Assembly (NCBI GenBank): GCA_964497325.1
Contig: CAZCCM010000001.1
Span: forward strand, 10,103 to 74,102
Length of the DNA: 64,000 bases
DNA from: an uncultured Lachnospiraceae bacterium
GTDB taxonomy: Bacteria; Bacillota; Clostridia; TANB77; CAG-508
Reading direction: 5' to 3'
Shown here: piece after piece, positions 1 to 64,000 of the stretch
Layout of the letters: each line of letters starts with the position of its first letter
How positions within the stretch are numbered: position 1 is the stretch's first letter
Made by a program: the position numbers and the translations under genes
Notes under the pieces: generated by a model
What the model was told of the DNA's origin: nothing
The model's input: only the letters and a program-made list of their open reading frames with translations
Databases searched by the model: none

Positions 1-3000
1 TATTGAAAAATACTAAATCTCCTGGTATAACTTCTGAATAATCCCTACCCTTTACTGGAGCATTTAAAAATTGATCAGCAGCAACACGATATAAATTAGG
101 CACAAGTCCAAGAGTTGTTTTGTATATATACCAAACTAATCCTGAACAATCAAAAGTATTTGGTCCTATAGCTCCCCATACATATGGCTTTCCAAGATGT
201 GAATATGCTTCTTCAATAACGCTTCTAGCTGCTCCTGATGCATCTCCATAATATCCTCCTCCAGTAGTTCCATAAAGTTTTAAACTAGCTTTATTTAAGA
301 AAGTAGTAATTTGTTTGTTTACGGCTAGTCCCCATTTGTCATCACAGTAATGTGGTGCTATTTCATTTACAAAATATCTATTATCACCCCAATAATAATC
401 TCCATGCATCAATTCAGCAAATTGTTCAAAAGCTGTATTATAAGTATCATATAAATCCCATGAAACAGCTCCAATACCATTTCCATTAGCATCTTTTATT
501 CCAGTATCATACATTATACCTCCACCATAGTTACCTTGTATGCTAAAAATATTATTATATTCTCCACCATACTGTTGTCTTATGTCAAAATCAAGGCCAT
601 AACCTGCATTTCCTCCTCCACATTCTATTACAGATACTGCTGCTGCATATATTGCATTTACTTCATACTTTTCTTGCATATTTAATAATTCTTGAGCATG
701 TTCTTGTAGTATTGGAAATCCTTCTAATATTTCTTTAAATAAGTCAACATCATCAATTATATTTGGTTCTCCATCTTCTGTTTTAGTATAATAGTCATCC
801 ATTATTTCTATATAAAAACCTGGAGTTAGTACAATGTATTCATCTACATTTTCTATAAAAGCTTTATCAACATCTCTCATTATAATTCTAAGATCCGATT
901 CTGTTGTTTTTCCAATTATTGTTCCTTCTTTTATATAGTCTCCTATATGATTTTCTGATCCAGATATTGAAATATAATTTGGCGCATCTACTTTTGCTTG
1001 TTCTATTGCTTCTGCTTCTTTTCTTGTTTCTTCATCTTGTATTTTCTTTAAATCACTACTTTTTATTTGTTTAACATAACTAGAGTTTTCTTTATTGTTA
1101 ACATCACTCGGTATTTCTACTTTTATACCTTCTATTGTAATTTTATTTCCTTTAATATATCTGCTGTCCTCTTTTTGTTTTCCATGTTTTTCTTTTCCTG
1201 ATATTACTCCCTTATATTCAGTTTCATAAAAGTCTTTATATGGATCTGCTTCTTTTGGCGCTGTTGCATCTATTGCTGATATTGTTATATAGCCTACATC
1301 TTTATATACTACTTTCTTTAATTCTCCATCTTTATCTGTGATAAGCCTTTCTATATCCTTTGTGCCAATTTCTTCTATCTTTCCTGTTACTGGTGAAAGA
1401 ACATTTATATCTTCTTCAAATCCTTCTCCATGAGTTTGTTTATTTTCTTTTATTTCCTCTTCATCATATATTTCTTCTAATGTTGCCTTAGAAGGTACAA
1501 ATACTCCATATCCCTCTGGATCTTGATGTATTTCTGCTGAAGGCCAAAATTTTGGTGTTTTATATTCACTTAAAGGCCACCTCAATACTCTTCTAACTGG
1601 ATCCCTCAAATCTTCCTTTTCAAAATATCCTAATTCAACATATAACTCTTTTAAATCTCTTAATATGTATTGGGCATCAATTGAGTTGCTTCCTTCTAAA
1701 ACTTCAAAAGCTGCTGTTAAATCTGTATCTGCTTCTACTAAAGATTTTAAAGAAGAATTTTGCTCACTTTTAGCTTTTTTTCTATCTTCATTATTTTCAT
1801 CTGCTCTTTCAACACTTCCATCATATTTATACCACTCTATATTAGTAAAAAGATTTTTTGTTCTTGCATTTGTCATTCCTCTTCTTCCTTCTTGTTTCTG
1901 TGTGGCAGTAATTGATTGATTTTCATGTATATACACGTAGTCAGAAAATCCTTCGTATCCATCTCCTTCTTCTGATTCCAATGGCTCGCCTAATCCATCA
2001 TTTTTTTCAGTTGTTTTTATTTCATATGCAGACCATTGATTTTCTTTTATAGTTTCCATTTCTGGTGTTAAAATCTTTTTTCCATCTTCTTCCGAAATAT
2101 TATATTTAGACCATTTTTCGCCTGTTAATAAATAGTAATCCTTATCTTCTAATACATACTCTTCCCCTTGATCTAAATAGAAATATACATCTCTAAACCA
2201 ATGATTTTCAGAATTTTTTATCATTGGAATATATGTCTTTACTTTACCTGTTTCTCCAAAAATCGTATTTAATTTGTTATAAAAATCTTCTGAATTATTT
2301 ACTTCAGCATTTTTTGAACTAACATCTGCAACAACATTATATAAGCCGTATTCATCTATAAAAGCATGATTTTTACCCCATCTACCTTTTTTAACAACTT
2401 CTCCTCTTAAGTCATTAATTTTACCATCTTTACCAAAATATACTGAGCTAAAATCATAATCTCCTTTTTTAACTTTATATTTAGTTGTAGTTTCACCATT
2501 TTTTGTTTTTTCTATTTCTTCCACTAAATTAAAAACTGGAGTTCCATCACTATTTAAAGAACCTGATTTATTTAAACTTGAAGAAGTTGATTTTTTAGGA
2601 CTGATCTGAACATATTGTCCACTTTCTGTTCTAAAAAAGGCTCTATGCTTTTCTTCTTCAGATTTTACTTCCTGTACTGGTATAAAATCATCCTCAGTAA
2701 AAATATATGGATTAGTATCATATTCTTTTCCAATTTCAATATCTCTATTTAACAAATATACTGTACCATTCACTGTTGTTGTTTCAGGAACTAAAAAATT
2801 AACTGTTGTTTTAATATCCGTTTTTAATAATAATATATTTAAGATTGGCTTTTTATAATATAAAACATCATTGTTATCTAATTGATCAAAAACATCTACA
2901 CTTTCTACCGTGCAAGCTTCATCTGTGTAAGCTTTTGTTCCTTTGGCTATTTCTCTAACTAAATCTGGTGATCTTGTACCTTGATGTAATGCAACAAAAA

Positions 3001-4027
3001 GTTCTAAAGGTAATCCATATTTTCCTGGCCATCCGTCCATCTGGAAAGTATATGTTCCTCCAAACATATTTCTTTTAATATATAAAGTTCCTAAATTTCT
3101 ATCTGTCTTTATAGCTTCTCTAAAAACACCTTGAAAAAAGTTTTCATCTGTTGCCAACTCATTGTCATCCCAAGTTCCCACTCTAAAGTTTAATAAACCT
3201 CTCATGTCTTGTTTAGTAAAAATACTTGAAATAATTGATTTATTTCTAATTCTATAAGTATATGCATCCATTCTTGCATATAATTCTATTAAATGTGGAA
3301 ATTTTTTGTCTTTTATTTTATCTGGTAAAGATATTATTTCACCATCTTCATTAAAATTGCTTGGCTCTAATTTTTCATTAATATATCCTTCTGCATATAA
3401 GTCATATCCCCTATTTTGAATAACGTTAGCAGTTCTAGAAAATTCTTTATCGCCTAGCATTTTATCTTCTCCAAAGAAATAATCTCCTAATTCTTTAAAA
3501 AAGCCTTTAACAAGCTCCCCTGTGCTACCTGGGATATAAATTAAAGACACTACAATTCCAACAAGCAAAACAACAGCTGCTATAGCAGCAAATGTCCCTA
3601 TAAATATCATTATTGAAGGACCTAAACCCATTCCTCCTAATAAAGCTCCTATCCCTTCGGCTCCTGCTCTAGTTGCCATTCGTTCTACACCTTCTCTTTT
3701 TAAAGCAGACAATGCAGCTTTATCTGCTTTTCCTCTAGTTGCTTTTTTACCTATTCCCGATGAAGAAAATTTTTGAGGAGATTCAGATATTGAAGATTTA
3801 GGTCTTGACGGTTTAGTTACTTTAGATTTAGGCTCAACAGATTTAGCATTTAAATCTTTTGAATCTTTTTTTGAGCTTTTATTCTCTTCAATTTTGTCTT
3901 TTATATTTTTAATATCGTCACCAATTTTTTGTGCATCTTGAACATTATCAAGAACGTCTCTTTTTTGAGAATCATCAGAACCAATAACCTCATCATTCTC
4001 AACATTGTTAGAATTATCATCCATTTA
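1..4027 (-). CDS. Giant membrane protein with a C-terminal NlpC/P60 peptidoglycan endopeptidase domain (CwlT/TcpG-like T4SS-associated hydrolase). The start codon is at 4027 and the 3' end is cut off by the window start, so more than 1340 aa are present.
   Basis: Minus-strand ORF with ATG at 4027-4025, 7 nt after AGGAGAAA, and no stop before position 1. The N-terminus is acidic/K-rich, followed by a TM segment (GIGALLGGMGLGPSIMIFIGTFAAIAAVVLLVGIVVSLIY). Reverse-complement translation of about 60-330 gives 'FDCSGLVWYIY' (NlpC/P60 catalytic Cys motif) and a downstream 'PGDLVFF'. The region before it, 'AAAVSVIECGGGNAGYGLDFD', may be a lysozyme-like domain (not confirmed). Confidence 0.6.
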
Positions 4028-4056
4028 ATTTTTCTCCTTTATTTTAATTTTTGCTT

Positions 4057-5178
4057 TTATATTTGTTCTTTTTTATCATTTAAATGTTTTTGTTCTTCTT
4101 TAAATTCTACTACTTGAGTAGGCATAGCTAAATTAACATTTTCAGATTCTATTATTTCAATTATTTTAAAAATAACAGTCTCTTGTATTTCTAAATATCT
4201 TTTATATTTAGACTCATTTATATAAAAGGAAACTCTTATATCTTTACTATAGACATTTAAATTTGTAAGTGCTACTATAATTGTTCTTTTTACTATTTGT
4301 TCATTAGATTCTAAAGATATTCTTATTTTACTCATAATTCTATATAATTTTTCAGCTGTAGTATCCATAGGAATTTGAAGATTAAAATCTATTCTTCTGT
4401 TTTCTATCTTACTATAATTACTAACAGAGGCATTTGTAAGTTTAAGATTTGGAATATATGCTAAAGCATTATTTATCAATCTTATTTTAGTATTTCTTAA
4501 AGTGATATCTTCTACAGTTCCCATAATTTCTTCTGAACCATCTTTAATTTCTATAAAATCTCCTATTACAAAAGGTTTTTCTGCTAAAATACTAGCACCA
4601 GATACAAAAGATTTTACAGTGTCTTGAATAGCCAAAGCAAGTATAGCTGAACCAATTCCAAGACCTGCTACCATCCCATTAATATTATATCCTAATTCTT
4701 TTGATATTAAAGCTAGTCCCATAATATATAATATTACTCGAACAATTTTAGATAAAAAATTATTCATAATTGTATTTGTTTCCACTGAAGTAAATTTTTT
4801 GTTTCTATTTTTTTCAGACAATTTAACCACAAAGCCTGAAGGTGAAATAATCTCTACTAATACATTTGTTCCAAAAATTATAGTAATAATTTTTATAATA
4901 ATATTTGCATAAGATAATATTTTTAAGTCTTTTATCCATATTCGTGCAATTATATATATTCCTAAAAATATCATATAATTTTTAAGATGTTTTCCAGTTG
5001 AACTATTTTCAGGATCTTCTTTAAAATCAAATAATTTGTATCCTATTTTTATAATATATTTAACGATAAATTTTCTAAACAACACTAATATTAAAACTAA
5101 TATTGTCCAAATAGTTGGATTTGTATAGCCAATAATTTTATTTAATATTAAATTTGAATAAAAGTTTATTGCTTGCAT
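4057..5178 (-). CDS. MscS-family mechanosensitive ion channel
   Basis: 373 aa with N-terminal TM helices, then the MscS pore/beta-domain signature 'GSAILALAIQDTVKSFVSGASILAEKPFVIGDFIEI...GTVEDITLRNTKIR'. Confidence 0.75.
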   Translation of the reverse strand: MQAINFYSNLILNKIIGYTNPTIWTILVLILVLFRKFIVKYIIKIGYKLFDFKEDPENSSTGKHLKNYMIFLGIYIIARIWIKDLKILSYANIIIKIITIIFGTNVLVEIISPSGFVVKLSEKNRNKKFTSVETNTIMNNFLSKIVRVILYIMGLALISKELGYNINGMVAGLGIGSAILALAIQDTVKSFVSGASILAEKPFVIGDFIEIKDGSEEIMGTVEDITLRNTKIRLINNALAYIPNLKLTNASVSNYSKIENRRIDFNLQIPMDTTAEKLYRIMSKIRISLESNEQIVKRTIIVALTNLNVYSKDIRVSFYINESKYKRYLEIQETVIFKIIEIIESENVNLAMPTQVVEFKEEQKHLNDKKEQI

Positions 5179-5209
5179 ATTTCTTTACTAAAAATTTCCT
5201 TCTTTTCAA

Positions 5210-7519
5210 TTATTTAATTGTAAAACGTACAACCGTTCCTTCTTCAACTACAGTATCTTTTTTAGGATTTTGTGAGACTACTGTGCCTGTTGTTCCTTCT
5301 ATAATATAATTTAAATTAGCTTTATTTAAGGTATTAATAGAATTTGTTACATTTTTGTTTAATAAGTCAGGTACTTTTACTGTTACTTTATTTTCATCTT
5401 CTTTTATATGAAGATATATTTTACTTCCTTTTTCTATTTTTAGACCAGCTTCAGGAACTTGATTTGTTACAACTGTTTCTACTGGATTTACTAAGCTCTG
5501 AACTACAACATTAAAACCTTTTTCTTGTAATATTTTTCTTGCTTCACTAACAGTTTTATTTGATACATTGGGAATTTGTGATAAATTTTTCTTTAAATCT
5601 TCAACTTTTTCTCCTTCTTTTGTAATTCCTATTATAGGGAATATATCTAATAACATTTTTCTTACAACTGAGCCTGATATTAATCCTCCATCAACATAGC
5701 CATAACCTTTAGGATTTTTTTGTACTACAAGTAATGCTATTTGAGGATCATCTGAAGGTGCTATAGCACAAAATGATGCAACATACCCTTCACTTTCTCT
5801 TCCTGGTTGTGGTTCTGAAGTTCCACTTTTACCAGCAATCTTATATCCATCTATTTTAGCATGTATTCCGCAACCAGTATACATCATGTCCATCATTTCT
5901 TTTGAAGTTTCTTCGGAAATTACTTTTCTTACAGCTTTTGCTTCTTCTATTTCTGAGCTTCCAGTTTTAGAATTTGTTGTCTGTTTTATTATTTGTGGAG
6001 TATAAAGAGTCCCACCATTTGCTATCGTTGAAGCTGCATTAATCATTTGTAATGGAGTAATTGTAAATCTTTGTCCAAATGACATTACCGCTAATTCAAC
6101 AGGTCCTACATTTTCAATATCATGTTTTATTCCTTCTTCTTCTCCAACTAATCTTACCCCTGTTTTTTCAAATAATCCAAATGCTTCCATATATTTATAA
6201 TATGTGTCTTTTCCAATTCTTTCTACTAATTGCATAAAAGCAGGATTACAAGAATTTTTAATTGCGCCTCTTAAAGATAACTCTCCATGTGGATTATACC
6301 AAGACCAACAAGCAATATTTGTATCAACTACTTTATGTCTTCCTGTACAAGTAAAATCTCCTTCTTTATCAGGAACAGTTTTATTCTCTTCCAAACCAAT
6401 GGCTGCTGTTACTATTTTAAAAACTGAACCCGGCTCATATCCATCTGTAATAGCCGTGTTTTTCCACATTTTTTGTTGAATACTTTGTTTGCTAGAATAA
6501 CTTAACTTATTCCACTCAGCCTTAGTCATATCCAAAGGCATAAAAGGATTATTTAAATCATATGTAGGCTCAGTAGCTATAGCTAATATTTCTGAAGTTT
6601 GTGGATTCATTGCAATTGCTATTGAAGCATCATTACTATTATCTTCATGTGCATCTGATAAATATTTTTCTAATATACTTTGTATTTTTATATCAATAGT
6701 TAAATAAACATCACTACCATCTTCAGCTCCAATATTTTGATTATTTACAGTAGAATCATATAGTCCTGTGATAGCCCTATTTTTACCTTTTTTTCCTACT
6801 AATATATCATTTAATTCTAATTCTAAACCTTCCAATCCATTATTATCTGTGCCACAAAACCCAATAACATTTGCAGCAAGTTGTTTATATGGATAATATC
6901 TTTTAAAATCTGGATCTATATTTACACCATTGATTTCTTTTTCTTTTATATATTCTTTTAATTTATTAACTTTATCTTTTTCTTCTTTTTCTTTTATAAG
7001 TTCATAAGAACTCTCGCTATTAATTTTTTTTAAAACGTCCTCTATTTTAAGATCTAAAAATTCTGCCATTACTTTTGCAAAATCTTCTTTATCTAAATTT
7101 TCGTTATTATCTCTTAAAATATCTGGATTAATTGAAATTGTATCAACACTTAAGCTTTGAGCTAATATTTCTCCATTTCTATCTAAAATATTTCCTCTAT
7201 TTGCAGCTATTGTACTTTCTGTCATTTGTTGATTAGAAGCTTTTTCTTCTAATTCTTTTCCTATAACAAGTTGCAAATACCCCATTTTAATTGCAATTAT
7301 TACAAAAAATAACAAAAAGACAAATGCAATAACTACTATTTTATTATTTTGTGTTTTTATTAAAAGATTTATATCTGCTGTTGATAATTTTTTCTTATTA
7401 ATACTATTTGTTTTTATTTTTTCAATATTAAATGCTTTAACACTTTGGTTTGTGTTGTTTTTTTTATTGTGTTTTGTATTATTTATTATTTTCTTTTTAT
7501 TTTTTATATTTTTTTTCAT
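5210..7519 (-). CDS. Class B penicillin-binding protein (FtsI/SpoVD/PBP2x-like D,D-transpeptidase) with two C-terminal PASTA domains
   Basis: 769 aa with an N-terminal K-rich region and a TM segment. It has the transpeptidase motifs SVFK (SxxK), SCN (SxN) and KSGT (KTG-like). There are two C-terminal PASTA-like repeats (approximately residues 640-769). Confidence 0.8.
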   Translation of the reverse strand: MKKNIKNKKKIINNTKHNKKNNTNQSVKAFNIEKIKTNSINKKKLSTADINLLIKTQNNKIVVIAFVFLLFFVIIAIKMGYLQLVIGKELEEKASNQQMTESTIAANRGNILDRNGEILAQSLSVDTISINPDILRDNNENLDKEDFAKVMAEFLDLKIEDVLKKINSESSYELIKEKEEKDKVNKLKEYIKEKEINGVNIDPDFKRYYPYKQLAANVIGFCGTDNNGLEGLELELNDILVGKKGKNRAITGLYDSTVNNQNIGAEDGSDVYLTIDIKIQSILEKYLSDAHEDNSNDASIAIAMNPQTSEILAIATEPTYDLNNPFMPLDMTKAEWNKLSYSSKQSIQQKMWKNTAITDGYEPGSVFKIVTAAIGLEENKTVPDKEGDFTCTGRHKVVDTNIACWSWYNPHGELSLRGAIKNSCNPAFMQLVERIGKDTYYKYMEAFGLFEKTGVRLVGEEEGIKHDIENVGPVELAVMSFGQRFTITPLQMINAASTIANGGTLYTPQIIKQTTNSKTGSSEIEEAKAVRKVISEETSKEMMDMMYTGCGIHAKIDGYKIAGKSGTSEPQPGRESEGYVASFCAIAPSDDPQIALLVVQKNPKGYGYVDGGLISGSVVRKMLLDIFPIIGITKEGEKVEDLKKNLSQIPNVSNKTVSEARKILQEKGFNVVVQSLVNPVETVVTNQVPEAGLKIEKGSKIYLHIKEDENKVTVKVPDLLNKNVTNSINTLNKANLNYIIEGTTGTVVSQNPKKDTVVEEGTVVRFTIK

Positions 7520-7578
7520 AATATTATTATTTACTCGTATTATACCTTTTGCTTTTAGCTTTTAGCTTTTACTTTTTA

Positions 7579-8235
7579 CTATTTTTTAAATATAGATTTT
7601 ATAAGTTGCCAAAATGCAATATAGATTTGTTTTATAAGACCTAAAATGAAACCAGGTGCTGTTTTCTTTTCAATCTCTAAATTTATGCTATTTTTAATAG
7701 GTGGAATTAAATAAACTATCCATATTAAAAATAGTAAAACTATTACTGTTAATACTATAATTCCAGTCTTTTTCCAATCAATTGGTTCAGGAGCATTATA
7801 TCCTAAACTTCTTAAATAAGCTCTTTCATATTTTTTTAAATTTTCTTTTATAACACGTTCTTCATTATTTATACGCTCTTGAGCTTTTTGTAATTCTTCA
7901 TTTACCATCTTGTTATATTCTGATTGTGCTCTATTTTGTTCAAGTTCATCAGCCATTTTTTCATCTACTATTTTCTCACCAGATGAATCTTTTACATTAT
8001 TATTTTGTGTTTCATTAGCAAAAACTTTTAAATCATATTCTCTCTTTTTATTATCATCAGACAATACACTATATGCTTCGTTAATTTTTTTAATATATTC
8101 TTCTTTTTCTTTCCTTTTTACAGGATCAGTTTCTAAATCAGGATGATATCTTTTTATTAAAACTTTATGTGCTCTTTCCAAGACTTCTTTTGAAGCATAT
8201 CTGCTTATTTCTAATATGTCATAATATGTTTTCAT
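7579..8235 (-). CDS. J-domain (DnaJ-like) protein with coiled-coil and a C-terminal TM anchor
   Basis: The N-terminus 'YYDILEISRYASKEVLERAHKVLIKRYHPDL' carries the canonical HPD motif. A central charged coiled-coil follows, and the C-terminus has the hydrophobic helix 'GIIVLTVIVLLFLIWIVYLI'. Confidence 0.6.
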   Translation of the reverse strand: MKTYYDILEISRYASKEVLERAHKVLIKRYHPDLETDPVKRKEKEEYIKKINEAYSVLSDDNKKREYDLKVFANETQNNNVKDSSGEKIVDEKMADELEQNRAQSEYNKMVNEELQKAQERINNEERVIKENLKKYERAYLRSLGYNAPEPIDWKKTGIIVLTVIVLLFLIWIVYLIPPIKNSINLEIEKKTAPGFILGLIKQIYIAFWQLIKSIFKK

Positions 8236-8278
8236 CTTTATATACCTTTAAATATATTCTTTGATTTTTTAATAATTA

Positions 8279-9220
8279 TTATTCTGCTATAGGTACCGGT
8301 ACACTAAATTCTGCTAAAACATCATCAGCATTATAATTATTTGATTTATCTTTTTTTATAACCCTAACTGCTGAAAATACCAACGAATTAGGTAATTCTT
8401 TTTCATCAAAAAATCTTGCAAAACTTAAGTTTAATTTTAAAGTTTGATGTCCTGATAAATCAATTTTTTCTGTATAACTTAGTTCTGGCCTTGCATCTCC
8501 ACTTACTGTTAATTGAATTTCAGGTGTTTCAGTAGTAAATTCCTTTAAAACTATATCATTTTCTGTTCTATTAGTTACAGTTACATCATATATTTCTTCA
8601 GAATAAAAAGATATTTTTTGTTTTATTTCCACTCTTATATAGTCATTTTCAAAAAAAGAATTTAATGGGATTTTCCCTATATATCCAGCTACTGATAAAT
8701 TTTTCTTTCCTGACGCACTTTCATTTATAGCCATTTTAAGATCTATAAAAGAATAATCAGAATATGTTAATCCTGTCGCTAAAAAATCTTCAAACACTTT
8801 AACTTGATATATATATGTTGACCCAACTTTTGAATATGGGATAACCTCATATCTTGAATCTTTAGGAAAATTAGTTTTTGCATATTTACTAAATTCTTCA
8901 ACATCGCCAAAGACTGTTGTTTTACAATCATCTGATAACATATTATATGCATCCTCATATTCTCCCTTACTAGATTTTTCTGCAAAATTAACTATAAGTG
9001 CTTCACTTTCTATAAAAACTTTTGAAGGAACTTTTGATTCAGGTTGTAAAACTAATGCAAAAGGATCTTTAGTTACAATAGGCTCCTCCTTTTTATATAT
9101 GCTCAAAAGATAATTGAATAATAATACTATAATAATAATTAATACCACTATAAATATTTTTAATTTATGTTTTTGAAAAAACTCACTTATTTTTATTTTT
9201 ATATTACCAGATTCTTTCAA
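8279..9220 (-). CDS. Hypothetical membrane-anchored extracytoplasmic protein (possible VirB8/TcpC-like T4SS component)
   Basis: 313 aa with an N-terminal TM (IFIVVLIIIIVLLFNYLLSIY) and a soluble domain. It is co-directional with the T4SS-like array across short gaps. The VirB8/TcpC assignment rests on architecture only. Confidence 0.35.
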   Translation of the reverse strand: MKESGNIKIKISEFFQKHKLKIFIVVLIIIIVLLFNYLLSIYKKEEPIVTKDPFALVLQPESKVPSKVFIESEALIVNFAEKSSKGEYEDAYNMLSDDCKTTVFGDVEEFSKYAKTNFPKDSRYEVIPYSKVGSTYIYQVKVFEDFLATGLTYSDYSFIDLKMAINESASGKKNLSVAGYIGKIPLNSFFENDYIRVEIKQKISFYSEEIYDVTVTNRTENDIVLKEFTTETPEIQLTVSGDARPELSYTEKIDLSGHQTLKLNLSFARFFDEKELPNSLVFSAVRVIKKDKSNNYNADDVLAEFSVPVPIAE

Positions 9221-9275
9221 AATTTCCTCCTATTTTATTCTGTATTCTATATTTTATTTTTATATTATTGTCTAC

Positions 9276-9851
9276 TTATTTTCTAGAAAAAGAAAACTTA
9301 TAATCATTTAATCCATATTCTTCAAAAATAAATTTCATTTCCGTTTTACTTCTAGAGTCTTTAATGCTTTTTATATCTATTACATAAATATACAAACTTC
9401 CTACTCTTTCAAAATTTTTAATTACATAACTTGCATCTTCAGGAAATTCTCCTTTAAAGTAATCTTCCATAACTTCTTGTTTAGGAAAAAAGTTTTCTTT
9501 AAATTTATCATCTAATCTTGCATAAATTTCACTAAATTTTTTATTTTCAATATTATCAAAAATATCACCAAGATACACTTTCATTCTTTTCATTTCACTC
9601 TTATCTTTTACTTCCTCAACAGTATCTTCAAAATCACTTTGATTAAAATTTTCTGCATATTCAGGAAGTTCAACATTAGAATTATCTAATTTTTCTTTAG
9701 TTTTTAAAGTTATAATTATAATTACAATTAGAGCTATAATAATTATAATTACAAAAGCAATTATAGTAATTTTTTCGACTGAATTTTTCTTTTTCTTTTT
9801 TTCTTTTTTTTCTTTAAAATTATCATATGTTTCTTTACTTATATTAATCAT
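9276..9851 (-). CDS. Hypothetical membrane-anchored protein
   Basis: The ORF-track start is GTG at 9857. The likelier start is ATG at 9851-9849, 5 nt after AGGAG. The N-terminus has a K-rich region then a TM (ITIIAFVIIIIIALIVIIIITL). Confidence 0.4.
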   Translation of the reverse strand: MINISKETYDNFKEKKEKKKKKNSVEKITIIAFVIIIIIALIVIIIITLKTKEKLDNSNVELPEYAENFNQSDFEDTVEEVKDKSEMKRMKVYLGDIFDNIENKKFSEIYARLDDKFKENFFPKQEVMEDYFKGEFPEDASYVIKNFERVGSLYIYVIDIKSIKDSRSKTEMKFIFEEYGLNDYKFSFSRK

Positions 9852-9900
9852 TTTCACTCCTACTTTTTTTATATGTTTTATTAAAAGCCCTACATATTAT

Positions 9901-9935
9901 ATTAATTAATTAATTATTTATTTATTTATTTATTT
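9901..9935. repeat. Simple-sequence repeats (ATTA)x3-(ATTT)x4
   Basis: 'attaattaattaattatttatttatttattt' lies in the 85-bp intergenic region upstream of the 9851 gene. Confidence 0.6.
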
Positions 9936-9936
9936 T

Positions 9937-12870
9937 TTAATTATCCGGTTTTATTGAATTGTCTTCTTTAGAATTGATATTTTCATTATTATTTTCTCCA
10001 GTATTGATATTTACTGGATTAATTTCTCCTGAGCTAATATTTTCATTATTATTTTCTCCAGTATTGATATTTCCTTGATTAATTTCTCCTGAACTAATAT
10101 TTTCATTGTTATTTCCTTCAATATTAAAATTTTCACTTGATATTCCAGGATTGTCTATATCCGGATTGTTCATTAATTCTTCCAATTTATCTTTAAACCT
10201 TTTTACTTCTTTTTCTTTTTCTTTCAATTTACCATTTTCTAAAGAAATTCTTTCCTTTTCTAAACCCTTCAACCTTTTTTCTAAATCTTCTATAATATTT
10301 GTATTTTCAGATTTTTTTGCATCTTCAAGAGCTATTTTTACTATATTATAATTATCTTTTAAATTTGTATTTTCTTTTTCTATTTTTTCTAACTCATCCT
10401 CAGCTTTTCTTAATTTATCTTTTATTTTATTAAAGTTTTCTTGAATTTTAGGATTATCTACTTTGTAATCAGTTTCGCTAGAATTTTTTCCAAATTCAGG
10501 TTTATTAAGCTTGTACTCGCCATCATTAGTGTCTTTTCCAAATTCAGGATTTTTAATCTCATCCTCTAGCCCCTTAAATAAATCATCTAAGTCTTCCATG
10601 TTATGTTGTGATTCTGGAGCAGTTCTTTCACCTTGTTGTGAGACAGGATTATTTAATGTTTTTTCATTAATATCTCCATTTTCTTCACTGTATTCTTTTA
10701 ATGCCATGGCTACTTCTGAAGTTTTTAGAACATTTTGAACATTGTCATAGTCATATGTTAACTTCTTAATATCACTTTCTAAACCATTATATTGCTCCAT
10801 ATCTTCCATTTGTTTCTTTTCCATAATCATACTTCCAAAATTTCTACCTTCTAATGTATCAAAACTCTCTCCTAACATAGTTCCTTCTTTTGGAAGTTTT
10901 CCATTCATTAAACTTTCTTCTAAACGATATGCCATTACTGTTGCTTGAGCTTTTGTTAAACTCTTATCACTCATTACTTTTTCAAGATATTTTTTTCTTG
11001 CTTGTTCATATTCTTTTAATAATTTCCCCGAATTTGATTTATCTCCAACCATTCTGAACCAGCTTTGCATTTGATCTATTCCTTCTTGAGTTTCTAACTC
11101 TGGAACCTCTCCATTTATCATTTGATTTATTCCATATGAATTAATAGCTTCTTTTGCAGCATTTTTCGTATTTAATATATATCTATCTTTTTTATTCATT
11201 TTACCATATTTTTCATTTCTTTTACGTCTAGATTCTCGTCTTTTATCAAGCATTTCTCCTACATCTTTTGATGAATTTATTAATGCATAAGAAGTTAAAG
11301 CATCACCACTAGCAATTGACCATATTGCTCCACCTACAGTAGCTACATTCCTAATTAAATTTTTTGAATATAAATTATTTAATTTATTAAATACACTTTT
11401 TGGTTTACTTGTCTCTTTTAACTCAGGTATTTCATTTATTTTTTCATCTATTACTTTTGGATCAAGTTTAATGTTTTGCGTATTTTTAGTATCTTCTACA
11501 TTTGTATCAAAACTACCCACATTCTCTGCTGTATTTATATCTAAATCATTATTTGTTTCTATATTTTGAGATGTTGGTTCTTTAAGTTTAGGTGGTAATT
11601 TTGTGCTTTCTGTACTTCTTTCAAATAAACGAGGTTTTTCTTGTTTTTCAGCACTTCTTTTTAATCTTTCAGATGTCTTATCTAACATTCTATTAACCAT
11701 TGTTGCTTTTGCTAACTGTCCACCTGCTGGTAATTTTTCACCATCTGTTATATTAAATATTTGTCTAATTATTTTTTCACCTTCACCAATGAATCCTAAA
11801 CTCATAATAGCTATAATTGTACCAGGAATTGTAGAAGTGAATGTACCAAAAATGAAGTCTCCTCCTTCACCAACATCTACTGATATTTTAAAAGCAAGTG
11901 TAAAAAATACCGAAAAAATTAAAGCATGAAAGGTTTGTATAAAAACATTAAATATAAAGACATGCATCCAGGTATTTAATGCTTGCGATTTGTTATCTGC
12001 AATTTTATCTATTGAGTAAGTTATTGTAATTAAAGGTGAAATCATAATTAAAAATGCAATTTTAATCATTCTTTTTATATATATAAAAGTATATTTAAAT
12101 GTTTGTATTGTAATAGTTGCTAATATTATAGCAGATGAAAGTTGTCTAATAATATTTAAAGGTGTTAAAATATAACCCATCAGTTTTAAAATAGTAGCAG
12201 CAAAATCCATTCCATCTAAATTTGCCATAGATGCTTTTTCAATAATTCTAACTAAAATATTATTTCCAGTTATAGATGCTACAATTATTATACCTAATAA
12301 AGCAAGCAAAGCTAATGAAATCAACCAATTTACAAACATTTTATAATATTTAGCTCTTGATTGACCTGTGCTTGCTATTACTGCTCTAATAGAAATGTAT
12401 ATTAAAACGCCTAATAAAATTACTACAGAAATTCCTGATAAAGTTACAAACCATTTAGCAATTGCTGTTCTTAATGATAAGATATCTGATCCTCCTGTTG
12501 AAAAATCAAAAAAATCTATACTTAATATAGGTATTCTATTATAAAAAATATCTGCTGGTGTAACTATAAAACTTGTATTTCCAAGCAACTTAAATAATAA
12601 AGATAATATTAAGTAAGGAACAACAACAAATAATAGCCCTCCTATTGCTACAGGAATCCATAAGAATATTCCTAACAATCCATTTAACATTCCCATTATG
12701 ATGTCACCAGCTGTCTTTTGTACTCCTGAATTGTTTTCTAATTCAACCTCTGAATCTGATGCAAAACTACTATTATATGTCCCTACTAATGTTAAAATAA
12801 ACAAAAACATTATTATTATTTTTAATATTTTTTTTAAATTATATTTAAATAAATTTTTCTTTTTACTCAT
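9937..12870 (-). CDS. VirB6/TrbL-like polytopic T4SS membrane protein, paralog 1, with a long hydrophilic C-terminal tail
   Basis: 977 aa with a signal/TM, more than 8 TM helices, and the conserved motif 'ISPLITITYSIDKIADNKSQALNTWMHVFIFNVFIQTFHALIF' shared with the three neighbouring paralogs. The C-terminal ~550 aa is a charged coiled-coil ending in 20-aa repeats. Confidence 0.55.
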   Translation of the reverse strand: MSKKKNLFKYNLKKILKIIIMFLFILTLVGTYNSSFASDSEVELENNSGVQKTAGDIIMGMLNGLLGIFLWIPVAIGGLLFVVVPYLILSLLFKLLGNTSFIVTPADIFYNRIPILSIDFFDFSTGGSDILSLRTAIAKWFVTLSGISVVILLGVLIYISIRAVIASTGQSRAKYYKMFVNWLISLALLALLGIIIVASITGNNILVRIIEKASMANLDGMDFAATILKLMGYILTPLNIIRQLSSAIILATITIQTFKYTFIYIKRMIKIAFLIMISPLITITYSIDKIADNKSQALNTWMHVFIFNVFIQTFHALIFSVFFTLAFKISVDVGEGGDFIFGTFTSTIPGTIIAIMSLGFIGEGEKIIRQIFNITDGEKLPAGGQLAKATMVNRMLDKTSERLKRSAEKQEKPRLFERSTESTKLPPKLKEPTSQNIETNNDLDINTAENVGSFDTNVEDTKNTQNIKLDPKVIDEKINEIPELKETSKPKSVFNKLNNLYSKNLIRNVATVGGAIWSIASGDALTSYALINSSKDVGEMLDKRRESRRKRNEKYGKMNKKDRYILNTKNAAKEAINSYGINQMINGEVPELETQEGIDQMQSWFRMVGDKSNSGKLLKEYEQARKKYLEKVMSDKSLTKAQATVMAYRLEESLMNGKLPKEGTMLGESFDTLEGRNFGSMIMEKKQMEDMEQYNGLESDIKKLTYDYDNVQNVLKTSEVAMALKEYSEENGDINEKTLNNPVSQQGERTAPESQHNMEDLDDLFKGLEDEIKNPEFGKDTNDGEYKLNKPEFGKNSSETDYKVDNPKIQENFNKIKDKLRKAEDELEKIEKENTNLKDNYNIVKIALEDAKKSENTNIIEDLEKRLKGLEKERISLENGKLKEKEKEVKRFKDKLEELMNNPDIDNPGISSENFNIEGNNNENISSGEINQGNINTGENNNENISSGEINPVNINTGENNNENINSKEDNSIKPDN
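9974..10150. repeat. In-frame 60-bp tandem repeat x~3 in the 3' end of the 9937-12870 gene
   Basis: The 60-nt unit ('tttcattattattttctccagtattgatattt...') occurs at 9981, 10041 and 10101. It encodes 'GENNNENISSGEINxxNINT' x2.5. Confidence 0.7.
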
Positions 12871-12968
12871 TTCTTACCTTTATCTCTATTATTCTTACTT
12901 TTATCTTCATTTTTTTGTAACTTATTATATCTTATATCTTTTTTTATTAAGATTAAACTATAAATACA

Positions 12969-15182
12969 TTATAATTTTCTAGATCTTTTAACTACTTCTT
13001 TATATCTTATCTTTTCCCCAGCAACAGTAGTATTCTTTTCAAAATCGTCTATTTTATCTTTAGTAATTAAATCTAAATATTTATGCATTAAAGTCCTATC
13101 TATATCTGATAAAACATCATAATCAAAATCTCTTTTATTTAAAATATCATTTTGTAATTTTGCTACATGTTCCTTAGCTTCAAACTCAGACTTTCCGGTT
13201 TTTGTTTGAAATTCTGCAATAGCTTCCTTTTTTGTGTTTTTATAAGATGCTTCAAGTTTTTCTCTTGAAGTAGATCCAATGGTACTGGCATATTCTTCAA
13301 GAAAATCTGTTTTAAATTCTTGTTGAAAAGCTACATTTTGATTATCTAATTCTTCTGCAGAAGTCTTTTCTTCTTTTTCTGAAGAATTACTACTTACTTC
13401 TTCTCCTAATTTATCTTTTCTTGTTCTAATAGCTTTAAATTGCTCAGCTTCATTATTTAAGTTTTTTTCATATACAGATTTTGAATATGGAGTACATCCT
13501 TTTTTATGTTTCATTTTATTTCTTTTAGTTTCTACATTCTTTATGGCCCAATCAGCTCCTTTATATCCCATAGTTCCAGCTTCTACCATTCCAACTTGTG
13601 GTGTAGCATGTGAAGCAGTCGCAGTAATCCCTGCAACAGTTGTCTTTAATGCTGTTTTACCTATTTTTTTACCCATTCTCTTAAATGTTTGCTTATTTAA
13701 GTTTTTAGCTTTAGTAATTGTATACTCTTTCATTGATGTTCCTAACCCCTTAAGTGGTCTTTTGTCATAGATTTTTTCAAGATTTTCTCTTCTTTTTGCT
13801 TGCTTCTTTTCTTTTTCCAATATGTCTTTTTCTGTAAGTTTTTTCTTACCTTCTTTTTGTTTATCTTCCTCTTTTTTATCTTTTTCTTTATCCTTAATTT
13901 TATCTTTAAGATCTTCTTTTGAACTATCTAATATTTTATTGTCTTTTTTATTTATATTTTCTGATGTTTGTGTTTTTAAAGGAATCTTCTTTTTACTCTC
14001 AGCTTTATCTATTGTTTTTAAAATTGGTGCTTTTTTAACAAAATTACTTCCAACTTTTTTAAACTTATTTGCTTGGCTAAGCATTCCTAATAATAAAGCC
14101 GTATTTCCTTGAACTTTATCTGCGGATATTCCAAATAATGAACCAATTATTGTTTCAGAATCCCATAAAAATTTAAGTCCAGAAACCAATAATATCATTG
14201 CAGGAATAGCAGCTGTTCCCTTTGAACCTGCTGCTTCTACTATAATAGATATAAAAGATACATATGTTAAAGCATGAATTACTTGTATTAAAACTGTATA
14301 AACAAACATTTTTGACCAAGCAAGTAAACTTTTTGCACTACCAGATCTTCTATTAACAGCATAGGTAACTGCAACTAAAGGAGAAATTACTATTAAAAAT
14401 GAAACCTTTAGAAGCCTTTTAAAATAGTATAGAAAGAAAACTAAGCCCATGGCTGAAATTATTATATACAAAATTAAAGATTGAGTTCCAATAAGAACAT
14501 TAGTATTAAAAATACCTTTCCATAATTCCATTGTTAATGAATCATCCCATGCACCTGCAACCGCTTCTTTATAAAAAGCTGAAACAATAGTATTATTTAA
14601 TAAAATAATAGCTATTATAAAAATCCCCATTCCAAAAAGAACTAATAATCCTAAAAGATAATCCTTTATCATCTTTTTTGTTTCCGCTTCCTTCTTAGGG
14701 TCTTGTTTTAAAGTTCTTAAAACTGAATTTATTGCAATATATATAAGCACTAATATTTCTACGACTATTGCTACTCCAAATAAAATGACAAACCATTTGG
14801 CAACATTTTCATATAATGCATTTGCTGTAGCATCAACTTTTGATCCAGTAAAAACATTTAGACTTGTTAACTCATATTGATTAAAAATAAATGTTTCAAT
14901 AGTTATAGCTGCAGCCTGTCCTCCAATTAAAAGTCCTATTATAAATGAAATTGTTATAAGAACAAGTGCTATAATAGCCCTAAGCAACATTAGAATAATA
15001 GATATAAATCCTGGTAATTCAACTTTATCATCATCAGATGCAAAAACGCTAGAAGAATAACCTATAACAAGAATACTTATTGCTAGCATTATAAACATAA
15101 TTTTCAAAATTGTTTTTTGTCTTTTCTTTATAATTTTATTTCCTCCTAACTCTTTTATGTTATTATTTTTCTTTTTCTCCAA
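12969..15182 (-). CDS. VirB6/TrbL-like polytopic T4SS membrane protein, paralog 2, with a K/E-rich C-terminal tail
   Basis: 737 aa with the shared motifs 'VAKWFVILFGVAIVV' and 'ISPLVAVTYAVNRRSGSAKSLLAWSKMFVYTVLIQVIHALTY'. The annotated start is a TTG overlapping the upstream gene by 20 nt, so the true start is uncertain (the first in-frame ATG lies inside the signal-peptide region). Confidence 0.55.
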   Translation of the reverse strand: MEKKKNNNIKELGGNKIIKKRQKTILKIMFIMLAISILVIGYSSSVFASDDDKVELPGFISIILMLLRAIIALVLITISFIIGLLIGGQAAAITIETFIFNQYELTSLNVFTGSKVDATANALYENVAKWFVILFGVAIVVEILVLIYIAINSVLRTLKQDPKKEAETKKMIKDYLLGLLVLFGMGIFIIAIILLNNTIVSAFYKEAVAGAWDDSLTMELWKGIFNTNVLIGTQSLILYIIISAMGLVFFLYYFKRLLKVSFLIVISPLVAVTYAVNRRSGSAKSLLAWSKMFVYTVLIQVIHALTYVSFISIIVEAAGSKGTAAIPAMILLVSGLKFLWDSETIIGSLFGISADKVQGNTALLLGMLSQANKFKKVGSNFVKKAPILKTIDKAESKKKIPLKTQTSENINKKDNKILDSSKEDLKDKIKDKEKDKKEEDKQKEGKKKLTEKDILEKEKKQAKRRENLEKIYDKRPLKGLGTSMKEYTITKAKNLNKQTFKRMGKKIGKTALKTTVAGITATASHATPQVGMVEAGTMGYKGADWAIKNVETKRNKMKHKKGCTPYSKSVYEKNLNNEAEQFKAIRTRKDKLGEEVSSNSSEKEEKTSAEELDNQNVAFQQEFKTDFLEEYASTIGSTSREKLEASYKNTKKEAIAEFQTKTGKSEFEAKEHVAKLQNDILNKRDFDYDVLSDIDRTLMHKYLDLITKDKIDDFEKNTTVAGEKIRYKEVVKRSRKL

Positions 15183-18100
15183 GATTCTTTACTTGCGGAT
15201 TTTCTTCTAATTGCTTCTTTTCTGCTTTTGCTCTATTATCTGTTTTCTTATTTTTAGACTGTGATTTATTATTATTTTTGTTTTCTTTTTGTGATTTATT
15301 ATTATTTTTGTTTTCTTTTTGTGATTTATTATTTGTTTGTTTGTTTTCTTTTTCCGATTTATTATTTGTTTGTTTATTTTCTTTTTTCGATTTATTATTT
15401 GTTTGTTTATTTTCTTTTTCTGTTTTATTATTAATTTGTTTATTTTCTGTCTTAGCTCTGTCGTTTGTTTTCTTGTTTTTAGGCTGTGAGCTTTTGTTTC
15501 TTTTGTTTTCTGTGTTTTTTTGAAAATTTTTAATTGTTTTTTTATTTTCTTTATTTATTTTTATTTCTACTTTATCATTTACTACATTAGCTTGAACAAA
15601 ATGTGGTTTACCTTTTTTTCGTTGAAAAGCTTTACTATTAAACTGGAAGTTTCCTAATAATCCATAATAAAGACTTTTTGGTATTGAAGAATCCACCAAA
15701 GCTATTGGGAAAAACAATATTCCTGCAGTAGCTTTTAAGCCTGTTTTTCCTAATTTTTTAAAATCTTCAATTGTTTTTTTATATTCTTCTTTTCCCTTTT
15801 CTCCTTTACCCATTTTGAATTCTTTAATTACAGATTTTTTAAATTTATCATAGTTACCTTCTGTTAGTTTAATCTTTTTCTCATCAAAATCAAAATAATA
15901 TTCTCTGCCTTCTATTCTACGTCTACCCTTATCATCAACAGTCCCCATATTCTTTACAACTCTTTTAAATCTATTTGAAGTATATTGTGCTTTTCTAACC
16001 CCTTTAACTATTTTATTAGTTTTAATCATTTTTGATCTTTCTAATAATCTAATTCTATCTTTTTCTTCTTCTGTTAAAGGAAGATTTCCAGAAGGATCCA
16101 TTCTATCTTTAATTTCCTCATCTGAATAGCCTTTTAGTTTTAAGACTTCTTCTATTTGTTTATTTCTTTTCTTTTGTCTATTAATCTCCCCCATGGTTTC
16201 TGCAGGAAGTCCTGCCTCAACACGTTTTTTTCTTATTTTTTCTTCCATGCTTTCTTTTAAATTATATGCTCCTCTAAATGCTGTTGCACCAACTGTCCCT
16301 GCTACTGCTTTGATTGGTTTTATTACTGCAGATGAAACCTTTTTTATTGCTCCTCCTTCTAGATTCTTTTTATTAAATAACGAACCCACTGCTAAACCTG
16401 TAGCATAATCTTTTAATGTTGATTTTTCTAAAACATTATCTAGAGTACTATGTCTCTTAGCTCCTCTAACATTAAATATCTGTCTTATTATTTTATCTGC
16501 TTCTAATATAAACTTTAATAAAATAAACATTATAATAAATCCTACTATACTTTTAGATGCTAATGCATATGTTATTGGAATAAAAATTAAATAAACAAAA
16601 GCATGAATAGATTGTATTAAAATATTAAATGTATATTCTTTAATCCACTCTATTCTAACATTAGATTTGCCTTTTAAAGTTTTTATAATTAAATCATATA
16701 TCATTAAAAGTGGGCCTAATAGAGAAAGGAAAAACACTACTAAAAATCTTTTTATGTACATAAGAACAAACTTCAACGTATACCAAATTAAAACAATATA
16801 CATTATTGTAGCTGGTATACCAACCGTTAATTTCAAATTATAAGCTCTTGTTCTTAAAGTTTCCAATATAGTATAATTTCTACCCATATCTGTTTCAATC
16901 AATGATCCTCCCACTGATTCAGCAGCTGTATCTGCAAATTTTGATAATAAATCTATAATAGTTGTATTTGCTTGTAAAATAACTATCATATATATCAATA
17001 TAAGTAGCATTTCTACAAAAGCTTTTGCCCAACTTATTGCTCTTTCTTTATATGTAGCTTTTTTCATACCAACAGATTCAATCACTGCCATAATAGCATT
17101 AATTATTAATGCCATTAACAATAATAATAATCCTAAACCGTATAGTGTTATAAAAATTGAAGCAAAATAATCTTTTATAATTAACAAAGGTCCATCTTCT
17201 AATTCAATTTCTTCTTCATAATCCTCACCATATAGTTCTTCCATCTCTAATCCTGTTGGACTATATTTTAAAAGTCTTTTTCTTACAGAATCCTTACTTT
17301 CAAAAAAGTTTACGTTTAAAGCTTCTACCCTATTAAATATTATGTTTTCTATGTTTACAGTTCTTTTTGAATCAGTATAAAATGCAGCATTATTTTTTCT
17401 ATAACTTCCTGAACCCACATTTTTTACTGTCAATGAATCAAAAGCTTCTGATAATAAAACTTCAGCTAATATTCCAAAACCTAAAACTCCTAATTTAAAT
17501 ACGGAAGCAGCTAATCCTAATAAATAATCAGTAATTTCAAACAAAAATTTAACAATCCACTTAAAAAAATTAGTTTTACCTTTCGCAGAATGTCCTGCTG
17601 AAACTCCTTTATAAAAAAAATCTCCTGATGATGACATTTTTTTAAAATCTGATAAAAGCATATTACTTTTTGTAGATGAGCTGGAACTAGCTAATCCTGT
17701 TGATATTCCTGGAGTAGTAACATCAACATAATCTAAAGGATTAACAGCTTTTCCATTATTTTGAATTTCAAAATGAAGATGTGGACCAGTTGAAAGTGTT
17801 CCCGTTCCACCTACATAGCCTACTATTTGTCCAATTTCAACTTTGTCTCCTACTTTTAAGTCTGACGGTCTCATCATATGTACAACCAACCAACTATATC
17901 CATCTTCTCTTTGAACTTTAAGCATATTTCCACTTTCTATACTCGCTGCTGAATAGACAACTGTCCCTGAAGAAGCAGCTAAAATAGGTGTTCCTTCTGA
18001 AGCACCTAAATCAACTCCTGTATGAAAATCAGAATAAGGACTTCCATTAAGGATAAAAGATCTAGGTCCAAATCCTGAAGTTATTGGTTTAGGCACTTCC

Positions 18101-18357
18101 AAAGGATTTGCCCAAGCAGTACTACTTGCTTTGCTCGAACTGTTTTTGTCTTTACTGTTTTCTTTATCTTTATTATTTTCTTTCTCTTTATTATCTGATT
18201 CTTCTGTTTCTTCTTCATTATTAAAAACATTTTCATTAAAATATTCACTAAAAGCTAAAGATTCTATAGGATACATAAGTAATATAATTACTAATAAAAC
18301 AAATGCTATTAGCTTAATTCCGATTTCTATTAAATTTTGCTTAACTTTTATCTTCAT
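15163..18357 (-). CDS. Fusion protein: N-terminal secreted M23 (LytM-type) metallopeptidase domain, then a VirB6-like polytopic membrane domain and a repetitive K/N-rich C-terminal tail
   Basis: 1064 aa. The M23 signature is 'FHTGVDLGASEGTPILAASSGTVVY...GPHLHFEIQ'. Downstream motifs 'ALNVNFFESKDS' and 'GPLLMIYDLIIKTLKGKSNVRIEWIKEYTFNILIQSIHAFVY' are shared with the VirB6-like paralogs. Confidence 0.65.
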   Translation of the reverse strand: MKIKVKQNLIEIGIKLIAFVLLVIILLMYPIESLAFSEYFNENVFNNEEETEESDNKEKENNKDKENSKDKNSSSKASSTAWANPLEVPKPITSGFGPRSFILNGSPYSDFHTGVDLGASEGTPILAASSGTVVYSAASIESGNMLKVQREDGYSWLVVHMMRPSDLKVGDKVEIGQIVGYVGGTGTLSTGPHLHFEIQNNGKAVNPLDYVDVTTPGISTGLASSSSSTKSNMLLSDFKKMSSSGDFFYKGVSAGHSAKGKTNFFKWIVKFLFEITDYLLGLAASVFKLGVLGFGILAEVLLSEAFDSLTVKNVGSGSYRKNNAAFYTDSKRTVNIENIIFNRVEALNVNFFESKDSVRKRLLKYSPTGLEMEELYGEDYEEEIELEDGPLLIIKDYFASIFITLYGLGLLLLLMALIINAIMAVIESVGMKKATYKERAISWAKAFVEMLLILIYMIVILQANTTIIDLLSKFADTAAESVGGSLIETDMGRNYTILETLRTRAYNLKLTVGIPATIMYIVLIWYTLKFVLMYIKRFLVVFFLSLLGPLLMIYDLIIKTLKGKSNVRIEWIKEYTFNILIQSIHAFVYLIFIPITYALASKSIVGFIIMFILLKFILEADKIIRQIFNVRGAKRHSTLDNVLEKSTLKDYATGLAVGSLFNKKNLEGGAIKKVSSAVIKPIKAVAGTVGATAFRGAYNLKESMEEKIRKKRVEAGLPAETMGEINRQKKRNKQIEEVLKLKGYSDEEIKDRMDPSGNLPLTEEEKDRIRLLERSKMIKTNKIVKGVRKAQYTSNRFKRVVKNMGTVDDKGRRRIEGREYYFDFDEKKIKLTEGNYDKFKKSVIKEFKMGKGEKGKEEYKKTIEDFKKLGKTGLKATAGILFFPIALVDSSIPKSLYYGLLGNFQFNSKAFQRKKGKPHFVQANVVNDKVEIKINKENKKTIKNFQKNTENKRNKSSQPKNKKTNDRAKTENKQINNKTEKENKQTNNKSKKENKQTNNKSEKENKQTNNKSQKENKNNNKSQKENKNNNKSQSKNKKTDNRAKAEKKQLEENPQVKNLGEKEK
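15230..15470. repeat. In-frame degenerate 30-36 bp tandem repeats x~7 in the 3' tail of the M23/VirB6-like gene
   Basis: Units 'gtgatttattattatttttgttttcttttt' at 15261-15290 and 15291-15320 are identical, and degenerate copies follow to about 15430. They encode 'KENKQTNNKS(x)' repeats. Confidence 0.75.
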
Positions 18358-18397
18358 ATTTAAAATTTTTTCTTTATATAATATAAAGTCTTCCTTT

Positions 18398-19696
18398 TTA
18401 TATTACTTTAATTTTTACATCATCAAAATATAAAAAACCATCTTTTATATATTTTAATTCTAAGTTGCCTTCTCCTATATATACATCTACAACAGAACCT
18501 GTATTAATATTAATTTTAAAGATTCCTTCATCAGCTATAGAATAAAATACATATTCTTTAGTTAATAAAAGATTATCTGCAACTTTTGCTGTATTTATAT
18601 TAAAATTTTTATTTCCTATCTTAGAAACAATAGAAACATCACTAAAAGTATAATTTGTAGAATTTAAATTAAAATATACAGTATATTTGTCCATTTTTTC
18701 TAACACTTTATATTCTTTTTCTTCTTCTCTCGCTTTCTTTAAATAGCTTTCCTCAACATTAATATTTTTATAGATATCATTATCACTATATATTTTTTCA
18801 GGCCATGAAAAATTTAATTTTAATTGTTCTTCTGCAATTCTTTCAATTTCTTCTTTCATAACTAAATTAGTATTCTTATAATTTACATTTTTAAACTTTT
18901 TTAAATTATCTACAGAAAATTCCTTGTTTTCATTATAATAATTTGAATAAAGATAAATACCATTTTCATTGTCATATTCTTTAAAATATAACCTTATTCC
19001 TAAATCTGCATAAATTAACTCTAATCCATCGCTATCATAAGAATATTTTGTATAAGATGGGTATACCATTGTAGTATTAGAAATAAATTTTTTTAAATCA
19101 CCAGATTGCAAATATATTTTATAATATTGCCAAAAAACCTCTAAATCTTCATTATTTCTTAAATATGCAGAAGCTTGATGGTTTTTAGTATCAAAAATTA
19201 TATAATAATCTTTAGTTTTATAAGCTAATAAATTATTTTCATTATAATTAGGACTACCTAAATTCATTATAATACTGTCACTATCAGTTTGAACATTTAT
19301 GCCTTTTATTATGTTAGACTTATATTCATCAAAAAATACCACATTTATTATTCTATCAAAAGATTTTTTTATTTTTATTTGTCTTTGTGGAAAAACATAA
19401 AAGCCATCATAAATATAATATTCTCCAAAACTTTTTAATTCCATTTTAGGATTTTTTATAATATTTAATAATTCTACAGAAGCAACTGATAAATTTATTT
19501 CCCTCTCATTTATAGTTACATATGACTCAATTTTTGTATCAGTACTTTCTGTTTTTCCTTGATCTCCCCAAGGGATATTTGTATCTTCTTGAATTTTTGG
19601 CTTTGCAGAAAATAATGAAAAGAGTACATATATAATAAATACCCCTGCAATTACAATAAAAAATATAAACTTCTTTTTATTTTTTAAATCAAACAT
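18398..19696 (-). CDS. Hypothetical secreted/membrane-anchored protein in the T4SS-like array
   Basis: 432 aa with an N-terminal hydrophobic segment (FIFFIVIAGVFIIYVLFSLFSA). Its start overlaps the upstream stop (TAATG). Confidence 0.4.
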   Translation of the reverse strand: MFDLKNKKKFIFFIVIAGVFIIYVLFSLFSAKPKIQEDTNIPWGDQGKTESTDTKIESYVTINEREINLSVASVELLNIIKNPKMELKSFGEYYIYDGFYVFPQRQIKIKKSFDRIINVVFFDEYKSNIIKGINVQTDSDSIIMNLGSPNYNENNLLAYKTKDYYIIFDTKNHQASAYLRNNEDLEVFWQYYKIYLQSGDLKKFISNTTMVYPSYTKYSYDSDGLELIYADLGIRLYFKEYDNENGIYLYSNYYNENKEFSVDNLKKFKNVNYKNTNLVMKEEIERIAEEQLKLNFSWPEKIYSDNDIYKNINVEESYLKKAREEEKEYKVLEKMDKYTVYFNLNSTNYTFSDVSIVSKIGNKNFNINTAKVADNLLLTKEYVFYSIADEGIFKININTGSVVDVYIGEGNLELKYIKDGFLYFDDVKIKVI

Positions 19697-28397: not shown

Positions 28398-31300
28398 AAT
28401 ATCTCCAAAAACTCTAATATATCAATTGTTTTTTTATTAAAATTATTGATGTTTTCTTTTTTAATTATATCATCTTTATTTTTTCTTTCCAATGCTCTCT
28501 TATTTTTATTATAGTTTTCAAAATCAACCACTATATAATTTTGATTTGATTTAGAAAATTTTAAATTATGTTTATATTTTTCTATTAAACTTTCTAATTT
28601 TCTAATTTGATAATTTTGAGGTAAATAAAAAAATGTTTTATTTTGTTTTTGAATTATTTTAAGCAGTTTTTTTTCTTTTGCTTTTAATTTTATTTTTGCT
28701 ATATTAAATAAATTTTCTAATTCAACTCCATATTTTCCAAATCTATCTAAAATTGAAACTTTTACTTCTTCTAATTCATTTATTGTTTTTGCAGAAAAAA
28801 TTTCTTGATAAACATCAATTTTTAAACTTTCTTTTTCTATATACTCATCCGGAATAAATTGCGAAACATTTAAATCAATATATATTTCTTCTTCTTTTTC
28901 TATAGCCTCGCCTTTTGATTCTTTTATTACTTCTTGTAAAATTGAAATATATGTATCATATCCTACCTGTTCCATATGACCATGCTGTATCTCTCCTAAT
29001 AAACTTCCTGCACCTCTTATTTCTAAATCTCTCATTGCAATTTTAAATCCTGATCCAAGTTCTGTAAATTCTTTAATTGCCTTTAATCTTTTTTCAGAAA
29101 CTTCTGATAAAACCTTATTTCTTTTAAATGTTATATATGCATATGCCTGTCTTTCAGATCTACCTACCCTACCTCTAATTTGATACAGTTGTGCTAAACC
29201 CAATCTATCAGCATCTTCAACTATTATTGTATTTGCATTAGGAATATCAATGCCTGATTCCATTATAGTAGTACTAATTAATACATCTATTTCTTTATCT
29301 ATAAAAGCTTGCATAATGTTTTCTATTTGTCTTGGAGTCATTTGTCCATGTGCATAAGCAAATTTTATATTAGGTAAATGTCTTTCTAACTCATACATTT
29401 TTGATTCAATATTTTGTACTCTATTAAATAAATAATATGATTGACCTCCTCTTTCAGCTTCAGCTAATATTGCTTCTTTTATTATTTCTAAATCATATTC
29501 TAATACATATGTTTTTATAGCTTTTCTATTAATTGGTGGATCATAAATAATTGACATGTCTCTTATTCCTGATAGTGACATGTTTATTGTTCTAGGAATT
29601 GGAGTCGCTGTCATTGATAAAACATCTACTGATTTTTTAAGCATCTTTATTTTTTCTTTATCTTTAACACCAAATCTATGTTCTTCATCAATAATAAGTA
29701 ATCCTAAATCTTTAAAAGATACATCTTCACTAAGAATTCTATGAGTTCCAATAATAATATTTATTTTTCCCAACCTTAATTGCTCTACAATCTCATTTTG
29801 TTCTTTTTTTGTTTTAAATCTAGACAAAAAATTAATATTTACAGGATATTTTTCCATTCTTCTAGAAAATTCATCATATTGCTGTTTTGCTAATATTGTA
29901 GTTGGAACTAAATATGCAACTTGTTTATTATCTTGCACAGCTTTGAAGGCTGCTCTAATAGCTACTTCTGTTTTTCCAAATCCAACATCTCCACATAATA
30001 ATCTGTCCATTGGTGTTAATTTATACATATCTTCTTTAATTTCTTCAATACATCTTATTTGATCTTCTGTTTCTTGATATTCAAAAGATTCCTCTAATTC
30101 TTTTTGCCAAACAGTATCCGGAGAAAAAGCAAATCCCTTTTGATTATTTCTTTCAGCATATAATAATACTAATTCTTCTGCTACCTCTCTTAACTGATTT
30201 TTAACCTTCTTCTGTGTTTTTTCCCAATCTTTTGTACCTAATTTACTTAATTTAGGAGTTATTCCATCTTTAGAAATATATTTTCTAACATTATCTAAAG
30301 CATTTGTTGGAACATAAAGAAAATCTCCACCTCTATATTCTATTTTAATATAGTCTTTTGATATACCAGAATTTGTAATTTTCATTATCTCAATAAATCT
30401 ACCAATTCCATATATTCTATGGACAACATAGTCTCCTAGCTCTAAATCCGCATATCTAATTTTTTCAGCCTTTTTATATGAATCAATTACTTTTAATTTT
30501 CTTTGTTTTTGTTGAAATAATTCTCCAAAACTTATAACTAAAACTTTTAATTCTTCATCAAAAAAACCAGTAGATAATTCACCATTATATATGTGTGCTA
30601 AATTCTTATTTTCTTCTATATTTTCAATATTGCTTCCAATATTATATTTAATATTACGGTTTTCTAACATTTCTGCTAAAGCTTTTGGATTTCCTCCTGC
30701 TAATAATATAACCGTATTCTTTTTTTCTAATTTTTCTTTAATTTCTTCAAATAAGAAATCCAAAGTATTACGAAAAAAGTTTACCTCCCTATAGTTAAAA
30801 CTATATCCATTTCTTTTTGCATGCATACTTTGTTTATTTAATATCACAGTATCTTCCTGTGCTATATATATTAAATTTTTATTGCTTTTTACTAATTTAT
30901 CCATAAACATTTTATATGTTTGTTGTAAATCTAAAGACTCAATACCATATCTACCTTTTTCATAAAGAGCCTGAATTATTAATTGATTATCTTTATTTAT
31001 ACTGTTTAATCTATTTTGTAGCTTATTTGTTTCATTAATTACTATTAAATAATCATTAGATAAATAGTCTAAAAATGTTCCAAACTCTGGGTAAAATTCA
31101 CAAAAATATTTTTCTATTTTATTAATATAATTAGAATTTTTTAAATCTACTAAATCATCAGTAATATTTGAAAGTATTTTTCCTTTTACAGAAATATTAG
31201 AAATACTACCTCTAACATCATTTAATGATTTTGAAAGAATAAACTCTGTAGCCGGATATATTTTTACACTTTTTTGGTCTTTTTCTGATCTTTGAGTTAA

Positions 31301-31945
31301 AGTATTAAAATTCCTAATTGATTCAACTTCATCTCCCCATAATTCAATTCTAACACCTTTATTTTTTTCTAAAGAAACATCAATTATTCCACCTCTAACA
31401 CTAAAGGCTGATGCTCCATCAACTAAATCCTGTCTCTCATATCCTAATTTTACTAATTTTTCTGTAATATCACTTATATTAACAATATCTCCTAGTTTAA
31501 TTTCTATCTTATTATTATATAAATCTTTAGGTAATATCATAGGTTGAGTTATTGCATCAATTGTTGTAACAATAACATCTGCCTTTTTTTCTAATAATTT
31601 TTGCAAAACTCCATTTCTTTCAAATAAATTTTCTTTACTTTCAGCAAATGTATCAAAATTTTTAATATCTCTTTTAGGAAAATATACCGCATTTTTATTA
31701 AAATATTCAAAATCTTTCAATGCGTTTTTTGCATCAATCTCATTTGAAACGATATAAACTAAAGGTCTTTTTACTAGTAATGTTGTTGCAGACATCATTT
31801 GAACTTTAGCAACTGAAGTTAAACCTGACAACATAATAGGAGATTTATTAGATTTAACATCCTTTATATAACTCCCAAACTTTTTTGAATTAATTAATGT
31901 TTCTAATATTACATCCATTTTTTCTCTTTCTTTCTTTTGAAACAT
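28394..31945 (-). CDS. mfd: Transcription-repair coupling factor Mfd
   Basis: 1183 aa. The helicase motifs are 'LLCGDVGFGKTEVAIRAAF' (Walker A) and 'LLIIDEEHRFG' (DEEH box). The flanking domains resemble UvrB and TRG. Confidence 0.9.
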   Translation of the reverse strand: MFQKKEREKMDVILETLINSKKFGSYIKDVKSNKSPIMLSGLTSVAKVQMMSATTLLVKRPLVYIVSNEIDAKNALKDFEYFNKNAVYFPKRDIKNFDTFAESKENLFERNGVLQKLLEKKADVIVTTIDAITQPMILPKDLYNNKIEIKLGDIVNISDITEKLVKLGYERQDLVDGASAFSVRGGIIDVSLEKNKGVRIELWGDEVESIRNFNTLTQRSEKDQKSVKIYPATEFILSKSLNDVRGSISNISVKGKILSNITDDLVDLKNSNYINKIEKYFCEFYPEFGTFLDYLSNDYLIVINETNKLQNRLNSINKDNQLIIQALYEKGRYGIESLDLQQTYKMFMDKLVKSNKNLIYIAQEDTVILNKQSMHAKRNGYSFNYREVNFFRNTLDFLFEEIKEKLEKKNTVILLAGGNPKALAEMLENRNIKYNIGSNIENIEENKNLAHIYNGELSTGFFDEELKVLVISFGELFQQKQRKLKVIDSYKKAEKIRYADLELGDYVVHRIYGIGRFIEIMKITNSGISKDYIKIEYRGGDFLYVPTNALDNVRKYISKDGITPKLSKLGTKDWEKTQKKVKNQLREVAEELVLLYAERNNQKGFAFSPDTVWQKELEESFEYQETEDQIRCIEEIKEDMYKLTPMDRLLCGDVGFGKTEVAIRAAFKAVQDNKQVAYLVPTTILAKQQYDEFSRRMEKYPVNINFLSRFKTKKEQNEIVEQLRLGKINIIIGTHRILSEDVSFKDLGLLIIDEEHRFGVKDKEKIKMLKKSVDVLSMTATPIPRTINMSLSGIRDMSIIYDPPINRKAIKTYVLEYDLEIIKEAILAEAERGGQSYYLFNRVQNIESKMYELERHLPNIKFAYAHGQMTPRQIENIMQAFIDKEIDVLISTTIMESGIDIPNANTIIVEDADRLGLAQLYQIRGRVGRSERQAYAYITFKRNKVLSEVSEKRLKAIKEFTELGSGFKIAMRDLEIRGAGSLLGEIQHGHMEQVGYDTYISILQEVIKESKGEAIEKEEEIYIDLNVSQFIPDEYIEKESLKIDVYQEIFSAKTINELEEVKVSILDRFGKYGVELENLFNIAKIKLKAKEKKLLKIIQKQNKTFFYLPQNYQIRKLESLIEKYKHNLKFSKSNQNYIVVDFENYNKNKRALERKNKDDIIKKENINNFNKKTIDILEFLEIL

Positions 31946-32227
31946 GTTAATATTATACTATAAATACTGTTAAGATAAAAGCTATTTTACAACATAAGCT
32001 TAATTTTTAACTAATACTTGTCTACAATTTTAAACAAATTTTCAAATAATTAATTTTTGCTAAAGGAAGCATCCTATGTATTTAGATAATTTTTTATATG
32101 TTTTATTGTTATTTATTGCATTTACTTTGAGAAATAATATTTTTTTACTTGCCTTTCTATTTTAACTTATATATAATTTATTATAAGAATACTATTAAGA
32201 TATTTAAGATAATCTTTGGAGGTAATT

Positions 32228-32488
32228 ATGGAAAAAAGTGAAAAAGCAGAAGATATGATAGAAGTTTCAAAAAGTGCAATGGTTTTAAAAACAATATATT
32301 CAGTATTAATAGTTGTTATTATAATAAATTGTATTATTTTAATAGCTTCAATATTAACTAAACCTGATAAAGCTCCAATTGTTTCTAAGTTTAAAGTAAT
32401 TAATACTAATGATATTAATTTTAATAATAATCCAGAAAGCAATATTGAAACAAGTAATAATTTACCTATCCCTGAAGAAAATATATAA
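32228..32488 (+). CDS. Small single-TM membrane protein (hypothetical)
   Basis: ATG at 32228, 6 nt after GGAGG. It has one TM, 'VLIVVIIINCIILIASIL'. The overlapping minus-strand ORF 32167..32442 has no RBS and I prefer this one. Confidence 0.35.
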   Translation: MEKSEKAEDMIEVSKSAMVLKTIYSVLIVVIIINCIILIASILTKPDKAPIVSKFKVINTNDINFNNNPESNIETSNNLPIPEENI

Positions 32489-32560
32489 AAGAATTTTACT
32501 TTGTTATTAGTTTTGTTAGATAATTATAATCTATAATAATAACAGCAAAAGATAATTTAA

Positions 32561-32586
32561 AAAGCTCCTTTTTAAGGAGCTTTTTT
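32561..32586. terminator. Bidirectional rho-independent terminator between the small ORF and the nrdD-like gene
   Basis: A perfect 10-bp stem 'AAAGCTCCTT'/'AAGGAGCTTT' with a 3-nt loop. A T6 run follows it and an A-run precedes it. Confidence 0.65.
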
Positions 32587-32620
32587 GATTGTTCATAATT
32601 TTTTAGTCTATTGTTTATTT

Positions 32621-34732
32621 TTATTTAAAACTAACATATCCTATGTTTTTTTCAATTAGCTTGTTTATAACAGCAAAAAAACTTTTTTTACTTTTAACTT
32701 CATTTTTATTTAAAATAAGTTCATGACCTCCATTGCAAAGCCCATGATAATTTGATTCAATTTTAAGTTTTTCATCTAAGGATATATTTGCTTGAGAAAA
32801 GAAAGAATCTGTATATTCTTTATCAGTTATTCCTTCTAATTTTCCATATATAGCTCTATCTAATTGCAAAAAAGTTTTTGAAACTTCATCATCTTTTGTA
32901 GCAAGTAATGTAAAGTTTAAATTTTCGTCTTCTGAAAACTCATCACAAATATTTCGCATTGTTTTTACTATTTTTTGAGCTAAATTTAAAGATTCCTTAC
33001 TTTCACTTTGCTTTTTTCCTGTAAGAGCCTTTACGCATTCATCTAAACCAACAAATCCAATTGAAAAGTTACCTTGTTTTAAAGCTCTCCTTAATCTATC
33101 TTCTTCTTTTAATCTATCTCCATCTAGCCAAACATTTTCTTCTAAAAGAAAAGGATATAAGGACTTTCTTTTTTCACATTGAATTTCAAATCTTTCCAAC
33201 AAAGAATCCTTTACTAATGTCATTATTTTTTCTAAATCCATAAAAAATTCTTTAGTCTCTCTTAAATTCATATTTTTAATACCTAGTCTTGGAAGATTAA
33301 TAGTTGCTATTGCAATATTTCCTCTGCTAAAAGTAACTGATTTCCTAGGATCAATACTATTATCTATAACTCTATGTCTTAAATGTGATGAAACAGCTTC
33401 AGTTGCAAAATCATCTTTTATATATAATTTTTTATTATACTTTGCATCTAATAAAACAAAAGATATTTTATATCCTTTTTCTAGAAGTTTATAAGTCTCT
33501 AACAATAAATCATAGTTTTTGTCTTCCTCAAGTAAATTAACACCATCTTTTATTTTAAATATTAAATATGGTAAATCAGTTTTTATAAAATCACCTATAC
33601 CATTTTCAAAAGCCTTTAATAAGTTTTTTGTTACCATTCTACCTTCTGCAGAAGTATCTGTTCCAAAGCTTACTGTAGTTATATGGTTAGTTTCATTGTC
33701 TAATATATTTACATTGTGTAAAAAAGCTTCTAAAGCTTGATAAGTGAATTTATCTGTTATTTTTAAAGCTTTTTCATATGCTTCAACTAAAAGTCTTTGT
33801 AATTGTTTGGAATCTCTTAAATATTGGAAAAAAATTTTTATATCAAAATCAATAGTTTCTATTCTATCTATTTCTCTTTCAATACCATTTGTTGCAACAA
33901 ATTTATTAAATTCAGTAAACTCTAGTAATGAAAAAACTTCTTCTTTAAACTGCTTCTTAAAAGATTTTAAAACACCTGGAGCTAAAAAATAATCTAATGC
34001 TGGGATTGTTTGTTCACCACTTTGTTCTTTTCTTGCCGCATTTATTATCATTGTAGTTTGTAATGCATAAGACATAATACTTTGTGGTTCTCTAATTTTC
34101 ACTCCTGAAACCTTATATCCATCTTTAAAAATTTTTTCTAAATCTAAATTCATATTAGCTGTTGCCCCTGTTGGGGTATAATCTAAATAATGAATAAAAA
34201 AATCACCTTCTTCATGTGCTTCAGAAAACTTTTCTTTGATTAAATATGCCTTTGTAAATTCCTCAGATACTGCAGACCCATAAACTTTTAAAATATTTTC
34301 AGGATTATTATGTTCAATATAGTTTACATCATTTCTACTTTGTAAACCTAAATTTTCAATTACTTTTATAAACTTATGTTGTTTCTTTTCATTTAAAAAA
34401 ACTTCTCTTGATTTTTTTCTATTTTCTCTATAAGCAGAAAAAGATTTATATACATCTAAATATTTTTGTCTTTTAAGTCTGTCTTCTATCATATCTTGAA
34501 TTTCTTCAATTTTTATTTTATCATTCTTTTTTTGAAATTCTTCAATATCTTTTAAAACATCAACAAACACTTTATTTATATCTTTGTCAGTATATTTGTT
34601 TTTTTGCCCATCAATAGTAATACTATCAAAACCTTTTTTTATAGCAACAGCAATTTTTGTTCCATCAAAATTTACCTTTTTACCATTTCTTTTTAAAACA
34701 ATAATATCTATTTTGTTATCTACTTTATCCAT
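32621..34732 (-). CDS. nrdD: Class III (anaerobic) ribonucleoside-triphosphate reductase-like protein with an N-terminal ATP-cone
   Basis: 703 aa. The N-terminal 'IIVLKRNGKKVNFDGTKIAVAIKKGF' is ATP-cone-like. The large central domain resembles NrdD. The C-terminal 'NIGYVSFK' could hold the glycyl-radical Gly. The usual 4-Cys zinc ribbon is not evident. Confidence 0.55.
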   Translation of the reverse strand: MDKVDNKIDIIVLKRNGKKVNFDGTKIAVAIKKGFDSITIDGQKNKYTDKDINKVFVDVLKDIEEFQKKNDKIKIEEIQDMIEDRLKRQKYLDVYKSFSAYRENRKKSREVFLNEKKQHKFIKVIENLGLQSRNDVNYIEHNNPENILKVYGSAVSEEFTKAYLIKEKFSEAHEEGDFFIHYLDYTPTGATANMNLDLEKIFKDGYKVSGVKIREPQSIMSYALQTTMIINAARKEQSGEQTIPALDYFLAPGVLKSFKKQFKEEVFSLLEFTEFNKFVATNGIEREIDRIETIDFDIKIFFQYLRDSKQLQRLLVEAYEKALKITDKFTYQALEAFLHNVNILDNETNHITTVSFGTDTSAEGRMVTKNLLKAFENGIGDFIKTDLPYLIFKIKDGVNLLEEDKNYDLLLETYKLLEKGYKISFVLLDAKYNKKLYIKDDFATEAVSSHLRHRVIDNSIDPRKSVTFSRGNIAIATINLPRLGIKNMNLRETKEFFMDLEKIMTLVKDSLLERFEIQCEKRKSLYPFLLEENVWLDGDRLKEEDRLRRALKQGNFSIGFVGLDECVKALTGKKQSESKESLNLAQKIVKTMRNICDEFSEDENLNFTLLATKDDEVSKTFLQLDRAIYGKLEGITDKEYTDSFFSQANISLDEKLKIESNYHGLCNGGHELILNKNEVKSKKSFFAVINKLIEKNIGYVSFK

Positions 34733-34838
34733 ATTTTCTCCAAATAATATTTTTATTACACATTATAACTTTGAAATATTACAAAATTGTAACGGCTGTA
34801 AACCTCTACTTATATGTTTCAACCTTTAATCTATACTT

Positions 34839-35825
34839 TTATTCAGTTTTTTTAGATTCTTTTGTAGTCTCTCTTTTATCAGCATTTGTTTTAGTTTTAG
34901 TTGTTTTTTCTTTAACTTCTTTCTTTGGTTTTTCTGTTTTTTCTTCTTCTTTTACATCTTCTATTTTAGCTTCAACAACTTTTTCTTTTACCTTTTCTTC
35001 TTCAACAACTTTTTCTTTAATTTCACTTTTATCTTTTTTATATTCATCCTCTCCAAAACCTAAAATACTATTAAATATTGTTGGTAATAAAATTAAACCA
35101 ATAGCAAAAGGACTTGGTTGACCAAAAACCTTCGAAAGTTTTATGGCAGTAACAATTTTTATTACTATGTGAGCAACTATAAATATAAATGGACCAAAAA
35201 CTGGTATAAATAATGTAAAATAAATTAATAATAGTGCTGGAGACAAATCCGCTATCTCTAATAATAAAACATCTTTATATACTGGTAATAATAATCCCCA
35301 TCCTGGTTTTCCTGCTTTATTATAGATTCTCCATTTTGCTATAAATGTAATTATTACTAATACTAATTTTATACCCAAAACACTTAAAATAAATCCTAAA
35401 AGTCCAATTATTGATGCTCTAAATATTGGATTTGAAATAGTCTCTATAACACTCCACTTTAAACGATCTACCTCTGCTTGAAATTCATCGCTTAAAAAAA
35501 CTTTATCTAGACTTTCTATTGCTTCACCTAATTTTTCTAAAGGTTCTTCCATCATTATTAACATTCTATCAATAGACTCTTCTTCTGGTATATTTTTTGT
35601 AATTTTTTCATCATTTGAATCATTTTCTTCTTGTAGTTTTTCTTTTACTTCTTCTTTTAAGCTTCTTGCATTAATTTGTAAATCTTGAACAATATCTTCC
35701 CCAACTTCTTCTCTAATTTTTGACTCTATTAATGTAGATGCATTTGATTTTATTCCAATCATAGCAAATATTATAATCGATATTATTAGAATCATTTGTA
35801 TTTTGTAATTTACTCTTTTTTTCAT
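34839..35825 (-). CDS. Hypothetical polytopic membrane protein with an N-terminal coiled-coil and a C-terminal K/E-rich tail
   Basis: 328 aa with a signal/TM, several central hydrophobic helices, and a terminal run 'EEKVKEKVVEAKIEDVKEEEKTEKPKK'. Confidence 0.4.
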   Translation of the reverse strand: MKKRVNYKIQMILIISIIIFAMIGIKSNASTLIESKIREEVGEDIVQDLQINARSLKEEVKEKLQEENDSNDEKITKNIPEEESIDRMLIMMEEPLEKLGEAIESLDKVFLSDEFQAEVDRLKWSVIETISNPIFRASIIGLLGFILSVLGIKLVLVIITFIAKWRIYNKAGKPGWGLLLPVYKDVLLLEIADLSPALLLIYFTLFIPVFGPFIFIVAHIVIKIVTAIKLSKVFGQPSPFAIGLILLPTIFNSILGFGEDEYKKDKSEIKEKVVEEEKVKEKVVEAKIEDVKEEEKTEKPKKEVKEKTTKTKTNADKRETTKESKKTE

Positions 35826-35937
35826 ATTTCTTTCTCCCTATATTTTTTATCTTCTATTTTTAATATTATTTTTTTAGTTTTTTTAATTTTCTGTTCGGTT
35901 TTTAAGCTACCTCATTTTATTATATGTTCTATCTTTA

Positions 35938-37311
35938 TTATTTCATCTTTGCTATTTGATTTATTGTTTCTTTAAAAACATCTCCTCTTTCTTCAAAATT
36001 TTTATAAAATCCATAACTTGCTGCTGCTGGAGAAAGAAGACAATTCCCTTCTTTTGTAACTTTAACAGCCTCTTTTACCGCCTCTTTTATATCGTTTACT
36101 ATAACTTTATTATATTCTTCTCTGATTTCTTGTTCTACATCATGCCCAGTAGTAGGTAATAATATTATGTTTTTTAAACTATATTCATTTAACTCATAAA
36201 TTTTATTTAAGAACTTTATTAAGACTTTATAATTTATATTCCTATTTAATCCTCCTATAATAAGAGTCTCCGTTTCTTTTAATGTCTTTAAAGCAGCTAT
36301 AGTTGTTTCTGGTATTGTTGAAATTGAATCATCATAATATTTAACATTATTAAATGTTGTAACATATTCTAATCTATGAGGCAATCCTTTAAAGTTTTTT
36401 ATTGTTTCGATAGCTTTTTCCATATTAACGTTTAATATGTCAGCAACAACTAATGCAAATATGGCATTTTGTATATTATGTCTTCCTACCACTTTTAAAT
36501 CTAATTTTTTTATAATATCATCATATATTCCATCTTCTATGTTAATACATAGAGATTCTTTATTATACTTATATTTCTTTTGTTTCATAGATTCTGTCTC
36601 TTTTCCATAAATTTGAGTTTGTTTAAATTTAGGAAATTCTTTTAACATGTTTTGTGAATTCGAAAAAATTTTGTACTTACAATCTACATATTCTTTATAT
36701 GAATTATAATGATCTAAATGCTCAGGAAAAACATTGATTAATATTGCTATTTGAGTCGTATACTTCATGAATTGCAATTGATGAGAAGATAATTCTATAA
36801 CAACAATTGAATCTTTGTTTATATTTTCTATTTGATCAAATATAGGTATTCCAATATTTCCTAACAAATAAACGTCTTTATTTTCATTCTTTAAAATATT
36901 ATAAATCATTGTTGAAATCGTGCTTTTCCCTTTAGTACCTGTAACTCCTATTGTTACATTATTGTAATATTTTAAAAATAAATCAATAGAAGTATATATT
37001 TTGTCCTCAATTTTAGATATCTTTATTCCTTTAAAAGAAAGACCTGGAGTTTTTAAAATTAAATCATATTTTTTTAAATTTTCTAAATATTTATCACCAG
37101 TTGTTATTTCTACTAAATTTTTTTCTACTTCTTTAATAAGTTTTTTATTAATTTCATTATTCTCAACTCTAAAATCTTTTTTGTCAGAAATATATATTTT
37201 TTTATTAGGAAAATTTCTTCGTAAAAAATTATATGAGGCTTTTCCTTCTATTCCAAAGCCTAATACTAAAATCTTTTTATCTTTTAAAAAGTCTAATAAT
37301 TCTTCTAACAT
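35938..37311 (-). CDS. murD: UDP-N-acetylmuramoyl-L-alanine--D-glutamate ligase MurD
   Basis: 457 aa. The Mur ligase P-loop is 'GVTGTKGKSTIST'. The N-terminal is a Rossmann 'LVLGFGIEGKA'. Confidence 0.85.
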   Translation of the reverse strand: MLEELLDFLKDKKILVLGFGIEGKASYNFLRRNFPNKKIYISDKKDFRVENNEINKKLIKEVEKNLVEITTGDKYLENLKKYDLILKTPGLSFKGIKISKIEDKIYTSIDLFLKYYNNVTIGVTGTKGKSTISTMIYNILKNENKDVYLLGNIGIPIFDQIENINKDSIVVIELSSHQLQFMKYTTQIAILINVFPEHLDHYNSYKEYVDCKYKIFSNSQNMLKEFPKFKQTQIYGKETESMKQKKYKYNKESLCINIEDGIYDDIIKKLDLKVVGRHNIQNAIFALVVADILNVNMEKAIETIKNFKGLPHRLEYVTTFNNVKYYDDSISTIPETTIAALKTLKETETLIIGGLNRNINYKVLIKFLNKIYELNEYSLKNIILLPTTGHDVEQEIREEYNKVIVNDIKEAVKEAVKVTKEGNCLLSPAAASYGFYKNFEERGDVFKETINQIAKMK

Positions 37312-37314
37312 CTT

Positions 37315-38979
37315 TTAATCCTCACTTTTTATAGTTTTTTTTACTATTTCTTCTATAAAATCTGGTAAAAAATTATCCTTATTATATAATAAGTAAAGAT
37401 TCTTTTTTTCATCAATTTTATCTAAAGAGCTTTCTTCTCTTTCTTCTAATTTGCTTTTTTTTCTATTTACTTCTGATAAATATATTTCTTTATATTTTTC
37501 TAAAAGAATAGGTAATTTTTTTTCTTTAGTCTTTTCATTAATTTTTAATTTTTCCATTAATTTATTTAAAGAAAATTTTGTTTCAACCTTTGTTCCTACA
37601 CATTCAAATGGTTTTGCATCTCTTTTCCCAATAAGTTTATACATATCTTCAAGCAATCCTTCATTTTCAAAAATATCTGAACCAAATATTTCTATTAATT
37701 TATCTTTATATAAAAATGGTGCAAGTATAATGTAAGCAAATAAACATTTTGAACAATTACAACACCATTCCCATTTTTCTCCTTTACTTCCTACATTACA
37801 AGAATTAAATGTATGAAAATATTTTTCATATCTTGCAAAAATTTTAGCAATCCCTACTTCTGTTAAAGGTCTTAAAATACTAAAATATTCTATATCAATA
37901 TTTAGAAACTTTAAATATTCTCTAAAGTCTTTTTCAAATTCAATAGCCTTAGAATATTGGTGATTAATATCTAAATCTACGACTGTAGGTTCATTGGCTG
38001 AAGATTCATTTGATAAAGGAATATATTTTTTATTTAATATATATGCAGCCAAGATTGATAAAAATGCTACTGTTGCAGAAAATGGAACATGTCCATTAAA
38101 AAATCCTTGCTCATTTCTTAATTTAAGTTTAGGATCAAAATTTCTTTCTACTTTAACTACTTCACTATTTTTATAGCCTGCAACTTCTGCTGTTTTTATT
38201 CTAGCTCCTTTATAATCTATTGCAAATAATGTATTTATTCCTTTAAATTCTTTTAGCAATTCTAAAGTAACAACTGAGTCTTTCCCCCCACCTATAGGAA
38301 TTAAAAATCCTTCTTTTTCTATATCTAAATATTTGTTTTCTCCTTTATTATTATTTTCATTATAATATTCATCTAATTTAGTATTTGCAATAATTTTAAC
38401 AAATTGTTCTTCGTCTATACTTAATAGTTTGTTTAAGTATCTATATTCTCCTAATCCATTAAATATTAACTTTGACCACCATTCTTTTTGAAATTCTTCC
38501 ATTTCTTCCGAAACTATAAAATTTTGTACTGGAAAAACTTTATAATATGAAATTCCTTCTACCATTCCTATATTAAAAATAATATTTTCAAATTCTTTAG
38601 AAGAAACTTTTTCTTTAATATATTCTTCAATTTCTTTTATTTTTAAATCTTTTAAATGTTTGTTTTTCTTTAATTCATCTAAACTAATATTGATTTTAAC
38701 TTCATGTTCAAAAGAAAAATCTTCTTTTGAAAAAGGAAAATTTGTTGGATTTTCAGAAATAACTTTTTTACCTATTAAGTTTTGTTTAAAATTAACAAGA
38801 TCTAACATAGAAGAATCAAAAAAATAATAATACTTTAATATAAATAATAATGAATGAGATGAATCAATATTCTTTTCATCTTCATTTATTTGAACAATAA
38901 CCTCAGAATTTTCATAATGAAAAGACACCCTATCTCTCTCTTTTAATATCTCTTTTTGTAATTCAGTCATATTTATCAC
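37315..38979 (-). CDS. PP-loop (N-type ATP pyrophosphatase) superfamily protein with a long N-terminal extension and a Cys-rich C-terminal motif. Possibly an RNA thiolation/modification enzyme.
   Basis: 554 aa. The PP-loop 'IPIGGGKDSVVTLELL' sits at about residue 230. The C-terminus carries 'FNSCNVGSKGEKWEWCCNCSKC'. It is translationally coupled to rarA upstream and murD downstream. Confidence 0.45.
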   Translation of the reverse strand: MINMTELQKEILKERDRVSFHYENSEVIVQINEDEKNIDSSHSLLFILKYYYFFDSSMLDLVNFKQNLIGKKVISENPTNFPFSKEDFSFEHEVKINISLDELKKNKHLKDLKIKEIEEYIKEKVSSKEFENIIFNIGMVEGISYYKVFPVQNFIVSEEMEEFQKEWWSKLIFNGLGEYRYLNKLLSIDEEQFVKIIANTKLDEYYNENNNKGENKYLDIEKEGFLIPIGGGKDSVVTLELLKEFKGINTLFAIDYKGARIKTAEVAGYKNSEVVKVERNFDPKLKLRNEQGFFNGHVPFSATVAFLSILAAYILNKKYIPLSNESSANEPTVVDLDINHQYSKAIEFEKDFREYLKFLNIDIEYFSILRPLTEVGIAKIFARYEKYFHTFNSCNVGSKGEKWEWCCNCSKCLFAYIILAPFLYKDKLIEIFGSDIFENEGLLEDMYKLIGKRDAKPFECVGTKVETKFSLNKLMEKLKINEKTKEKKLPILLEKYKEIYLSEVNRKKSKLEEREESSLDKIDEKKNLYLLYNKDNFLPDFIEEIVKKTIKSED

Positions 38980-40210
38980 TCTTCCATTTATCTATATAAT
39001 ATTTTTTATCTTTTATCTTATCAGGTAAGTATTGTTGTTCAACAATTCCATCTTTATAATCATGAGGATACTTATATCCAACACCATATTTAAAATCCTT
39101 CATTTGATCTACTGGAGCATTTTTTATATGCATTGGTATACTTCCTATATCTATATTTTTAACATCCTTTAAAGCTTCTTCTATTGCAATATATGCTGTA
39201 TTTGATTTTTTTGACTTTGCTAAATATATTATAGCTTCTGCAAGTACTATTCTTGCTTCAGGCATTCCTATCATTTTTACTGCTTGCATTGCATTTGTAG
39301 CAATAGTTAAAGCATTTGGATTTGCAAGTCCTATGTCTTCAGCAGATAGTATTACTAATCTTCTTGCAAGAAAAACCGGGTCTTCTCCAGATTCTATAGC
39401 TCTTGCTAAATAATGTATTGCAGCATTTTCATCTGAGCCTCTTACAGATTTTATAAGTGCTGAAATAGTATCATAATGTGAATCACCAGACTTATCAAAC
39501 ATTTGTTTTTTTTCTTGATATGAAATTTTTAAAATTTCATCAGTAATTACTATTTGTTTTTCGTTATTAATTTTTGTTGATAACACTGCTATTTCTAATC
39601 CATTTAGTGCATGTCTAACATCTCCTTGTGAAATTGTAGCAATCCAATCTAATTGTTTCTTAGTTATTTTAACATTATATTCTTTTAAACCCCTTGGGTC
39701 CATTATTGCTTTTTTTATTATTTGTATTATATTTTCTTTTGTTAATGCTTCTAATCTAACAATAATTGATCTTGAAATAAGTGCTTTATTAATTTCAAAA
39801 TATGGATTTTCAGTAGTTGTTCCTATTAATATAATTTTTCCACTTTCAACTGAGGGCAATAATACATCTTGCTGTGCTTTATTAAACCTATGTATTTCAT
39901 CAATAAATAAAACGCTCTTACCATCAGGATTTAAAAAGAGATTACTTGTTTCATCTATTATTCTTTTAATATCACTTACACCTGAAGTAACAGCATTTAT
40001 TTTATATGTTTTATATTTAGTTGTATTTGATACCACTTCAGCTAAAGAAGTTTTTCCACATCCAGGAGGACCCCATATAACTAAACTAGTTAATCTGTCA
40101 GATTTAATTGTATTGTATAAAAGTTTTCCTTTCCCAAGTACATGTTCCTGTCCTATAAAATCCTCTAGAGTTTGTGGTCTCATCCTAAATGCTAATGGTT
40201 CTTTATTCAA
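38963..40210 (-). CDS. rarA: Replication-associated recombination protein A (RarA/MgsA AAA+ ATPase)
   Basis: 'VIWGPPGCGKTSLAEV' (Walker A), 'LFIDEIHRFNKAQQDVLLP', and an MgsA C-terminal domain. Confidence 0.85.
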   Translation of the reverse strand: MNKEPLAFRMRPQTLEDFIGQEHVLGKGKLLYNTIKSDRLTSLVIWGPPGCGKTSLAEVVSNTTKYKTYKINAVTSGVSDIKRIIDETSNLFLNPDGKSVLFIDEIHRFNKAQQDVLLPSVESGKIILIGTTTENPYFEINKALISRSIIVRLEALTKENIIQIIKKAIMDPRGLKEYNVKITKKQLDWIATISQGDVRHALNGLEIAVLSTKINNEKQIVITDEILKISYQEKKQMFDKSGDSHYDTISALIKSVRGSDENAAIHYLARAIESGEDPVFLARRLVILSAEDIGLANPNALTIATNAMQAVKMIGMPEARIVLAEAIIYLAKSKKSNTAYIAIEEALKDVKNIDIGSIPMHIKNAPVDQMKDFKYGVGYKYPHDYKDGIVEQQYLPDKIKDKKYYIDKWKSDKYD

Positions 40211-40212
40211 AT

Positions 40213-40992
40213 TTATTCCTTTATTTCTTCTATTTTTACGCTTTTAATTATAACATTATTTAATGGCTTATCATTATCATCAGTTTTTGTTTTTGCAACT
40301 TTATCTATAATATCCATTCCTTCGTATACATATCCAAACACAGTATGTGCCTTATATAAATGTGGGGTACCACCCTTTTCCATATACAATCTTTGTATTG
40401 ATTCTGGTAAGTCTTCAACTTGTTCAGAACTTGCTGTTTCAGGTCCTGCTTGTACAATAAAAAATTGACTAGATAATGAATTTTCAACACCACTAACAGA
40501 TGCCATACATAATGTTCCTTTGTATGGGAAATATCCATCTTTATATTCTGGACCAAAGTCTGAACCAAAGAAAGATTCTCCACCTGTACCTGTACCTGTA
40601 GGATCTCCACCTTGAATCATAAAGTCTTCAATTACTCTATGGAATGTTAGACCATCATAATATCCTTCTTTTGCAAGTCCTTTAAAATTTTCAACTGCTT
40701 TTGGTGCTACATCTTCGTAGAATTTTATTTTTATTGTTCCATAATCTTTTATTTCCATAACTGCAATTTCTGAGCCAAGAAGAGGTTCTTCAAACATTTC
40801 CATTTCAGCCATCCTAAGTTCAGATTCTATGTCTTCTGAATTTTCTCCTTCTGTAGTTTCCTTTTCTTCAGCAATCTTTGTTGCTGCTTGATCTTTTGTA
40901 ATAAATAAAAAGATCATTACTCCTAATAATGCTATTATTATAACTATTAGCATTCCTATAATCATTTTGTTTTTATTCATTTTATTCTCCAT
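40213..40992 (-). CDS. Membrane-anchored cyclophilin-type peptidyl-prolyl cis-trans isomerase
   Basis: An N-terminal TM, then 'FHRVIEDFMIQGGDPTGTGTGGESFFG' and 'SQFFIV', which are canonical cyclophilin motifs. Confidence 0.8.
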   Translation of the reverse strand: MENKMNKNKMIIGMLIVIIIALLGVMIFLFITKDQAATKIAEEKETTEGENSEDIESELRMAEMEMFEEPLLGSEIAVMEIKDYGTIKIKFYEDVAPKAVENFKGLAKEGYYDGLTFHRVIEDFMIQGGDPTGTGTGGESFFGSDFGPEYKDGYFPYKGTLCMASVSGVENSLSSQFFIVQAGPETASSEQVEDLPESIQRLYMEKGGTPHLYKAHTVFGYVYEGMDIIDKVAKTKTDDNDKPLNNVIIKSVKIEEIKE

Positions 40993-41935
40993 ATTTTATT
41001 ATTTCTATTTTTTGTATTTTTAATTCTTTACTTGTTTTTGTAATATCTTTTACTAAATCCATTCCTTCCACTACCTGTGCAAAAGTTGGATATTTTATAT
41101 AATCCAATAAATTTGCATTTGGATTTTCATAATCTTTTTTTGAACTACAAGGAAAATTTAATATATAATTAAATCCATTTCCGTATTTAGTAAATAAGTT
41201 TTGTAATTGAGTTGGAACATTTAAATCTGTATAATTAACAACTCTATTTGAATCCATATTCATTACAAAAAAGTTAACTCCATAGTCTTTGTTTCTTAAA
41301 AGTATTCCATTTGCACAAACTGCTCCATTATACGGAAGCACTTTATTTGATTTTACATCAAGAGTTTCCCAAGATTCTATTTCATTAAGTATTTTTTCTT
41401 CTTCCTCTTTATTACTTGGTTCTCCTATTGGTTCCCAATTTACTCTTTCATCAGCAATAATTGTTTTAATAGATTCATCCTTTTCACTATAAAATTTTGC
41501 ACCATTATAAAATCCATCTTTTGCTAACCTTTTAAATTGTCTTACTATTTCAGGAGCATCTTCTTCAAAAAATTTTATTTTAATAGTTTTATCTGTTCCT
41601 TGAAGATGTATTATTGCAATTTCTTCACCTACTTTAGGATTTGAAATTTGTAATTGATATAATTCTTCATAGTCATAATTGTCATATTTTTTAGCATATT
41701 CTCTCATTTGTTTTTGAGAATTTAATGATCCTTGAGAAGATTCTATTTTATTAGTTTTAGCAAATTGTGGAACTCCTGGTAAGTTTATATCTCCTTTAAA
41801 GATAAACACTACAAGTATTATTAATATTACAAATAATAATATTAATCCTGAAGCTATCCAAATCCATCTCTTTACTAATTGTTTTTGAGTTAAATCTAAT
41901 CCTTGAAATAGACCTTTTTTCTTTTGTTTTTTCAT
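40982..41935 (-). CDS. Membrane-anchored cyclophilin-like paralog (divergent, possibly non-catalytic)
   Basis: An N-terminal TM. 'KIKFFEEDAPEIVRQFKRLAKDGFYNGAKFY' parallels the start of the neighbouring cyclophilin, but the HRV/FMIQGGD core is not recognisable. Confidence 0.45.
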   Translation of the reverse strand: MKKQKKKGLFQGLDLTQKQLVKRWIWIASGLILLFVILIILVVFIFKGDINLPGVPQFAKTNKIESSQGSLNSQKQMREYAKKYDNYDYEELYQLQISNPKVGEEIAIIHLQGTDKTIKIKFFEEDAPEIVRQFKRLAKDGFYNGAKFYSEKDESIKTIIADERVNWEPIGEPSNKEEEEKILNEIESWETLDVKSNKVLPYNGAVCANGILLRNKDYGVNFFVMNMDSNRVVNYTDLNVPTQLQNLFTKYGNGFNYILNFPCSSKKDYENPNANLLDYIKYPTFAQVVEGMDLVKDITKTSKELKIQKIEIIKYGE

Positions 41936-41943
41936 AATCCCTC

Positions 41944-42378
41944 CTAATCAGGTAAATGAATTGTTGTTTTTCTGCCACCAAAAAACCTTGAAATTTTTTT
42001 AAAAAACTTTTTAAAAAAACCATCTCTTTTAATAACAGCTAGAGCTTGCATCTCTTCATTTATTTGTTCAACATGTTTTATTTGATCTTGCTTAAATTGT
42101 TTTTCACCAACATTATATCTCTTTTGAAAATCTTTTAAAGTTTTTTTATCAACCCATGCTGTTTTTAATATTATTGATAATATTATAACAGTTTCATACA
42201 TTAAATCTTGTTCATACAAAGGTTTAGAATAATCAATGCGAAAATGATGAGTGTCATCTTTACATTCACTCATAAATTGTAAAAAATTTTGTGGCACCTT
42301 TTTTATTAATTTTGGATCTGTATGCTTAAGAATAATTTCAACTTCTTTTAAACTTTTAAACAAATCTTTTTGACTCAT
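41944..42378 (-). CDS. Hypothetical cytoplasmic protein
   Basis: 144 aa ORF between ruvA and the cyclophilin genes. No recognised motif. Confidence 0.35.
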   Translation of the reverse strand: MSQKDLFKSLKEVEIILKHTDPKLIKKVPQNFLQFMSECKDDTHHFRIDYSKPLYEQDLMYETVIILSIILKTAWVDKKTLKDFQKRYNVGEKQFKQDQIKHVEQINEEMQALAVIKRDGFFKKFFKKISRFFGGRKTTIHLPD

Positions 42379-42385
42379 TTTTCTC

Positions 42386-42967
42386 CTATGACATTATTTT
42401 TAAAGCTTTTTTTAAAGCTTCTTCAATATTTAAATCTTTTTCTATCTTACCTTCTATTTTTTGAATTTCTTTTGTAGTATAACCCAATATTTGTAATGCA
42501 GAAACTAGTTCTTCATATATTTCATTTTTTATAATATTTTGTTTTCCAGTTTCAATGGCGTCTTCAGCATTTAATTTATCCTGAAGTTCTAAAACAATTC
42601 TTTGTGCAGATTTTTTTCCAATACCTGGCAAAGATGATAATTTAATATAATCCGAAGTAATTACAGCCAAAACAAACTCAGATGGTTCAATTTTAGATAA
42701 AATATTAATTGCAGATTTAACACCAATTCCTGTTACAGTTATTAGTTTTTCGAATAATGTTTTTTCTTCTATTGTCTTAAAGCCAAACAAGCTAATTTCA
42801 TCTTCTTTTACATTTTGGTAAGTATATATAACAACATCATTATCTCCCTCTTTAAACAAGTTTAAAGACTTCTCAGACATGTTTATTATATAACCAATGT
42901 TGTTGTTTTCTATAACCAAATAATTTTTAGTTATTTTAATTATTTTACCTCTTATATATGCATACAT
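42386..42967 (-). CDS. ruvA: Holliday junction DNA helicase subunit RuvA
   Basis: 193 aa. 'MYAYIRGKI...LVIENNNIGYIINMS' is the OB domain, and 'ITVTGIGVKSAINILS' and 'LPGIGKKSAQRIVLELQDK' are the HhH motifs. Confidence 0.85.
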   Translation of the reverse strand: MYAYIRGKIIKITKNYLVIENNNIGYIINMSEKSLNLFKEGDNDVVIYTYQNVKEDEISLFGFKTIEEKTLFEKLITVTGIGVKSAINILSKIEPSEFVLAVITSDYIKLSSLPGIGKKSAQRIVLELQDKLNAEDAIETGKQNIIKNEIYEELVSALQILGYTTKEIQKIEGKIEKDLNIEEALKKALKIMS

Positions 42968-43152
42968 ATTTCACCTTGAAATTATTATATATAATTTTAT
43001 TGATATTTTCAAGTAAAACTTTTTTTATATAAACTATAAATTACAATAATAAATATACTTCTTTTACTTAAGAAAAAAGACATAGTTTTCTATGTCTTTT
43101 TATCTTTTCCCAAATGTGTTTTTTTAATTGTGTTTGTATTTATTATTGTTTG

Positions 43153-46100
43153 TTATTTATTATTTTCGTCTTCATTTGGTAAAACTCTATTTTTTTGTAT
43201 AGCATTCATTAACACTTTTATTAACACTGTAACTCCCGCTATTCCTATCATTATAATTAGCATTGTATTTAAAGTTAATCTTAATGTTTTTTGAGACTTA
43301 CTTAAACCTGTAGGAGGTGTTATAGTTACTAACATTGCTAAACCTGTATCTGGTTCTAAGTTTTCAGCATCAAATGTTTCTGATAATCTAGTATTAATAT
43401 TTCCTGGAGTTGAAGATGTAGATCTTCTTCCATTATCTGTTGAATATTCTACTATTTCAGCTATATTATCAAAACTTAGGTCTTCATCTGCTTGTTGTGA
43501 TGATAATCTCTTAGTTGCTATCTTTGAACTTATTTGATATGGTGAAATCTTTTCTTTGTCAGTTCCTCGTGCTATTGCTGTAGCGTATTCATAATACGGT
43601 ACTAATCCTTCATTCATCTTCTCATTCATGTATATATTTGAGCCTCCAGTTTTAAAGTATGACTTTCCGTCTGGATCTGATATTAAGCTTGTTTCTAGTT
43701 TATAAGTTTTATTGCCTGAATCATCATATACAGCGATCAAAGAATCTAGTTCTTCAATATTTTTAATTTGTGCCCATCCTTCGTCAGTTTGTAAATCATC
43801 TTTAACTGCACTGTTGTCTACATAATCTAATACTTTATTTACATATGTTTTAGAAACTGTTTCCTCATATAGTTTATAATCTCCTATCTTAGAAGTTTCT
43901 GTATAATCTCCTGTGTAATATCCTTTTCCAAAGAATCTACCAAATCCATATTTATCTGGATCTATTTCATGATTTAACTTTGAATATTTTTCTCCTGATC
44001 CTGCTATTGTACCAACGTATTTAGAAACTTTATCATCTTTTCTAGCATCTTCTATTGATTGTGTTTTAAAGTTTTCCTGTATTGTTGCTCTATCTACTTC
44101 TCCAAGATTGTATGCTCTAACCTCATATTCCATTTCAATATTCATATCTGATAATAATTGTTTATCAAAATTTAAATGTATATATCCATTTGATTTTCTT
44201 ATTGCAGGGTCTTCTATATTAATATTTTCCCATCCTCTTGCATTTGTATATATACCACTTTCTGATTTATTTTCTTCCCAATATGGTTTTTTAGTTGCAT
44301 ATATAATTGTATTTAATGGATTTACTTTATCTCCATTTACAGAATCTGCTTTAATTTCTGTCTTAACTTTTAAAATATATTCACCTATATTGTATCCATT
44401 TTGAGTTTTTCTTTTAGTATCATATTTTTTATCTTCTTTTTCTGCTTTTAATACATTTTTATCTTCATTTGGTATTACTATGTTTTCAGCATCATAAGTT
44501 GTTTCATATTCAGCATCAACTAACTTTGTACCTTCTGAACTTTTTAATGTTAATTTTGTAATTTGTTTATCTAAAACTATTTTTGTTTTTGGTCTTTCTT
44601 CTAAAGCAATATTTACATTATTGTATGTGTGAGCTTCATTTGGTACTTCTACATCTTTCTTTCCATCATTACTTTTAGTAATTCCTGGTAATGCAAAGAC
44701 ATCTGCAAATTTATTATATAATATATTTTCTTTAGATACAGATCCGTAGTAATTTATTCCAAAGTTAATTACTGGTGTTTCTGCCGTCATATTAGCAGTT
44801 GATTCTATAACTTTTCTTGTTTCATCATCAAACTTATCATGTCCTATATTTAAAATTTCTAATCCACCGCCAATTTTTGCATTTATATTTTTTGAATTTT
44901 GATATAGCTTGTATCTGCTGTATTCACTATCTCTTCCATAAGAGTAATTTTCTTTTGGAGTTGATGGAAGCCATGTTTCATTTAAAGTCTCTTTATTTCC
45001 ACCATCATATATTGAAACTTTAAAATCTTGACCATTATATACTTGTGGTGATTTATCTCTATTTTCTATATCTACTATTTTAGTTGTTTCGATTGTATCT
45101 TTATTAAGTATTCCTATAGATTCTGTAATATCATTTCCTGATATTATATATGGTAATTGTACAACAAAGTTTCCTGCTGGAATATTTTTAAACTTGTATT
45201 TTCCATCTTCACCCGTTCTCATATATGATTGAAATCCAATTAAGTCTCTTAAACTACTAATTTTAATTCCTGTACCTTCAATCTTATTTTCCCATACATA
45301 TGGAATATCTACATAATTAGTTTCATCTTTCAATACTTTATTATCAAAACCTTGCTCCATTTTATATTCAGTACTTAAATCAACCGCTCTAATAGAAACC
45401 CTTTCTTCTAAAGCAACTATCTTATTTGGTATTGGTTTTTCTTCATCTTTATTATATATACCATCACCCATATTTACTCTAGCAATCTGATTGTTTCTTT
45501 TTTCTTCCCAAACCATACCTGAAACTTCTCTTGGTGCTTCTGTTTCTAATTTAATAGTTATCATTGGAGCAACTGAAGAATCATCTTCTAAGTATGAAAA
45601 GTCTTGTTTTATATTTCCATCAAATCCAGCTTTTGTAAAGTTTAATCGGCCTAAATTAATATTTGCTGGTGCAGAATCTCTGTCTACTTTTCCTGTTACT
45701 TTTCCTGTGTATTTATTATATGTTGCATATCCTGCAATTTCTGTTAAGTGATGTTTATTTCCTAATCTAATAGAATTTTCTACTTTATCACCATTTTCTG
45801 CAAAAAGCTTGCCTTTATTAACTTTAAAGTTAGTTACTACTTCTAACCTTCTAGCTGAAGGTAATATAATATCCATATCACCATACTTATCATCTAAAGT
45901 AGTTAACATTCCAATTCCTTTATTTGTTTCTTTTTTTGTCCATATAAATGGTTCAGATTTAGTTAGCCCTGGAATTTTTTCATATTCAGTTTCTGCTTTA
46001 ACATCATCAAAGTTTCTTTTAATATTTGTATCTAAAGTTACAATTCTATATTCTGGTGTTCCTATAACCACATTACTTCCCGATATTGCAGCTTTACCTG

Positions 46101-49100
46101 TACCATTTTTATCTTCAATTTCTTCTTTGTCTATTTCCTTTTCTATCTTTTCTAATACTGGAGTTAATGTCTCGTCATAATACATATTTAAGCCTGAAAC
46201 AATAGCAGAATCAACTTGAGAATAGTTTGTTATTGCTTGTTTATATTGTAAATATACATCTAATTCTCTTCCTTCTTGATCTTTATTTTTTTCTGCTAAT
46301 CTTTTTGCCTCAGTATCTAATGCTTCTTTTATATCAGGGTCTTTATACATTGCTGTTCTATAAATATAATCTGCTTTATATATCTCTAATTGATATTGTA
46401 AGTCACCATAGTTTTCTGAATATTTACTAATCAAGTGACTGTATCCATCATTCTCATCTTTCTTTAAATCGTACTTATTTGCAAAAGTGTTTATTAAAGC
46501 TTTTTTATTTATAAATTGTATTGATAACATTAAATCACTTTCTAATTCTAAATCAACTTTTCTTCTTTTGAATAATCCTAAGTTGATGTTTTCCATATGG
46601 GTATTTGATTCATGAAATACTACCACAGATTTATTATCTAATGCATCTGTTACAGTAACTCCTTCTTTATTTTTATATTCTTCTGCTTTTTCTTTAGTCA
46701 TTATTATTACTAAATCAAAATTACCATTTGTTTCAGAGGTTGCATTTTTATTTGACATAGCTTGTTCCATGTCTATTTCATATACATCTCCTAATGGATA
46801 TAGTATACCTGTGTTTAATGTAGAAGCTCTCGTATTTCTTTTAGTTTCAAGAGTTGAAACCGTTCTATTTTTATCATTAACTTTCCCTTCATAATTTAAT
46901 TCATAATCATTTTCAGGTGCTTTTTCAACTCCAATAGCTTTTCCTACAGTTTTTCTATTTTCATCCATTTCTGATGAACCATTTATTTCACCCATATTCA
47001 TATTAAATGTATCTCTTGCTTTAGTATTTTCAACAGCCATAGAGTCATTTACCGCTTTTCCTGCATTTTCAAGATTATAATTATCTGGATTATATGAAAG
47101 ACTTGCTAAAGCTGGTACTGGTACATACTCTATACCATCATATTCAAATTCTACTTCAAACTTTACAGAATGTGTTTTTGAACCATATCCTTTTTTTATT
47201 TCTTTTCTAGTAAATCCTAAGTCTCTTAAATAATATTTACCCCATTCTCCTTTATCATTTGTTTTAATTTTTTCTGTTATTGGAGCATTATACTTACCTT
47301 TTTCAAATACTCTTGCTGCTTGTTTTTCTACTATACTTTGATCACTATTTTTTATAATTAATCTATTTACCCTAACTGTTATATCTTCAAACATTCTATC
47401 TTTTTTATCTTCGTTTCCTGTGTTTAATATAAAGTTATATGAAGATAATTTGTCTCCATAAGGATTATCTTCCCATACTTTACCACCTATTGGTAGTACA
47501 AAGGCTGGTGCATTTTTATAAACGTCAGGGTTATCAGGAATTTTCTTGTTTTCTATTAATTTTGCTGTTGTATCAACATATTTTAATCTACCTTTAACTT
47601 TCATTTGTGGCTGTGTTTTTTCTAACGATAACATTGCTTTAGGTACAACTAAAACATCTGGAGTTTTAAATAATACATGTCTGTATCCTTCATTAAGCGT
47701 TGGAATTGATATATCAGAATTTACTTTTGCAGATGTTGGCATATTTTTTAATGCTAAATCAGGATCTATCTTTGCTTTATTTGTTTTTCCAATTTCAACT
47801 GTATTTGTAACTTCTGCAATTTTTGTTTCTTGAGGTATACTTTCATTCCTTTTATTCTTAAATAGGCCTAATATTTTATCTGTAAAATTAGGATTCTGTT
47901 TTTTTTCTACTTTTCCAAGATCTTTAAGAGTTATCTTTTTAGTTTGACCTCCGCGAGTTCTAAAAATAGCTACTAAAACGTTTCTATGAACACCATGACC
48001 TGTTGAATAACTACCTCCATTCATTGAAGTTTCAATATTTGTTGAAAACATAAACACATTATTCTTTATCTGAAGAAATGTTACTTCTAAAGGAGGTTCT
48101 TTTGCAGGGATATCTATATAATCAGTTTGTCCTCCCTTTGTTATAAAATACATTCTGAAAGAAGTATATTCCTTAGGTATTGAATATACTTGATTATAAT
48201 AATAAGTATAATTACCAGAGCTACAATTTATATTTGACATAAAACTATATGTGTCATTATTCTCAGAATATTTTATAACATTAAATGATTCCGAAGGAAA
48301 CATATCTTGATAACTTTTATCTAAATACATAAGATCTTTATATGGTTTTGAAAAAGACCTAAAATTTATTTCCTTTGATCCACCATTTATTGAAGTTCCT
48401 TCAGCAGTTATTCCATCATAACTATAAAGAAAACCTCTAGCAGGAGTGAAGCTACTTGATTTTTCATTCCATTTTATTGTTTTATAAAGAGTATTTCCCT
48501 CTCTTGTCCAACCATCTAGTATATGCATTTCAGAAGGCTTATATGGTGAAAAATCTAATGTTAATGTCCCAACATCATCACCTGGTGTAATATCAAATTT
48601 AACCTTCGGTTTCTGTACATCCAAATAAGCATTAGAGTACTTTTCAAACTTTTCAATTTCAATATCTGCTTCAAAATCTATATATTCTCCAATACCAGCA
48701 TAATAATTAGCACTTGCCTCATAATCTACAGCTCTAAATGAAGCTGTAAGTTCTGCTATTCTTATTAAGTTTTCATCAAATGGTATTTCTATATAAAACT
48801 CTTGATTTGGCTCTGGAACACCATATTTTAAACTTGTTACTTCCCCCTTTGCAATCTGTTCTGCAGTTAAATTAGTTCCTTTGGCTTGTAATGGTACAAA
48901 GTATGACCATTTTAGTATTTCTTTAATAGTAGTCTTAGATTTATCATTATATTCTCCAGTAATTTTCATATTAGTCATACCTGCAAAATATTTTTCTGAG
49001 TTACCATTTTTTACTGTACTTAGTAGATAATCTAATTTGTATGGACCAACTAGCCAAGATCCTTCTTTATATTTTTCTGATTTAGAATTAAATATAATGT

Positions 49101-50421
49101 CCCTCTTAGTCTCAACAAACTTTGCTGAATTTTCAAACGCATTATTATGATTTGCTTTCCATTTTACAAAACTATCGTAATATGCTTCAAAAGCTTCAGC
49201 TTCGGATTTAAGTTTCTTAGCTCCATCAGTTTGAAATATATGTCCTGTGTATCCTTCATCATCAGGATATTGATCACCTTCCAATGACCATAATACTTCT
49301 TGTGCATCACCAGGATCTCCTACTACACTTCCATCTTTACTAGTCATTTTTGGTTTAGTAGCTAAAGCATATGCCGCTTGTGGAGATAAAGGTTTATTTT
49401 CTGGTGAAACCATTTCGTAATAGTTATTTGTTCTTATTCTATTTTCTTTATCAGCAATACTAGAACTACTATGGTCACCATCATAATCATTATCAGGATT
49501 ATAAGCGTCTCCAAATTCTGCTCTAATTGCATTATCAAGACTTTTTAAAACCATTTTATTTATATTTTCACTTGTTATTTCTTCAAAAAAATTTTCTATA
49601 GTTCCTCTATCTCCAAGATCTTGATTATTTCCTTCAACTTCCACAATCATATGTTTAAATTCATGGGCTACTTCTTTACTTTTCCATATATATGGAAAAG
49701 TAGGATTAGTTCCTGTATATACATAGTCAAAATTGTCTTTCATTTCTTGTTTTGTTGGACCTTTTTCTTCATATCTAACACCATAATCATCTAAATATTG
49801 CATTACATCATAAGATCCTGGAGCATCACTTCTTGAAGATAAATTGCTTAGTTTCCTATTTCTAGACTTAACAAAAGTTTCTAATCTTGCTACAAGTTCA
49901 GAATGTTTAGGTAATTTTAATCTCGTTGCTATTTCTCCTTCTCCTAAACCTTGTAAAAGTAATATGTGCTCATTTGCACAATAAATGTCTATGTTAGAAT
50001 AAAAATCTACGAATGTAAAAGGATTAAGTTTACCTGTAGAAGAAAACGGGTTATTTTCACTTTTAGGAATCTTATTATTTTCTTGATAATTATTATCAAA
50101 AGATTGCAACTTAGAACCTTCTGCTGTCCAAAATTCATCTCCCTCTTCTATAGAAGGTTCAACATTATATCCTTTTTTTGTTAAATATTTTTCATTTTCT
50201 ATATACCCTTTTGTTTGTGTATAAAACCCTTCAGACTTATCAAGTTCAATTGTAATATCATCTTTTTCACCTTTAAAAATTTTATCATTAATCTTAGCTG
50301 GTAATTTACCAGTTCCTGCATATACTATATTGTTTATTATAGGAGATATTAATATGATTCCTATAATTAATAGTGTAAAGATAATTATTTTTTTACTATT
50401 TGATATTATATTCTTTTTCAT
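43153..50421 (-). CDS. Giant surface protein (about 2422 aa). It has a signal peptide, an HExxH zinc-metallopeptidase motif near the N-terminus, Cna-B/SpaA-like beta-sandwich domains and a C-terminal single-TM anchor.
   Basis: The likely start is the ATG at 50421, 1 nt after the upstream gene's stop, with an AGGAGA RBS 9 nt upstream. 'KEVAHEFKHMIVE' lies at about 49660-49690. 'DGKYKFKNIPAGNFVVQLPY' is a Cna-B-like signature. The C-terminus is 'LTLNTMLIIMIGIAGVTVLIKVLMNAIQKNRVL'. Confidence 0.6.
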   Translation of the reverse strand: MKKNIISNSKKIIIFTLLIIGIILISPIINNIVYAGTGKLPAKINDKIFKGEKDDITIELDKSEGFYTQTKGYIENEKYLTKKGYNVEPSIEEGDEFWTAEGSKLQSFDNNYQENNKIPKSENNPFSSTGKLNPFTFVDFYSNIDIYCANEHILLLQGLGEGEIATRLKLPKHSELVARLETFVKSRNRKLSNLSSRSDAPGSYDVMQYLDDYGVRYEEKGPTKQEMKDNFDYVYTGTNPTFPYIWKSKEVAHEFKHMIVEVEGNNQDLGDRGTIENFFEEITSENINKMVLKSLDNAIRAEFGDAYNPDNDYDGDHSSSSIADKENRIRTNNYYEMVSPENKPLSPQAAYALATKPKMTSKDGSVVGDPGDAQEVLWSLEGDQYPDDEGYTGHIFQTDGAKKLKSEAEAFEAYYDSFVKWKANHNNAFENSAKFVETKRDIIFNSKSEKYKEGSWLVGPYKLDYLLSTVKNGNSEKYFAGMTNMKITGEYNDKSKTTIKEILKWSYFVPLQAKGTNLTAEQIAKGEVTSLKYGVPEPNQEFYIEIPFDENLIRIAELTASFRAVDYEASANYYAGIGEYIDFEADIEIEKFEKYSNAYLDVQKPKVKFDITPGDDVGTLTLDFSPYKPSEMHILDGWTREGNTLYKTIKWNEKSSSFTPARGFLYSYDGITAEGTSINGGSKEINFRSFSKPYKDLMYLDKSYQDMFPSESFNVIKYSENNDTYSFMSNINCSSGNYTYYYNQVYSIPKEYTSFRMYFITKGGQTDYIDIPAKEPPLEVTFLQIKNNVFMFSTNIETSMNGGSYSTGHGVHRNVLVAIFRTRGGQTKKITLKDLGKVEKKQNPNFTDKILGLFKNKRNESIPQETKIAEVTNTVEIGKTNKAKIDPDLALKNMPTSAKVNSDISIPTLNEGYRHVLFKTPDVLVVPKAMLSLEKTQPQMKVKGRLKYVDTTAKLIENKKIPDNPDVYKNAPAFVLPIGGKVWEDNPYGDKLSSYNFILNTGNEDKKDRMFEDITVRVNRLIIKNSDQSIVEKQAARVFEKGKYNAPITEKIKTNDKGEWGKYYLRDLGFTRKEIKKGYGSKTHSVKFEVEFEYDGIEYVPVPALASLSYNPDNYNLENAGKAVNDSMAVENTKARDTFNMNMGEINGSSEMDENRKTVGKAIGVEKAPENDYELNYEGKVNDKNRTVSTLETKRNTRASTLNTGILYPLGDVYEIDMEQAMSNKNATSETNGNFDLVIIMTKEKAEEYKNKEGVTVTDALDNKSVVVFHESNTHMENINLGLFKRRKVDLELESDLMLSIQFINKKALINTFANKYDLKKDENDGYSHLISKYSENYGDLQYQLEIYKADYIYRTAMYKDPDIKEALDTEAKRLAEKNKDQEGRELDVYLQYKQAITNYSQVDSAIVSGLNMYYDETLTPVLEKIEKEIDKEEIEDKNGTGKAAISGSNVVIGTPEYRIVTLDTNIKRNFDDVKAETEYEKIPGLTKSEPFIWTKKETNKGIGMLTTLDDKYGDMDIILPSARRLEVVTNFKVNKGKLFAENGDKVENSIRLGNKHHLTEIAGYATYNKYTGKVTGKVDRDSAPANINLGRLNFTKAGFDGNIKQDFSYLEDDSSVAPMITIKLETEAPREVSGMVWEEKRNNQIARVNMGDGIYNKDEEKPIPNKIVALEERVSIRAVDLSTEYKMEQGFDNKVLKDETNYVDIPYVWENKIEGTGIKISSLRDLIGFQSYMRTGEDGKYKFKNIPAGNFVVQLPYIISGNDITESIGILNKDTIETTKIVDIENRDKSPQVYNGQDFKVSIYDGGNKETLNETWLPSTPKENYSYGRDSEYSRYKLYQNSKNINAKIGGGLEILNIGHDKFDDETRKVIESTANMTAETPVINFGINYYGSVSKENILYNKFADVFALPGITKSNDGKKDVEVPNEAHTYNNVNIALEERPKTKIVLDKQITKLTLKSSEGTKLVDAEYETTYDAENIVIPNEDKNVLKAEKEDKKYDTKRKTQNGYNIGEYILKVKTEIKADSVNGDKVNPLNTIIYATKKPYWEENKSESGIYTNARGWENINIEDPAIRKSNGYIHLNFDKQLLSDMNIEMEYEVRAYNLGEVDRATIQENFKTQSIEDARKDDKVSKYVGTIAGSGEKYSKLNHEIDPDKYGFGRFFGKGYYTGDYTETSKIGDYKLYEETVSKTYVNKVLDYVDNSAVKDDLQTDEGWAQIKNIEELDSLIAVYDDSGNKTYKLETSLISDPDGKSYFKTGGSNIYMNEKMNEGLVPYYEYATAIARGTDKEKISPYQISSKIATKRLSSQQADEDLSFDNIAEIVEYSTDNGRRSTSSTPGNINTRLSETFDAENLEPDTGLAMLVTITPPTGLSKSQKTLRLTLNTMLIIMIGIAGVTVLIKVLMNAIQKNRVLPNEDENNK

Positions 50422-50422
50422 A

Positions 50423-53400
50423 CTATTTAATCTCCTTTCCATTTATTTTTCTTAATACGAGAAAGATCATTGCACCAATTGAGCTTATAATAGTTAGTAT
50501 TAATAATCCATAAGCTATTTTCTTTCCAGTATTTAAACCTAATATTAATTCTAAACTTACAAAATCATCTTCTTCTATATTTTTATTATTAGGAGTAGAA
50601 TCTCTATCCGGTAAACCTAAACTATTCTTAAATTCAGCAATTTCAAAATTTACTTTAGAAAGTCCTAAATTTTCTTTATTAAAGTCTTTAGCTAATGTTA
50701 ATTCTATGTTTTGTGCATTTCCTGGTTCAATATTATTAGAAGAAAGTGCTGTTGTAAATATATTTCTTTCATCATCAATTTGCCATGTTTTATTAAGCTC
50801 TGGTACGAATTTCATGCCTTCTGGAATCTGTGCATTAAGTCTTAATACATTTCCCTCAACTTCTCCCTCATTTAATACTCTTAACTTATATTTAACTAAT
50901 ACTTGTGTTTTGTTTAATTCACTTCCATTTAGTTCAATTTTTACATTTTTTCTATCATTAAAGTTATACTGTTTTGGTTCTTTATTTGATGTTTCTATTA
51001 TTACTTCTGATATTTCTCCATCTAAACTTAAATCAAAGTTTGATTTTTCTACAAGCCCTAAATCTACATTTTTAACACTTGCAAAATTAACTTGTATTCC
51101 ATCAGTAACAGCTACACTTTTATTTGTACGATTATCTACATTAACTTTAATACCTTTTGAGTTTTCATCATTACTGCTTTTTGCATTATATATAGTTGGA
51201 ACATACTTTTCATCATTATATTTAAATACTGCTGAATAATTTCCATTAACTATATTATCAAATTGATATTTTCCATTTTCATCTGAAACTGTTCTTGCAA
51301 CTACTTTTTGTGTTTGATTATCCACTAATTCTACTATTACTTTTCCTAAAGTTTTACTTTCTGAATTATATGTCCCATTCTTTTCACTATCTATCCAAGT
51401 TGTTCCTAAAATTGAATGAGTAACTGTAGCCGATGAGTCAGTTCCTAATCCATATTCTTTTTTATCTTCAGGAGATATATTTATTTCTCCCTTGTCATAC
51501 ATTTGTTTAATAACACTTTGTACAGCTCCCTTTTTTATGTCTAAATTTACTGTCTTTAAAACACCTTCCATTCCTGCTTTAAATGTTGCTATTTTTGAAC
51601 TAGATTCCCCAATTCCATTTATTTGTGCTTGTACAAATATTTCTAATTTTTTATTTTGTTCTATATAGAATGGATAAACATACTTTCTTTGACCTACTCC
51701 GTCATCTGCAATTGTTAGTACTGAATTTTGTTTTCCATCACTTGTTTTCTTATATATAGAATTAACTTTTATTCCTTCTGGTGCTTCAAATATGAAATTT
51801 GCACCAGGTATAAAATAAGAAGGCTTAATAGAATATTTTATAAATATATCTTGATTTTCTTGTACTGATGATAATTTTTTATTAGACTCATTATAATTAT
51901 CATGATTATATATTTCTATTCCTGATTCTATTGTTTTTTCTGCAATATAATTTGTAATAGAATTTGATTCAGCTGTTATAGCTTTACCATCTTTTTTAGA
52001 TGTTGTAGCAGCATTAAATTTTAAATCAACTTTTTTAACATATGATGCTGGTAAAGGATTTTTTAATTTTACCGAAATATCAAACTCTACAGTTGATCCT
52101 CCTCCTAATTCATCATCTAATAATTGTATTTTTAAAATATTTGTTACTTTATTATATTCTGTTACTTTATATAAAATATTTTTTGTTTCAACATATTCTA
52201 AAGTATTTGGTAATTGTAAAGTTAAATTAACCTTATTAAAACTTTCAGAATATGATGCTTCATTTGTTTTTTTATCATATATAAAACCTGTATTATTTAT
52301 AACTTTAACATTATATTTTTTAATTGTGTCAGGATATATATTTATTGTACTAGGTTCAATCTCTGCTTTATAATCTGACATTCTTACTTCAAGTTTTTGA
52401 CTTTCTATAGTACTTCCTAAAGCTTTTTTAGATTTAACTATTTCAAAATTCTCAGCAGCTACATTTACAGCTAATTCTATCTTTTCATCTTTTTTTACTT
52501 CTTTTGCAGTAAAAACTAAATACTTTTTAATTGACCCTCCTACTTTAATATCCCCTAAACTTATATATGCACCTTTTTTATTATCAGATAATCTTATAGT
52601 AGTTCCTGTTGCATCATCTCTTATTCCTTTAAACTCTAAACTTTCTGGTATGTTAATATATGTTTCAACTTTTTTTGCATCTGTTTTCTTTGCATCATTT
52701 GCTACTTCTAAAGAGTATATTATTTCTTCGTTTTCTGAAATAATCTCTTTGTTTGCTTTAATATCTATATTTAATTGAACACCCTCTCCTGTAGATAAAG
52801 CAACTGTGCTTGACATTTGAGCATATCTAACATTACCCTTTTTAGTATTAACTCCATATTCTGCAAAACTATATGTTTTTGCTATTTGGTTATGTTCTAA
52901 ATTTGCTGGAATTTCCATCGCATAATTAAATTTTAATAAAGTTCCTTTTGGAAGTTTATTATTTAAAACAATTAGAAAAGACTTTGCATTTTTTATATTT
53001 TCATTTTCACTCCATGCATTATTTACATTTTTTAAATCACTTGTTGCATTTGGATTTGTTGAATAATATATTTTGTAATTACCTTTTTCAGATTCAATTT
53101 TTTTAGCTAGTACCATATCAAAGCTTGAACCTATCTCTTCATTTGTAAAAACATTTTTGTTTAATTTATTAGGTATTCTTCCTATTATTACAGGACTAGT
53201 TACTTCTGAATCACTATTATTTAATAAATACATATGTGCATCAATAGTTCTTTTTCCTGATAACACATCTAATTTTCCTTCCTTATATCCTTGATTTATA
53301 GATATTATAGAATCATTATTTTTATTATATTTTTCAAATTCATTTATTAAAACTAATCCTTGTGGAGCATTATATTTTAAATTTCCTTTTATTATTGCAT

Positions 53401-55501
53401 TTCCATATTTTTCAAAATTAGCAAAAGTAGAACTCATATTCCAAGCTTCTTTTTTTGCATAATTTGTAGCTAAAACATTTGAATATTTAACTTGATATTC
53501 AACATTTTGGCTTGTTGCCCATTGATCTAATGTTATATCAGTATTAAGAACAATATTAGTACCATTTGTTAAATGTCCTGTACTTATACCATCTTGTTTT
53601 CCAGATAAAACTATTTGTACTATATGTTGAGCTCCTTGTTTTATAACTTTAGAACTTGCAATTTTTAAACCTTTTCCATGTATTAAGCTTGCATTTTTTA
53701 AATTAATTGTTTTTATTCCTTTTGGTAAAATCATTTCAAAAACTGTTTGCCCATAAATATCTGACGATAATTTATCATTATTAAGAGCTATAATAAACTC
53801 TATATTTTCATTTGTCTTAATAGTAGATAGTTCAGTCTTATTTGTTCTTACCAAAACATTTGAACTTGCATCTGTTAATTTAATACTATGTTTTATTTCT
53901 TTCAATAAAGTGTCTGCATTATTGTATACAACATATGCTTCTTTGTTTGTATTTAAAGTTTCTATATTTTTTAAAGTTTCTATATTATAAGAAGATTTCA
54001 CTAAACTTCTTATACTTTCTATAAATACTTCTCCTTCTTTTTTTGGTTTTGAAGTTTCTATTGTAATATTTGAAATTGCATTTTTAAATTCATATACATA
54101 TTTATTATTTATTGCTAAACTTTTATTGTCTAATCTTTCTAGTAATTTACTTCCAGAATATATATTAATATATCCTTCTCCAAAAACTTCATCAAACTCT
54201 TTTTTGTTTATTTCTATCTTTTTATATATAAAGTTTTTTTCTATATTTCCATTATTATATTGAGGTTCATTTTCTACAATCTTTATTGAATCTGTTATTT
54301 CAACATTTGATACATCTAATTTTATTTTAGATTTTACAATATTTTCTTTTACTTCAGTTGCAAAAGAGTTTACATAAAGTATACCTTTAGATATGTTAGA
54401 AATATCAGTTGTTTCAGATATATCAATCAATTTACCTGTTTCTTTATCTAAAATTGTGTGCATACTTAATTCTTTTTGATTTTCACTTAATTTTGAATCT
54501 CCTGTCAAAACATATTGTTTAACTAAAAACTTTGAATCACCTTCATATTTTTCTAAATCTTTTTCTATCTCATAAAAAGAAGTAATTAAAATTTCTAAAT
54601 TTCCATCACCTGCAGAATATGTTTGATTTTCATTTTTAGCATTTTCAACTTCAATAATTAACTTATTATTTTCTTTATCCCAAGAATAAAAATCTTTTTC
54701 TAAAAGAATATTTTCTTCTTTATTAAATAAGCTTGCTTTTTGTATAGAAACATTTATAGCTTTAGGAAGTTTTTCTCCTAATTTTAATAAGCTTGTTTCT
54801 AAAGCTATTTTTTGAGTTGGTAAAATAATTTCTTTGTTTTTATTCTTTATAGTAATTAAATTTTGTAAAACTACTTCTTTTCCATTTGTTGTCTTTTGCT
54901 TAATGTATTTTTGAATTTGGTTAGAAATCTCAATGTCTTTATTATCAATCCAATTTAAATTTAAATTTGTTCTTTTATAAACATCATATTTTCTACCTTG
55001 TTCATTTACATATTCTCCAGTTAATTCAATCTCACTTTTATTAAGTAAGGTACTTGCATCTACATCATCTACACCAATATATTTAATTGGTATTTCTATA
55101 AATGTTTCCGATGTACCTTCTATTTGATTTAACTTAACCAAATAACTTTCAACTGATTGAATTAAATCAGATTCTTTCTCTGGATTAACAAATTCATATG
55201 TTAAGTTCTCTGGATTACGAATTTCAATTTGTCCTCCATTAAAATACCCTTTTTCTTTTACATTTAAGAAAAGCCTAACTTTTAAATCCTGATCATTTAC
55301 ATCTGCTTTGATAGAATCTAAAGTTTCCTCTCCTCTTTGAAAAGATAAATTTGCATCTACAAATCTAGTAGACGTTTTAACGTTTGTTTGATTCGCTGCT
55401 ACTTCTTCTGCAACAGCAAAAGCTGTAGTTCCAAAAATAGGCATTAATAATGCTATTAATAAAACTATTTCTATTAATTTTGATAATATTGTCTTTTGCA
55501 T
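50423..55501 (-). CDS. Large surface protein (about 1692 aa) with a signal peptide, repeated Ig/Cna-B-like domains and a C-terminal TM anchor with a basic tail
   Basis: The likely start is the ATG at 55501, 5 nt after GGAGG. 'ENGKYQFDNIVNGNYSAVFKYNDEKYVPT' is a Cna-B-like signature. The C-terminus is 'LGLNTGKKIAYGLLILTIISSIGAMIFLVLRKINGKEIK'. Confidence 0.6.
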   Translation of the reverse strand: MQKTILSKLIEIVLLIALLMPIFGTTAFAVAEEVAANQTNVKTSTRFVDANLSFQRGEETLDSIKADVNDQDLKVRLFLNVKEKGYFNGGQIEIRNPENLTYEFVNPEKESDLIQSVESYLVKLNQIEGTSETFIEIPIKYIGVDDVDASTLLNKSEIELTGEYVNEQGRKYDVYKRTNLNLNWIDNKDIEISNQIQKYIKQKTTNGKEVVLQNLITIKNKNKEIILPTQKIALETSLLKLGEKLPKAINVSIQKASLFNKEENILLEKDFYSWDKENNKLIIEVENAKNENQTYSAGDGNLEILITSFYEIEKDLEKYEGDSKFLVKQYVLTGDSKLSENQKELSMHTILDKETGKLIDISETTDISNISKGILYVNSFATEVKENIVKSKIKLDVSNVEITDSIKIVENEPQYNNGNIEKNFIYKKIEINKKEFDEVFGEGYINIYSGSKLLERLDNKSLAINNKYVYEFKNAISNITIETSKPKKEGEVFIESIRSLVKSSYNIETLKNIETLNTNKEAYVVYNNADTLLKEIKHSIKLTDASSNVLVRTNKTELSTIKTNENIEFIIALNNDKLSSDIYGQTVFEMILPKGIKTINLKNASLIHGKGLKIASSKVIKQGAQHIVQIVLSGKQDGISTGHLTNGTNIVLNTDITLDQWATSQNVEYQVKYSNVLATNYAKKEAWNMSSTFANFEKYGNAIIKGNLKYNAPQGLVLINEFEKYNKNNDSIISINQGYKEGKLDVLSGKRTIDAHMYLLNNSDSEVTSPVIIGRIPNKLNKNVFTNEEIGSSFDMVLAKKIESEKGNYKIYYSTNPNATSDLKNVNNAWSENENIKNAKSFLIVLNNKLPKGTLLKFNYAMEIPANLEHNQIAKTYSFAEYGVNTKKGNVRYAQMSSTVALSTGEGVQLNIDIKANKEIISENEEIIYSLEVANDAKKTDAKKVETYINIPESLEFKGIRDDATGTTIRLSDNKKGAYISLGDIKVGGSIKKYLVFTAKEVKKDEKIELAVNVAAENFEIVKSKKALGSTIESQKLEVRMSDYKAEIEPSTINIYPDTIKKYNVKVINNTGFIYDKKTNEASYSESFNKVNLTLQLPNTLEYVETKNILYKVTEYNKVTNILKIQLLDDELGGGSTVEFDISVKLKNPLPASYVKKVDLKFNAATTSKKDGKAITAESNSITNYIAEKTIESGIEIYNHDNYNESNKKLSSVQENQDIFIKYSIKPSYFIPGANFIFEAPEGIKVNSIYKKTSDGKQNSVLTIADDGVGQRKYVYPFYIEQNKKLEIFVQAQINGIGESSSKIATFKAGMEGVLKTVNLDIKKGAVQSVIKQMYDKGEINISPEDKKEYGLGTDSSATVTHSILGTTWIDSEKNGTYNSESKTLGKVIVELVDNQTQKVVARTVSDENGKYQFDNIVNGNYSAVFKYNDEKYVPTIYNAKSSNDENSKGIKVNVDNRTNKSVAVTDGIQVNFASVKNVDLGLVEKSNFDLSLDGEISEVIIETSNKEPKQYNFNDRKNVKIELNGSELNKTQVLVKYKLRVLNEGEVEGNVLRLNAQIPEGMKFVPELNKTWQIDDERNIFTTALSSNNIEPGNAQNIELTLAKDFNKENLGLSKVNFEIAEFKNSLGLPDRDSTPNNKNIEEDDFVSLELILGLNTGKKIAYGLLILTIISSIGAMIFLVLRKINGKEIK

Positions 55502-55917
55502 TTGAACCTCCATTCAATTTTCTTTAATGTAATATTAATTTTTGCATAACCAATTATTTATATCAAACCGCTTTTTACTATATATATATTAAAAACATTT
55601 TTTTATAATTTTAAAACCATTCTTTTCTTTAATAAATATGCTTTACAAGGCTTGCAGGTAATTTATGTAACATTTTAACAACATTTTTTTTAATATTTTA
55701 AAAATTTCAGCTTAAATATACAATTTTATTTTTTTATTTTTTTTAATAGTTTTTATTTTTTTTGTTTTTTTTATAATTTTATTTTGTTTGATATTTTTCA
55801 GCTTTATATTTTTATATTTTTATTTTTTTATTTTTTTTAAATATTTTTTTATAAAAAAATAAAGAACAAGTTTTATTTTTAAATTATTCTAAATACCCTT
55901 AAATCAATAATTTAAAC

Positions 55918-55977
55918 TTTTTCTTTTGTTCTTTTTTATTTTTAAAATTTTTCTTTTGTTTCTTTTTTATTTAAATA
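55918..55977. repeat. 30-bp direct repeat x2 in the long AT-rich region upstream of the surface-protein operon
   Basis: 'tttttcttttgttcttttttatttttaaaa' and 'tttttcttttgtttcttttttatttaaata' sit inside a 615-bp non-coding stretch with phased T-tracts. Confidence 0.6.
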
Positions 55978-56128
55978 TAAGTTTCTTTTTTAGTTTTCCA
56001 TCTTTAAATATCTAAAAAAAACATTAAATTATCTTTTTTTCATATAATTGTTTTTCTGTTTTCTCTTTTTTAACAAAATTATTTTTTATATAATTATATT
56101 ATAGCATAAAAGTTTAATTCACGCTACT

Positions 56129-58216
56129 TTATAGTATATATGTTCCCTCTTTTTGAACAGTCATCTTTTCTTTAATATGTACTGCATTCATTCCAATGTA
56201 TTCTTTAATAATTTCTCTAGCTACAATTGCTGCTTCTCCACCACTTTGACCATTTTCAATTACAACCGCTATAGCTATTTCAGGATCTTCATATGGTGCA
56301 AAACATACAAAAGTACCATGTACAAAATCTCCAGCTTCAGCTGTTCCTGTTTTTCCTGCTATTGTAATTGGTAAGTTTGTAAAAAGATATGCAGCTGTTC
56401 CTCCACCTGAAGTAACTTCTCTCATTCCTCTATGCACTGCATCTATATCACTTTGTTTAAACTTTATTTCTTCAGGCTCTTCATATCTATATCCTAATTC
56501 TTTTGATATAGATTTATTAATATCTTCTCTTGATATTGCTGAACCAGTTGAGTTTATAACAGATTTAACTAAAGTCGGTCTAACAACTTTTCCATTGTTT
56601 GCAACCATTGCAACATATTTTGCTAATTGTAAAGGAGTAAAAGAATTATAGCTTTGACCAATAGCTGCAGATAAAGTTCCTCCCTCTGTCCAAGTTTCAC
56701 CATTATCTTTTGCTGCCTGTTTTCCTGCAGCTGTTCCTGAAGACTCACCTTTTAGTTCTACTCCTGTTTTTTCTCCTAATCCAAAATATCTTATATATTT
56801 TTCTAATGTATCTATACCTAATCTATATCCCATTTCATAAAAGAAAACATTACAAGAATTTGATAAAGCTCCTACTACATTTAATGATCCATGTCCTCCT
56901 CCAGAATATCTATAAGTCCAACATCTTGGATTATGAGCTCTATTGTATATTCCTGAACAATAAATAGTATCATACTCTGTAATCTTCTTTTCATTTAAAG
57001 CGGCCAAAGCTGGAACCATTTTAAATGATGAGCCTGGCGAATATGTTCCTTGTATTGCTCTATTCATTAATGGATGTGTTCTAGAATTATATGTCTCCCA
57101 ATCTTCCTCTGAAATACCTCCTAAAAAATTCGAAGGAGAAAATGTTGGATATGAAGCCATTCCTAAAATTTCACCTGAATTTACATTTAAAACAACTGCA
57201 CTACCTCCATTAATTTGATAACCTTGATTCCTTAAATTAGAGATTCGTTCTGTTAAAGCTTTTTCAGTAATTTCTTGAACACTTTTATCTATAGTTAAAA
57301 TTACATCCGATCCTCCTATAGCTTCTTTTACCGTATAATCACCAACAACATTTCCTTCTATTGTCATCTCTATTTGTTTTAAACCATCTTTTCCTCTTAG
57401 AAATTCTTCAAAAGTTCTTTCTATTCCTGTTTTTCCAATTACGTCATTCATTTGATAACCTTGTTCTTTTTTTGCTTCATATTCTGACTCATCTATTCTT
57501 CCTATATATCCAATGACATGTGCAGCTAAAGTTTTTATATTATATTTTCTAGAAGGTTTGGTTACTACATTAACACCAGAAAGAATACTTGAATCTGCAG
57601 TTATTTCTAAAGCTGACTCTCTGGAAATTTGTTCAGCTATTTCAAGACCAGATACCTGTCCATAACCTTTCTCATCTATTAATTCTCTAATATTTAATAT
57701 TCTTTCTATTTCTTTAACATCATCCGTTTTTATTTTGTATCTTTCTTTTAGTAAATAAAAAGATTCTTTTGCAGATGCTTCCTGTGGAATATCTTTTCTT
57801 TCTTTCCAATCTGCTAAACTCTCTTCATCAATTTGTTTAAATTTAAACGGATCTGTACTTATAATTAAGCCTTTATTATATTTTTCTTTATTTTTATTTA
57901 AAATTTCTGTAAGTTTTAAAGCTAAAGCATTTAGCTTTTCATCTGTTGTTTGAGTTTTATATAATTCCAAACCATAAGTTAATTCTGTTGTTCCTAAAGG
58001 TTTTCCTGTTCTGTCTAAAATATTTCCTCTTTTTGCTTTGATTAAAGTTTCTTTAATTAATCTATCATTAGATTCTTCTCTATATTTTAATCCATCTAAA
58101 ATTTGAATTTTAAAAAGAGCTACAATTAATATAATACCAACAGTGTATACCAAAATTAGTAATAAGTTATATCTAATATTATTTTTAATTAATTCTTTAT
58201 TTTTATTTTTTTTCAT
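56129..58216 (-). CDS. mrdA: Penicillin-binding protein 2 (elongasome transpeptidase MrdA)
   Basis: 695 aa with an N-terminal TM. Motifs are 'SPGSSFK' (SxxK), 'SNSCNVFF' (SxN) and 'KTGTAE' (KTG). It lies directly downstream of mreCD. Confidence 0.8.
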   Translation of the reverse strand: MKKNKNKELIKNNIRYNLLLILVYTVGIILIVALFKIQILDGLKYREESNDRLIKETLIKAKRGNILDRTGKPLGTTELTYGLELYKTQTTDEKLNALALKLTEILNKNKEKYNKGLIISTDPFKFKQIDEESLADWKERKDIPQEASAKESFYLLKERYKIKTDDVKEIERILNIRELIDEKGYGQVSGLEIAEQISRESALEITADSSILSGVNVVTKPSRKYNIKTLAAHVIGYIGRIDESEYEAKKEQGYQMNDVIGKTGIERTFEEFLRGKDGLKQIEMTIEGNVVGDYTVKEAIGGSDVILTIDKSVQEITEKALTERISNLRNQGYQINGGSAVVLNVNSGEILGMASYPTFSPSNFLGGISEEDWETYNSRTHPLMNRAIQGTYSPGSSFKMVPALAALNEKKITEYDTIYCSGIYNRAHNPRCWTYRYSGGGHGSLNVVGALSNSCNVFFYEMGYRLGIDTLEKYIRYFGLGEKTGVELKGESSGTAAGKQAAKDNGETWTEGGTLSAAIGQSYNSFTPLQLAKYVAMVANNGKVVRPTLVKSVINSTGSAISREDINKSISKELGYRYEEPEEIKFKQSDIDAVHRGMREVTSGGGTAAYLFTNLPITIAGKTGTAEAGDFVHGTFVCFAPYEDPEIAIAVVIENGQSGGEAAIVAREIIKEYIGMNAVHIKEKMTVQKEGTYIL

Positions 58217-58217
58217 T

Positions 58218-64000: not shown

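Follow-up and report, generated by a model that had tools for sequence, protein, structure and literature searches.

Tandem repeats of variable length at the 3' ends of two VirB6-like genes in an uncultured gut Clostridia bacterium

Background

In the 64,000-nucleotide stretch of DNA analysed here (the window, about 64 kb), two genes of one cluster end in tandem repeats. Are these arrays genuine, does their length differ between closely related genomes, and is the repeated peptide of use to the protein? The host is an uncultured gut Clostridia bacterium with a genome of ~25% GC, and the cluster is chromosomal.

Results and discussion

Two in-frame arrays

The two arrays, together with a neighbouring microsatellite, are the following.

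9977..10132, minus strand: array 1, a 60-nt (20-aa) in-frame tandem repeat (Tandem Repeats Finder, TRF; unit table)
15234..15470, minus strand: array 2, a 33/30-nt (11/10-aa) in-frame tandem repeat of ~6 units, core 15262-15448 (TRF)
9897..9944, no strand assigned: (TAAA)n/(TAAT)n microsatellite, immediately 3' of the stop codon of the 977-aa gene (TRF, alignment)

Array 1 lies at the far 3' end of the minus-strand gene for a 977-aa protein. TRF reports a period of 60, 2.6 copies and 90% matches, with an alternative parse of period 30 (5.4 copies, 69%); the longest exact self-match is 36 nt at offset 60. The minus-strand peptide reads GNNNENISSGEINQGNINTG / ENNNENISSGEINPVNINTG / ENNNENINS..., that is, a unit GENNNENISSGEINxxNINT covering residues ~919-966.

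Array 2 is at the far 3' end of the gene for a 1064-aa protein, where it encodes residues ~973-1036. Its core has a period of 33, 5.8 copies, 91% matches and a score of 241, degenerate extensions accounting for the remainder of the span, and its longest exact self-match is 44 nt at offset 30. Four 33-nt units are followed by two 30-nt units (KQINNKTEKEN / KQTNNKSKKEN / KQTNNKSEKEN / KQTNNKSQKEN / KNNNKSQKEN / KNNNKSQSKN; consensus KQTNNKSxKEN / KNNNKSQKEN), and a diverged outer repeat flanks the array on both sides (SQPKNKKTNDRAKTENKQ ... SQSKNKKTDNRAKAEKKQ).

Both arrays are real, in frame and non-random: when each tail was codon-shuffled 300 times, TRF scores rose no higher than 95 and 120, compared to the observed 249 for array 1 and 245 for array 2. 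A first-pass annotation of this DNA had described perfect or near-perfect repeats in two of the VirB6-like genes, with a 60-bp unit present about three times, a 30-36-bp unit present about seven times, and peptides rich in N, E and K. The arrays themselves and the 60-nt period stand, but the units are ~90% self-identical rather than perfect, array 1 holds 2.6 copies, and array 2 consists of about 6 copies of 33/30-nt units. The composition given holds for array 2, which is K/N/E/Q-rich (K 28%, K+N 52%, hydrophobic residues 5%), but not for array 1, which is N/I/E/S/G-rich and nearly free of K.

The repeat-bearing proteins

The arrays belong to two members of a series of paralogous genes.

19696..20929, minus strand: VirB6-like paralogue 1, split into ORFs of 238 aa and 188/224 aa (ORFs, sequence)
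15163..18357, minus strand: VirB6-like paralogue 2, 1064 aa, with an N-terminal peptidase M23 fusion (Pfam Peptidase_M23, 1.9e-26; NCBIfam endopeptidase matches); carries array 2
12969..15182, minus strand: VirB6-like paralogue 3, 737 aa with TTG as start codon (ORF); sits between the arrays
9937..12870, minus strand: VirB6-like paralogue 4, 977 aa; carries array 1

There are thus four VirB6-like paralogues, and not just the two that carry these arrays. The label itself is upheld by fold and gene context and not by sequence. A Pfam scan of all paralogues at E<=0.01 gave no match to TrbL/VirB6 (PF04610) and only sub-threshold T4SS_pilin matches; on this point NCBIfam gave only matches to the ICE transmembrane protein Mbov_0396, below its cut-off (E 0.005, for paralogue 3, and 0.0009); and a sequence search of PDB chains with a profile of the family returned nothing meaningful (best E-value 0.47). 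When predicted structures were compared to the PDB with Foldseek, TrwI/VirB6 chains headed the list, and the paralogues are accordingly predicted to share a VirB6-like fold. Sequence identity to TrwI/VirB6 of R388 (PDB 7o3v, 8rtd, 8rt9) is 11-13%, with no PDB or Pfam match at the sequence level; TrwI lacks a long repeat-bearing tail, and the window proteins are 2-4 times longer. A hydropathy scan found at least six hydrophobic segments per paralogue, which indicates polytopic membrane proteins, and the tails are 360-640 aa long.

The 977-aa protein is laid out as a signal or anchor, a polytopic helical core (~1-372; AlphaFold places long helices over residues 53-371), a long low-confidence tail, a helical segment and the repeat terminus. 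The helical segment (807-901) is modelled with confidence as coiled-coil-like and precedes the array 1 region (residues 907-977), which has a pLDDT of about 30 and no secondary structure and is predicted to be disordered. In the 1064-aa protein, the M23 domain occupies residues 111-207 and has the HxxxD and HxH motifs, while the strongly basic tail (K+R 112, D+E 57) terminates in array 2. For paralogue 3, the gene-caller start is an ATG at 15098, which gives 709 aa, and this exact 709-aa product was found on 11 contigs. Paralogue 1 is broken by a 1-nt insertion near 20372-20376, the split being identical in all assemblies; in relatives it is unbroken (421 aa in locus L005, 402 aa in L004).

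A T4SS-like gene cluster

The other genes of the cluster are listed below.

20922..22874, minus strand: VirB4-like T4SS ATPase, 650 aa (Pfam P-loop_TraG, DUF87, AAA_10)
22890..24074, minus strand: TraC-like protein, 394 aa (Pfam PF26593; NCBIfam VirB4_plasma over positions 103-304, E 5e-6)
25190..26478, plus strand: three tandem VirB2-like pilin paralogues, 126/123/124 aa (TrbC PF04956, weak; T4SS_pilin PF18895 in sister contigs)
18398..19696, minus strand: conserved accessory protein, 432 aa (tblastn matches at 47 of the 79 related loci)
8279..9857, minus strand: two conserved accessory genes, 193 aa and 313 aa (tblastn matches at 62 and 67, respectively, of the 79 related loci)

Immediately downstream of the gene for the VirB4-like ATPase come the four VirB6-like paralogues, while the TraC-like gene and the three pilin genes are upstream of it; this module order is repeated in related loci. 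Likewise, the 193-aa and 313-aa genes are found downstream of the VirB6-like genes and keep their order across these loci. The ATPase matches the NCBIfam models of CD1110-family VirB4 (1.6e-58) and Mbov_0397 VirB4 (2.6e-56), both under the curated cut-offs, and the TraC-like protein aligns with the N-terminal portion of the mycoplasma-ICE VirB4 model. The 432-aa protein had no Pfam or NCBIfam match. The cluster is bordered by MscL/SpoU/Mfd and by a DnaJ-like gene, PBP2B and MscS.

Three other origins or roles for the cluster were considered. A conjugative-element T4SS is not supported, as the ORFs scanned, those of the 64-kb window, included no relaxase, T4CP, integrase or replication gene. 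A plasmid or phage origin was set aside after a tblastn search with the core, in which no PLSDB plasmid and no INPHARED phage matched. Finally, a Rickettsiales origin was rejected: it does not agree with the Clostridia labels of the relatives, with a PASTA-domain PBP and housekeeping genes of Bacillota type, or with the lack of a TrbL domain. An Rfam scan of positions 9000-27000 found no RNA family. Between 9000 and 16000, promoter- and terminator-like matches were at or under shuffle expectation, so there is no sign of a regulatory role for the arrays.

Length variation between close genomes

Copy number was compared locally, over 22.9 kb, among three assemblies of ~99.7-99.8% identity (L001, L002 and L003), all SPAdes assemblies of short reads at a coverage of about 4.6-6.4x. 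Genuine indels were confined to array 1, array 2 and the neighbouring (TAAA)n tract, which supports the proposal of length-variable tails; the count for array 2 is inexact. In L001, array 1 has an in-frame deletion of 42 bp (~10077-10118) with a 9-bp direct repeat, AAGGAAATA, at its flanks; this allele, seen in that single assembly, is a microhomology deletion and not a step of one whole unit. In L002, array 2 has a changed unit order and a 100-N scaffold gap, so that it counts 5 units with overlapping contig ends and at least 7 with a real gap; the (TAAA)n tract is 28 bp longer in the same assembly. Independent assemblies also agree on array copies, L001 and L003 for array 2, and L002 and L003 for array 1. 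Among the 39 SNPs of L002, 20 fall inside a stretch of 902 bp in the tail that bears array 2.

Might the arrays be stable, and the strain differences be artefacts of short-read assembly? Repeats are classic sites of misassembly, the coverage is low enough to invite such errors, one allele contains a gap, and every Logan contig breaks at both arrays. Against this, the 9-bp junction of the array 1 deletion is shorter than any assembler k-mer, which makes de Bruijn collapse an unlikely source. In addition, the unit that follows the first one in L002, on the sequenced side of the gap, differs in type from that of the window, and array 2 of L002 therefore cannot share the window's structure. Length alleles of a homologue, described below, were each met repeatedly, on as many as 27 independent contigs. 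We consider an artefact very improbable.

Further alleles were sought in public collections. Logan contigs with exact neighbouring proteins all start or stop at the first repeated k-mer of the array, and thus give flanks only and no unit counts. An exact-pattern search of JGI metagenome contigs with an array 2 flank gave no match, and neither did one with part of the intervening gene. At 90%, the protein clusters of the two array proteins comprise just 3 and 2 sequences, which means that no more local variants are to be had from the protein database.

We conclude that the arrays are coding-region VNTRs: they are in frame and their length differs among close genomes. Intragenic repeats, slippage or recombination, and protein length polymorphism are features shared with bacterial surface-protein VNTRs and contingency loci. 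A phase-variable on/off locus was nevertheless rejected, because every unit length (60, 33 or 30 nt), like the 42-bp deletion, is divisible by three and the arrays are at the 3' extreme of their genes; what changes is the length and sequence of the tail, and expression is not switched.

Arrays in orthologues and in the wider family

In the closest orthologous cluster, L005, both genes are present and both arrays absent, which shows that the arrays are lineage-specific. Tails are much less conserved than cores in this comparison (44 versus 71%, 56 versus 76%, and 44 versus 59% identity). Across the 79 related loci, 37 of 90 tails have in-frame tandem repeats, with unrelated units; repeats make up 4.8% of the bp in tails, compared to 0.4% in cores and 2.0% in other ORFs. 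Periods were divisible by 3 in 82 of 90 cases, and the repeats concentrate directly past the core and at the C-terminus. The source MAGs of these loci have the label Clostridia, Clostridium or Lachnospiraceae, with three single exceptions (Erysipelotrichales, Saccharibacteria and 'uncultured bacterium'). In GTDB species-representative genomes, there were 218 confirmed matches to the VirB6-fold family.

A homologue from another species also differs in copy number. It ends in 1 to 10 xPQQP (5-aa) units, and protein lengths step by 5 aa over dozens of contigs, with single length alleles on up to 27 of them. In one common allele, the array is read in another frame, after which the frame is restored; that such an array is tolerated suggests a weak constraint on the peptide.

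One could ask whether the repeats are functional modules, for instance a lysine-rich tail with affinity for nucleic or teichoic acid, a 'ruler' or spacer that sets length in the secretion apparatus, or a site where other T4SS parts dock. The extremely basic character of array 2 would fit, as would the stalk-with-tip appearance of array 1, which follows a confident helical segment of ~95 residues; there is also a precedent in extended VirB6-type proteins such as TraG of the F plasmid, whose C-terminal parts act in mating-pair stabilisation and entry exclusion (PMC4027160; PMC7648143). Yet the nearest orthologues, at 71-76% core identity, do without either array, the units of one gene bear no relation in sequence to those of the other or of the rest of the family, and differences between units are mostly non-synonymous. 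A specific module of this kind is therefore improbable in our judgement.

The arrays are probably young in-frame minisatellites under weak constraint, altered by slippage or recombination, and form a tolerated, flexible appendage of the tail. Units would be gained, lost and homogenised by replication slippage, or by unequal or microhomology-mediated recombination between units. The arrays would add hydrophilic, probably disordered extensions past the conserved part of each tail. As these peptides seem little constrained, a tolerated flexible spacer or appendage is their most likely role. The mutational mechanism, slipped-strand mispairing included, and the weak selection and lack of specific function, are what we infer; neutrality in particular is suggested by the lack of conservation of the array peptides.

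Comparison with known systems

The closest analogue is the virB6-3/virB6-4 pair of Anaplasma phagocytophilum, in which several tandem virB6-type genes directly follow virB4 and the organism has multiple VirB2-like pilin paralogues. With the extended VirB6-like proteins of Rickettsiales, the cluster shares tandem paralogues, hydrophilic C-terminal extensions and strain-variable 3' tandem repeats. There are also differences: Anaplasmataceae are diderm alphaproteobacteria and this cluster belongs to a monoderm relative of Clostridia; Anaplasma virB6-4 arrays extend over kilobases (proteins of 4,322-9,935 aa), compared to about 160-190 bp here; and one paralogue of the present cluster has an M23 peptidase fusion. 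Since no TrbL/VirB6 Pfam domain is present, the likeness reflects fold and convergence rather than close descent.

This analogy raises the possibility of adaptive, hypervariable surface tails, that is, exposed C-termini whose change is selected for evasion of host antibodies or phages, or for a shift in partner recognition. Canonical VirB6 has its C-terminus in the cytoplasm, which argues against exposure, and the strongly basic tails of the 1064- and 737-aa proteins likewise favour the cytoplasmic side by the positive-inside rule. A rough count of helices from the extracellular M23 domain could, on the contrary, put the tail outside, so that the topology hints from hydropathy and helix counting conflict with those from charge. 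For Anaplasma, virB6-4 differs by strain through its 3' tandem repeats with C-termini reported to be surface exposed, and selection on exposed repeat C-termini has been proposed for VirB6-3 and VirB6-4 (PMC7648143). That precedent, the Rickettsiales-like layout (VirB4, then four tandem VirB6-like genes, and multiple VirB2-like pilins), the clustering of SNPs in the tail of the 1064-aa gene and the independent origin of repeats across the family all speak for adaptation. The arrays are short, though, and the array read in another frame in the homologue fits an absence of constraint at least equally well. On balance, we regard adaptive tails as unlikely.

Patescibacteria have a recently described chromosomal, relaxase-less, MPF-FATA-like T4SS (PMC12102498). 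With it and with the T4SS of mycoplasma ICEs, the cluster shares VirB4, a polytopic membrane protein and VirB2-like pilins (PF18895/PF04956); chromosomal location without a relaxase or coupling protein nearby is also common to the Patescibacteria system (PMC12102498). The NCBIfam matches to the mycoplasma ICE proteins Mbov_0395/0396/0397 are weak, all far under curated cut-offs, and a literature search on Mbov_0396 gave no match. In contrast to Patescibacteria and Mollicutes, the relatives here are labelled Clostridia, and four VirB6-like paralogues and an M23 fusion do not appear in the parts of the descriptions of those two systems available to us.

As for their significance, the arrays are ordinary coding-region tandem-repeat polymorphisms, usable as strain markers, and they break short-read assemblies at both sites. 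More is gained from their setting, in which membrane proteins with a VirB6 fold form an unannotated family that is widespread among uncultured gut Clostridia; each T4SS-like cluster has several paralogues, tails evolve much faster than cores, and there is a parallel to the expansion of repeat-bearing VirB6 proteins in Anaplasmataceae. Should the tails turn out to lie on the cell surface, this family would become a candidate determinant of specificity or immune evasion in a poorly known gut lineage. More speculatively, and with little expectation that it will hold, the cluster could be a chromosomally fixed, relaxase-less T4SS-like machine, much as in Patescibacteria, that many small-genome, low-GC gut Clostridia have kept and that serves cell-cell or host interaction instead of conjugation, with exposed, repeat-driven hypervariable tails that set partner or host specificity or evade recognition: an independent monoderm counterpart of the Rickettsiales VirB6 expansion.

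Further small in-frame arrays were reported by TRF in two of the paralogues: an 18-nt array at 18145-18194 in paralogue 2, and arrays at 13838-13908 in the K/D/E-rich low-complexity linker of paralogue 3.

Two coding repeat arrays

Two strong arrays were located by Tandem Repeats Finder (TRF), bearing out what the first-pass annotation had seen in this region: array 1 at 9977-10132 (period 60, 2.6 copies, 90% matches, score 249) and array 2 at 15262-15448 (period 33, 5.8 copies, 91% matches, score 241), the latter extending over 15234-15470 when its degenerate ends are counted. The copy numbers first given, about 3 and about 7, were slight over-counts. Both arrays are on the coding (minus) strand, at the far 3' ends of long ORFs that belong to a set of four VirB6-like paralogues:

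9937..12870, minus strand, 977-aa ORF, bearing array 1
12969..15182, minus strand, 737-aa ORF
15163..18357, minus strand, 1064-aa ORF, bearing array 2
19696..20929, minus strand, paralogue split by a frameshift into 238-aa and 188/224-aa ORFs

The stop codon lies 37 nt past array 1 in the one ORF, and about 85 nt past array 2 in the other. The array 1 unit encodes 20 aa (GENNNENISSGEINxxNINT); array 2 consists of four 11-aa units (KQTNNKSxKEN) and then two 10-aa units (KNNNKSQKEN), flanked on both sides by a diverged outer duplication, SQPKNKKTNDRAKTENKQ ... SQSKNKKTDNRAKAEKKQ. The single description N/E/K-rich first given for both covers two compositions: array 2 is K/N/E/Q-rich, whereas array 1 is rich in N/I/E/S/G with hardly any K. 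Exact self-matches reach 36 nt and 44 nt at most. In 300 codon shuffles of each tail the TRF score never came near the observed one, so the 25% GC content of the window does not account for the arrays.

Smaller in-frame repeats were also seen on the minus strand: an 18-nt unit present 2.8 times (DNKEKENNKDKENSKDKN) at 18145-18194, where the 1064-aa protein passes from its signal anchor to its M23 domain, and K/D/E-rich periodicities of 6-19 nt at 13838-13908, in the linker of the 737-aa protein. The region gave no match to an RNA family, and its promoter-like and terminator-like matches were no more than shuffled sequence would yield.

Length variation among near-identical assemblies

A single study supplied three SPAdes metagenome assemblies with the exact proteins, ERZ4239753 (that of the window), ERZ4239754 and ERZ4239965; roughly a dozen Logan assemblies contain the flanking genes. 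Across 22.9 kb, the three long contigs share 99.7-99.8% identity. In one sister assembly, L001, full alignment revealed a 42-bp in-frame deletion in array 1, joined at a 9-bp direct repeat, AAGGAAATA, with loss of GNNNENISSGEINQ; this allele was observed once, at 4.6x coverage. In the other, L002, array 2 is restructured: its first unit reads KQTNNKT instead of KQINNKT, having been homogenised, the very next one is of the SEKEN type, and a 100-N gap comes after that. The number of units is 5 should the contig ends overlap, and 7 or more should the gap be real. It is unlikely that these differences are pure assembly artefacts. No assembler k-mer is as short as the 9-bp junction, which makes it unlikely that the deletion comes from the assembly graph, and the six-unit order of the window is impossible for L002, because a SEKEN-type unit comes directly after the first unit. 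Every Logan contig (k=31) breaks off on reaching the first repeated k-mer in array 1 or array 2; the flanks and the long array 1 allele are confirmed by these contigs, which carry no copy numbers.

A third length-variable tract is the intergenic (TAAA)n/(TAAT)n microsatellite at 9897-9944, directly 3' of the stop codon of the 977-aa gene; L002 has 28 bp more of it. Repeat tracts make up less than 2% of the sequence compared, and all three real indels in the three assemblies fall in array 1, array 2 and (TAAA)n. The length-variable tails first proposed are supported. One further indel, beside a 10-N scaffold gap, was rejected as an artefact. As for SNPs, 20 of the 39 found in L002 across the 22.9 kb lie within 15048-15949, the tail bearing array 2, and 12 of these 20 fall in 15715-15949, within that 902-bp stretch. 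This clustering points to recombination with a diverged strain that left a tract here, or to local hypervariability.

Tails and cores in related loci

In the nearest orthologous cluster, L005 (VirB4 84% identical), all four paralogues are intact and neither array is present, the tails ending in unrelated sequence. Identity to L005 is 71, 76 and 59% for the cores (the conserved polytopic helical parts), against 44, 56 and 44% for the C-terminal tails. By tblastn, the cores matched 79 of 79 loci, while tails were undetectable beyond L005 and, for some segments, L004, another related locus. Since L005 lacks the arrays and tails vanish further out where cores still match, the arrays are young, lineage-specific additions to fast-evolving tails.

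In-frame tandem repeats occur in 37 of 90 tails of related loci, and their units (GGTPPN, GSGGSG and QNQSNQNGQ, for example) are unrelated. The share of bases in repeats is 4.8% for tails, 0.4% for cores and 2.0% for other long ORFs; 82 of 90 tail repeat periods are multiples of three, and the repeats gather directly past the core and at the C-terminal end. For one homologue, in another species, there are forty-odd near-identical proteins that differ mainly in the number of C-terminal xPQQP units (1-10), with lengths in 5-aa steps (683, 688, 693, 698, 703, 708, 713...) and single alleles on up to 27 independent contigs. A frequent allele (P0067, P0072-P0078, P0088), itself on up to 27 contigs, reads the PEPQQ repeat DNA in another frame (PEHATTRTTTTR...AANTTA...) and returns to the original one before the terminal KKQARRKSKKK, which implies compensating frameshifts on either side of the array. 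This allele indicates that the array peptide is weakly constrained.

Tail structure and mechanism

The AlphaFold model of the full-length 977-aa protein has a confident core and a tail mostly of low confidence, with a confident helical segment at 807-901 (pLDDT about 90) and no secondary structure over residues 907-977, array 1 included (pLDDT about 30). In the 1064-aa protein, 5% of the last 124 residues are hydrophobic and 52% are K or N. Both arrays are therefore most likely disordered termini, as predicted from the model for array 1 and from composition for array 2.

The 1064-aa paralogue has an N-terminal peptidase M23 domain with intact metal-binding motifs, which would provide the cell-wall hydrolase activity usual in monoderm T4SSs. 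In its M23-VirB6-like fusion orthologue of the nearest species (L005, 2833-5671), HxxxD and HxH are not recognisable in the aligned region; the metal-binding motifs are apparently lost and that peptidase may be inactive. The M23 domain has to lie outside the cell, and by a naive count of helices from it the tail could be outside too. Against this placement, the tails are strongly basic (K+R versus D+E, 112 to 57 for the 1064-aa protein and 92 to 65 for the 737-aa protein), and the C-terminus of canonical VirB6 is cytoplasmic. A conserved Gly/Ala-rich segment of the tails may be a further membrane segment. A less likely alternative is that the tail is surface exposed and diversified under selection, as has been proposed for Anaplasma VirB6-3/-4; there the 3' repeats differ from strain to strain, and surface exposure of the C-termini is reported (PMC7648143).

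The best-supported account is that the arrays are coding minisatellites in a tolerant, disordered terminus, whose units would expand, contract and homogenise by replication slippage or by unequal or microhomology-mediated recombination. Such changes would alter tail length without switching the gene off, since every unit and the single observed deletion are multiples of three; the arrays qualify as coding VNTRs but not as phase-variable contingency loci, whose defining feature they lack. A specific role in binding or as a ruler is disfavoured by the closest orthologues, which have no arrays, and by the differences between units, which are mostly non-synonymous. Assembly and family-level evidence together support the original interpretation of the arrays.

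The closest known case is that of the extended, repeat-bearing VirB6 paralogues of Anaplasmataceae, which share the gene arrangement and repeat behaviour. The two are not one lineage, however: the phylum differs, the window proteins lack a TrbL domain, and their arrays measure about 0.2 kb rather than kilobases. Repeat arrays are a common phenomenon, found here in a previously unannotated protein family.

The VirB6-like family and its gene cluster

All four paralogues share the signature YIKRMxxIAFLIxIxPLITITYSIDK. None matched Pfam TrbL/VirB6, the only Pfam matches being sub-threshold ones to T4SS_pilin, and NCBIfam gave only weak matches, to the mycoplasma ICE transmembrane protein Mbov_0396. 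Foldseek placed TrwI/VirB6 chains at the top of its list, with weak E-values. The genes directly follow a VirB4-like ATPase (NCBIfam CD1110-family 1.6e-58, Mbov_0397 2.6e-56, both below cut-off), upstream of which is a TraC-like gene. The 'VirB6-like' name is thus backed by fold and by VirB4/pilin context, while the sequence-profile test failed. On the opposite strand, at 25190-26478 (plus), three tandem VirB2-like pilin paralogues (TrbC PF04956 / T4SS_pilin PF18895) diverge from the VirB4/VirB6 operon.

The first paralogue (19696-20929, minus) is frameshifted near 20372-20376 by one extra C (TTGCGGAGTAATG), and its orthologues are intact (421 aa in L005, 402 aa in L004). All ENA and Logan assemblies of the strain have the identical split, so it is a real pseudogene or split gene and not a sequencing error.

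When 5.8 billion proteins were searched through a word index, 59 relatives came up at about 35% identity, all of them unnamed and free of Pfam domains. Among the GTDB species representatives, scanned with a pattern, 218 relatives were confirmed by tblastn. The 79 loci retained are nearly all from MAGs labelled uncultured Clostridia, Clostridium sp. (CAG:354, CAG:793, UMGS...) or Candidatus Scatovivens. They have 1-3 VirB6-like paralogues within 8 kb, in a recurrent module that runs from VirB4 through VirB6-like genes, interspersed with a 432-aa gene, to a 193-aa gene and then a 313-aa gene. This T4SS-like module is kept in dozens of Clostridia-labelled MAG species, with VirB4 identity of 66-84%.

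The ORFs scanned in the 64-kb window included no relaxase, coupling protein or integrase, and the VirB6-like core had no tblastn match in plasmid and phage collections. The cluster (about 8279-26478) is flanked by housekeeping genes, and may be a domesticated chromosomal T4SS, not an ICE. Patescibacteria have relaxase-less, chromosomal, MPF-FATA-like T4SSs with PF18895/PF04956 pilins (PMC12102498); the cluster likewise has these pilins and is similar in layout. Multiple VirB2 copies are common to the cluster and to the Anaplasma and Patescibacteria T4SSs. What is new is a protein family lacking annotation, and the surrounding gut-Clostridia T4SS-like cluster is a more interesting lead than the arrays.

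A Rickettsiales origin of the window was rejected: it is a bacterial chromosome segment with Mfd, NrdD, a Mur ligase, MgsA, PBP2, MreC/MreD, RadC, MscL and a PASTA-domain PBP. Two adjacent giant ORFs on the minus strand, at 43153-50442 (2429 aa, without Pfam match) and 50423-55513 (1696 aa, with an SdrD_B domain), possibly encode surface or adhesin-like proteins.

Follow-up and report, generated by a model that had tools for sequence, protein, structure and literature searches.

An M23 peptidase domain fused to a VirB6-like membrane protein in a chromosomal type IV secretion-like cluster of an uncultured Lachnospiraceae bacterium

Analysis of a 64,000-nucleotide stretch of an uncultured Lachnospiraceae contig (hereafter, the window) confirmed that an M23 peptidase domain and a VirB6-like core are fused in a single 1064-residue membrane protein. 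The reading that we favour, with moderate confidence, is that this protein is an "extended" VirB6-like subunit whose N-terminus is an exported M23 (LytM-type) zinc endopeptidase, and that it belongs to a chromosomal apparatus resembling a type IV secretion system (T4SS). The original prediction made from the DNA had proposed a LytM-type domain at the N-terminus of a VirB6-like polytopic protein; its overall interpretation is supported, every tested element having survived, some of them weakly.

The fusion gene and its M23 head

The fusion is encoded by one unbroken open reading frame (Table 1), which is also present in two separate assemblies, with 100% identity over the first 2968 nt of the gene in L015 and 99.3% identity over 2993 nt in L014, where a 100-N assembly gap lies within the fusion-gene region (14400-18000). 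The order of M23 domain followed by core recurs in 8 of the 9 full-length orthologs (P0001-P0007 and P0009), in the distant relative P0010 and in 15 more clusters at 50% identity. The fusion does not stem from faulty gene calling. As the database check suggested with the original prediction revealed, this architecture recurs widely in related uncultured bacteria, and it is undescribed in the Gram-positive systems studied so far.

Domain analysis identified M23 (PF01551) as the sole enzyme domain of the protein, with a score of 92.5 bits against a cutoff of 28.7 (E = 1.9e-26) and coverage of 95 of 96 profile positions. The active-site pattern H-x3-D / central H / H-x-H is complete: H112, D116, H160, H193 and H195 are all present and align with solved M23 enzymes, and none of the metal-binding residues singled out for checking has been lost. 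The top sequence matches of the head are active peptidases, among them Pgp3, lysostaphin and ShyA.

Immediately N-terminal of the M23 domain stands a Sec-like signal sequence (MKIKVKQN, 20 hydrophobic residues, then ESLA/FS), which by hydropathy and charge resembles a Sec signal peptide or signal anchor and is kept in all orthologs and in 15 distant fused members. Given its N-terminal position behind this signal and its intact active site, the M23 domain is, judged by sequence, most likely extracytoplasmic.

In the ortholog alignment, conservation is lowest in the M23 part of the protein, with 40% pairwise identity versus 66% in the core. All five catalytic residues are complete in 7 of the 10 other aligned sequences (6 of 9 orthologs, plus P0010), and HxxxD and HxH are retained in 14 of 15 distant fused members. 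In P0002 and P0003 the domain is present but four or all five catalytic residues are lost, and P0008 has no M23 domain, so catalysis is not conserved across every ortholog. These exceptions favour an alternative that we regard as unlikely, in which the M23 domain is mainly non-catalytic and serves to bind peptidoglycan, to control another hydrolase or to dock a partner protein, while a different enzyme cuts the wall, for example the protein encoded at 2-4024, a second multi-domain hydrolase about 5 kb from the cluster. Among the precedents for such a role, EnvC, NlpD and SpoIIQ of B. subtilis typically lack catalytic residues, which counts against this alternative, as do the five residues intact here and in most relatives and the matches to active peptidases. 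A further precedent favours it: in PrgK, the LytM domain reportedly has a regulatory role and is not the active hydrolase (PMC12857230). The M23 domain of the 1064-residue protein is apparently active, judging by these sequence features.

The core belongs to a large family (4454 clusters at 50% identity) in which the position of the M23 head is occupied in other members by NlpC/P60 or by M23+CHAP. This interchangeability of heads argues for a wall-hydrolase role and against an accidental fusion.

The polytopic core and its likeness to VirB6

The core contains 6-8 long hydrophobic helices at residues 264-627 (Kyte-Doolittle hydropathy and AlphaFold), in keeping with the at least five hydrophobic helices of VirB6/TrbL-type proteins; hydropathy and the positive-inside rule do not converge on one consistent topology. 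Its motifs are IFNRVEALNVNFF, KKATYKER..W, YIKRFL..FLSLLGPL, W.KEYTFNILIQSIHAFVY and LKFILEADKIIRQIFN. The C-terminal tail (424 residues) is basic, with 100 K+R versus 53 D+E in residues 701-1064, and its KENKQTNNKSx repeat is strain-specific, being missing from the aligned orthologs.

Sequence comparison did not link the core to VirB6. A search against Pfam, including VirB6/TrbL (PF04610), yielded nothing even at E ≤ 1, and a profile search against PDB sequences was empty. A 14-sequence core profile compared with PrgH and Orf15, and a 162-sequence profile compared with TrwI, PrgH and Orf15, both gave an hhalign probability of 0.1. No Pfam model exceeded threshold in the core region of 34 scanned family proteins, and none of 10 family clusters checked carried a name.

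Structural comparison, in contrast to these sequence searches, placed a solved VirB6 first: TrwI of plasmid R388 (PDB 7o3v) was the top match in two programs and with two independent models; the alignments covered 217-220 of 261 residues, at a Foldseek E-value of 0.089 and TM-scores of 0.28-0.39. DotA of Legionella Dot/Icm (PDB 9ngy), a second VirB6-class protein, was also among the matches. Relatives of the core match transmembrane proteins that flank VirB4 in Mollicutes integrative conjugative elements (NF045889 and NF045848; best E = 1.5e-5 and 7.5e-7), and the fusion gene itself is encoded together with VirB4, VirB3 and VirB2 homologs. The predicted VirB6-like identity is supported by fold, helices and gene context, and not by sequence similarity, none having been found to a named VirB6 family.

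The negative sequence and profile comparisons (VirB6, TrbL, PrgH and Orf15), together with the low structural scores, leave a small probability that the core is an independent T4SS-associated membrane family whose likeness to TrwI and DotA is superficial, with the true VirB6 absent or encoded by another gene. Against this, TrwI ranks first across programs and models and DotA appears as well, the cluster holds no other polytopic candidate, and a member of the core family lies directly after VirB3-VirB4, the slot of Orf15 in Tn916. Moreover, accepted VirB6 proteins are themselves extremely divergent in sequence, according to a Patescibacteria T4SS study (PMC12102498).

The surrounding cluster and its chromosomal setting

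Four VirB6-like paralogs, including the fusion protein, are encoded in tandem, one of them by a frameshifted gene (Table 1). The start of paralog 2, which weakly matches NF045889, overlaps the fusion gene by 20 nt. Paralog 4 is broken by a 1-nt insertion that changes the frame at residues 187/188 (tblastn with the L001 ortholog as query), and L014 and L015 carry the identical split sequence.

Table 1 Features of the fusion gene and its cluster in the window
Feature	Position	Strand	Basis or remark
Whole gene, 1064-aa M23/VirB6-like fusion	15163..18357	-	ORF list, L014/L015 copies, orthologs P0001-P0009
Sec signal peptide or signal anchor, aa 1-35	18253..18357	-	Hydropathy, charge; basic n-region, hydrophobic segment, SLA/FS
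Acidic/lysine-rich low-complexity linker, aa 36-84	18106..18252	-	Sequence; pLDDT <50
18-nt repeat inside the aa 36-84 linker	18145-18194		TRF
M23/LytM metallopeptidase domain, aa 85-212	17722..18105	-	Pfam envelope aa 111-207 = 17737-18027
Ser-rich linker from M23 domain to membrane core, aa 213-262	17572..17721	-	pLDDT <50; ortholog alignment
Polytopic helical core, VirB6-like fold, aa 263-640	16438..17571	-	
Basic tail, aa 641-1064, probably cytoplasmic	15166..16437	-	Charge counts, ortholog alignment; resembles "extended VirB6" proteins
33-nt tandem repeat, 5.8 copies, encoding KENKQTNNKSx units	15262..15448	-	TRF
Paralog 2, 737-aa VirB6-like polytopic protein, no enzyme domain	12969..15182	-	BLASTP E = 8e-20 vs M23 protein
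Paralog 3, 977-aa VirB6-like polytopic protein, no enzyme domain	9937..12870	-	BLASTP E = 3e-26, 3e-32
Paralog 4, small (412-aa type) VirB6-like gene, split into 238- and 224-aa ORFs	19696..20929	-	
432-aa conserved cluster protein, N-terminal TM	18398..19696	-	Syntenic in all loci
VirB4-like ATPase, 650 aa	20922..22874	-	Pfam P-loop_TraG/DUF87
394-aa TraC-like/TrsD-like protein, VirB4 N-terminal domain equivalent	22890..24074	-	PF26593 on orthologs
PrgI/VirB3-like, 110 aa	24076..24408	-	PF12666 E = 1.1e-4, under cutoff; same position in related loci
Pilin-like two-helix protein, 141 aa	24411..24836	-	PF18895 E = 6.7e-6
Three VirB2-like pilin genes	25190..26478 (25190-25570, 25604-25975, 26104-26478)	+	PF18895/PF04956
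Two conserved cluster-end genes, 313 and 193 aa	8279..9857	-	Syntenic in L001, L003, L010

The VirB4-like ATPase matches the NCBIfam CD1110 (E = 1.6e-58) and Mbov_0397 (E = 2.6e-56) families. Among the matches listed, most of 120 clusters, which are Clostridia-type metagenome sequences, share 68-70% identity with it, and the closest named VirB4 proteins come from Clostridia and Lachnospiraceae metagenome-assembled genomes (MAGs). The 394-residue protein matches the N-terminal part of the NCBIfam VirB4_plasma model, and VirB4 is split likewise in C. difficile. The PF18895/PF04956 match was obtained for the first pilin here and for genes of the same lengths (126, 123 and 124 aa) found at the corresponding place in L014 and L015. 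The 432-residue protein found no match in Pfam, NCBIfam or PDB, and family searches with the two cluster-end genes gave nothing significant.

In none of the ORFs scanned across the 64-kb window was a relaxase or a coupling protein (T4CP) of the VirD4, TcpA or FtsK type found, and no integrase was seen; these, with a variable insertion site, are the marks by which a mobile conjugative element is recognised. The whole layout is seen again in L001, L010, L012 and L013, and part of it in L008 and L011; the arrangement of VirB4, VirB3 and VirB2 with VirB6-like genes is the same in six unrelated loci. Divergent genomes carry identical housekeeping flanks, MscL/SpoU on one side and DnaJ/PBP/MscS on the other, and the VirB6-like proteins of the genomes sharing them are only ~50-57% identical. 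The cluster is therefore chromosomal, syntenic across divergent genomes and, judged by this window, not a conjugative element; it would have been passed on vertically, always at one chromosomal position, within a low-GC Clostridia lineage.

Elsewhere in the window, a large glucosaminidase+NlpC/P60 protein is encoded at 2-4024, and giant surface-type proteins are encoded near the cluster. The organism has a full set of wall-synthesis genes, and the window bears no signs of an epibiotic lifestyle.

Proposed role and relation to known systems

The proposed apparatus would comprise a VirB2-like pilin array, PrgI/VirB3, a VirB4 split into TrsD-like and ATPase proteins, the four VirB6-like paralogs and a few components without assignment. 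The Sec-type signal would place the M23 domain outside the membrane, where the ~50-residue flexible linker would keep it tethered to the core after export. Given its intact active site, the head may cut peptide cross-links in the thick peptidoglycan of the producing cell itself, and cutting would be confined to the site of platform assembly because the M23 domain belongs to the VirB6-like platform. By analogy with R388 TrwI and pCF10 PrgH, this platform may be a pentamer that nucleates a pilin fibre or conduit. The basic tail, probably cytoplasmic to judge by its charge, could contact VirB4 or substrate. Peptidoglycan cleavage would in this way be tethered to the channel, and the M23 head would thus fill the role of the separate bitopic VirB1-like hydrolases PrgK, TraG, CwlT/Orf14 and TcpG.

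The Gram-positive VirB1 homologs known so far are all separate, membrane-anchored proteins (PMC12857230), which agrees with the earlier expectation that the hydrolase is usually separate. PrgK (LytM+muramidase+CHAP), pIP501 TraG, Orf14/CwlT and TcpG are bitopic with a single anchor helix, whereas the anchor here is a whole VirB6-like subunit with a 378-residue core and a 424-residue tail. The fusion protein, with its predicted membrane anchor, its probably extracellular hydrolase domain and its place in a T4SS-like operon, fits the definition of VirB1-like proteins (PMC12857230), and departs from the separate bitopic form of classes ALPHA, BETA and DELTA.

Orf15 of Tn916, ConG of ICEBs1, TcpH of pCW3 (700-900 aa) and the shorter PrgH of pCF10 have a polytopic N-terminal part, as here, and a long hydrophilic C-terminal extension is common to the fusion protein and the extended VirB6-like proteins (PMC12857230). 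Unlike the fusion protein, these four carry no hydrolase domain, the hydrolase being the next, separate gene, and the two compared, Orf15 and PrgH, have no detectable sequence similarity to the core. TrwI, likewise without detectable sequence similarity, and DotA differ from the present case in several respects: the lineage to which this host is assigned is monoderm, the protein has an N-terminal enzyme domain and a basic tail, and there are four paralogs rather than one.

A related arrangement with separate parts lies on the 300-kb replicon of C. difficile BI1 (NC_017177, 203.5-210 kb), which shares a pilin-like protein, PrgI, a split VirB4 (322+640 aa; 30% identity to the window's ATPase) and a polytopic member of 882 residues from the same family (hhalign probability 87-95%). 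It has only one VirB6-like gene, versus four here, and its hydrolase (SLT+M23+NlpC/P60, 1066 aa, one TM helix) is encoded separately, directly downstream of the 882-residue protein. Several VirB6-like paralogs in tandem, bearing large hydrophilic extensions, also characterise the chromosomal, non-conjugative rvh T4SS of Rickettsiales (PMC2653234, PMC7648143). The rvh hosts, unlike the present one, are diderm alphaproteobacteria. We know of no hydrolase fusion in that system.

In component set, the cluster resembles the Patescibacteria T4SS, with VirB2-like pilin arrays (PF18895/PF04956), PrgI/VirB3, TrsD-like protein, VirB4 and VirB6 and without a relaxase. In the sections of the Patescibacteria study used here (PMC12102498), these systems are chromosomal, most clusters have neither a relaxase nor a T4CP near virB4, the T4SS is essential for epibiotic growth, the peptidase and lysozyme genes adjoining virB4 are essential in S. 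epibionticum, and a VirB6-hydrolase fusion is not reported. The relatives' MAGs here, by contrast, are labelled Lachnospiraceae or Clostridia. This likeness, the chromosomal setting without relaxase or T4CP, the faster evolution of the ectodomain, the swapping of hydrolase heads among relatives and the nearby giant surface-type proteins would suit a device that breaches the peptidoglycan of a partner cell where the two touch, so as to attach to it, feed on it or kill it, yet we consider this very improbable, since the ~50-residue linker to a membrane-anchored core would scarcely let the domain extend past the wall of its producer, no gene resembling an immunity gene was recognised adjoining the fusion gene, and the full wall-synthesis genes and absence of epibiotic signs in the window speak against it.

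Returning to action on the producer's own wall, how Gram-positive type IV machines cross a wall of 30-100 nm, and where the hydrolase sits relative to the translocon, are open questions (PMC12857230). A natural hydrolase-VirB6-like fusion provides guilt-by-fusion evidence that both parts act at one place, evidence that is stronger because the heads are interchangeable and because in the C. difficile relative two neighbouring genes encode the parts separately, a "Rosetta stone" case for the fusion. The fusion also offers a tractable test of the hydrolase's role in machine assembly.

Tentatively, and with considerable doubt, the cluster may stand for a separate class of type IV secretion or pilus machine, non-conjugative, widespread in gut Clostridia and hitherto undescribed, which could be the Firmicute counterpart or even source of the Patescibacteria T4SS, with a mixed VirB6-like platform in which one paralog bears an exchangeable head (M23, NlpC/P60 or CHAP) boring through the wall. 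If so, fusion of a hydrolase to VirB6 would mark out this class and would be direct evidence, at the genetic level, for wall cutting at the VirB6 platform. Collectively, the identity of VirB4, the four VirB6-like paralogs, the pilin arrays and the lack of conjugation genes nearby suggest an important surface machine of gut anaerobes.

Architecture and recurrence of the hydrolase-VirB6-like fusion

The analysis confirmed the original prediction that one reading frame joins an M23 peptidase domain to a VirB6-like polytopic protein: the ORF at 15163-18357 is uninterrupted on the minus strand and encodes 1064 aa. A basic n-region, about 20 hydrophobic residues and an SLA/FS site precede the M23 domain and are predicted from sequence to form a Sec signal peptide or signal anchor. 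A Ser-rich linker connects the domain to a stretch of 6-8 long hydrophobic helices (aa 264-627), after which comes a basic tail of 424 aa.

Two further assemblies of this organism also contain the gene, with 100% identity across 2968 nt in L015 and 99.3% identity across 2993 nt in L014. No gene is called at the locus in L014 because of a 100-N assembly gap, which lies within the gene region beyond the 2993 aligned nucleotides. Continuity of the ORF in three assemblies, together with an architecture kept in distant relatives, rules out an assembly or frameshift artefact as the source of the fusion. Identity with SpoIIQ was likewise rejected, since the match is limited to the M23 domain, the SpoIIIA context is absent, and SpoIIQ is bitopic whereas this protein is polytopic. 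Tape-measure proteins make up many of the M23 matches in the protein search; a phage tape-measure fusion was ruled out, the likeness being confined to the M23 domain and phage genes being absent.

Active-site residues were compared across 11 aligned sequences, comprising the window protein, nine orthologs and the distant relative P0010. The metal-binding and catalytic residues of the window's M23 domain are intact, and all five catalytic residues are kept in 8 of the 11. An intact site is missing from three orthologs: in P0002 and P0003, four or all five catalytic residues are lost, and the domain is absent from P0008. A rival explanation, to be weighed against this mixture of retained and lost sites, assigns the head a non-catalytic LytM-factor role. 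The M23 part is also the least conserved region of the protein, with a mean pairwise identity of 40% versus 66% for the core.

A search for the same architecture among 152 family sequences, mostly the best matches of an exhaustive HMM search, recovered an N-terminal M23 domain behind a canonical signal peptide in 15 more clusters, and HxxxD and HxH are kept in 14 of these 15 distant fused clusters. The hydrolase heads are exchangeable, with an NlpC/P60 head at the M23 position in the family members P0118 and P0119 and M23 plus CHAP in P0148. The expectation that monoderm T4SSs usually encode the hydrolase separately agrees with a 2025 review, in which all Gram-positive VirB1 homologs known so far are separate membrane-anchored proteins and VirB6 proteins of the MPF_FA type, with 700-900 aa, are termed 'extended' (PMC12857230). 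On the basis of that survey of VirB1 homologs, the hydrolase-VirB6 fusion is undescribed in model systems, yet within this uncharacterised clade it is common as a natural variant.

The polytopic core and its relation to VirB6

A core of about 300 aa is common to three large tandem proteins (BLASTP E 8e-20, 3e-26 and 3e-32), and the 412-aa gene of the orthologous loci represents a fourth paralog. In the window this small paralog is split by an insertion in the context …CTTTTATTG-C-GGAGTAATG…. Because the same sequence occurs in the independent assemblies L014 and L015, we interpret it as a real pseudogene or two-piece gene, not a sequencing error.

The exhaustive search with a core HMM, on which our estimate of family size rests, returned 4454 clusters (50% identity level) at E<=1e-3 and 2833 at E<=1e-30, with member lengths of 311-1971 aa among the 150 clusters listed. 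A word-index profile search with the core alignment gave only three proteins. Scanning contigs with the profile of the ortholog alignment yielded three MAG loci, and a single-protein query gave only low-complexity peptides, none of them confirmed. Cluster-member look-up provided no name for any of 10 clusters checked, and no Pfam match above threshold fell in the core of 34 family proteins scanned. Sub-threshold matches recurred to the Mollicutes ICE membrane-protein families NF045889, a neighbour of Mollicutes ICE VirB4, and NF045848 (best E 1.5e-5 and 7.5e-7, respectively).

Within the core, a helical hairpin with a basic KKATYKER-type loop showed weak recurrent matches to T4SS_pilin (PF18895). 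They came from the other paralogs of the window, from one sequence of the ortholog alignment and from eight distant members; the M23 protein's own hairpin gave no PF18895 match. The platform may incorporate a pilin-like element here, or the matches may reflect mere hydrophobic similarity.

Sequence comparisons did not connect the core to VirB6. No match was obtained with Pfam at E<=1, the TrbL model included, or by PDB sequence profile search. Comparison by hhalign was negative for a 14-sequence core profile against the Gram-positive VirB6-like proteins PrgH (pCF10) and Orf15 (Tn916), and for a 162-sequence profile against these two and TrwI, the VirB6 of plasmid R388. These results count towards a less favoured rival explanation, in which the core is a merely analogous membrane family. 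The core-only AlphaFold model (pLDDT 73.6, pTM 0.72) moderately favours a VirB6-like core; TrwI was the top match with two programs, in Foldseek at a non-significant E of 0.089. Furthermore, family members fill the slots downstream of VirB3-VirB4, the place of Orf15 in Tn916. Taking predicted structure and gene slot together, we accept 'VirB6-like' as a description of probable fold and role, and do not assign the M23 protein to the VirB6 sequence family. The predicted hydrolase head on a VirB6-like subunit is supported by fold and gene context, with the caveat of negative sequence comparisons. Hydropathy combined with the positive-inside rule did not yield a single membrane topology: if each of the eight hydrophobic segments crosses the membrane once, the two strongly basic loops (aa 428-446 and 626-700) cannot both lie in the cytoplasm. 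We therefore leave the helix count uncommitted.

A T4SS-like cluster at a fixed chromosomal position

GC content of the window is about 25%, and almost all of its genes are encoded by the minus strand. The fusion gene belongs to a type IV secretion-like cluster (see table), in which the 432-aa neighbour, lacking PDB, Pfam and NCBIfam matches, has a possible VirB8-like role. The ORFs scanned across the 64-kb window contained no domain of a relaxase, coupling protein or integrase.

Features of the T4SS-like cluster and its surroundings (window positions)
Feature	Position	Strand	Remarks
T4SS-like cluster	8.3-26.5 kb (8279-26478)
M23-VirB6-like fusion gene	15163-18357	-	1064 aa
33-nt tandem repeat	15262-15448		5.8 copies; encodes KENKQTNNKSx repeats at end of M23 protein tail; absent from orthologs
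Helical hairpin with basic loop (KKATYKER)	about 16948-17175		aa ~395-470 of M23 protein; equivalents in 12969-15182 and 9937-12870
Small VirB6-like paralog (412-aa type)	19696-20929	-	split into 238 + 224 aa ORFs by 1-nt insertion near 20376
Split VirB4	20922-24074	-	TraC/TrsD-like protein (394 aa) + VirB4 ATPase (650 aa)
VirB2-like pilin genes	cluster	+	three
Further pilin-like gene	cluster		fourth of its kind
PrgI/VirB3	cluster
Protein without assigned family	cluster		432 aa; beside M23 protein
Further polytopic proteins	cluster		two; 737 and 977 aa
Small proteins without assigned family	cluster		two
Housekeeping genes	flanks		MscL, SpoU, Mfd, NrdD on one side; DnaJ, PBP, MscS on other
MurD, RuvA, MreCD, PBP2	farther out
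Large ORF	2-4024	-	>1341 aa; runs off window start; C-terminal NlpC/P60 + weak glucosaminidase-like match (E 0.003, below Pfam cutoff)
Giant ORF	43153-50442	-	2429 aa; no Pfam match; overlaps next
Giant ORF	50423-55513	-	1696 aa; SdrD B-like + CarboxypepD_reg-like repeats

The entire cluster is kept between the same housekeeping genes in orthologous loci. Since these fixed flanks persist in loci whose M23 proteins are only 48-57% identical, we conclude that the cluster is chromosomal and passed on vertically, and that it is not an ICE. Conservation is much higher in its VirB4 ATPase, 68-70% identical in most of the 120 clusters listed, than in the VirB6-like proteins.

Outside the cluster, the ORF running off the window start is predicted to encode a second large wall hydrolase about 4 kb past the cluster end, and the two giant overlapping ORFs probably encode surface proteins.

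Proposed function and related systems

Given the demonstrated domain order, intact active site, signal sequence, VirB6-like predicted fold, T4SS gene context, and recurrence and exchangeability of hydrolase heads, we propose that the M23 head would be exported while remaining tethered to the VirB6-like platform, with the basic tail of the protein staying in the cytoplasm. The head would then cleave cross-links in the peptidoglycan of the producer itself, at the very site where the platform may build a pilin fibre or conduit. A less likely rival explanation would have the head act on the wall of a partner cell.

A related cluster on the 300-kb replicon of Clostridioides difficile BI1 (NC_017177) contains a pilin-like protein, PrgI, a split VirB4 and an 882-aa protein matching the polytopic family (hhalign probability 87-95%). 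VirB4 is split in both systems, into 394+650 aa in the window and 322+640 aa in BI1. In contrast to the fusion described here, the BI1 hydrolase is a separate bitopic protein of 1066 aa (SLT+M23+NlpC/P60), encoded directly downstream of the 882-aa member. After the T4SS-like cluster, at 196.8-199.3 kb of that replicon, comes a CBASS-like pair that consists of a SAVED-domain protein and a DncV-like cGAS nucleotidyltransferase.

The window cluster shares its component set (pilin arrays, PrgI, TrsD-like, VirB4 and VirB6-like proteins, and neither a relaxase nor a T4CP close by) with the Patescibacteria chromosomal T4SS, which PMC12102498 describes as essential for epibiotic growth. That source reports no non-Patescibacteria members of the corresponding VirB4 clade. 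Here, unlike in the Patescibacteria system, the set occurs in Clostridia/Lachnospiraceae-labelled genomes, and the likeness is one of components. The presence of several extended VirB6 paralogs also recalls the rvh system of Rickettsiales.

The fusion itself is moderately interesting; somewhat more so are the conserved T4SS-like system around it, which is non-conjugative, and the large VirB6-like family of that system, which lacks annotation.

Follow-up and report, generated by a model that had tools for sequence, protein, structure and literature searches.

Organization and conservation of the A/B gene pair

The minus strand of the window (the whole 64-kb stretch of DNA analysed here) carries back to back two genes for giant proteins, A and B, and the question they raise is how the two products are held at the cell surface and whether they act there together. 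The explanation that we favour, with moderate confidence, is that A and B form a coupled pair of giant Sec-exported surface rods, vertically inherited in an uncultured gut lineage of low-GC Clostridia, in which TPPTG of B would be a variant sorting signal and the two proteins would act jointly. The coordinates of all features are collected in Table 1.

Both open reading frames were confirmed; the longest forms run from 55513 to 50423 (-) for gene A and from 50442 to 43153 (-) for gene B. The junction reads TAG-T-ATG, with the stop codon of A at 50425-50423, a single T and the start codon of B, and the AAGGAG that serves B is encoded within the tail of A. The initial annotation had described a two-gene operon for giant surface proteins of about 1692 and 2422 amino acids, in which the second start sits 1 nt past the first stop and its ribosome binding site lies inside the last codons of A. 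Reading frames, sizes and junction agree with this description in each respect, and both proteins begin with a Sec-type signal peptide pattern, which was read from the sequence and would direct both to export: a hydrophobic core follows a basic n-region and leads into an AxA-like site (AFA/VA in ...TTAFA/VAEE of A; VYA/GT in ...NIVYA/GTG of B). Upstream of gene A, promoter-like hexamers occur at 55701-55672 and 55566-55538; they are mere consensus matches, at a frequency not above that in shuffled sequence. In the same intergenic region a direct repeat of 30 bp occurs in tandem at 55911-55971. The hairpin 3' of gene B has a 12-bp stem between A and T runs and is therefore usable on either strand; a promoter-like site of ruvA at 43012-42984 lies beyond it.

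Table 1. Features of the A/B locus in window coordinates (aa, amino acids; RBS, ribosome binding site)
Feature	Position	Strand	Details
Intergenic region pbp2/gene A	55514..56128	(-)	615 bp, very AT-rich, 5' of gene A
RBS of gene A, GGAGG	55507..55511	(-)	5-nt spacer to ATG 55501; direct sequence reading
Gene A	55501..50423	(-)	1692 aa from RBS-favoured ATG at 55501
A signal peptide (predicted)	55412..55501	(-)	residues 1-30, MQKTILSKLIEIVLLIALLMPIFGTTAFA/VAEE; pattern read from sequence
A beta array	51902..55411	(-)	residues 31-1200; all-beta Ig-like, CnaA-like and cohesin-like sandwiches
A SdrD B-like (CnaB-type) domain	51137..51403	(-)	residues 1367-1455; Pfam PF17210
A last, CLIPPER (DUF11)-like domain	50537..51037	(-)	residues 1489-1655; alignment columns
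A C-terminal signal (candidate)	50426..50542	(-)	LGLNTG (1654-1659), KK, 22-residue hydrophobic stretch, RKINGKEIK tail
RBS of gene B, AAGGAG	50432..50437	(-)	within A codons for ...GKE...; 10 nt ahead of ATG 50421
Gene B	43153..50421	(-)	2422 aa from ATG at 50421
B head	47602..50316	(-)	residues 36 to ~940; per-segment identities
Candidate thioester Cys148 codon	49978..49980	(-)	motif DIYCAN
AQEVLW	49288..49305	(-)	B residues 373-378; invariant Q and W
B module 1	45547..47499	(-)	residues ~975-1625; SdrD_B-like start GGKVWEDNPYGD, then CLIPPER-like domain
B module 2	43306..45546	(-)	residues 1626-2372; SdrD_B-like (VSGMVWEEKRN...), then CLIPPER-like with insertions; TPPTG end
B C-terminal signal (candidate)	43156..43320	(-)	TPPTG (2368-2372), 15-residue spacer LSKSQKTLRLTLNT, ~17 hydrophobic residues, tail
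Terminator-like palindromic hairpin	43074..43101	(-)	52 nt 3' of gene B stop

A scan of GTDB genomes with a 13-sequence alignment yielded 55 related loci, every one of them in a gut MAG of uncultured Clostridia. They contain 39 junctions between an A-type protein and the next giant, with gaps of -13 to +86 nt, and several of these junctions belong to tandem arrays or have a giant that is truncated or atypical. Fifteen of the 39 consist of exactly a stop codon, 1 nt and ATG, with GGAGG encoded in the tail of A, and at least 17 downstream giants are B homologues (phmmer E < 1e-30). Because this 1-nt junction and the ribosome binding site in the tail recur in 15 loci with A proteins only ~25% identical, the arrangement is not due to chance. 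Coupled translation of this kind suggests near-fixed A:B ratios, which in turn suggest that A and B act jointly at the surface, forming an adhesive fibre or coat.

The chromosomal position of the pair is also conserved: in more than 20 genomes A and B lie between mreC-mreD-pbp2 and either ruvA or spoIIE, the usual upstream context being mreC-mreD-pbp2(-minC), and close MAGs keep the pair with its 1-nt junction between pbp2 and ruvA. Identity is 55-59% for A and B versus 68-82% for the neighbouring genes; A and B evolve only moderately faster, a sign that purifying selection acts on them as part of the core envelope. A plasmid or mobile origin was rejected, since megablast of the 12-kb region and tblastn of the A C-terminus against plasmids retrieved no relatives beyond staphylococcal SdrD-B domains.

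Domain architecture of the two proteins

Protein A, which contains no cysteine, consists of a signal peptide, about 11 beta-sandwich domains, an SdrD_B domain, a CLIPPER-like domain and a TG motif followed by a hydrophobic stretch and a basic tail. Pfam matched none of the array domains between residues 31 and 1200. The length of A is kept at ~1600-1750 aa among sequences just 25% identical, and its stalk has no tandem repeats. The SdrD_B domain matches PF17210 at 3.8e-12 (46.8 bits, gathering cut-off 29.7), and the region has PDB sequence matches to the B domains of SdrD and UafA. Protein B comprises a signal peptide, a clade-specific head, two expanded modules of SdrD_B-like plus CLIPPER-like domains and the TPPTG signal; over its full length it gave no Pfam match, and no NCBIfam match at E up to 0.1. 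Cna-B-like domains had been expected in both proteins. The Pfam search that was to check this returned one Cna-B-type match, the SdrD_B domain of A, so that the expectation holds for A at this level, whereas the SdrD-B-like modules of B are visible only by profile-profile comparison with hhalign and through a common signature, G-x-V-W-E-D...G-K-Y-x-F.

Alignment of the A family with the B family by hhalign equated A 1361-1653 with B 975-1621 (probability 96.2%) and A 1278-1690 with B 1518-2409 (probability 99.4%, E 1.8e-21). Judged by these profiles, A and B have one homologous C-terminal module in common and differ everywhere upstream. In module 1 of B the CLIPPER-like domain carries large insertions and ends in ...DRDSAPANIN...EDDSSVAPMITIKLE. 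The assignment to CLIPPER/DUF11 was supported by the presence of a CnaA-like Ig fold; PF01345 itself matched neither A nor B of the window at E up to 0.1, and precomputed PF01345 matches are present in most A-family homologues. The putative Lys-Asp-Asn isopeptide triad of the last A domain is K-D-N in 31 of 42 family members. The A protein of the window has Gly1495-Ala1557-Val1617 at these positions and all nine members of its clade have G/S-A-L/V, which, as far as the alignment reads, is a correlated loss; that the three residues were lost all at once in a single clade supports their joint function. Module 2 of B keeps the triad, with Lys1952 and Asn2319 in 17/17 B-family proteins and Asp2199 in 16/17 (Glu in the remaining one).

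The closest known counterparts are sortase-anchored fibrillar adhesins with stalks of CnaA/CLIPPER (DUF11) and CnaB/SdrD-B domains, MSCRAMM-like or 'TIE'-type (PMC12617251, PMC4450167). Like these, A and B have a signal peptide, a long all-beta Ig-like stalk with one Pfam SdrD_B domain, a putative Lys-Asp-Asn isopeptide signature, present in B and in the majority of A relatives, and a C-terminal motif followed by a hydrophobic stretch and a basic tail. By this analogy we infer an adhesin role; neither a binding domain nor a ligand was identified for either protein. The pair looks like a new family within a well-known class of bacterial adhesins and not like a system of a new type. Unlike fibrillar adhesins, A has a length-conserved stalk that is not built of tandem repeats, A and B always occur together with their translation coupled, the motifs are TPPTG in one and a proline-less xxTG in the other in place of LPXTG, the window proteins fail the curated anchor model, and the genes occupy a core chromosomal site beside mreCD-pbp2 and not an island.

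C-terminal signals and anchoring

The C-terminal strings quoted in the initial annotation were both found as written, and the sortase-substrate architecture assigned to the two tails (motif, hydrophobic stretch, basic tail) is present, the B tail beyond its hydrophobic stretch being mixed basic and acidic (K...QKNRV...). The proposal of an LNT(G/M)-like motif common to A and B did not hold. In B, 'LNTM' is merely the start of the hydrophobic stretch, and the conserved element is TPPTG: PPTG is kept in 16-17 of 17 B-family proteins amid otherwise variable flanks, which rules out LNT(G/M) as a shared motif. A-type proteins carry a proline-less [IVL]x[KRSN]TG directly ahead of the hydrophobic stretch, with T1658 in 40/42 and G1659 in 41/42 sequences at ~25% overall identity. 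Among B-type motifs, TPPTG was counted 21 times, LPPFG seven times, LPPTG and TPNTG three times each, MPPTG, VPPTG and IPPTG twice each and LPQTG once. Since relatives carry TPPTG, LPPTG, VPPTG or LPPFG, TPPTG can be understood as a lineage variant of LPXTG. In B of the window it stands 50 residues from the C-terminus, and the spacer, which contains K, K and R, is longer than in classical signals.

GLNTG of A and TPPTG of B both depart from LPXTG at positions known to matter. Up to E 10, neither window tail was matched by TIGR01167 (LPXTG_anchor, NCBI curated; cut-off 15.9 bits) or by the other curated models for sorting signals. The two alternatives named in the initial annotation, a variant sorting signal or a plain membrane anchor, are the appropriate ones to weigh. 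The LPPTG tail of a B-type orthologue (L035) scored 18.1 bits on TIGR01167 and that of an LPQTG giant (L055) 21.8 bits; the A-type tail of locus L006 stayed below both cut-offs, with 12.8 on TIGR01167 and 16.5 on Rumino_NPXTG (cut-off 23.5). No sortase was found with two phmmer sortase queries and the TLxTC motif in the window, which covers 64 kb of a 210-kb contig. Among the 55 distinct related loci, one has a sortase within 10 kb, a single gene in ~1.1 Mb, at L006/L007, where in L006 it adjoins a cassette; with one locus in 55, linkage of sortase and cassette is no better than chance.

These observations bear on whether A and B are processed at all, as they could be type I membrane proteins held by the C-terminal helix and never cleaved by sortase, with TG and PPTG serving a structural purpose, for instance in closing the last beta-strand or in forming a turn where the protein meets the membrane. 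We consider this reading rather unlikely. It is consistent with the scarcity of sortase genes near the cassette, with the failure of both window tails on the curated models and with the geometry of A, in which TG lies 1-2 residues past the last strand of the final domain and the hydrophobic stretch begins 2 residues further on. The seven B-type proteins with LPPFG also agree with it, as they have no scissile Thr; sortases normally cleave after Thr. Against it stand the retention of PPTG amid variable flanks, the orthologues whose textbook LPPTG or LPQTG tails pass TIGR01167, and the classical sorting-signal layout of a ~17-residue hydrophobic stretch and a basic tail. Moreover, the internal copy of the same B domain ends without TG (…ITIKLETE…), so the motif is unnecessary for the fold.

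Clostridial precedents exist for signals like that of B, and for A the nearest analogue described is NVQTG, a class whose cleavage, to our knowledge, has never been shown. C. difficile SrtB substrates carry (S/P)PXTG signals and CbpA, a Cna-type protein, carries NVQTG (PMC4155245, PMC5118464); SrtB cuts between Thr and Gly in PPKTG and SPKTG and leaves NVQTG uncleaved in vitro (PMC4155245), the latter also in keeping with membrane anchors that stay uncleaved. TPPTG of B resembles PPKTG and SPKTG as a clostridial Pro-x-Thr-Gly with a first residue other than Leu, and the proline-less x-V/I-x-T-G of CbpA resembles A, with [IV][KR]TG in its relatives and LNTG in the window. In contrast to the SrtB substrates, B has Thr at the first position in place of Ser or Pro and a longer spacer to the hydrophobic stretch, A and B are 3-10 times larger, and the 64-kb window has no sortase. 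The class B sortase of S. pyogenes accepts VPPTG of Cpa (PMC3019223). A literature search found no paper combining 'TPPTG' and 'sortase'. B is probably a sortase substrate, and A would bear either a second type of signal or a plain membrane anchor.

Pilus-like assembly and the head of B

The pair invites comparison with the S. pyogenes FCT pilus, in which the tip adhesin Cpa (thioester domains, VPPTG) and FctA (EVPTG) are joined by a class B sortase (PMC3019223). By analogy, a sortase would join Thr2371 of B to a lysine of A, with B as the distal tip and A as a proximal stalk anchored through its TG; we regard such a covalent fibre as improbable. The A-then-B order is obligate and its coupled translation persists across deep divergence, the products of two adjacent genes carry two family-specific, non-LPXTG motif classes as in pilus operons (Cpa VPPTG versus shaft pilin EVPTG), and these lie directly past the last beta-strand as in pilins. 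The xPPTG is on the partner with the variable head, in which a candidate thioester signature occurs, and the exposed loop TSKPxxEG of A is strongly conserved, with K485 kept in at least 90% and P486 and G490 invariant. On the other hand, a pilus-specific sortase is absent beside A/B both in the window and in 54 of the 55 loci, the cassette has no SipA gene, and neither protein contains the YPKN pilin motif or, more broadly, YPK or [FYW]PKN. The subunits, at 1692 and 2422 aa versus ~340 and 750 aa, are 3-5 times larger than known pilins, and nothing was found that points to polymerisation or to contact between A and B.

The head is the most divergent part of B. Conservation of residues 36-600 is limited to the close clade, and in residues 600-940, which are hypervariable, identity falls to 6-44% between proteins that share 50-60% overall. 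A profile of the head gave 7 matches in all against 1.84 billion representatives and none against PDB profiles, and an AlphaFold2 model of residues 36-620 from a 7-sequence alignment had a mean pLDDT of 39.3. Across the 7 close B homologues Cys148 is the sole conserved cysteine, and in several of them it is the only one. The surroundings of Cys148, IYCAN, with F at the +2 residue in several homologues, can be compared with the thioester Cys motif [YFL]C-hydrophobic-hydrophilic (PMC4450167), and AQEVLW (VQRALW and IQLAWW in the far homologues P0068 and P0069) resembles the thioester-domain helix motif TQxx(hydrophobic)W (PMC6194298). For the thioester Gln we used the weak strand motif (hydrophobic)Q(hydrophilic)(hydrophobic)(hydrophobic); the candidate is Gln540 in PNQEFYIEIP, which is invariant in the close clade and Glu in P0068 and P0069. 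Pfam TED and TQXA matched neither the B head nor the far homologues at E up to 10. The head could be a new thioester-type covalent adhesin domain, with these residues as its candidate signature.

Taken further, the lead would give a two-protein covalent fibre in the growing side wall, a reading that we hold to be quite improbable. A strongly diverged thioester domain, built around Cys148 and either Gln540 or a different Gln, would make up the B head and attach covalently to ligands on the host or on food particles, and a sortase would join TPPTG of B to a conserved lysine of A, such as K485 of the TSKPxxEG loop. The base of the fibre would be fixed by the proline-less xxTG of A, either an undescribed class of sortase signal or a membrane tether, and the linkage to mreCD-pbp2-minC would reflect fibre insertion co-ordinated with elongasome activity.

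Relation to the T4SS-like genes of the window

The window also contains T4SS-like genes at ~8.3-24.8 kb, including a VirB4-like ATPase and an M23 peptidase, together with three T4SS_pilin-like matches (PF18895), one reaching E=0.0039 only. The initial annotation had pointed out that adhesins of this kind often partner with a T4SS, as PrgB does; in this reading A and B would be mating-pair adhesins of the system, resembling PrgB or the class II thioester adhesin of pLS20. PrgB of Enterococcus faecalis (PDB 8beg) is the aggregation substance of the pCF10 T4SS. It is likewise an LPXTG-type surface protein with an Ig-like stalk, and its Ig-like domains are among the top Foldseek matches; according to one report, conjugation in B. 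subtilis requires an adhesin with a thioester domain (PMC8092201). The PrgB match, however, is that of a generic Ig-array (TM 0.17-0.25), and no polymer-adhesin domain was detected in A or B. PrgB is encoded inside a plasmid conjugation operon, whereas A and B are chromosomal core genes whose synteny with mreCD-pbp2 in more than 20 genomes comes without T4SS genes at those loci, and plasmid relatives were not found. As the initial annotation had itself noted, housekeeping genes separate the pair from the T4SS-like locus, and they extend over ~18 kb (mscL, mfd, nrdD, murL, mgsA, PPIases, ruvA). Partnership with the T4SS was rejected on synteny, and such a role is very improbable.

Least probable of all is that A is a bacterial alpha-2-macroglobulin-like envelope guard with an adjacent PBP, as in yfhM-pbpC, a reading that its size of ~1650-1700 aa and the proximity of pbp2 in many genomes would fit but that is largely refuted by the absence of a CxEQ thioester (A has no Cys) and of the helical thioester domain (residues 31-1200 are all-beta), with matches confined to single beta-sandwich domains (global TM ~0.1) and an SdrD_B/CLIPPER adhesin-type module at the C-terminus.

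A model of the pair and its implications

In the favoured explanation of a coupled pair of surface rods, A and B would each be a long rod of beta-sandwich domains (CnaA/CLIPPER-like plus SdrD-B/CnaB-like) with its C-terminus at the cell surface. A would supply the length-conserved all-beta stalk and B the variable distal 'head', which makes B the likely ligand-binding partner. Cleavage of TPPTG by a sortase would most likely occur between T and G and be followed by covalent linkage of B to peptidoglycan, whereas LNTG of A may represent a second class of sortase signal or may stay uncleaved, leaving A anchored in the membrane. The model builds on an established gene structure, established folds and synteny, and the conservation of the pair and of its motifs; export, cleavage by a sortase, adhesion and co-operation of A with B are inferred.

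The pair extends a known adhesin theme into unexplored taxa and does not overturn current understanding. The two conserved tail classes, xPPTG/LPPFG and the proline-less xxTG, provide a concrete, testable set of non-canonical signals, and the xxTG class is relevant to the still unsettled NVQTG signal in CbpA of C. difficile; the B head adds a dark domain in which one cysteine alone is conserved. The host lineage belongs to abundant, uncultured low-GC gut Clostridia of rabbits, poultry, ruminants and humans. Because A and B take up ~12 kb of a small genome and persist as a coupled pair at a single chromosomal site down to ~25% identity, they likely rank among the chief factors that set what face the cells show to the gut.

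Organization and translational coupling of the A–B gene pair

The window is very AT-rich (GC ~25%), with nearly all genes on the minus strand, and positions 43153–55513 are filled by two long ORFs encoding the giant surface proteins A and B. Reading the sequence confirmed what the initial annotation had described, namely two ORFs, a single nucleotide between the stop codon of A and the ATG of B, and an RBS within the end of A; the C-terminal strings it quoted were also correct. With an AT-rich spacer before A and a terminator-like hairpin after B, the two genes look like a single transcription unit. Within the spacer, a 30-bp direct repeat occurs in two tandem copies that are 84% identical (AAATAAAAAAGAACAAAAGAAAAAGTTTAAA as read on the minus strand); it could be a regulatory site or merely low-complexity AT-rich DNA.

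Across 39 junctions between an A-type gene and the next giant gene, the intergenic distance spans −13 to +86 nt, and 15 of them consist of exactly a stop codon, one nucleotide and ATG, with GGAGG encoded in the last codons of A; in these 15 the tail of A reads ...KRKGGV before the stop and the DNA AAAGGAGGTGTTTAA-T-ATG. In the window clade the tail ...NGKEIK, with its stop, is nearly invariant although the proteins are only 55–65% identical, which fits dual coding for the RBS of B. The recurrent junctions, together with the tail kept in the window clade, show coupled translation to be a conserved property of the A–B pair.

Features of the window, with coordinates as window positions
Feature	Position	Strand	Remarks
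Gene A	ATG 55501 (most likely start), TAG 50425–50423	minus	1692 aa
RBS of A, GGAGG	55511–55507	minus	precedes ATG 55501
AT-rich spacer upstream of A			615 bp
Tandem direct repeat	55911–55971		in the AT-rich spacer
Conserved motif of A	~54020–54067		A 479–494
Last domain of A	50537–51037		A 1489–1655
Gene B	ATG 50421, end 43153	minus	2422 aa
RBS of B, AAGGAG	50437–50432	minus	within A's codons for ...GKE...
Palindromic terminator-like hairpin	43074–43101		downstream of B
Flank, one side of the cassette			radC, mreC, mreD, pbp2
Flank, other side			ruvA, 144-aa ORF, two cyclophilin-type isomerases, mgsA/rarA, murL, Mur ligase, nrdD
radC–mreC region	58760–60271		without mreB
144-aa ORF and two isomerases	40213–42378	minus	downstream of ruvA
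MurL-like epimerase and Mur ligase	35938–38979	minus	adjoining
T4SS-like gene cluster	8279–24836	minus
T4SS_pilin (PF18895) matches	19696–20370; 24411–24836; 9937–12870 (weak)	minus	all at or below gathering score
VirB4-like TraG P-loop ATPase	20922–22874	minus
M23 peptidase	15163–18357	minus	1064 aa, KENK/N-rich repeat tail
Large T4SS-cluster ORFs	12969–15182; 18398–19696; 22890–24074		no family match
Giant ORF	2–4024	minus	at least 1341 aa, runs off the window

Relatives and chromosomal setting

A word-indexed search of 5.8 billion proteins returned 56 relatives of A, nearly all of 1600–1750 aa with SdrD_B and PF01345, and only 8 of B. Scanning one genome per GTDB species recovered 55 loci, all in uncultured Clostridia MAGs from the gut of rabbit, chicken, sheep, deer, mouse and human, some of which bear the name Candidatus Scatovivens. 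ORF calling at these loci almost always placed a second giant gene (1300–3050 aa) directly after the A-type gene; at least 17 of these second giants are B homologues (phmmer E < 1e-30, most 1e-41 to 1e-55), and some loci contain A-B-A-B arrays. Close MAGs retain the order pbp2 / A / B / ... ruvA and the 1-nt junction. Compared with its closest relatives, the window shows identities of 55–65% for A, 49–59% for B, 68–82% for MreC, PBP2 and RuvA, and ~61% for MurL.

Clustering of neighbour genes yielded a recurrent order: M23 peptidase, mecA, radC, (mreB), mreC, mreD, pbp2 and minC, then an opposite-strand 151-aa ORF, A, B, spoIIE and a WG-repeat protein. This order argues that the A–B cassette is an old, vertically inherited core feature; an island or plasmid origin is ruled out by the same order together with plasmid searches.

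The divergent ORF of ~151 aa directly upstream of the A gene is conserved in 18 loci (including L011, L013, L016, L017, L019, L020, L022 and L045). It has a Ser/Asn-rich centre and a C-terminal ...LKPYLKPSRKEKVDQYIQL..., matches nothing in Pfam or NCBIfam and is not present in the clade of the window; it might regulate the cassette or serve it as an accessory factor. In that clade, as seen in the window and loci L001 and L008, mreC directly follows radC without mreB, minC is missing after pbp2, and ruvA lies downstream of the cassette in place of spoIIE; radC-mreB-mreC-mreD-pbp2-minC is found in many related genomes (compared: L005, L020, L039). These differences hint at a reduced, possibly non-sporulating lineage.

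Domain architecture of A and B

In the 4114 residues of A and B, Pfam recognized one domain, SdrD_B at A 1367–1455 (46.8 bits), and none in B; neither protein matched NCBIfam, and PDB sequence searches retrieved SdrD and UafA B domains only. Profile–profile comparison aligned A 1278–1690 with B 1518–2409 (probability 99.4%, E 1.8e-21) and also with B 975–1621 (96.2%). B is therefore composed of a ~940-aa head and, after it, two copies of the C-terminal module of A enlarged by insertions. This shared module comprises an SdrD_B-like and a CLIPPER-like domain and ends in ...D.DS.P.N...EDD...A.hydrophobic strand. The CnaA-like CLIPPER domain (PF01345, formerly DUF11) carries an intramolecular isopeptide bond and is characteristic of the stalks of fibrillar adhesins (PMC12617251).

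At the positions matching the CLIPPER Lys, Asp and Asn, the final domain of A-family proteins has K-D-N in 31 of the 42 aligned sequences and G/S-A-L/V in all nine window-clade members (G1495, A1557 and V1617 in the window). Joint loss of Lys, Asp and Asn is what one would expect if the three residues act as one unit, and nature appears to have made a clean 'triple knockout' of the predicted bond here. The equivalents in the last module of B are K1952 (17/17), D2199 (16/17) and N2319 (17/17), and the predicted bond would staple a domain of ~370 residues. In the divergent N-terminal half of A, the most conserved motif is I.I.TSKP..EG.hydrophobic.I, with K485 at 90% or more and P486 and G490 invariant; it sits in a loop of a confident AlphaFold model and might provide an acceptor lysine or a site of interaction.

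Residues 36–600 of the B head are conserved in the close clade only, and 600–940 are hypervariable. Searching 1.84 billion representatives exhaustively with a profile gave seven hits, three of them weak, shorter proteins (P0068–P0070) with the B-head pattern C...Q..LW...GPFK.DY...PNEEFYIEI. A has no cysteine and B has two, of which one, Cys148 (IYCAN), is conserved. Bacterial thioester domains carry the motifs [YFL]C-hydrophobic-hydrophilic and TQxx-hydrophobic-W (PMC4450167, PMC6194298), which Cys148 and AQEVLW (373–378), respectively, resemble; Gln540 (PNQEFY), a Glu in the far homologues, could be the candidate bond-forming Gln. No profile model supported a thioester domain in B, and structure prediction of the head gave a pLDDT of 39. 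The putative thioester domain is a lead that we regard as less likely than not.

C-terminal signals and sortase

The C-termini of all giant proteins fall into two clean classes. A-type ends read ...EDD..(S)A(D).hydrophobic strand-[KRSNQ]TG, followed by 1–6 residues, ~20 hydrophobic residues and a basic tail, with no proline; the T is conserved in 40 and the G in 41 of 42 sequences. B-type ends carry [TLMVI]PPTG and variants, then 1–20 residues, a hydrophobic stretch and ...IKKKVL. By motif, they comprise 21 TPPTG, 7 LPPFG, 3 LPPTG, 3 TPNTG, 2 each of MPPTG, VPPTG and IPPTG, and 1 LPQTG, a tally that makes the window's TPPTG the most frequent version of the LPXTG-like motif in the family. The 'LNT(G/M)' motif initially proposed for both tails was not borne out, 'LNTM' in B being merely the onset of the hydrophobic stretch. 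No window ORF besides A and B ends in TG, a hydrophobic stretch and a basic tail.

Both tails might be plain anchors. The window's A and B tails match no sorting-signal model; those of an LPPTG orthologue (18.1 bits) and of the LPQTG protein (21.8 bits) pass the NCBI curated LPXTG_anchor model (cut-off 15.9). No sortase gene is present in the 64-kb window, and ~1.1 Mb of related loci contain one, a generic enzyme nearest to class C, two genes downstream of a cassette in L006. Such a frequency is what random sampling would give if each genome had one or two sortases, and thus argues neither for nor against.

Seven B-type proteins (L020, L021, L028, L032, L036, L045, L058) have ILPPFG in place of xPPTG. 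Sortases normally cleave after Thr, a position occupied by Phe in ILPPFG, implying either a cognate enzyme with altered specificity or recognition without classical cleavage.

The literature offers precedents for both tail classes: C. difficile SrtB cuts SPKTG and PPKTG between T and G but did not cleave the proline-less NVQTG of CbpA (PMC4155245; PMC5118464), and the class B pilus sortase of S. pyogenes takes both VPPTG, from the tip adhesin Cpa, which bears a thioester, and EVPTG, from the shaft pilin (PMC3019223). A second rival reading would join A and B in a two-subunit covalent fibre.

Other genes in the window

No relaxase or coupling protein was recognized in the T4SS-like cluster. The giant ORF at the window edge combines a weak glucosaminidase match with a C-terminal NlpC/P60 domain; the predicted product is a large hydrolase of the cell wall, perhaps the PrgK/TcpG-type enzyme of this cluster. 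The MurL-like UDP-MurNAc-L-Ala-L-Glu epimerase scores 226.8 bits against the Xanthomonadales equivalog, far under the 700-bit cut-off, and its L001 orthologue has Pfam MurL_N and MurL_epimerase_C; it adjoins a Mur ligase. The presence of this gene next to the ligase suggests that these Clostridia use the alternative L-Glu-then-epimerise route to peptidoglycan D-Glu. Downstream of ruvA, the conserved 144-aa ORF has no family match, and of the two cyclophilin-type peptidyl-prolyl isomerases, the 317-aa protein evolves much faster (36–43% identity to orthologues) than the 259-aa one (65–70%). They may be folding helpers for exported proteins.

Nature of the A–B pair

The evidence best supports reading A and B as giant surface proteins of fibrillar-adhesin type, anchored by their C-termini and made as a conserved, co-translated pair; C-terminal anchoring at the surface we hold to be very probable for A and B. 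B would be the variable, distal partner, probably ligand-binding and most likely fixed to the wall by sortase through TPPTG, and we consider it fairly likely to be a sortase substrate. A would be the length-conserved stalk, whose proline-less TG may represent another class of signal or else a membrane anchor that stays uncleaved; that A is a sortase substrate is possible, with more doubt than confidence. Readings as a T4SS adhesin or an alpha2-macroglobulin-like protein are essentially excluded. The cautious interpretation in the initial annotation was thus mostly right, apart from its T4SS idea and its tail motif, and the A–B pair it observed is real. The cassette constitutes an undescribed family. 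Its arrangement is unusual in that the two genes form an obligate pair at a core site of the chromosome and their products have non-canonical tails of two classes, yet the kind of protein is familiar.
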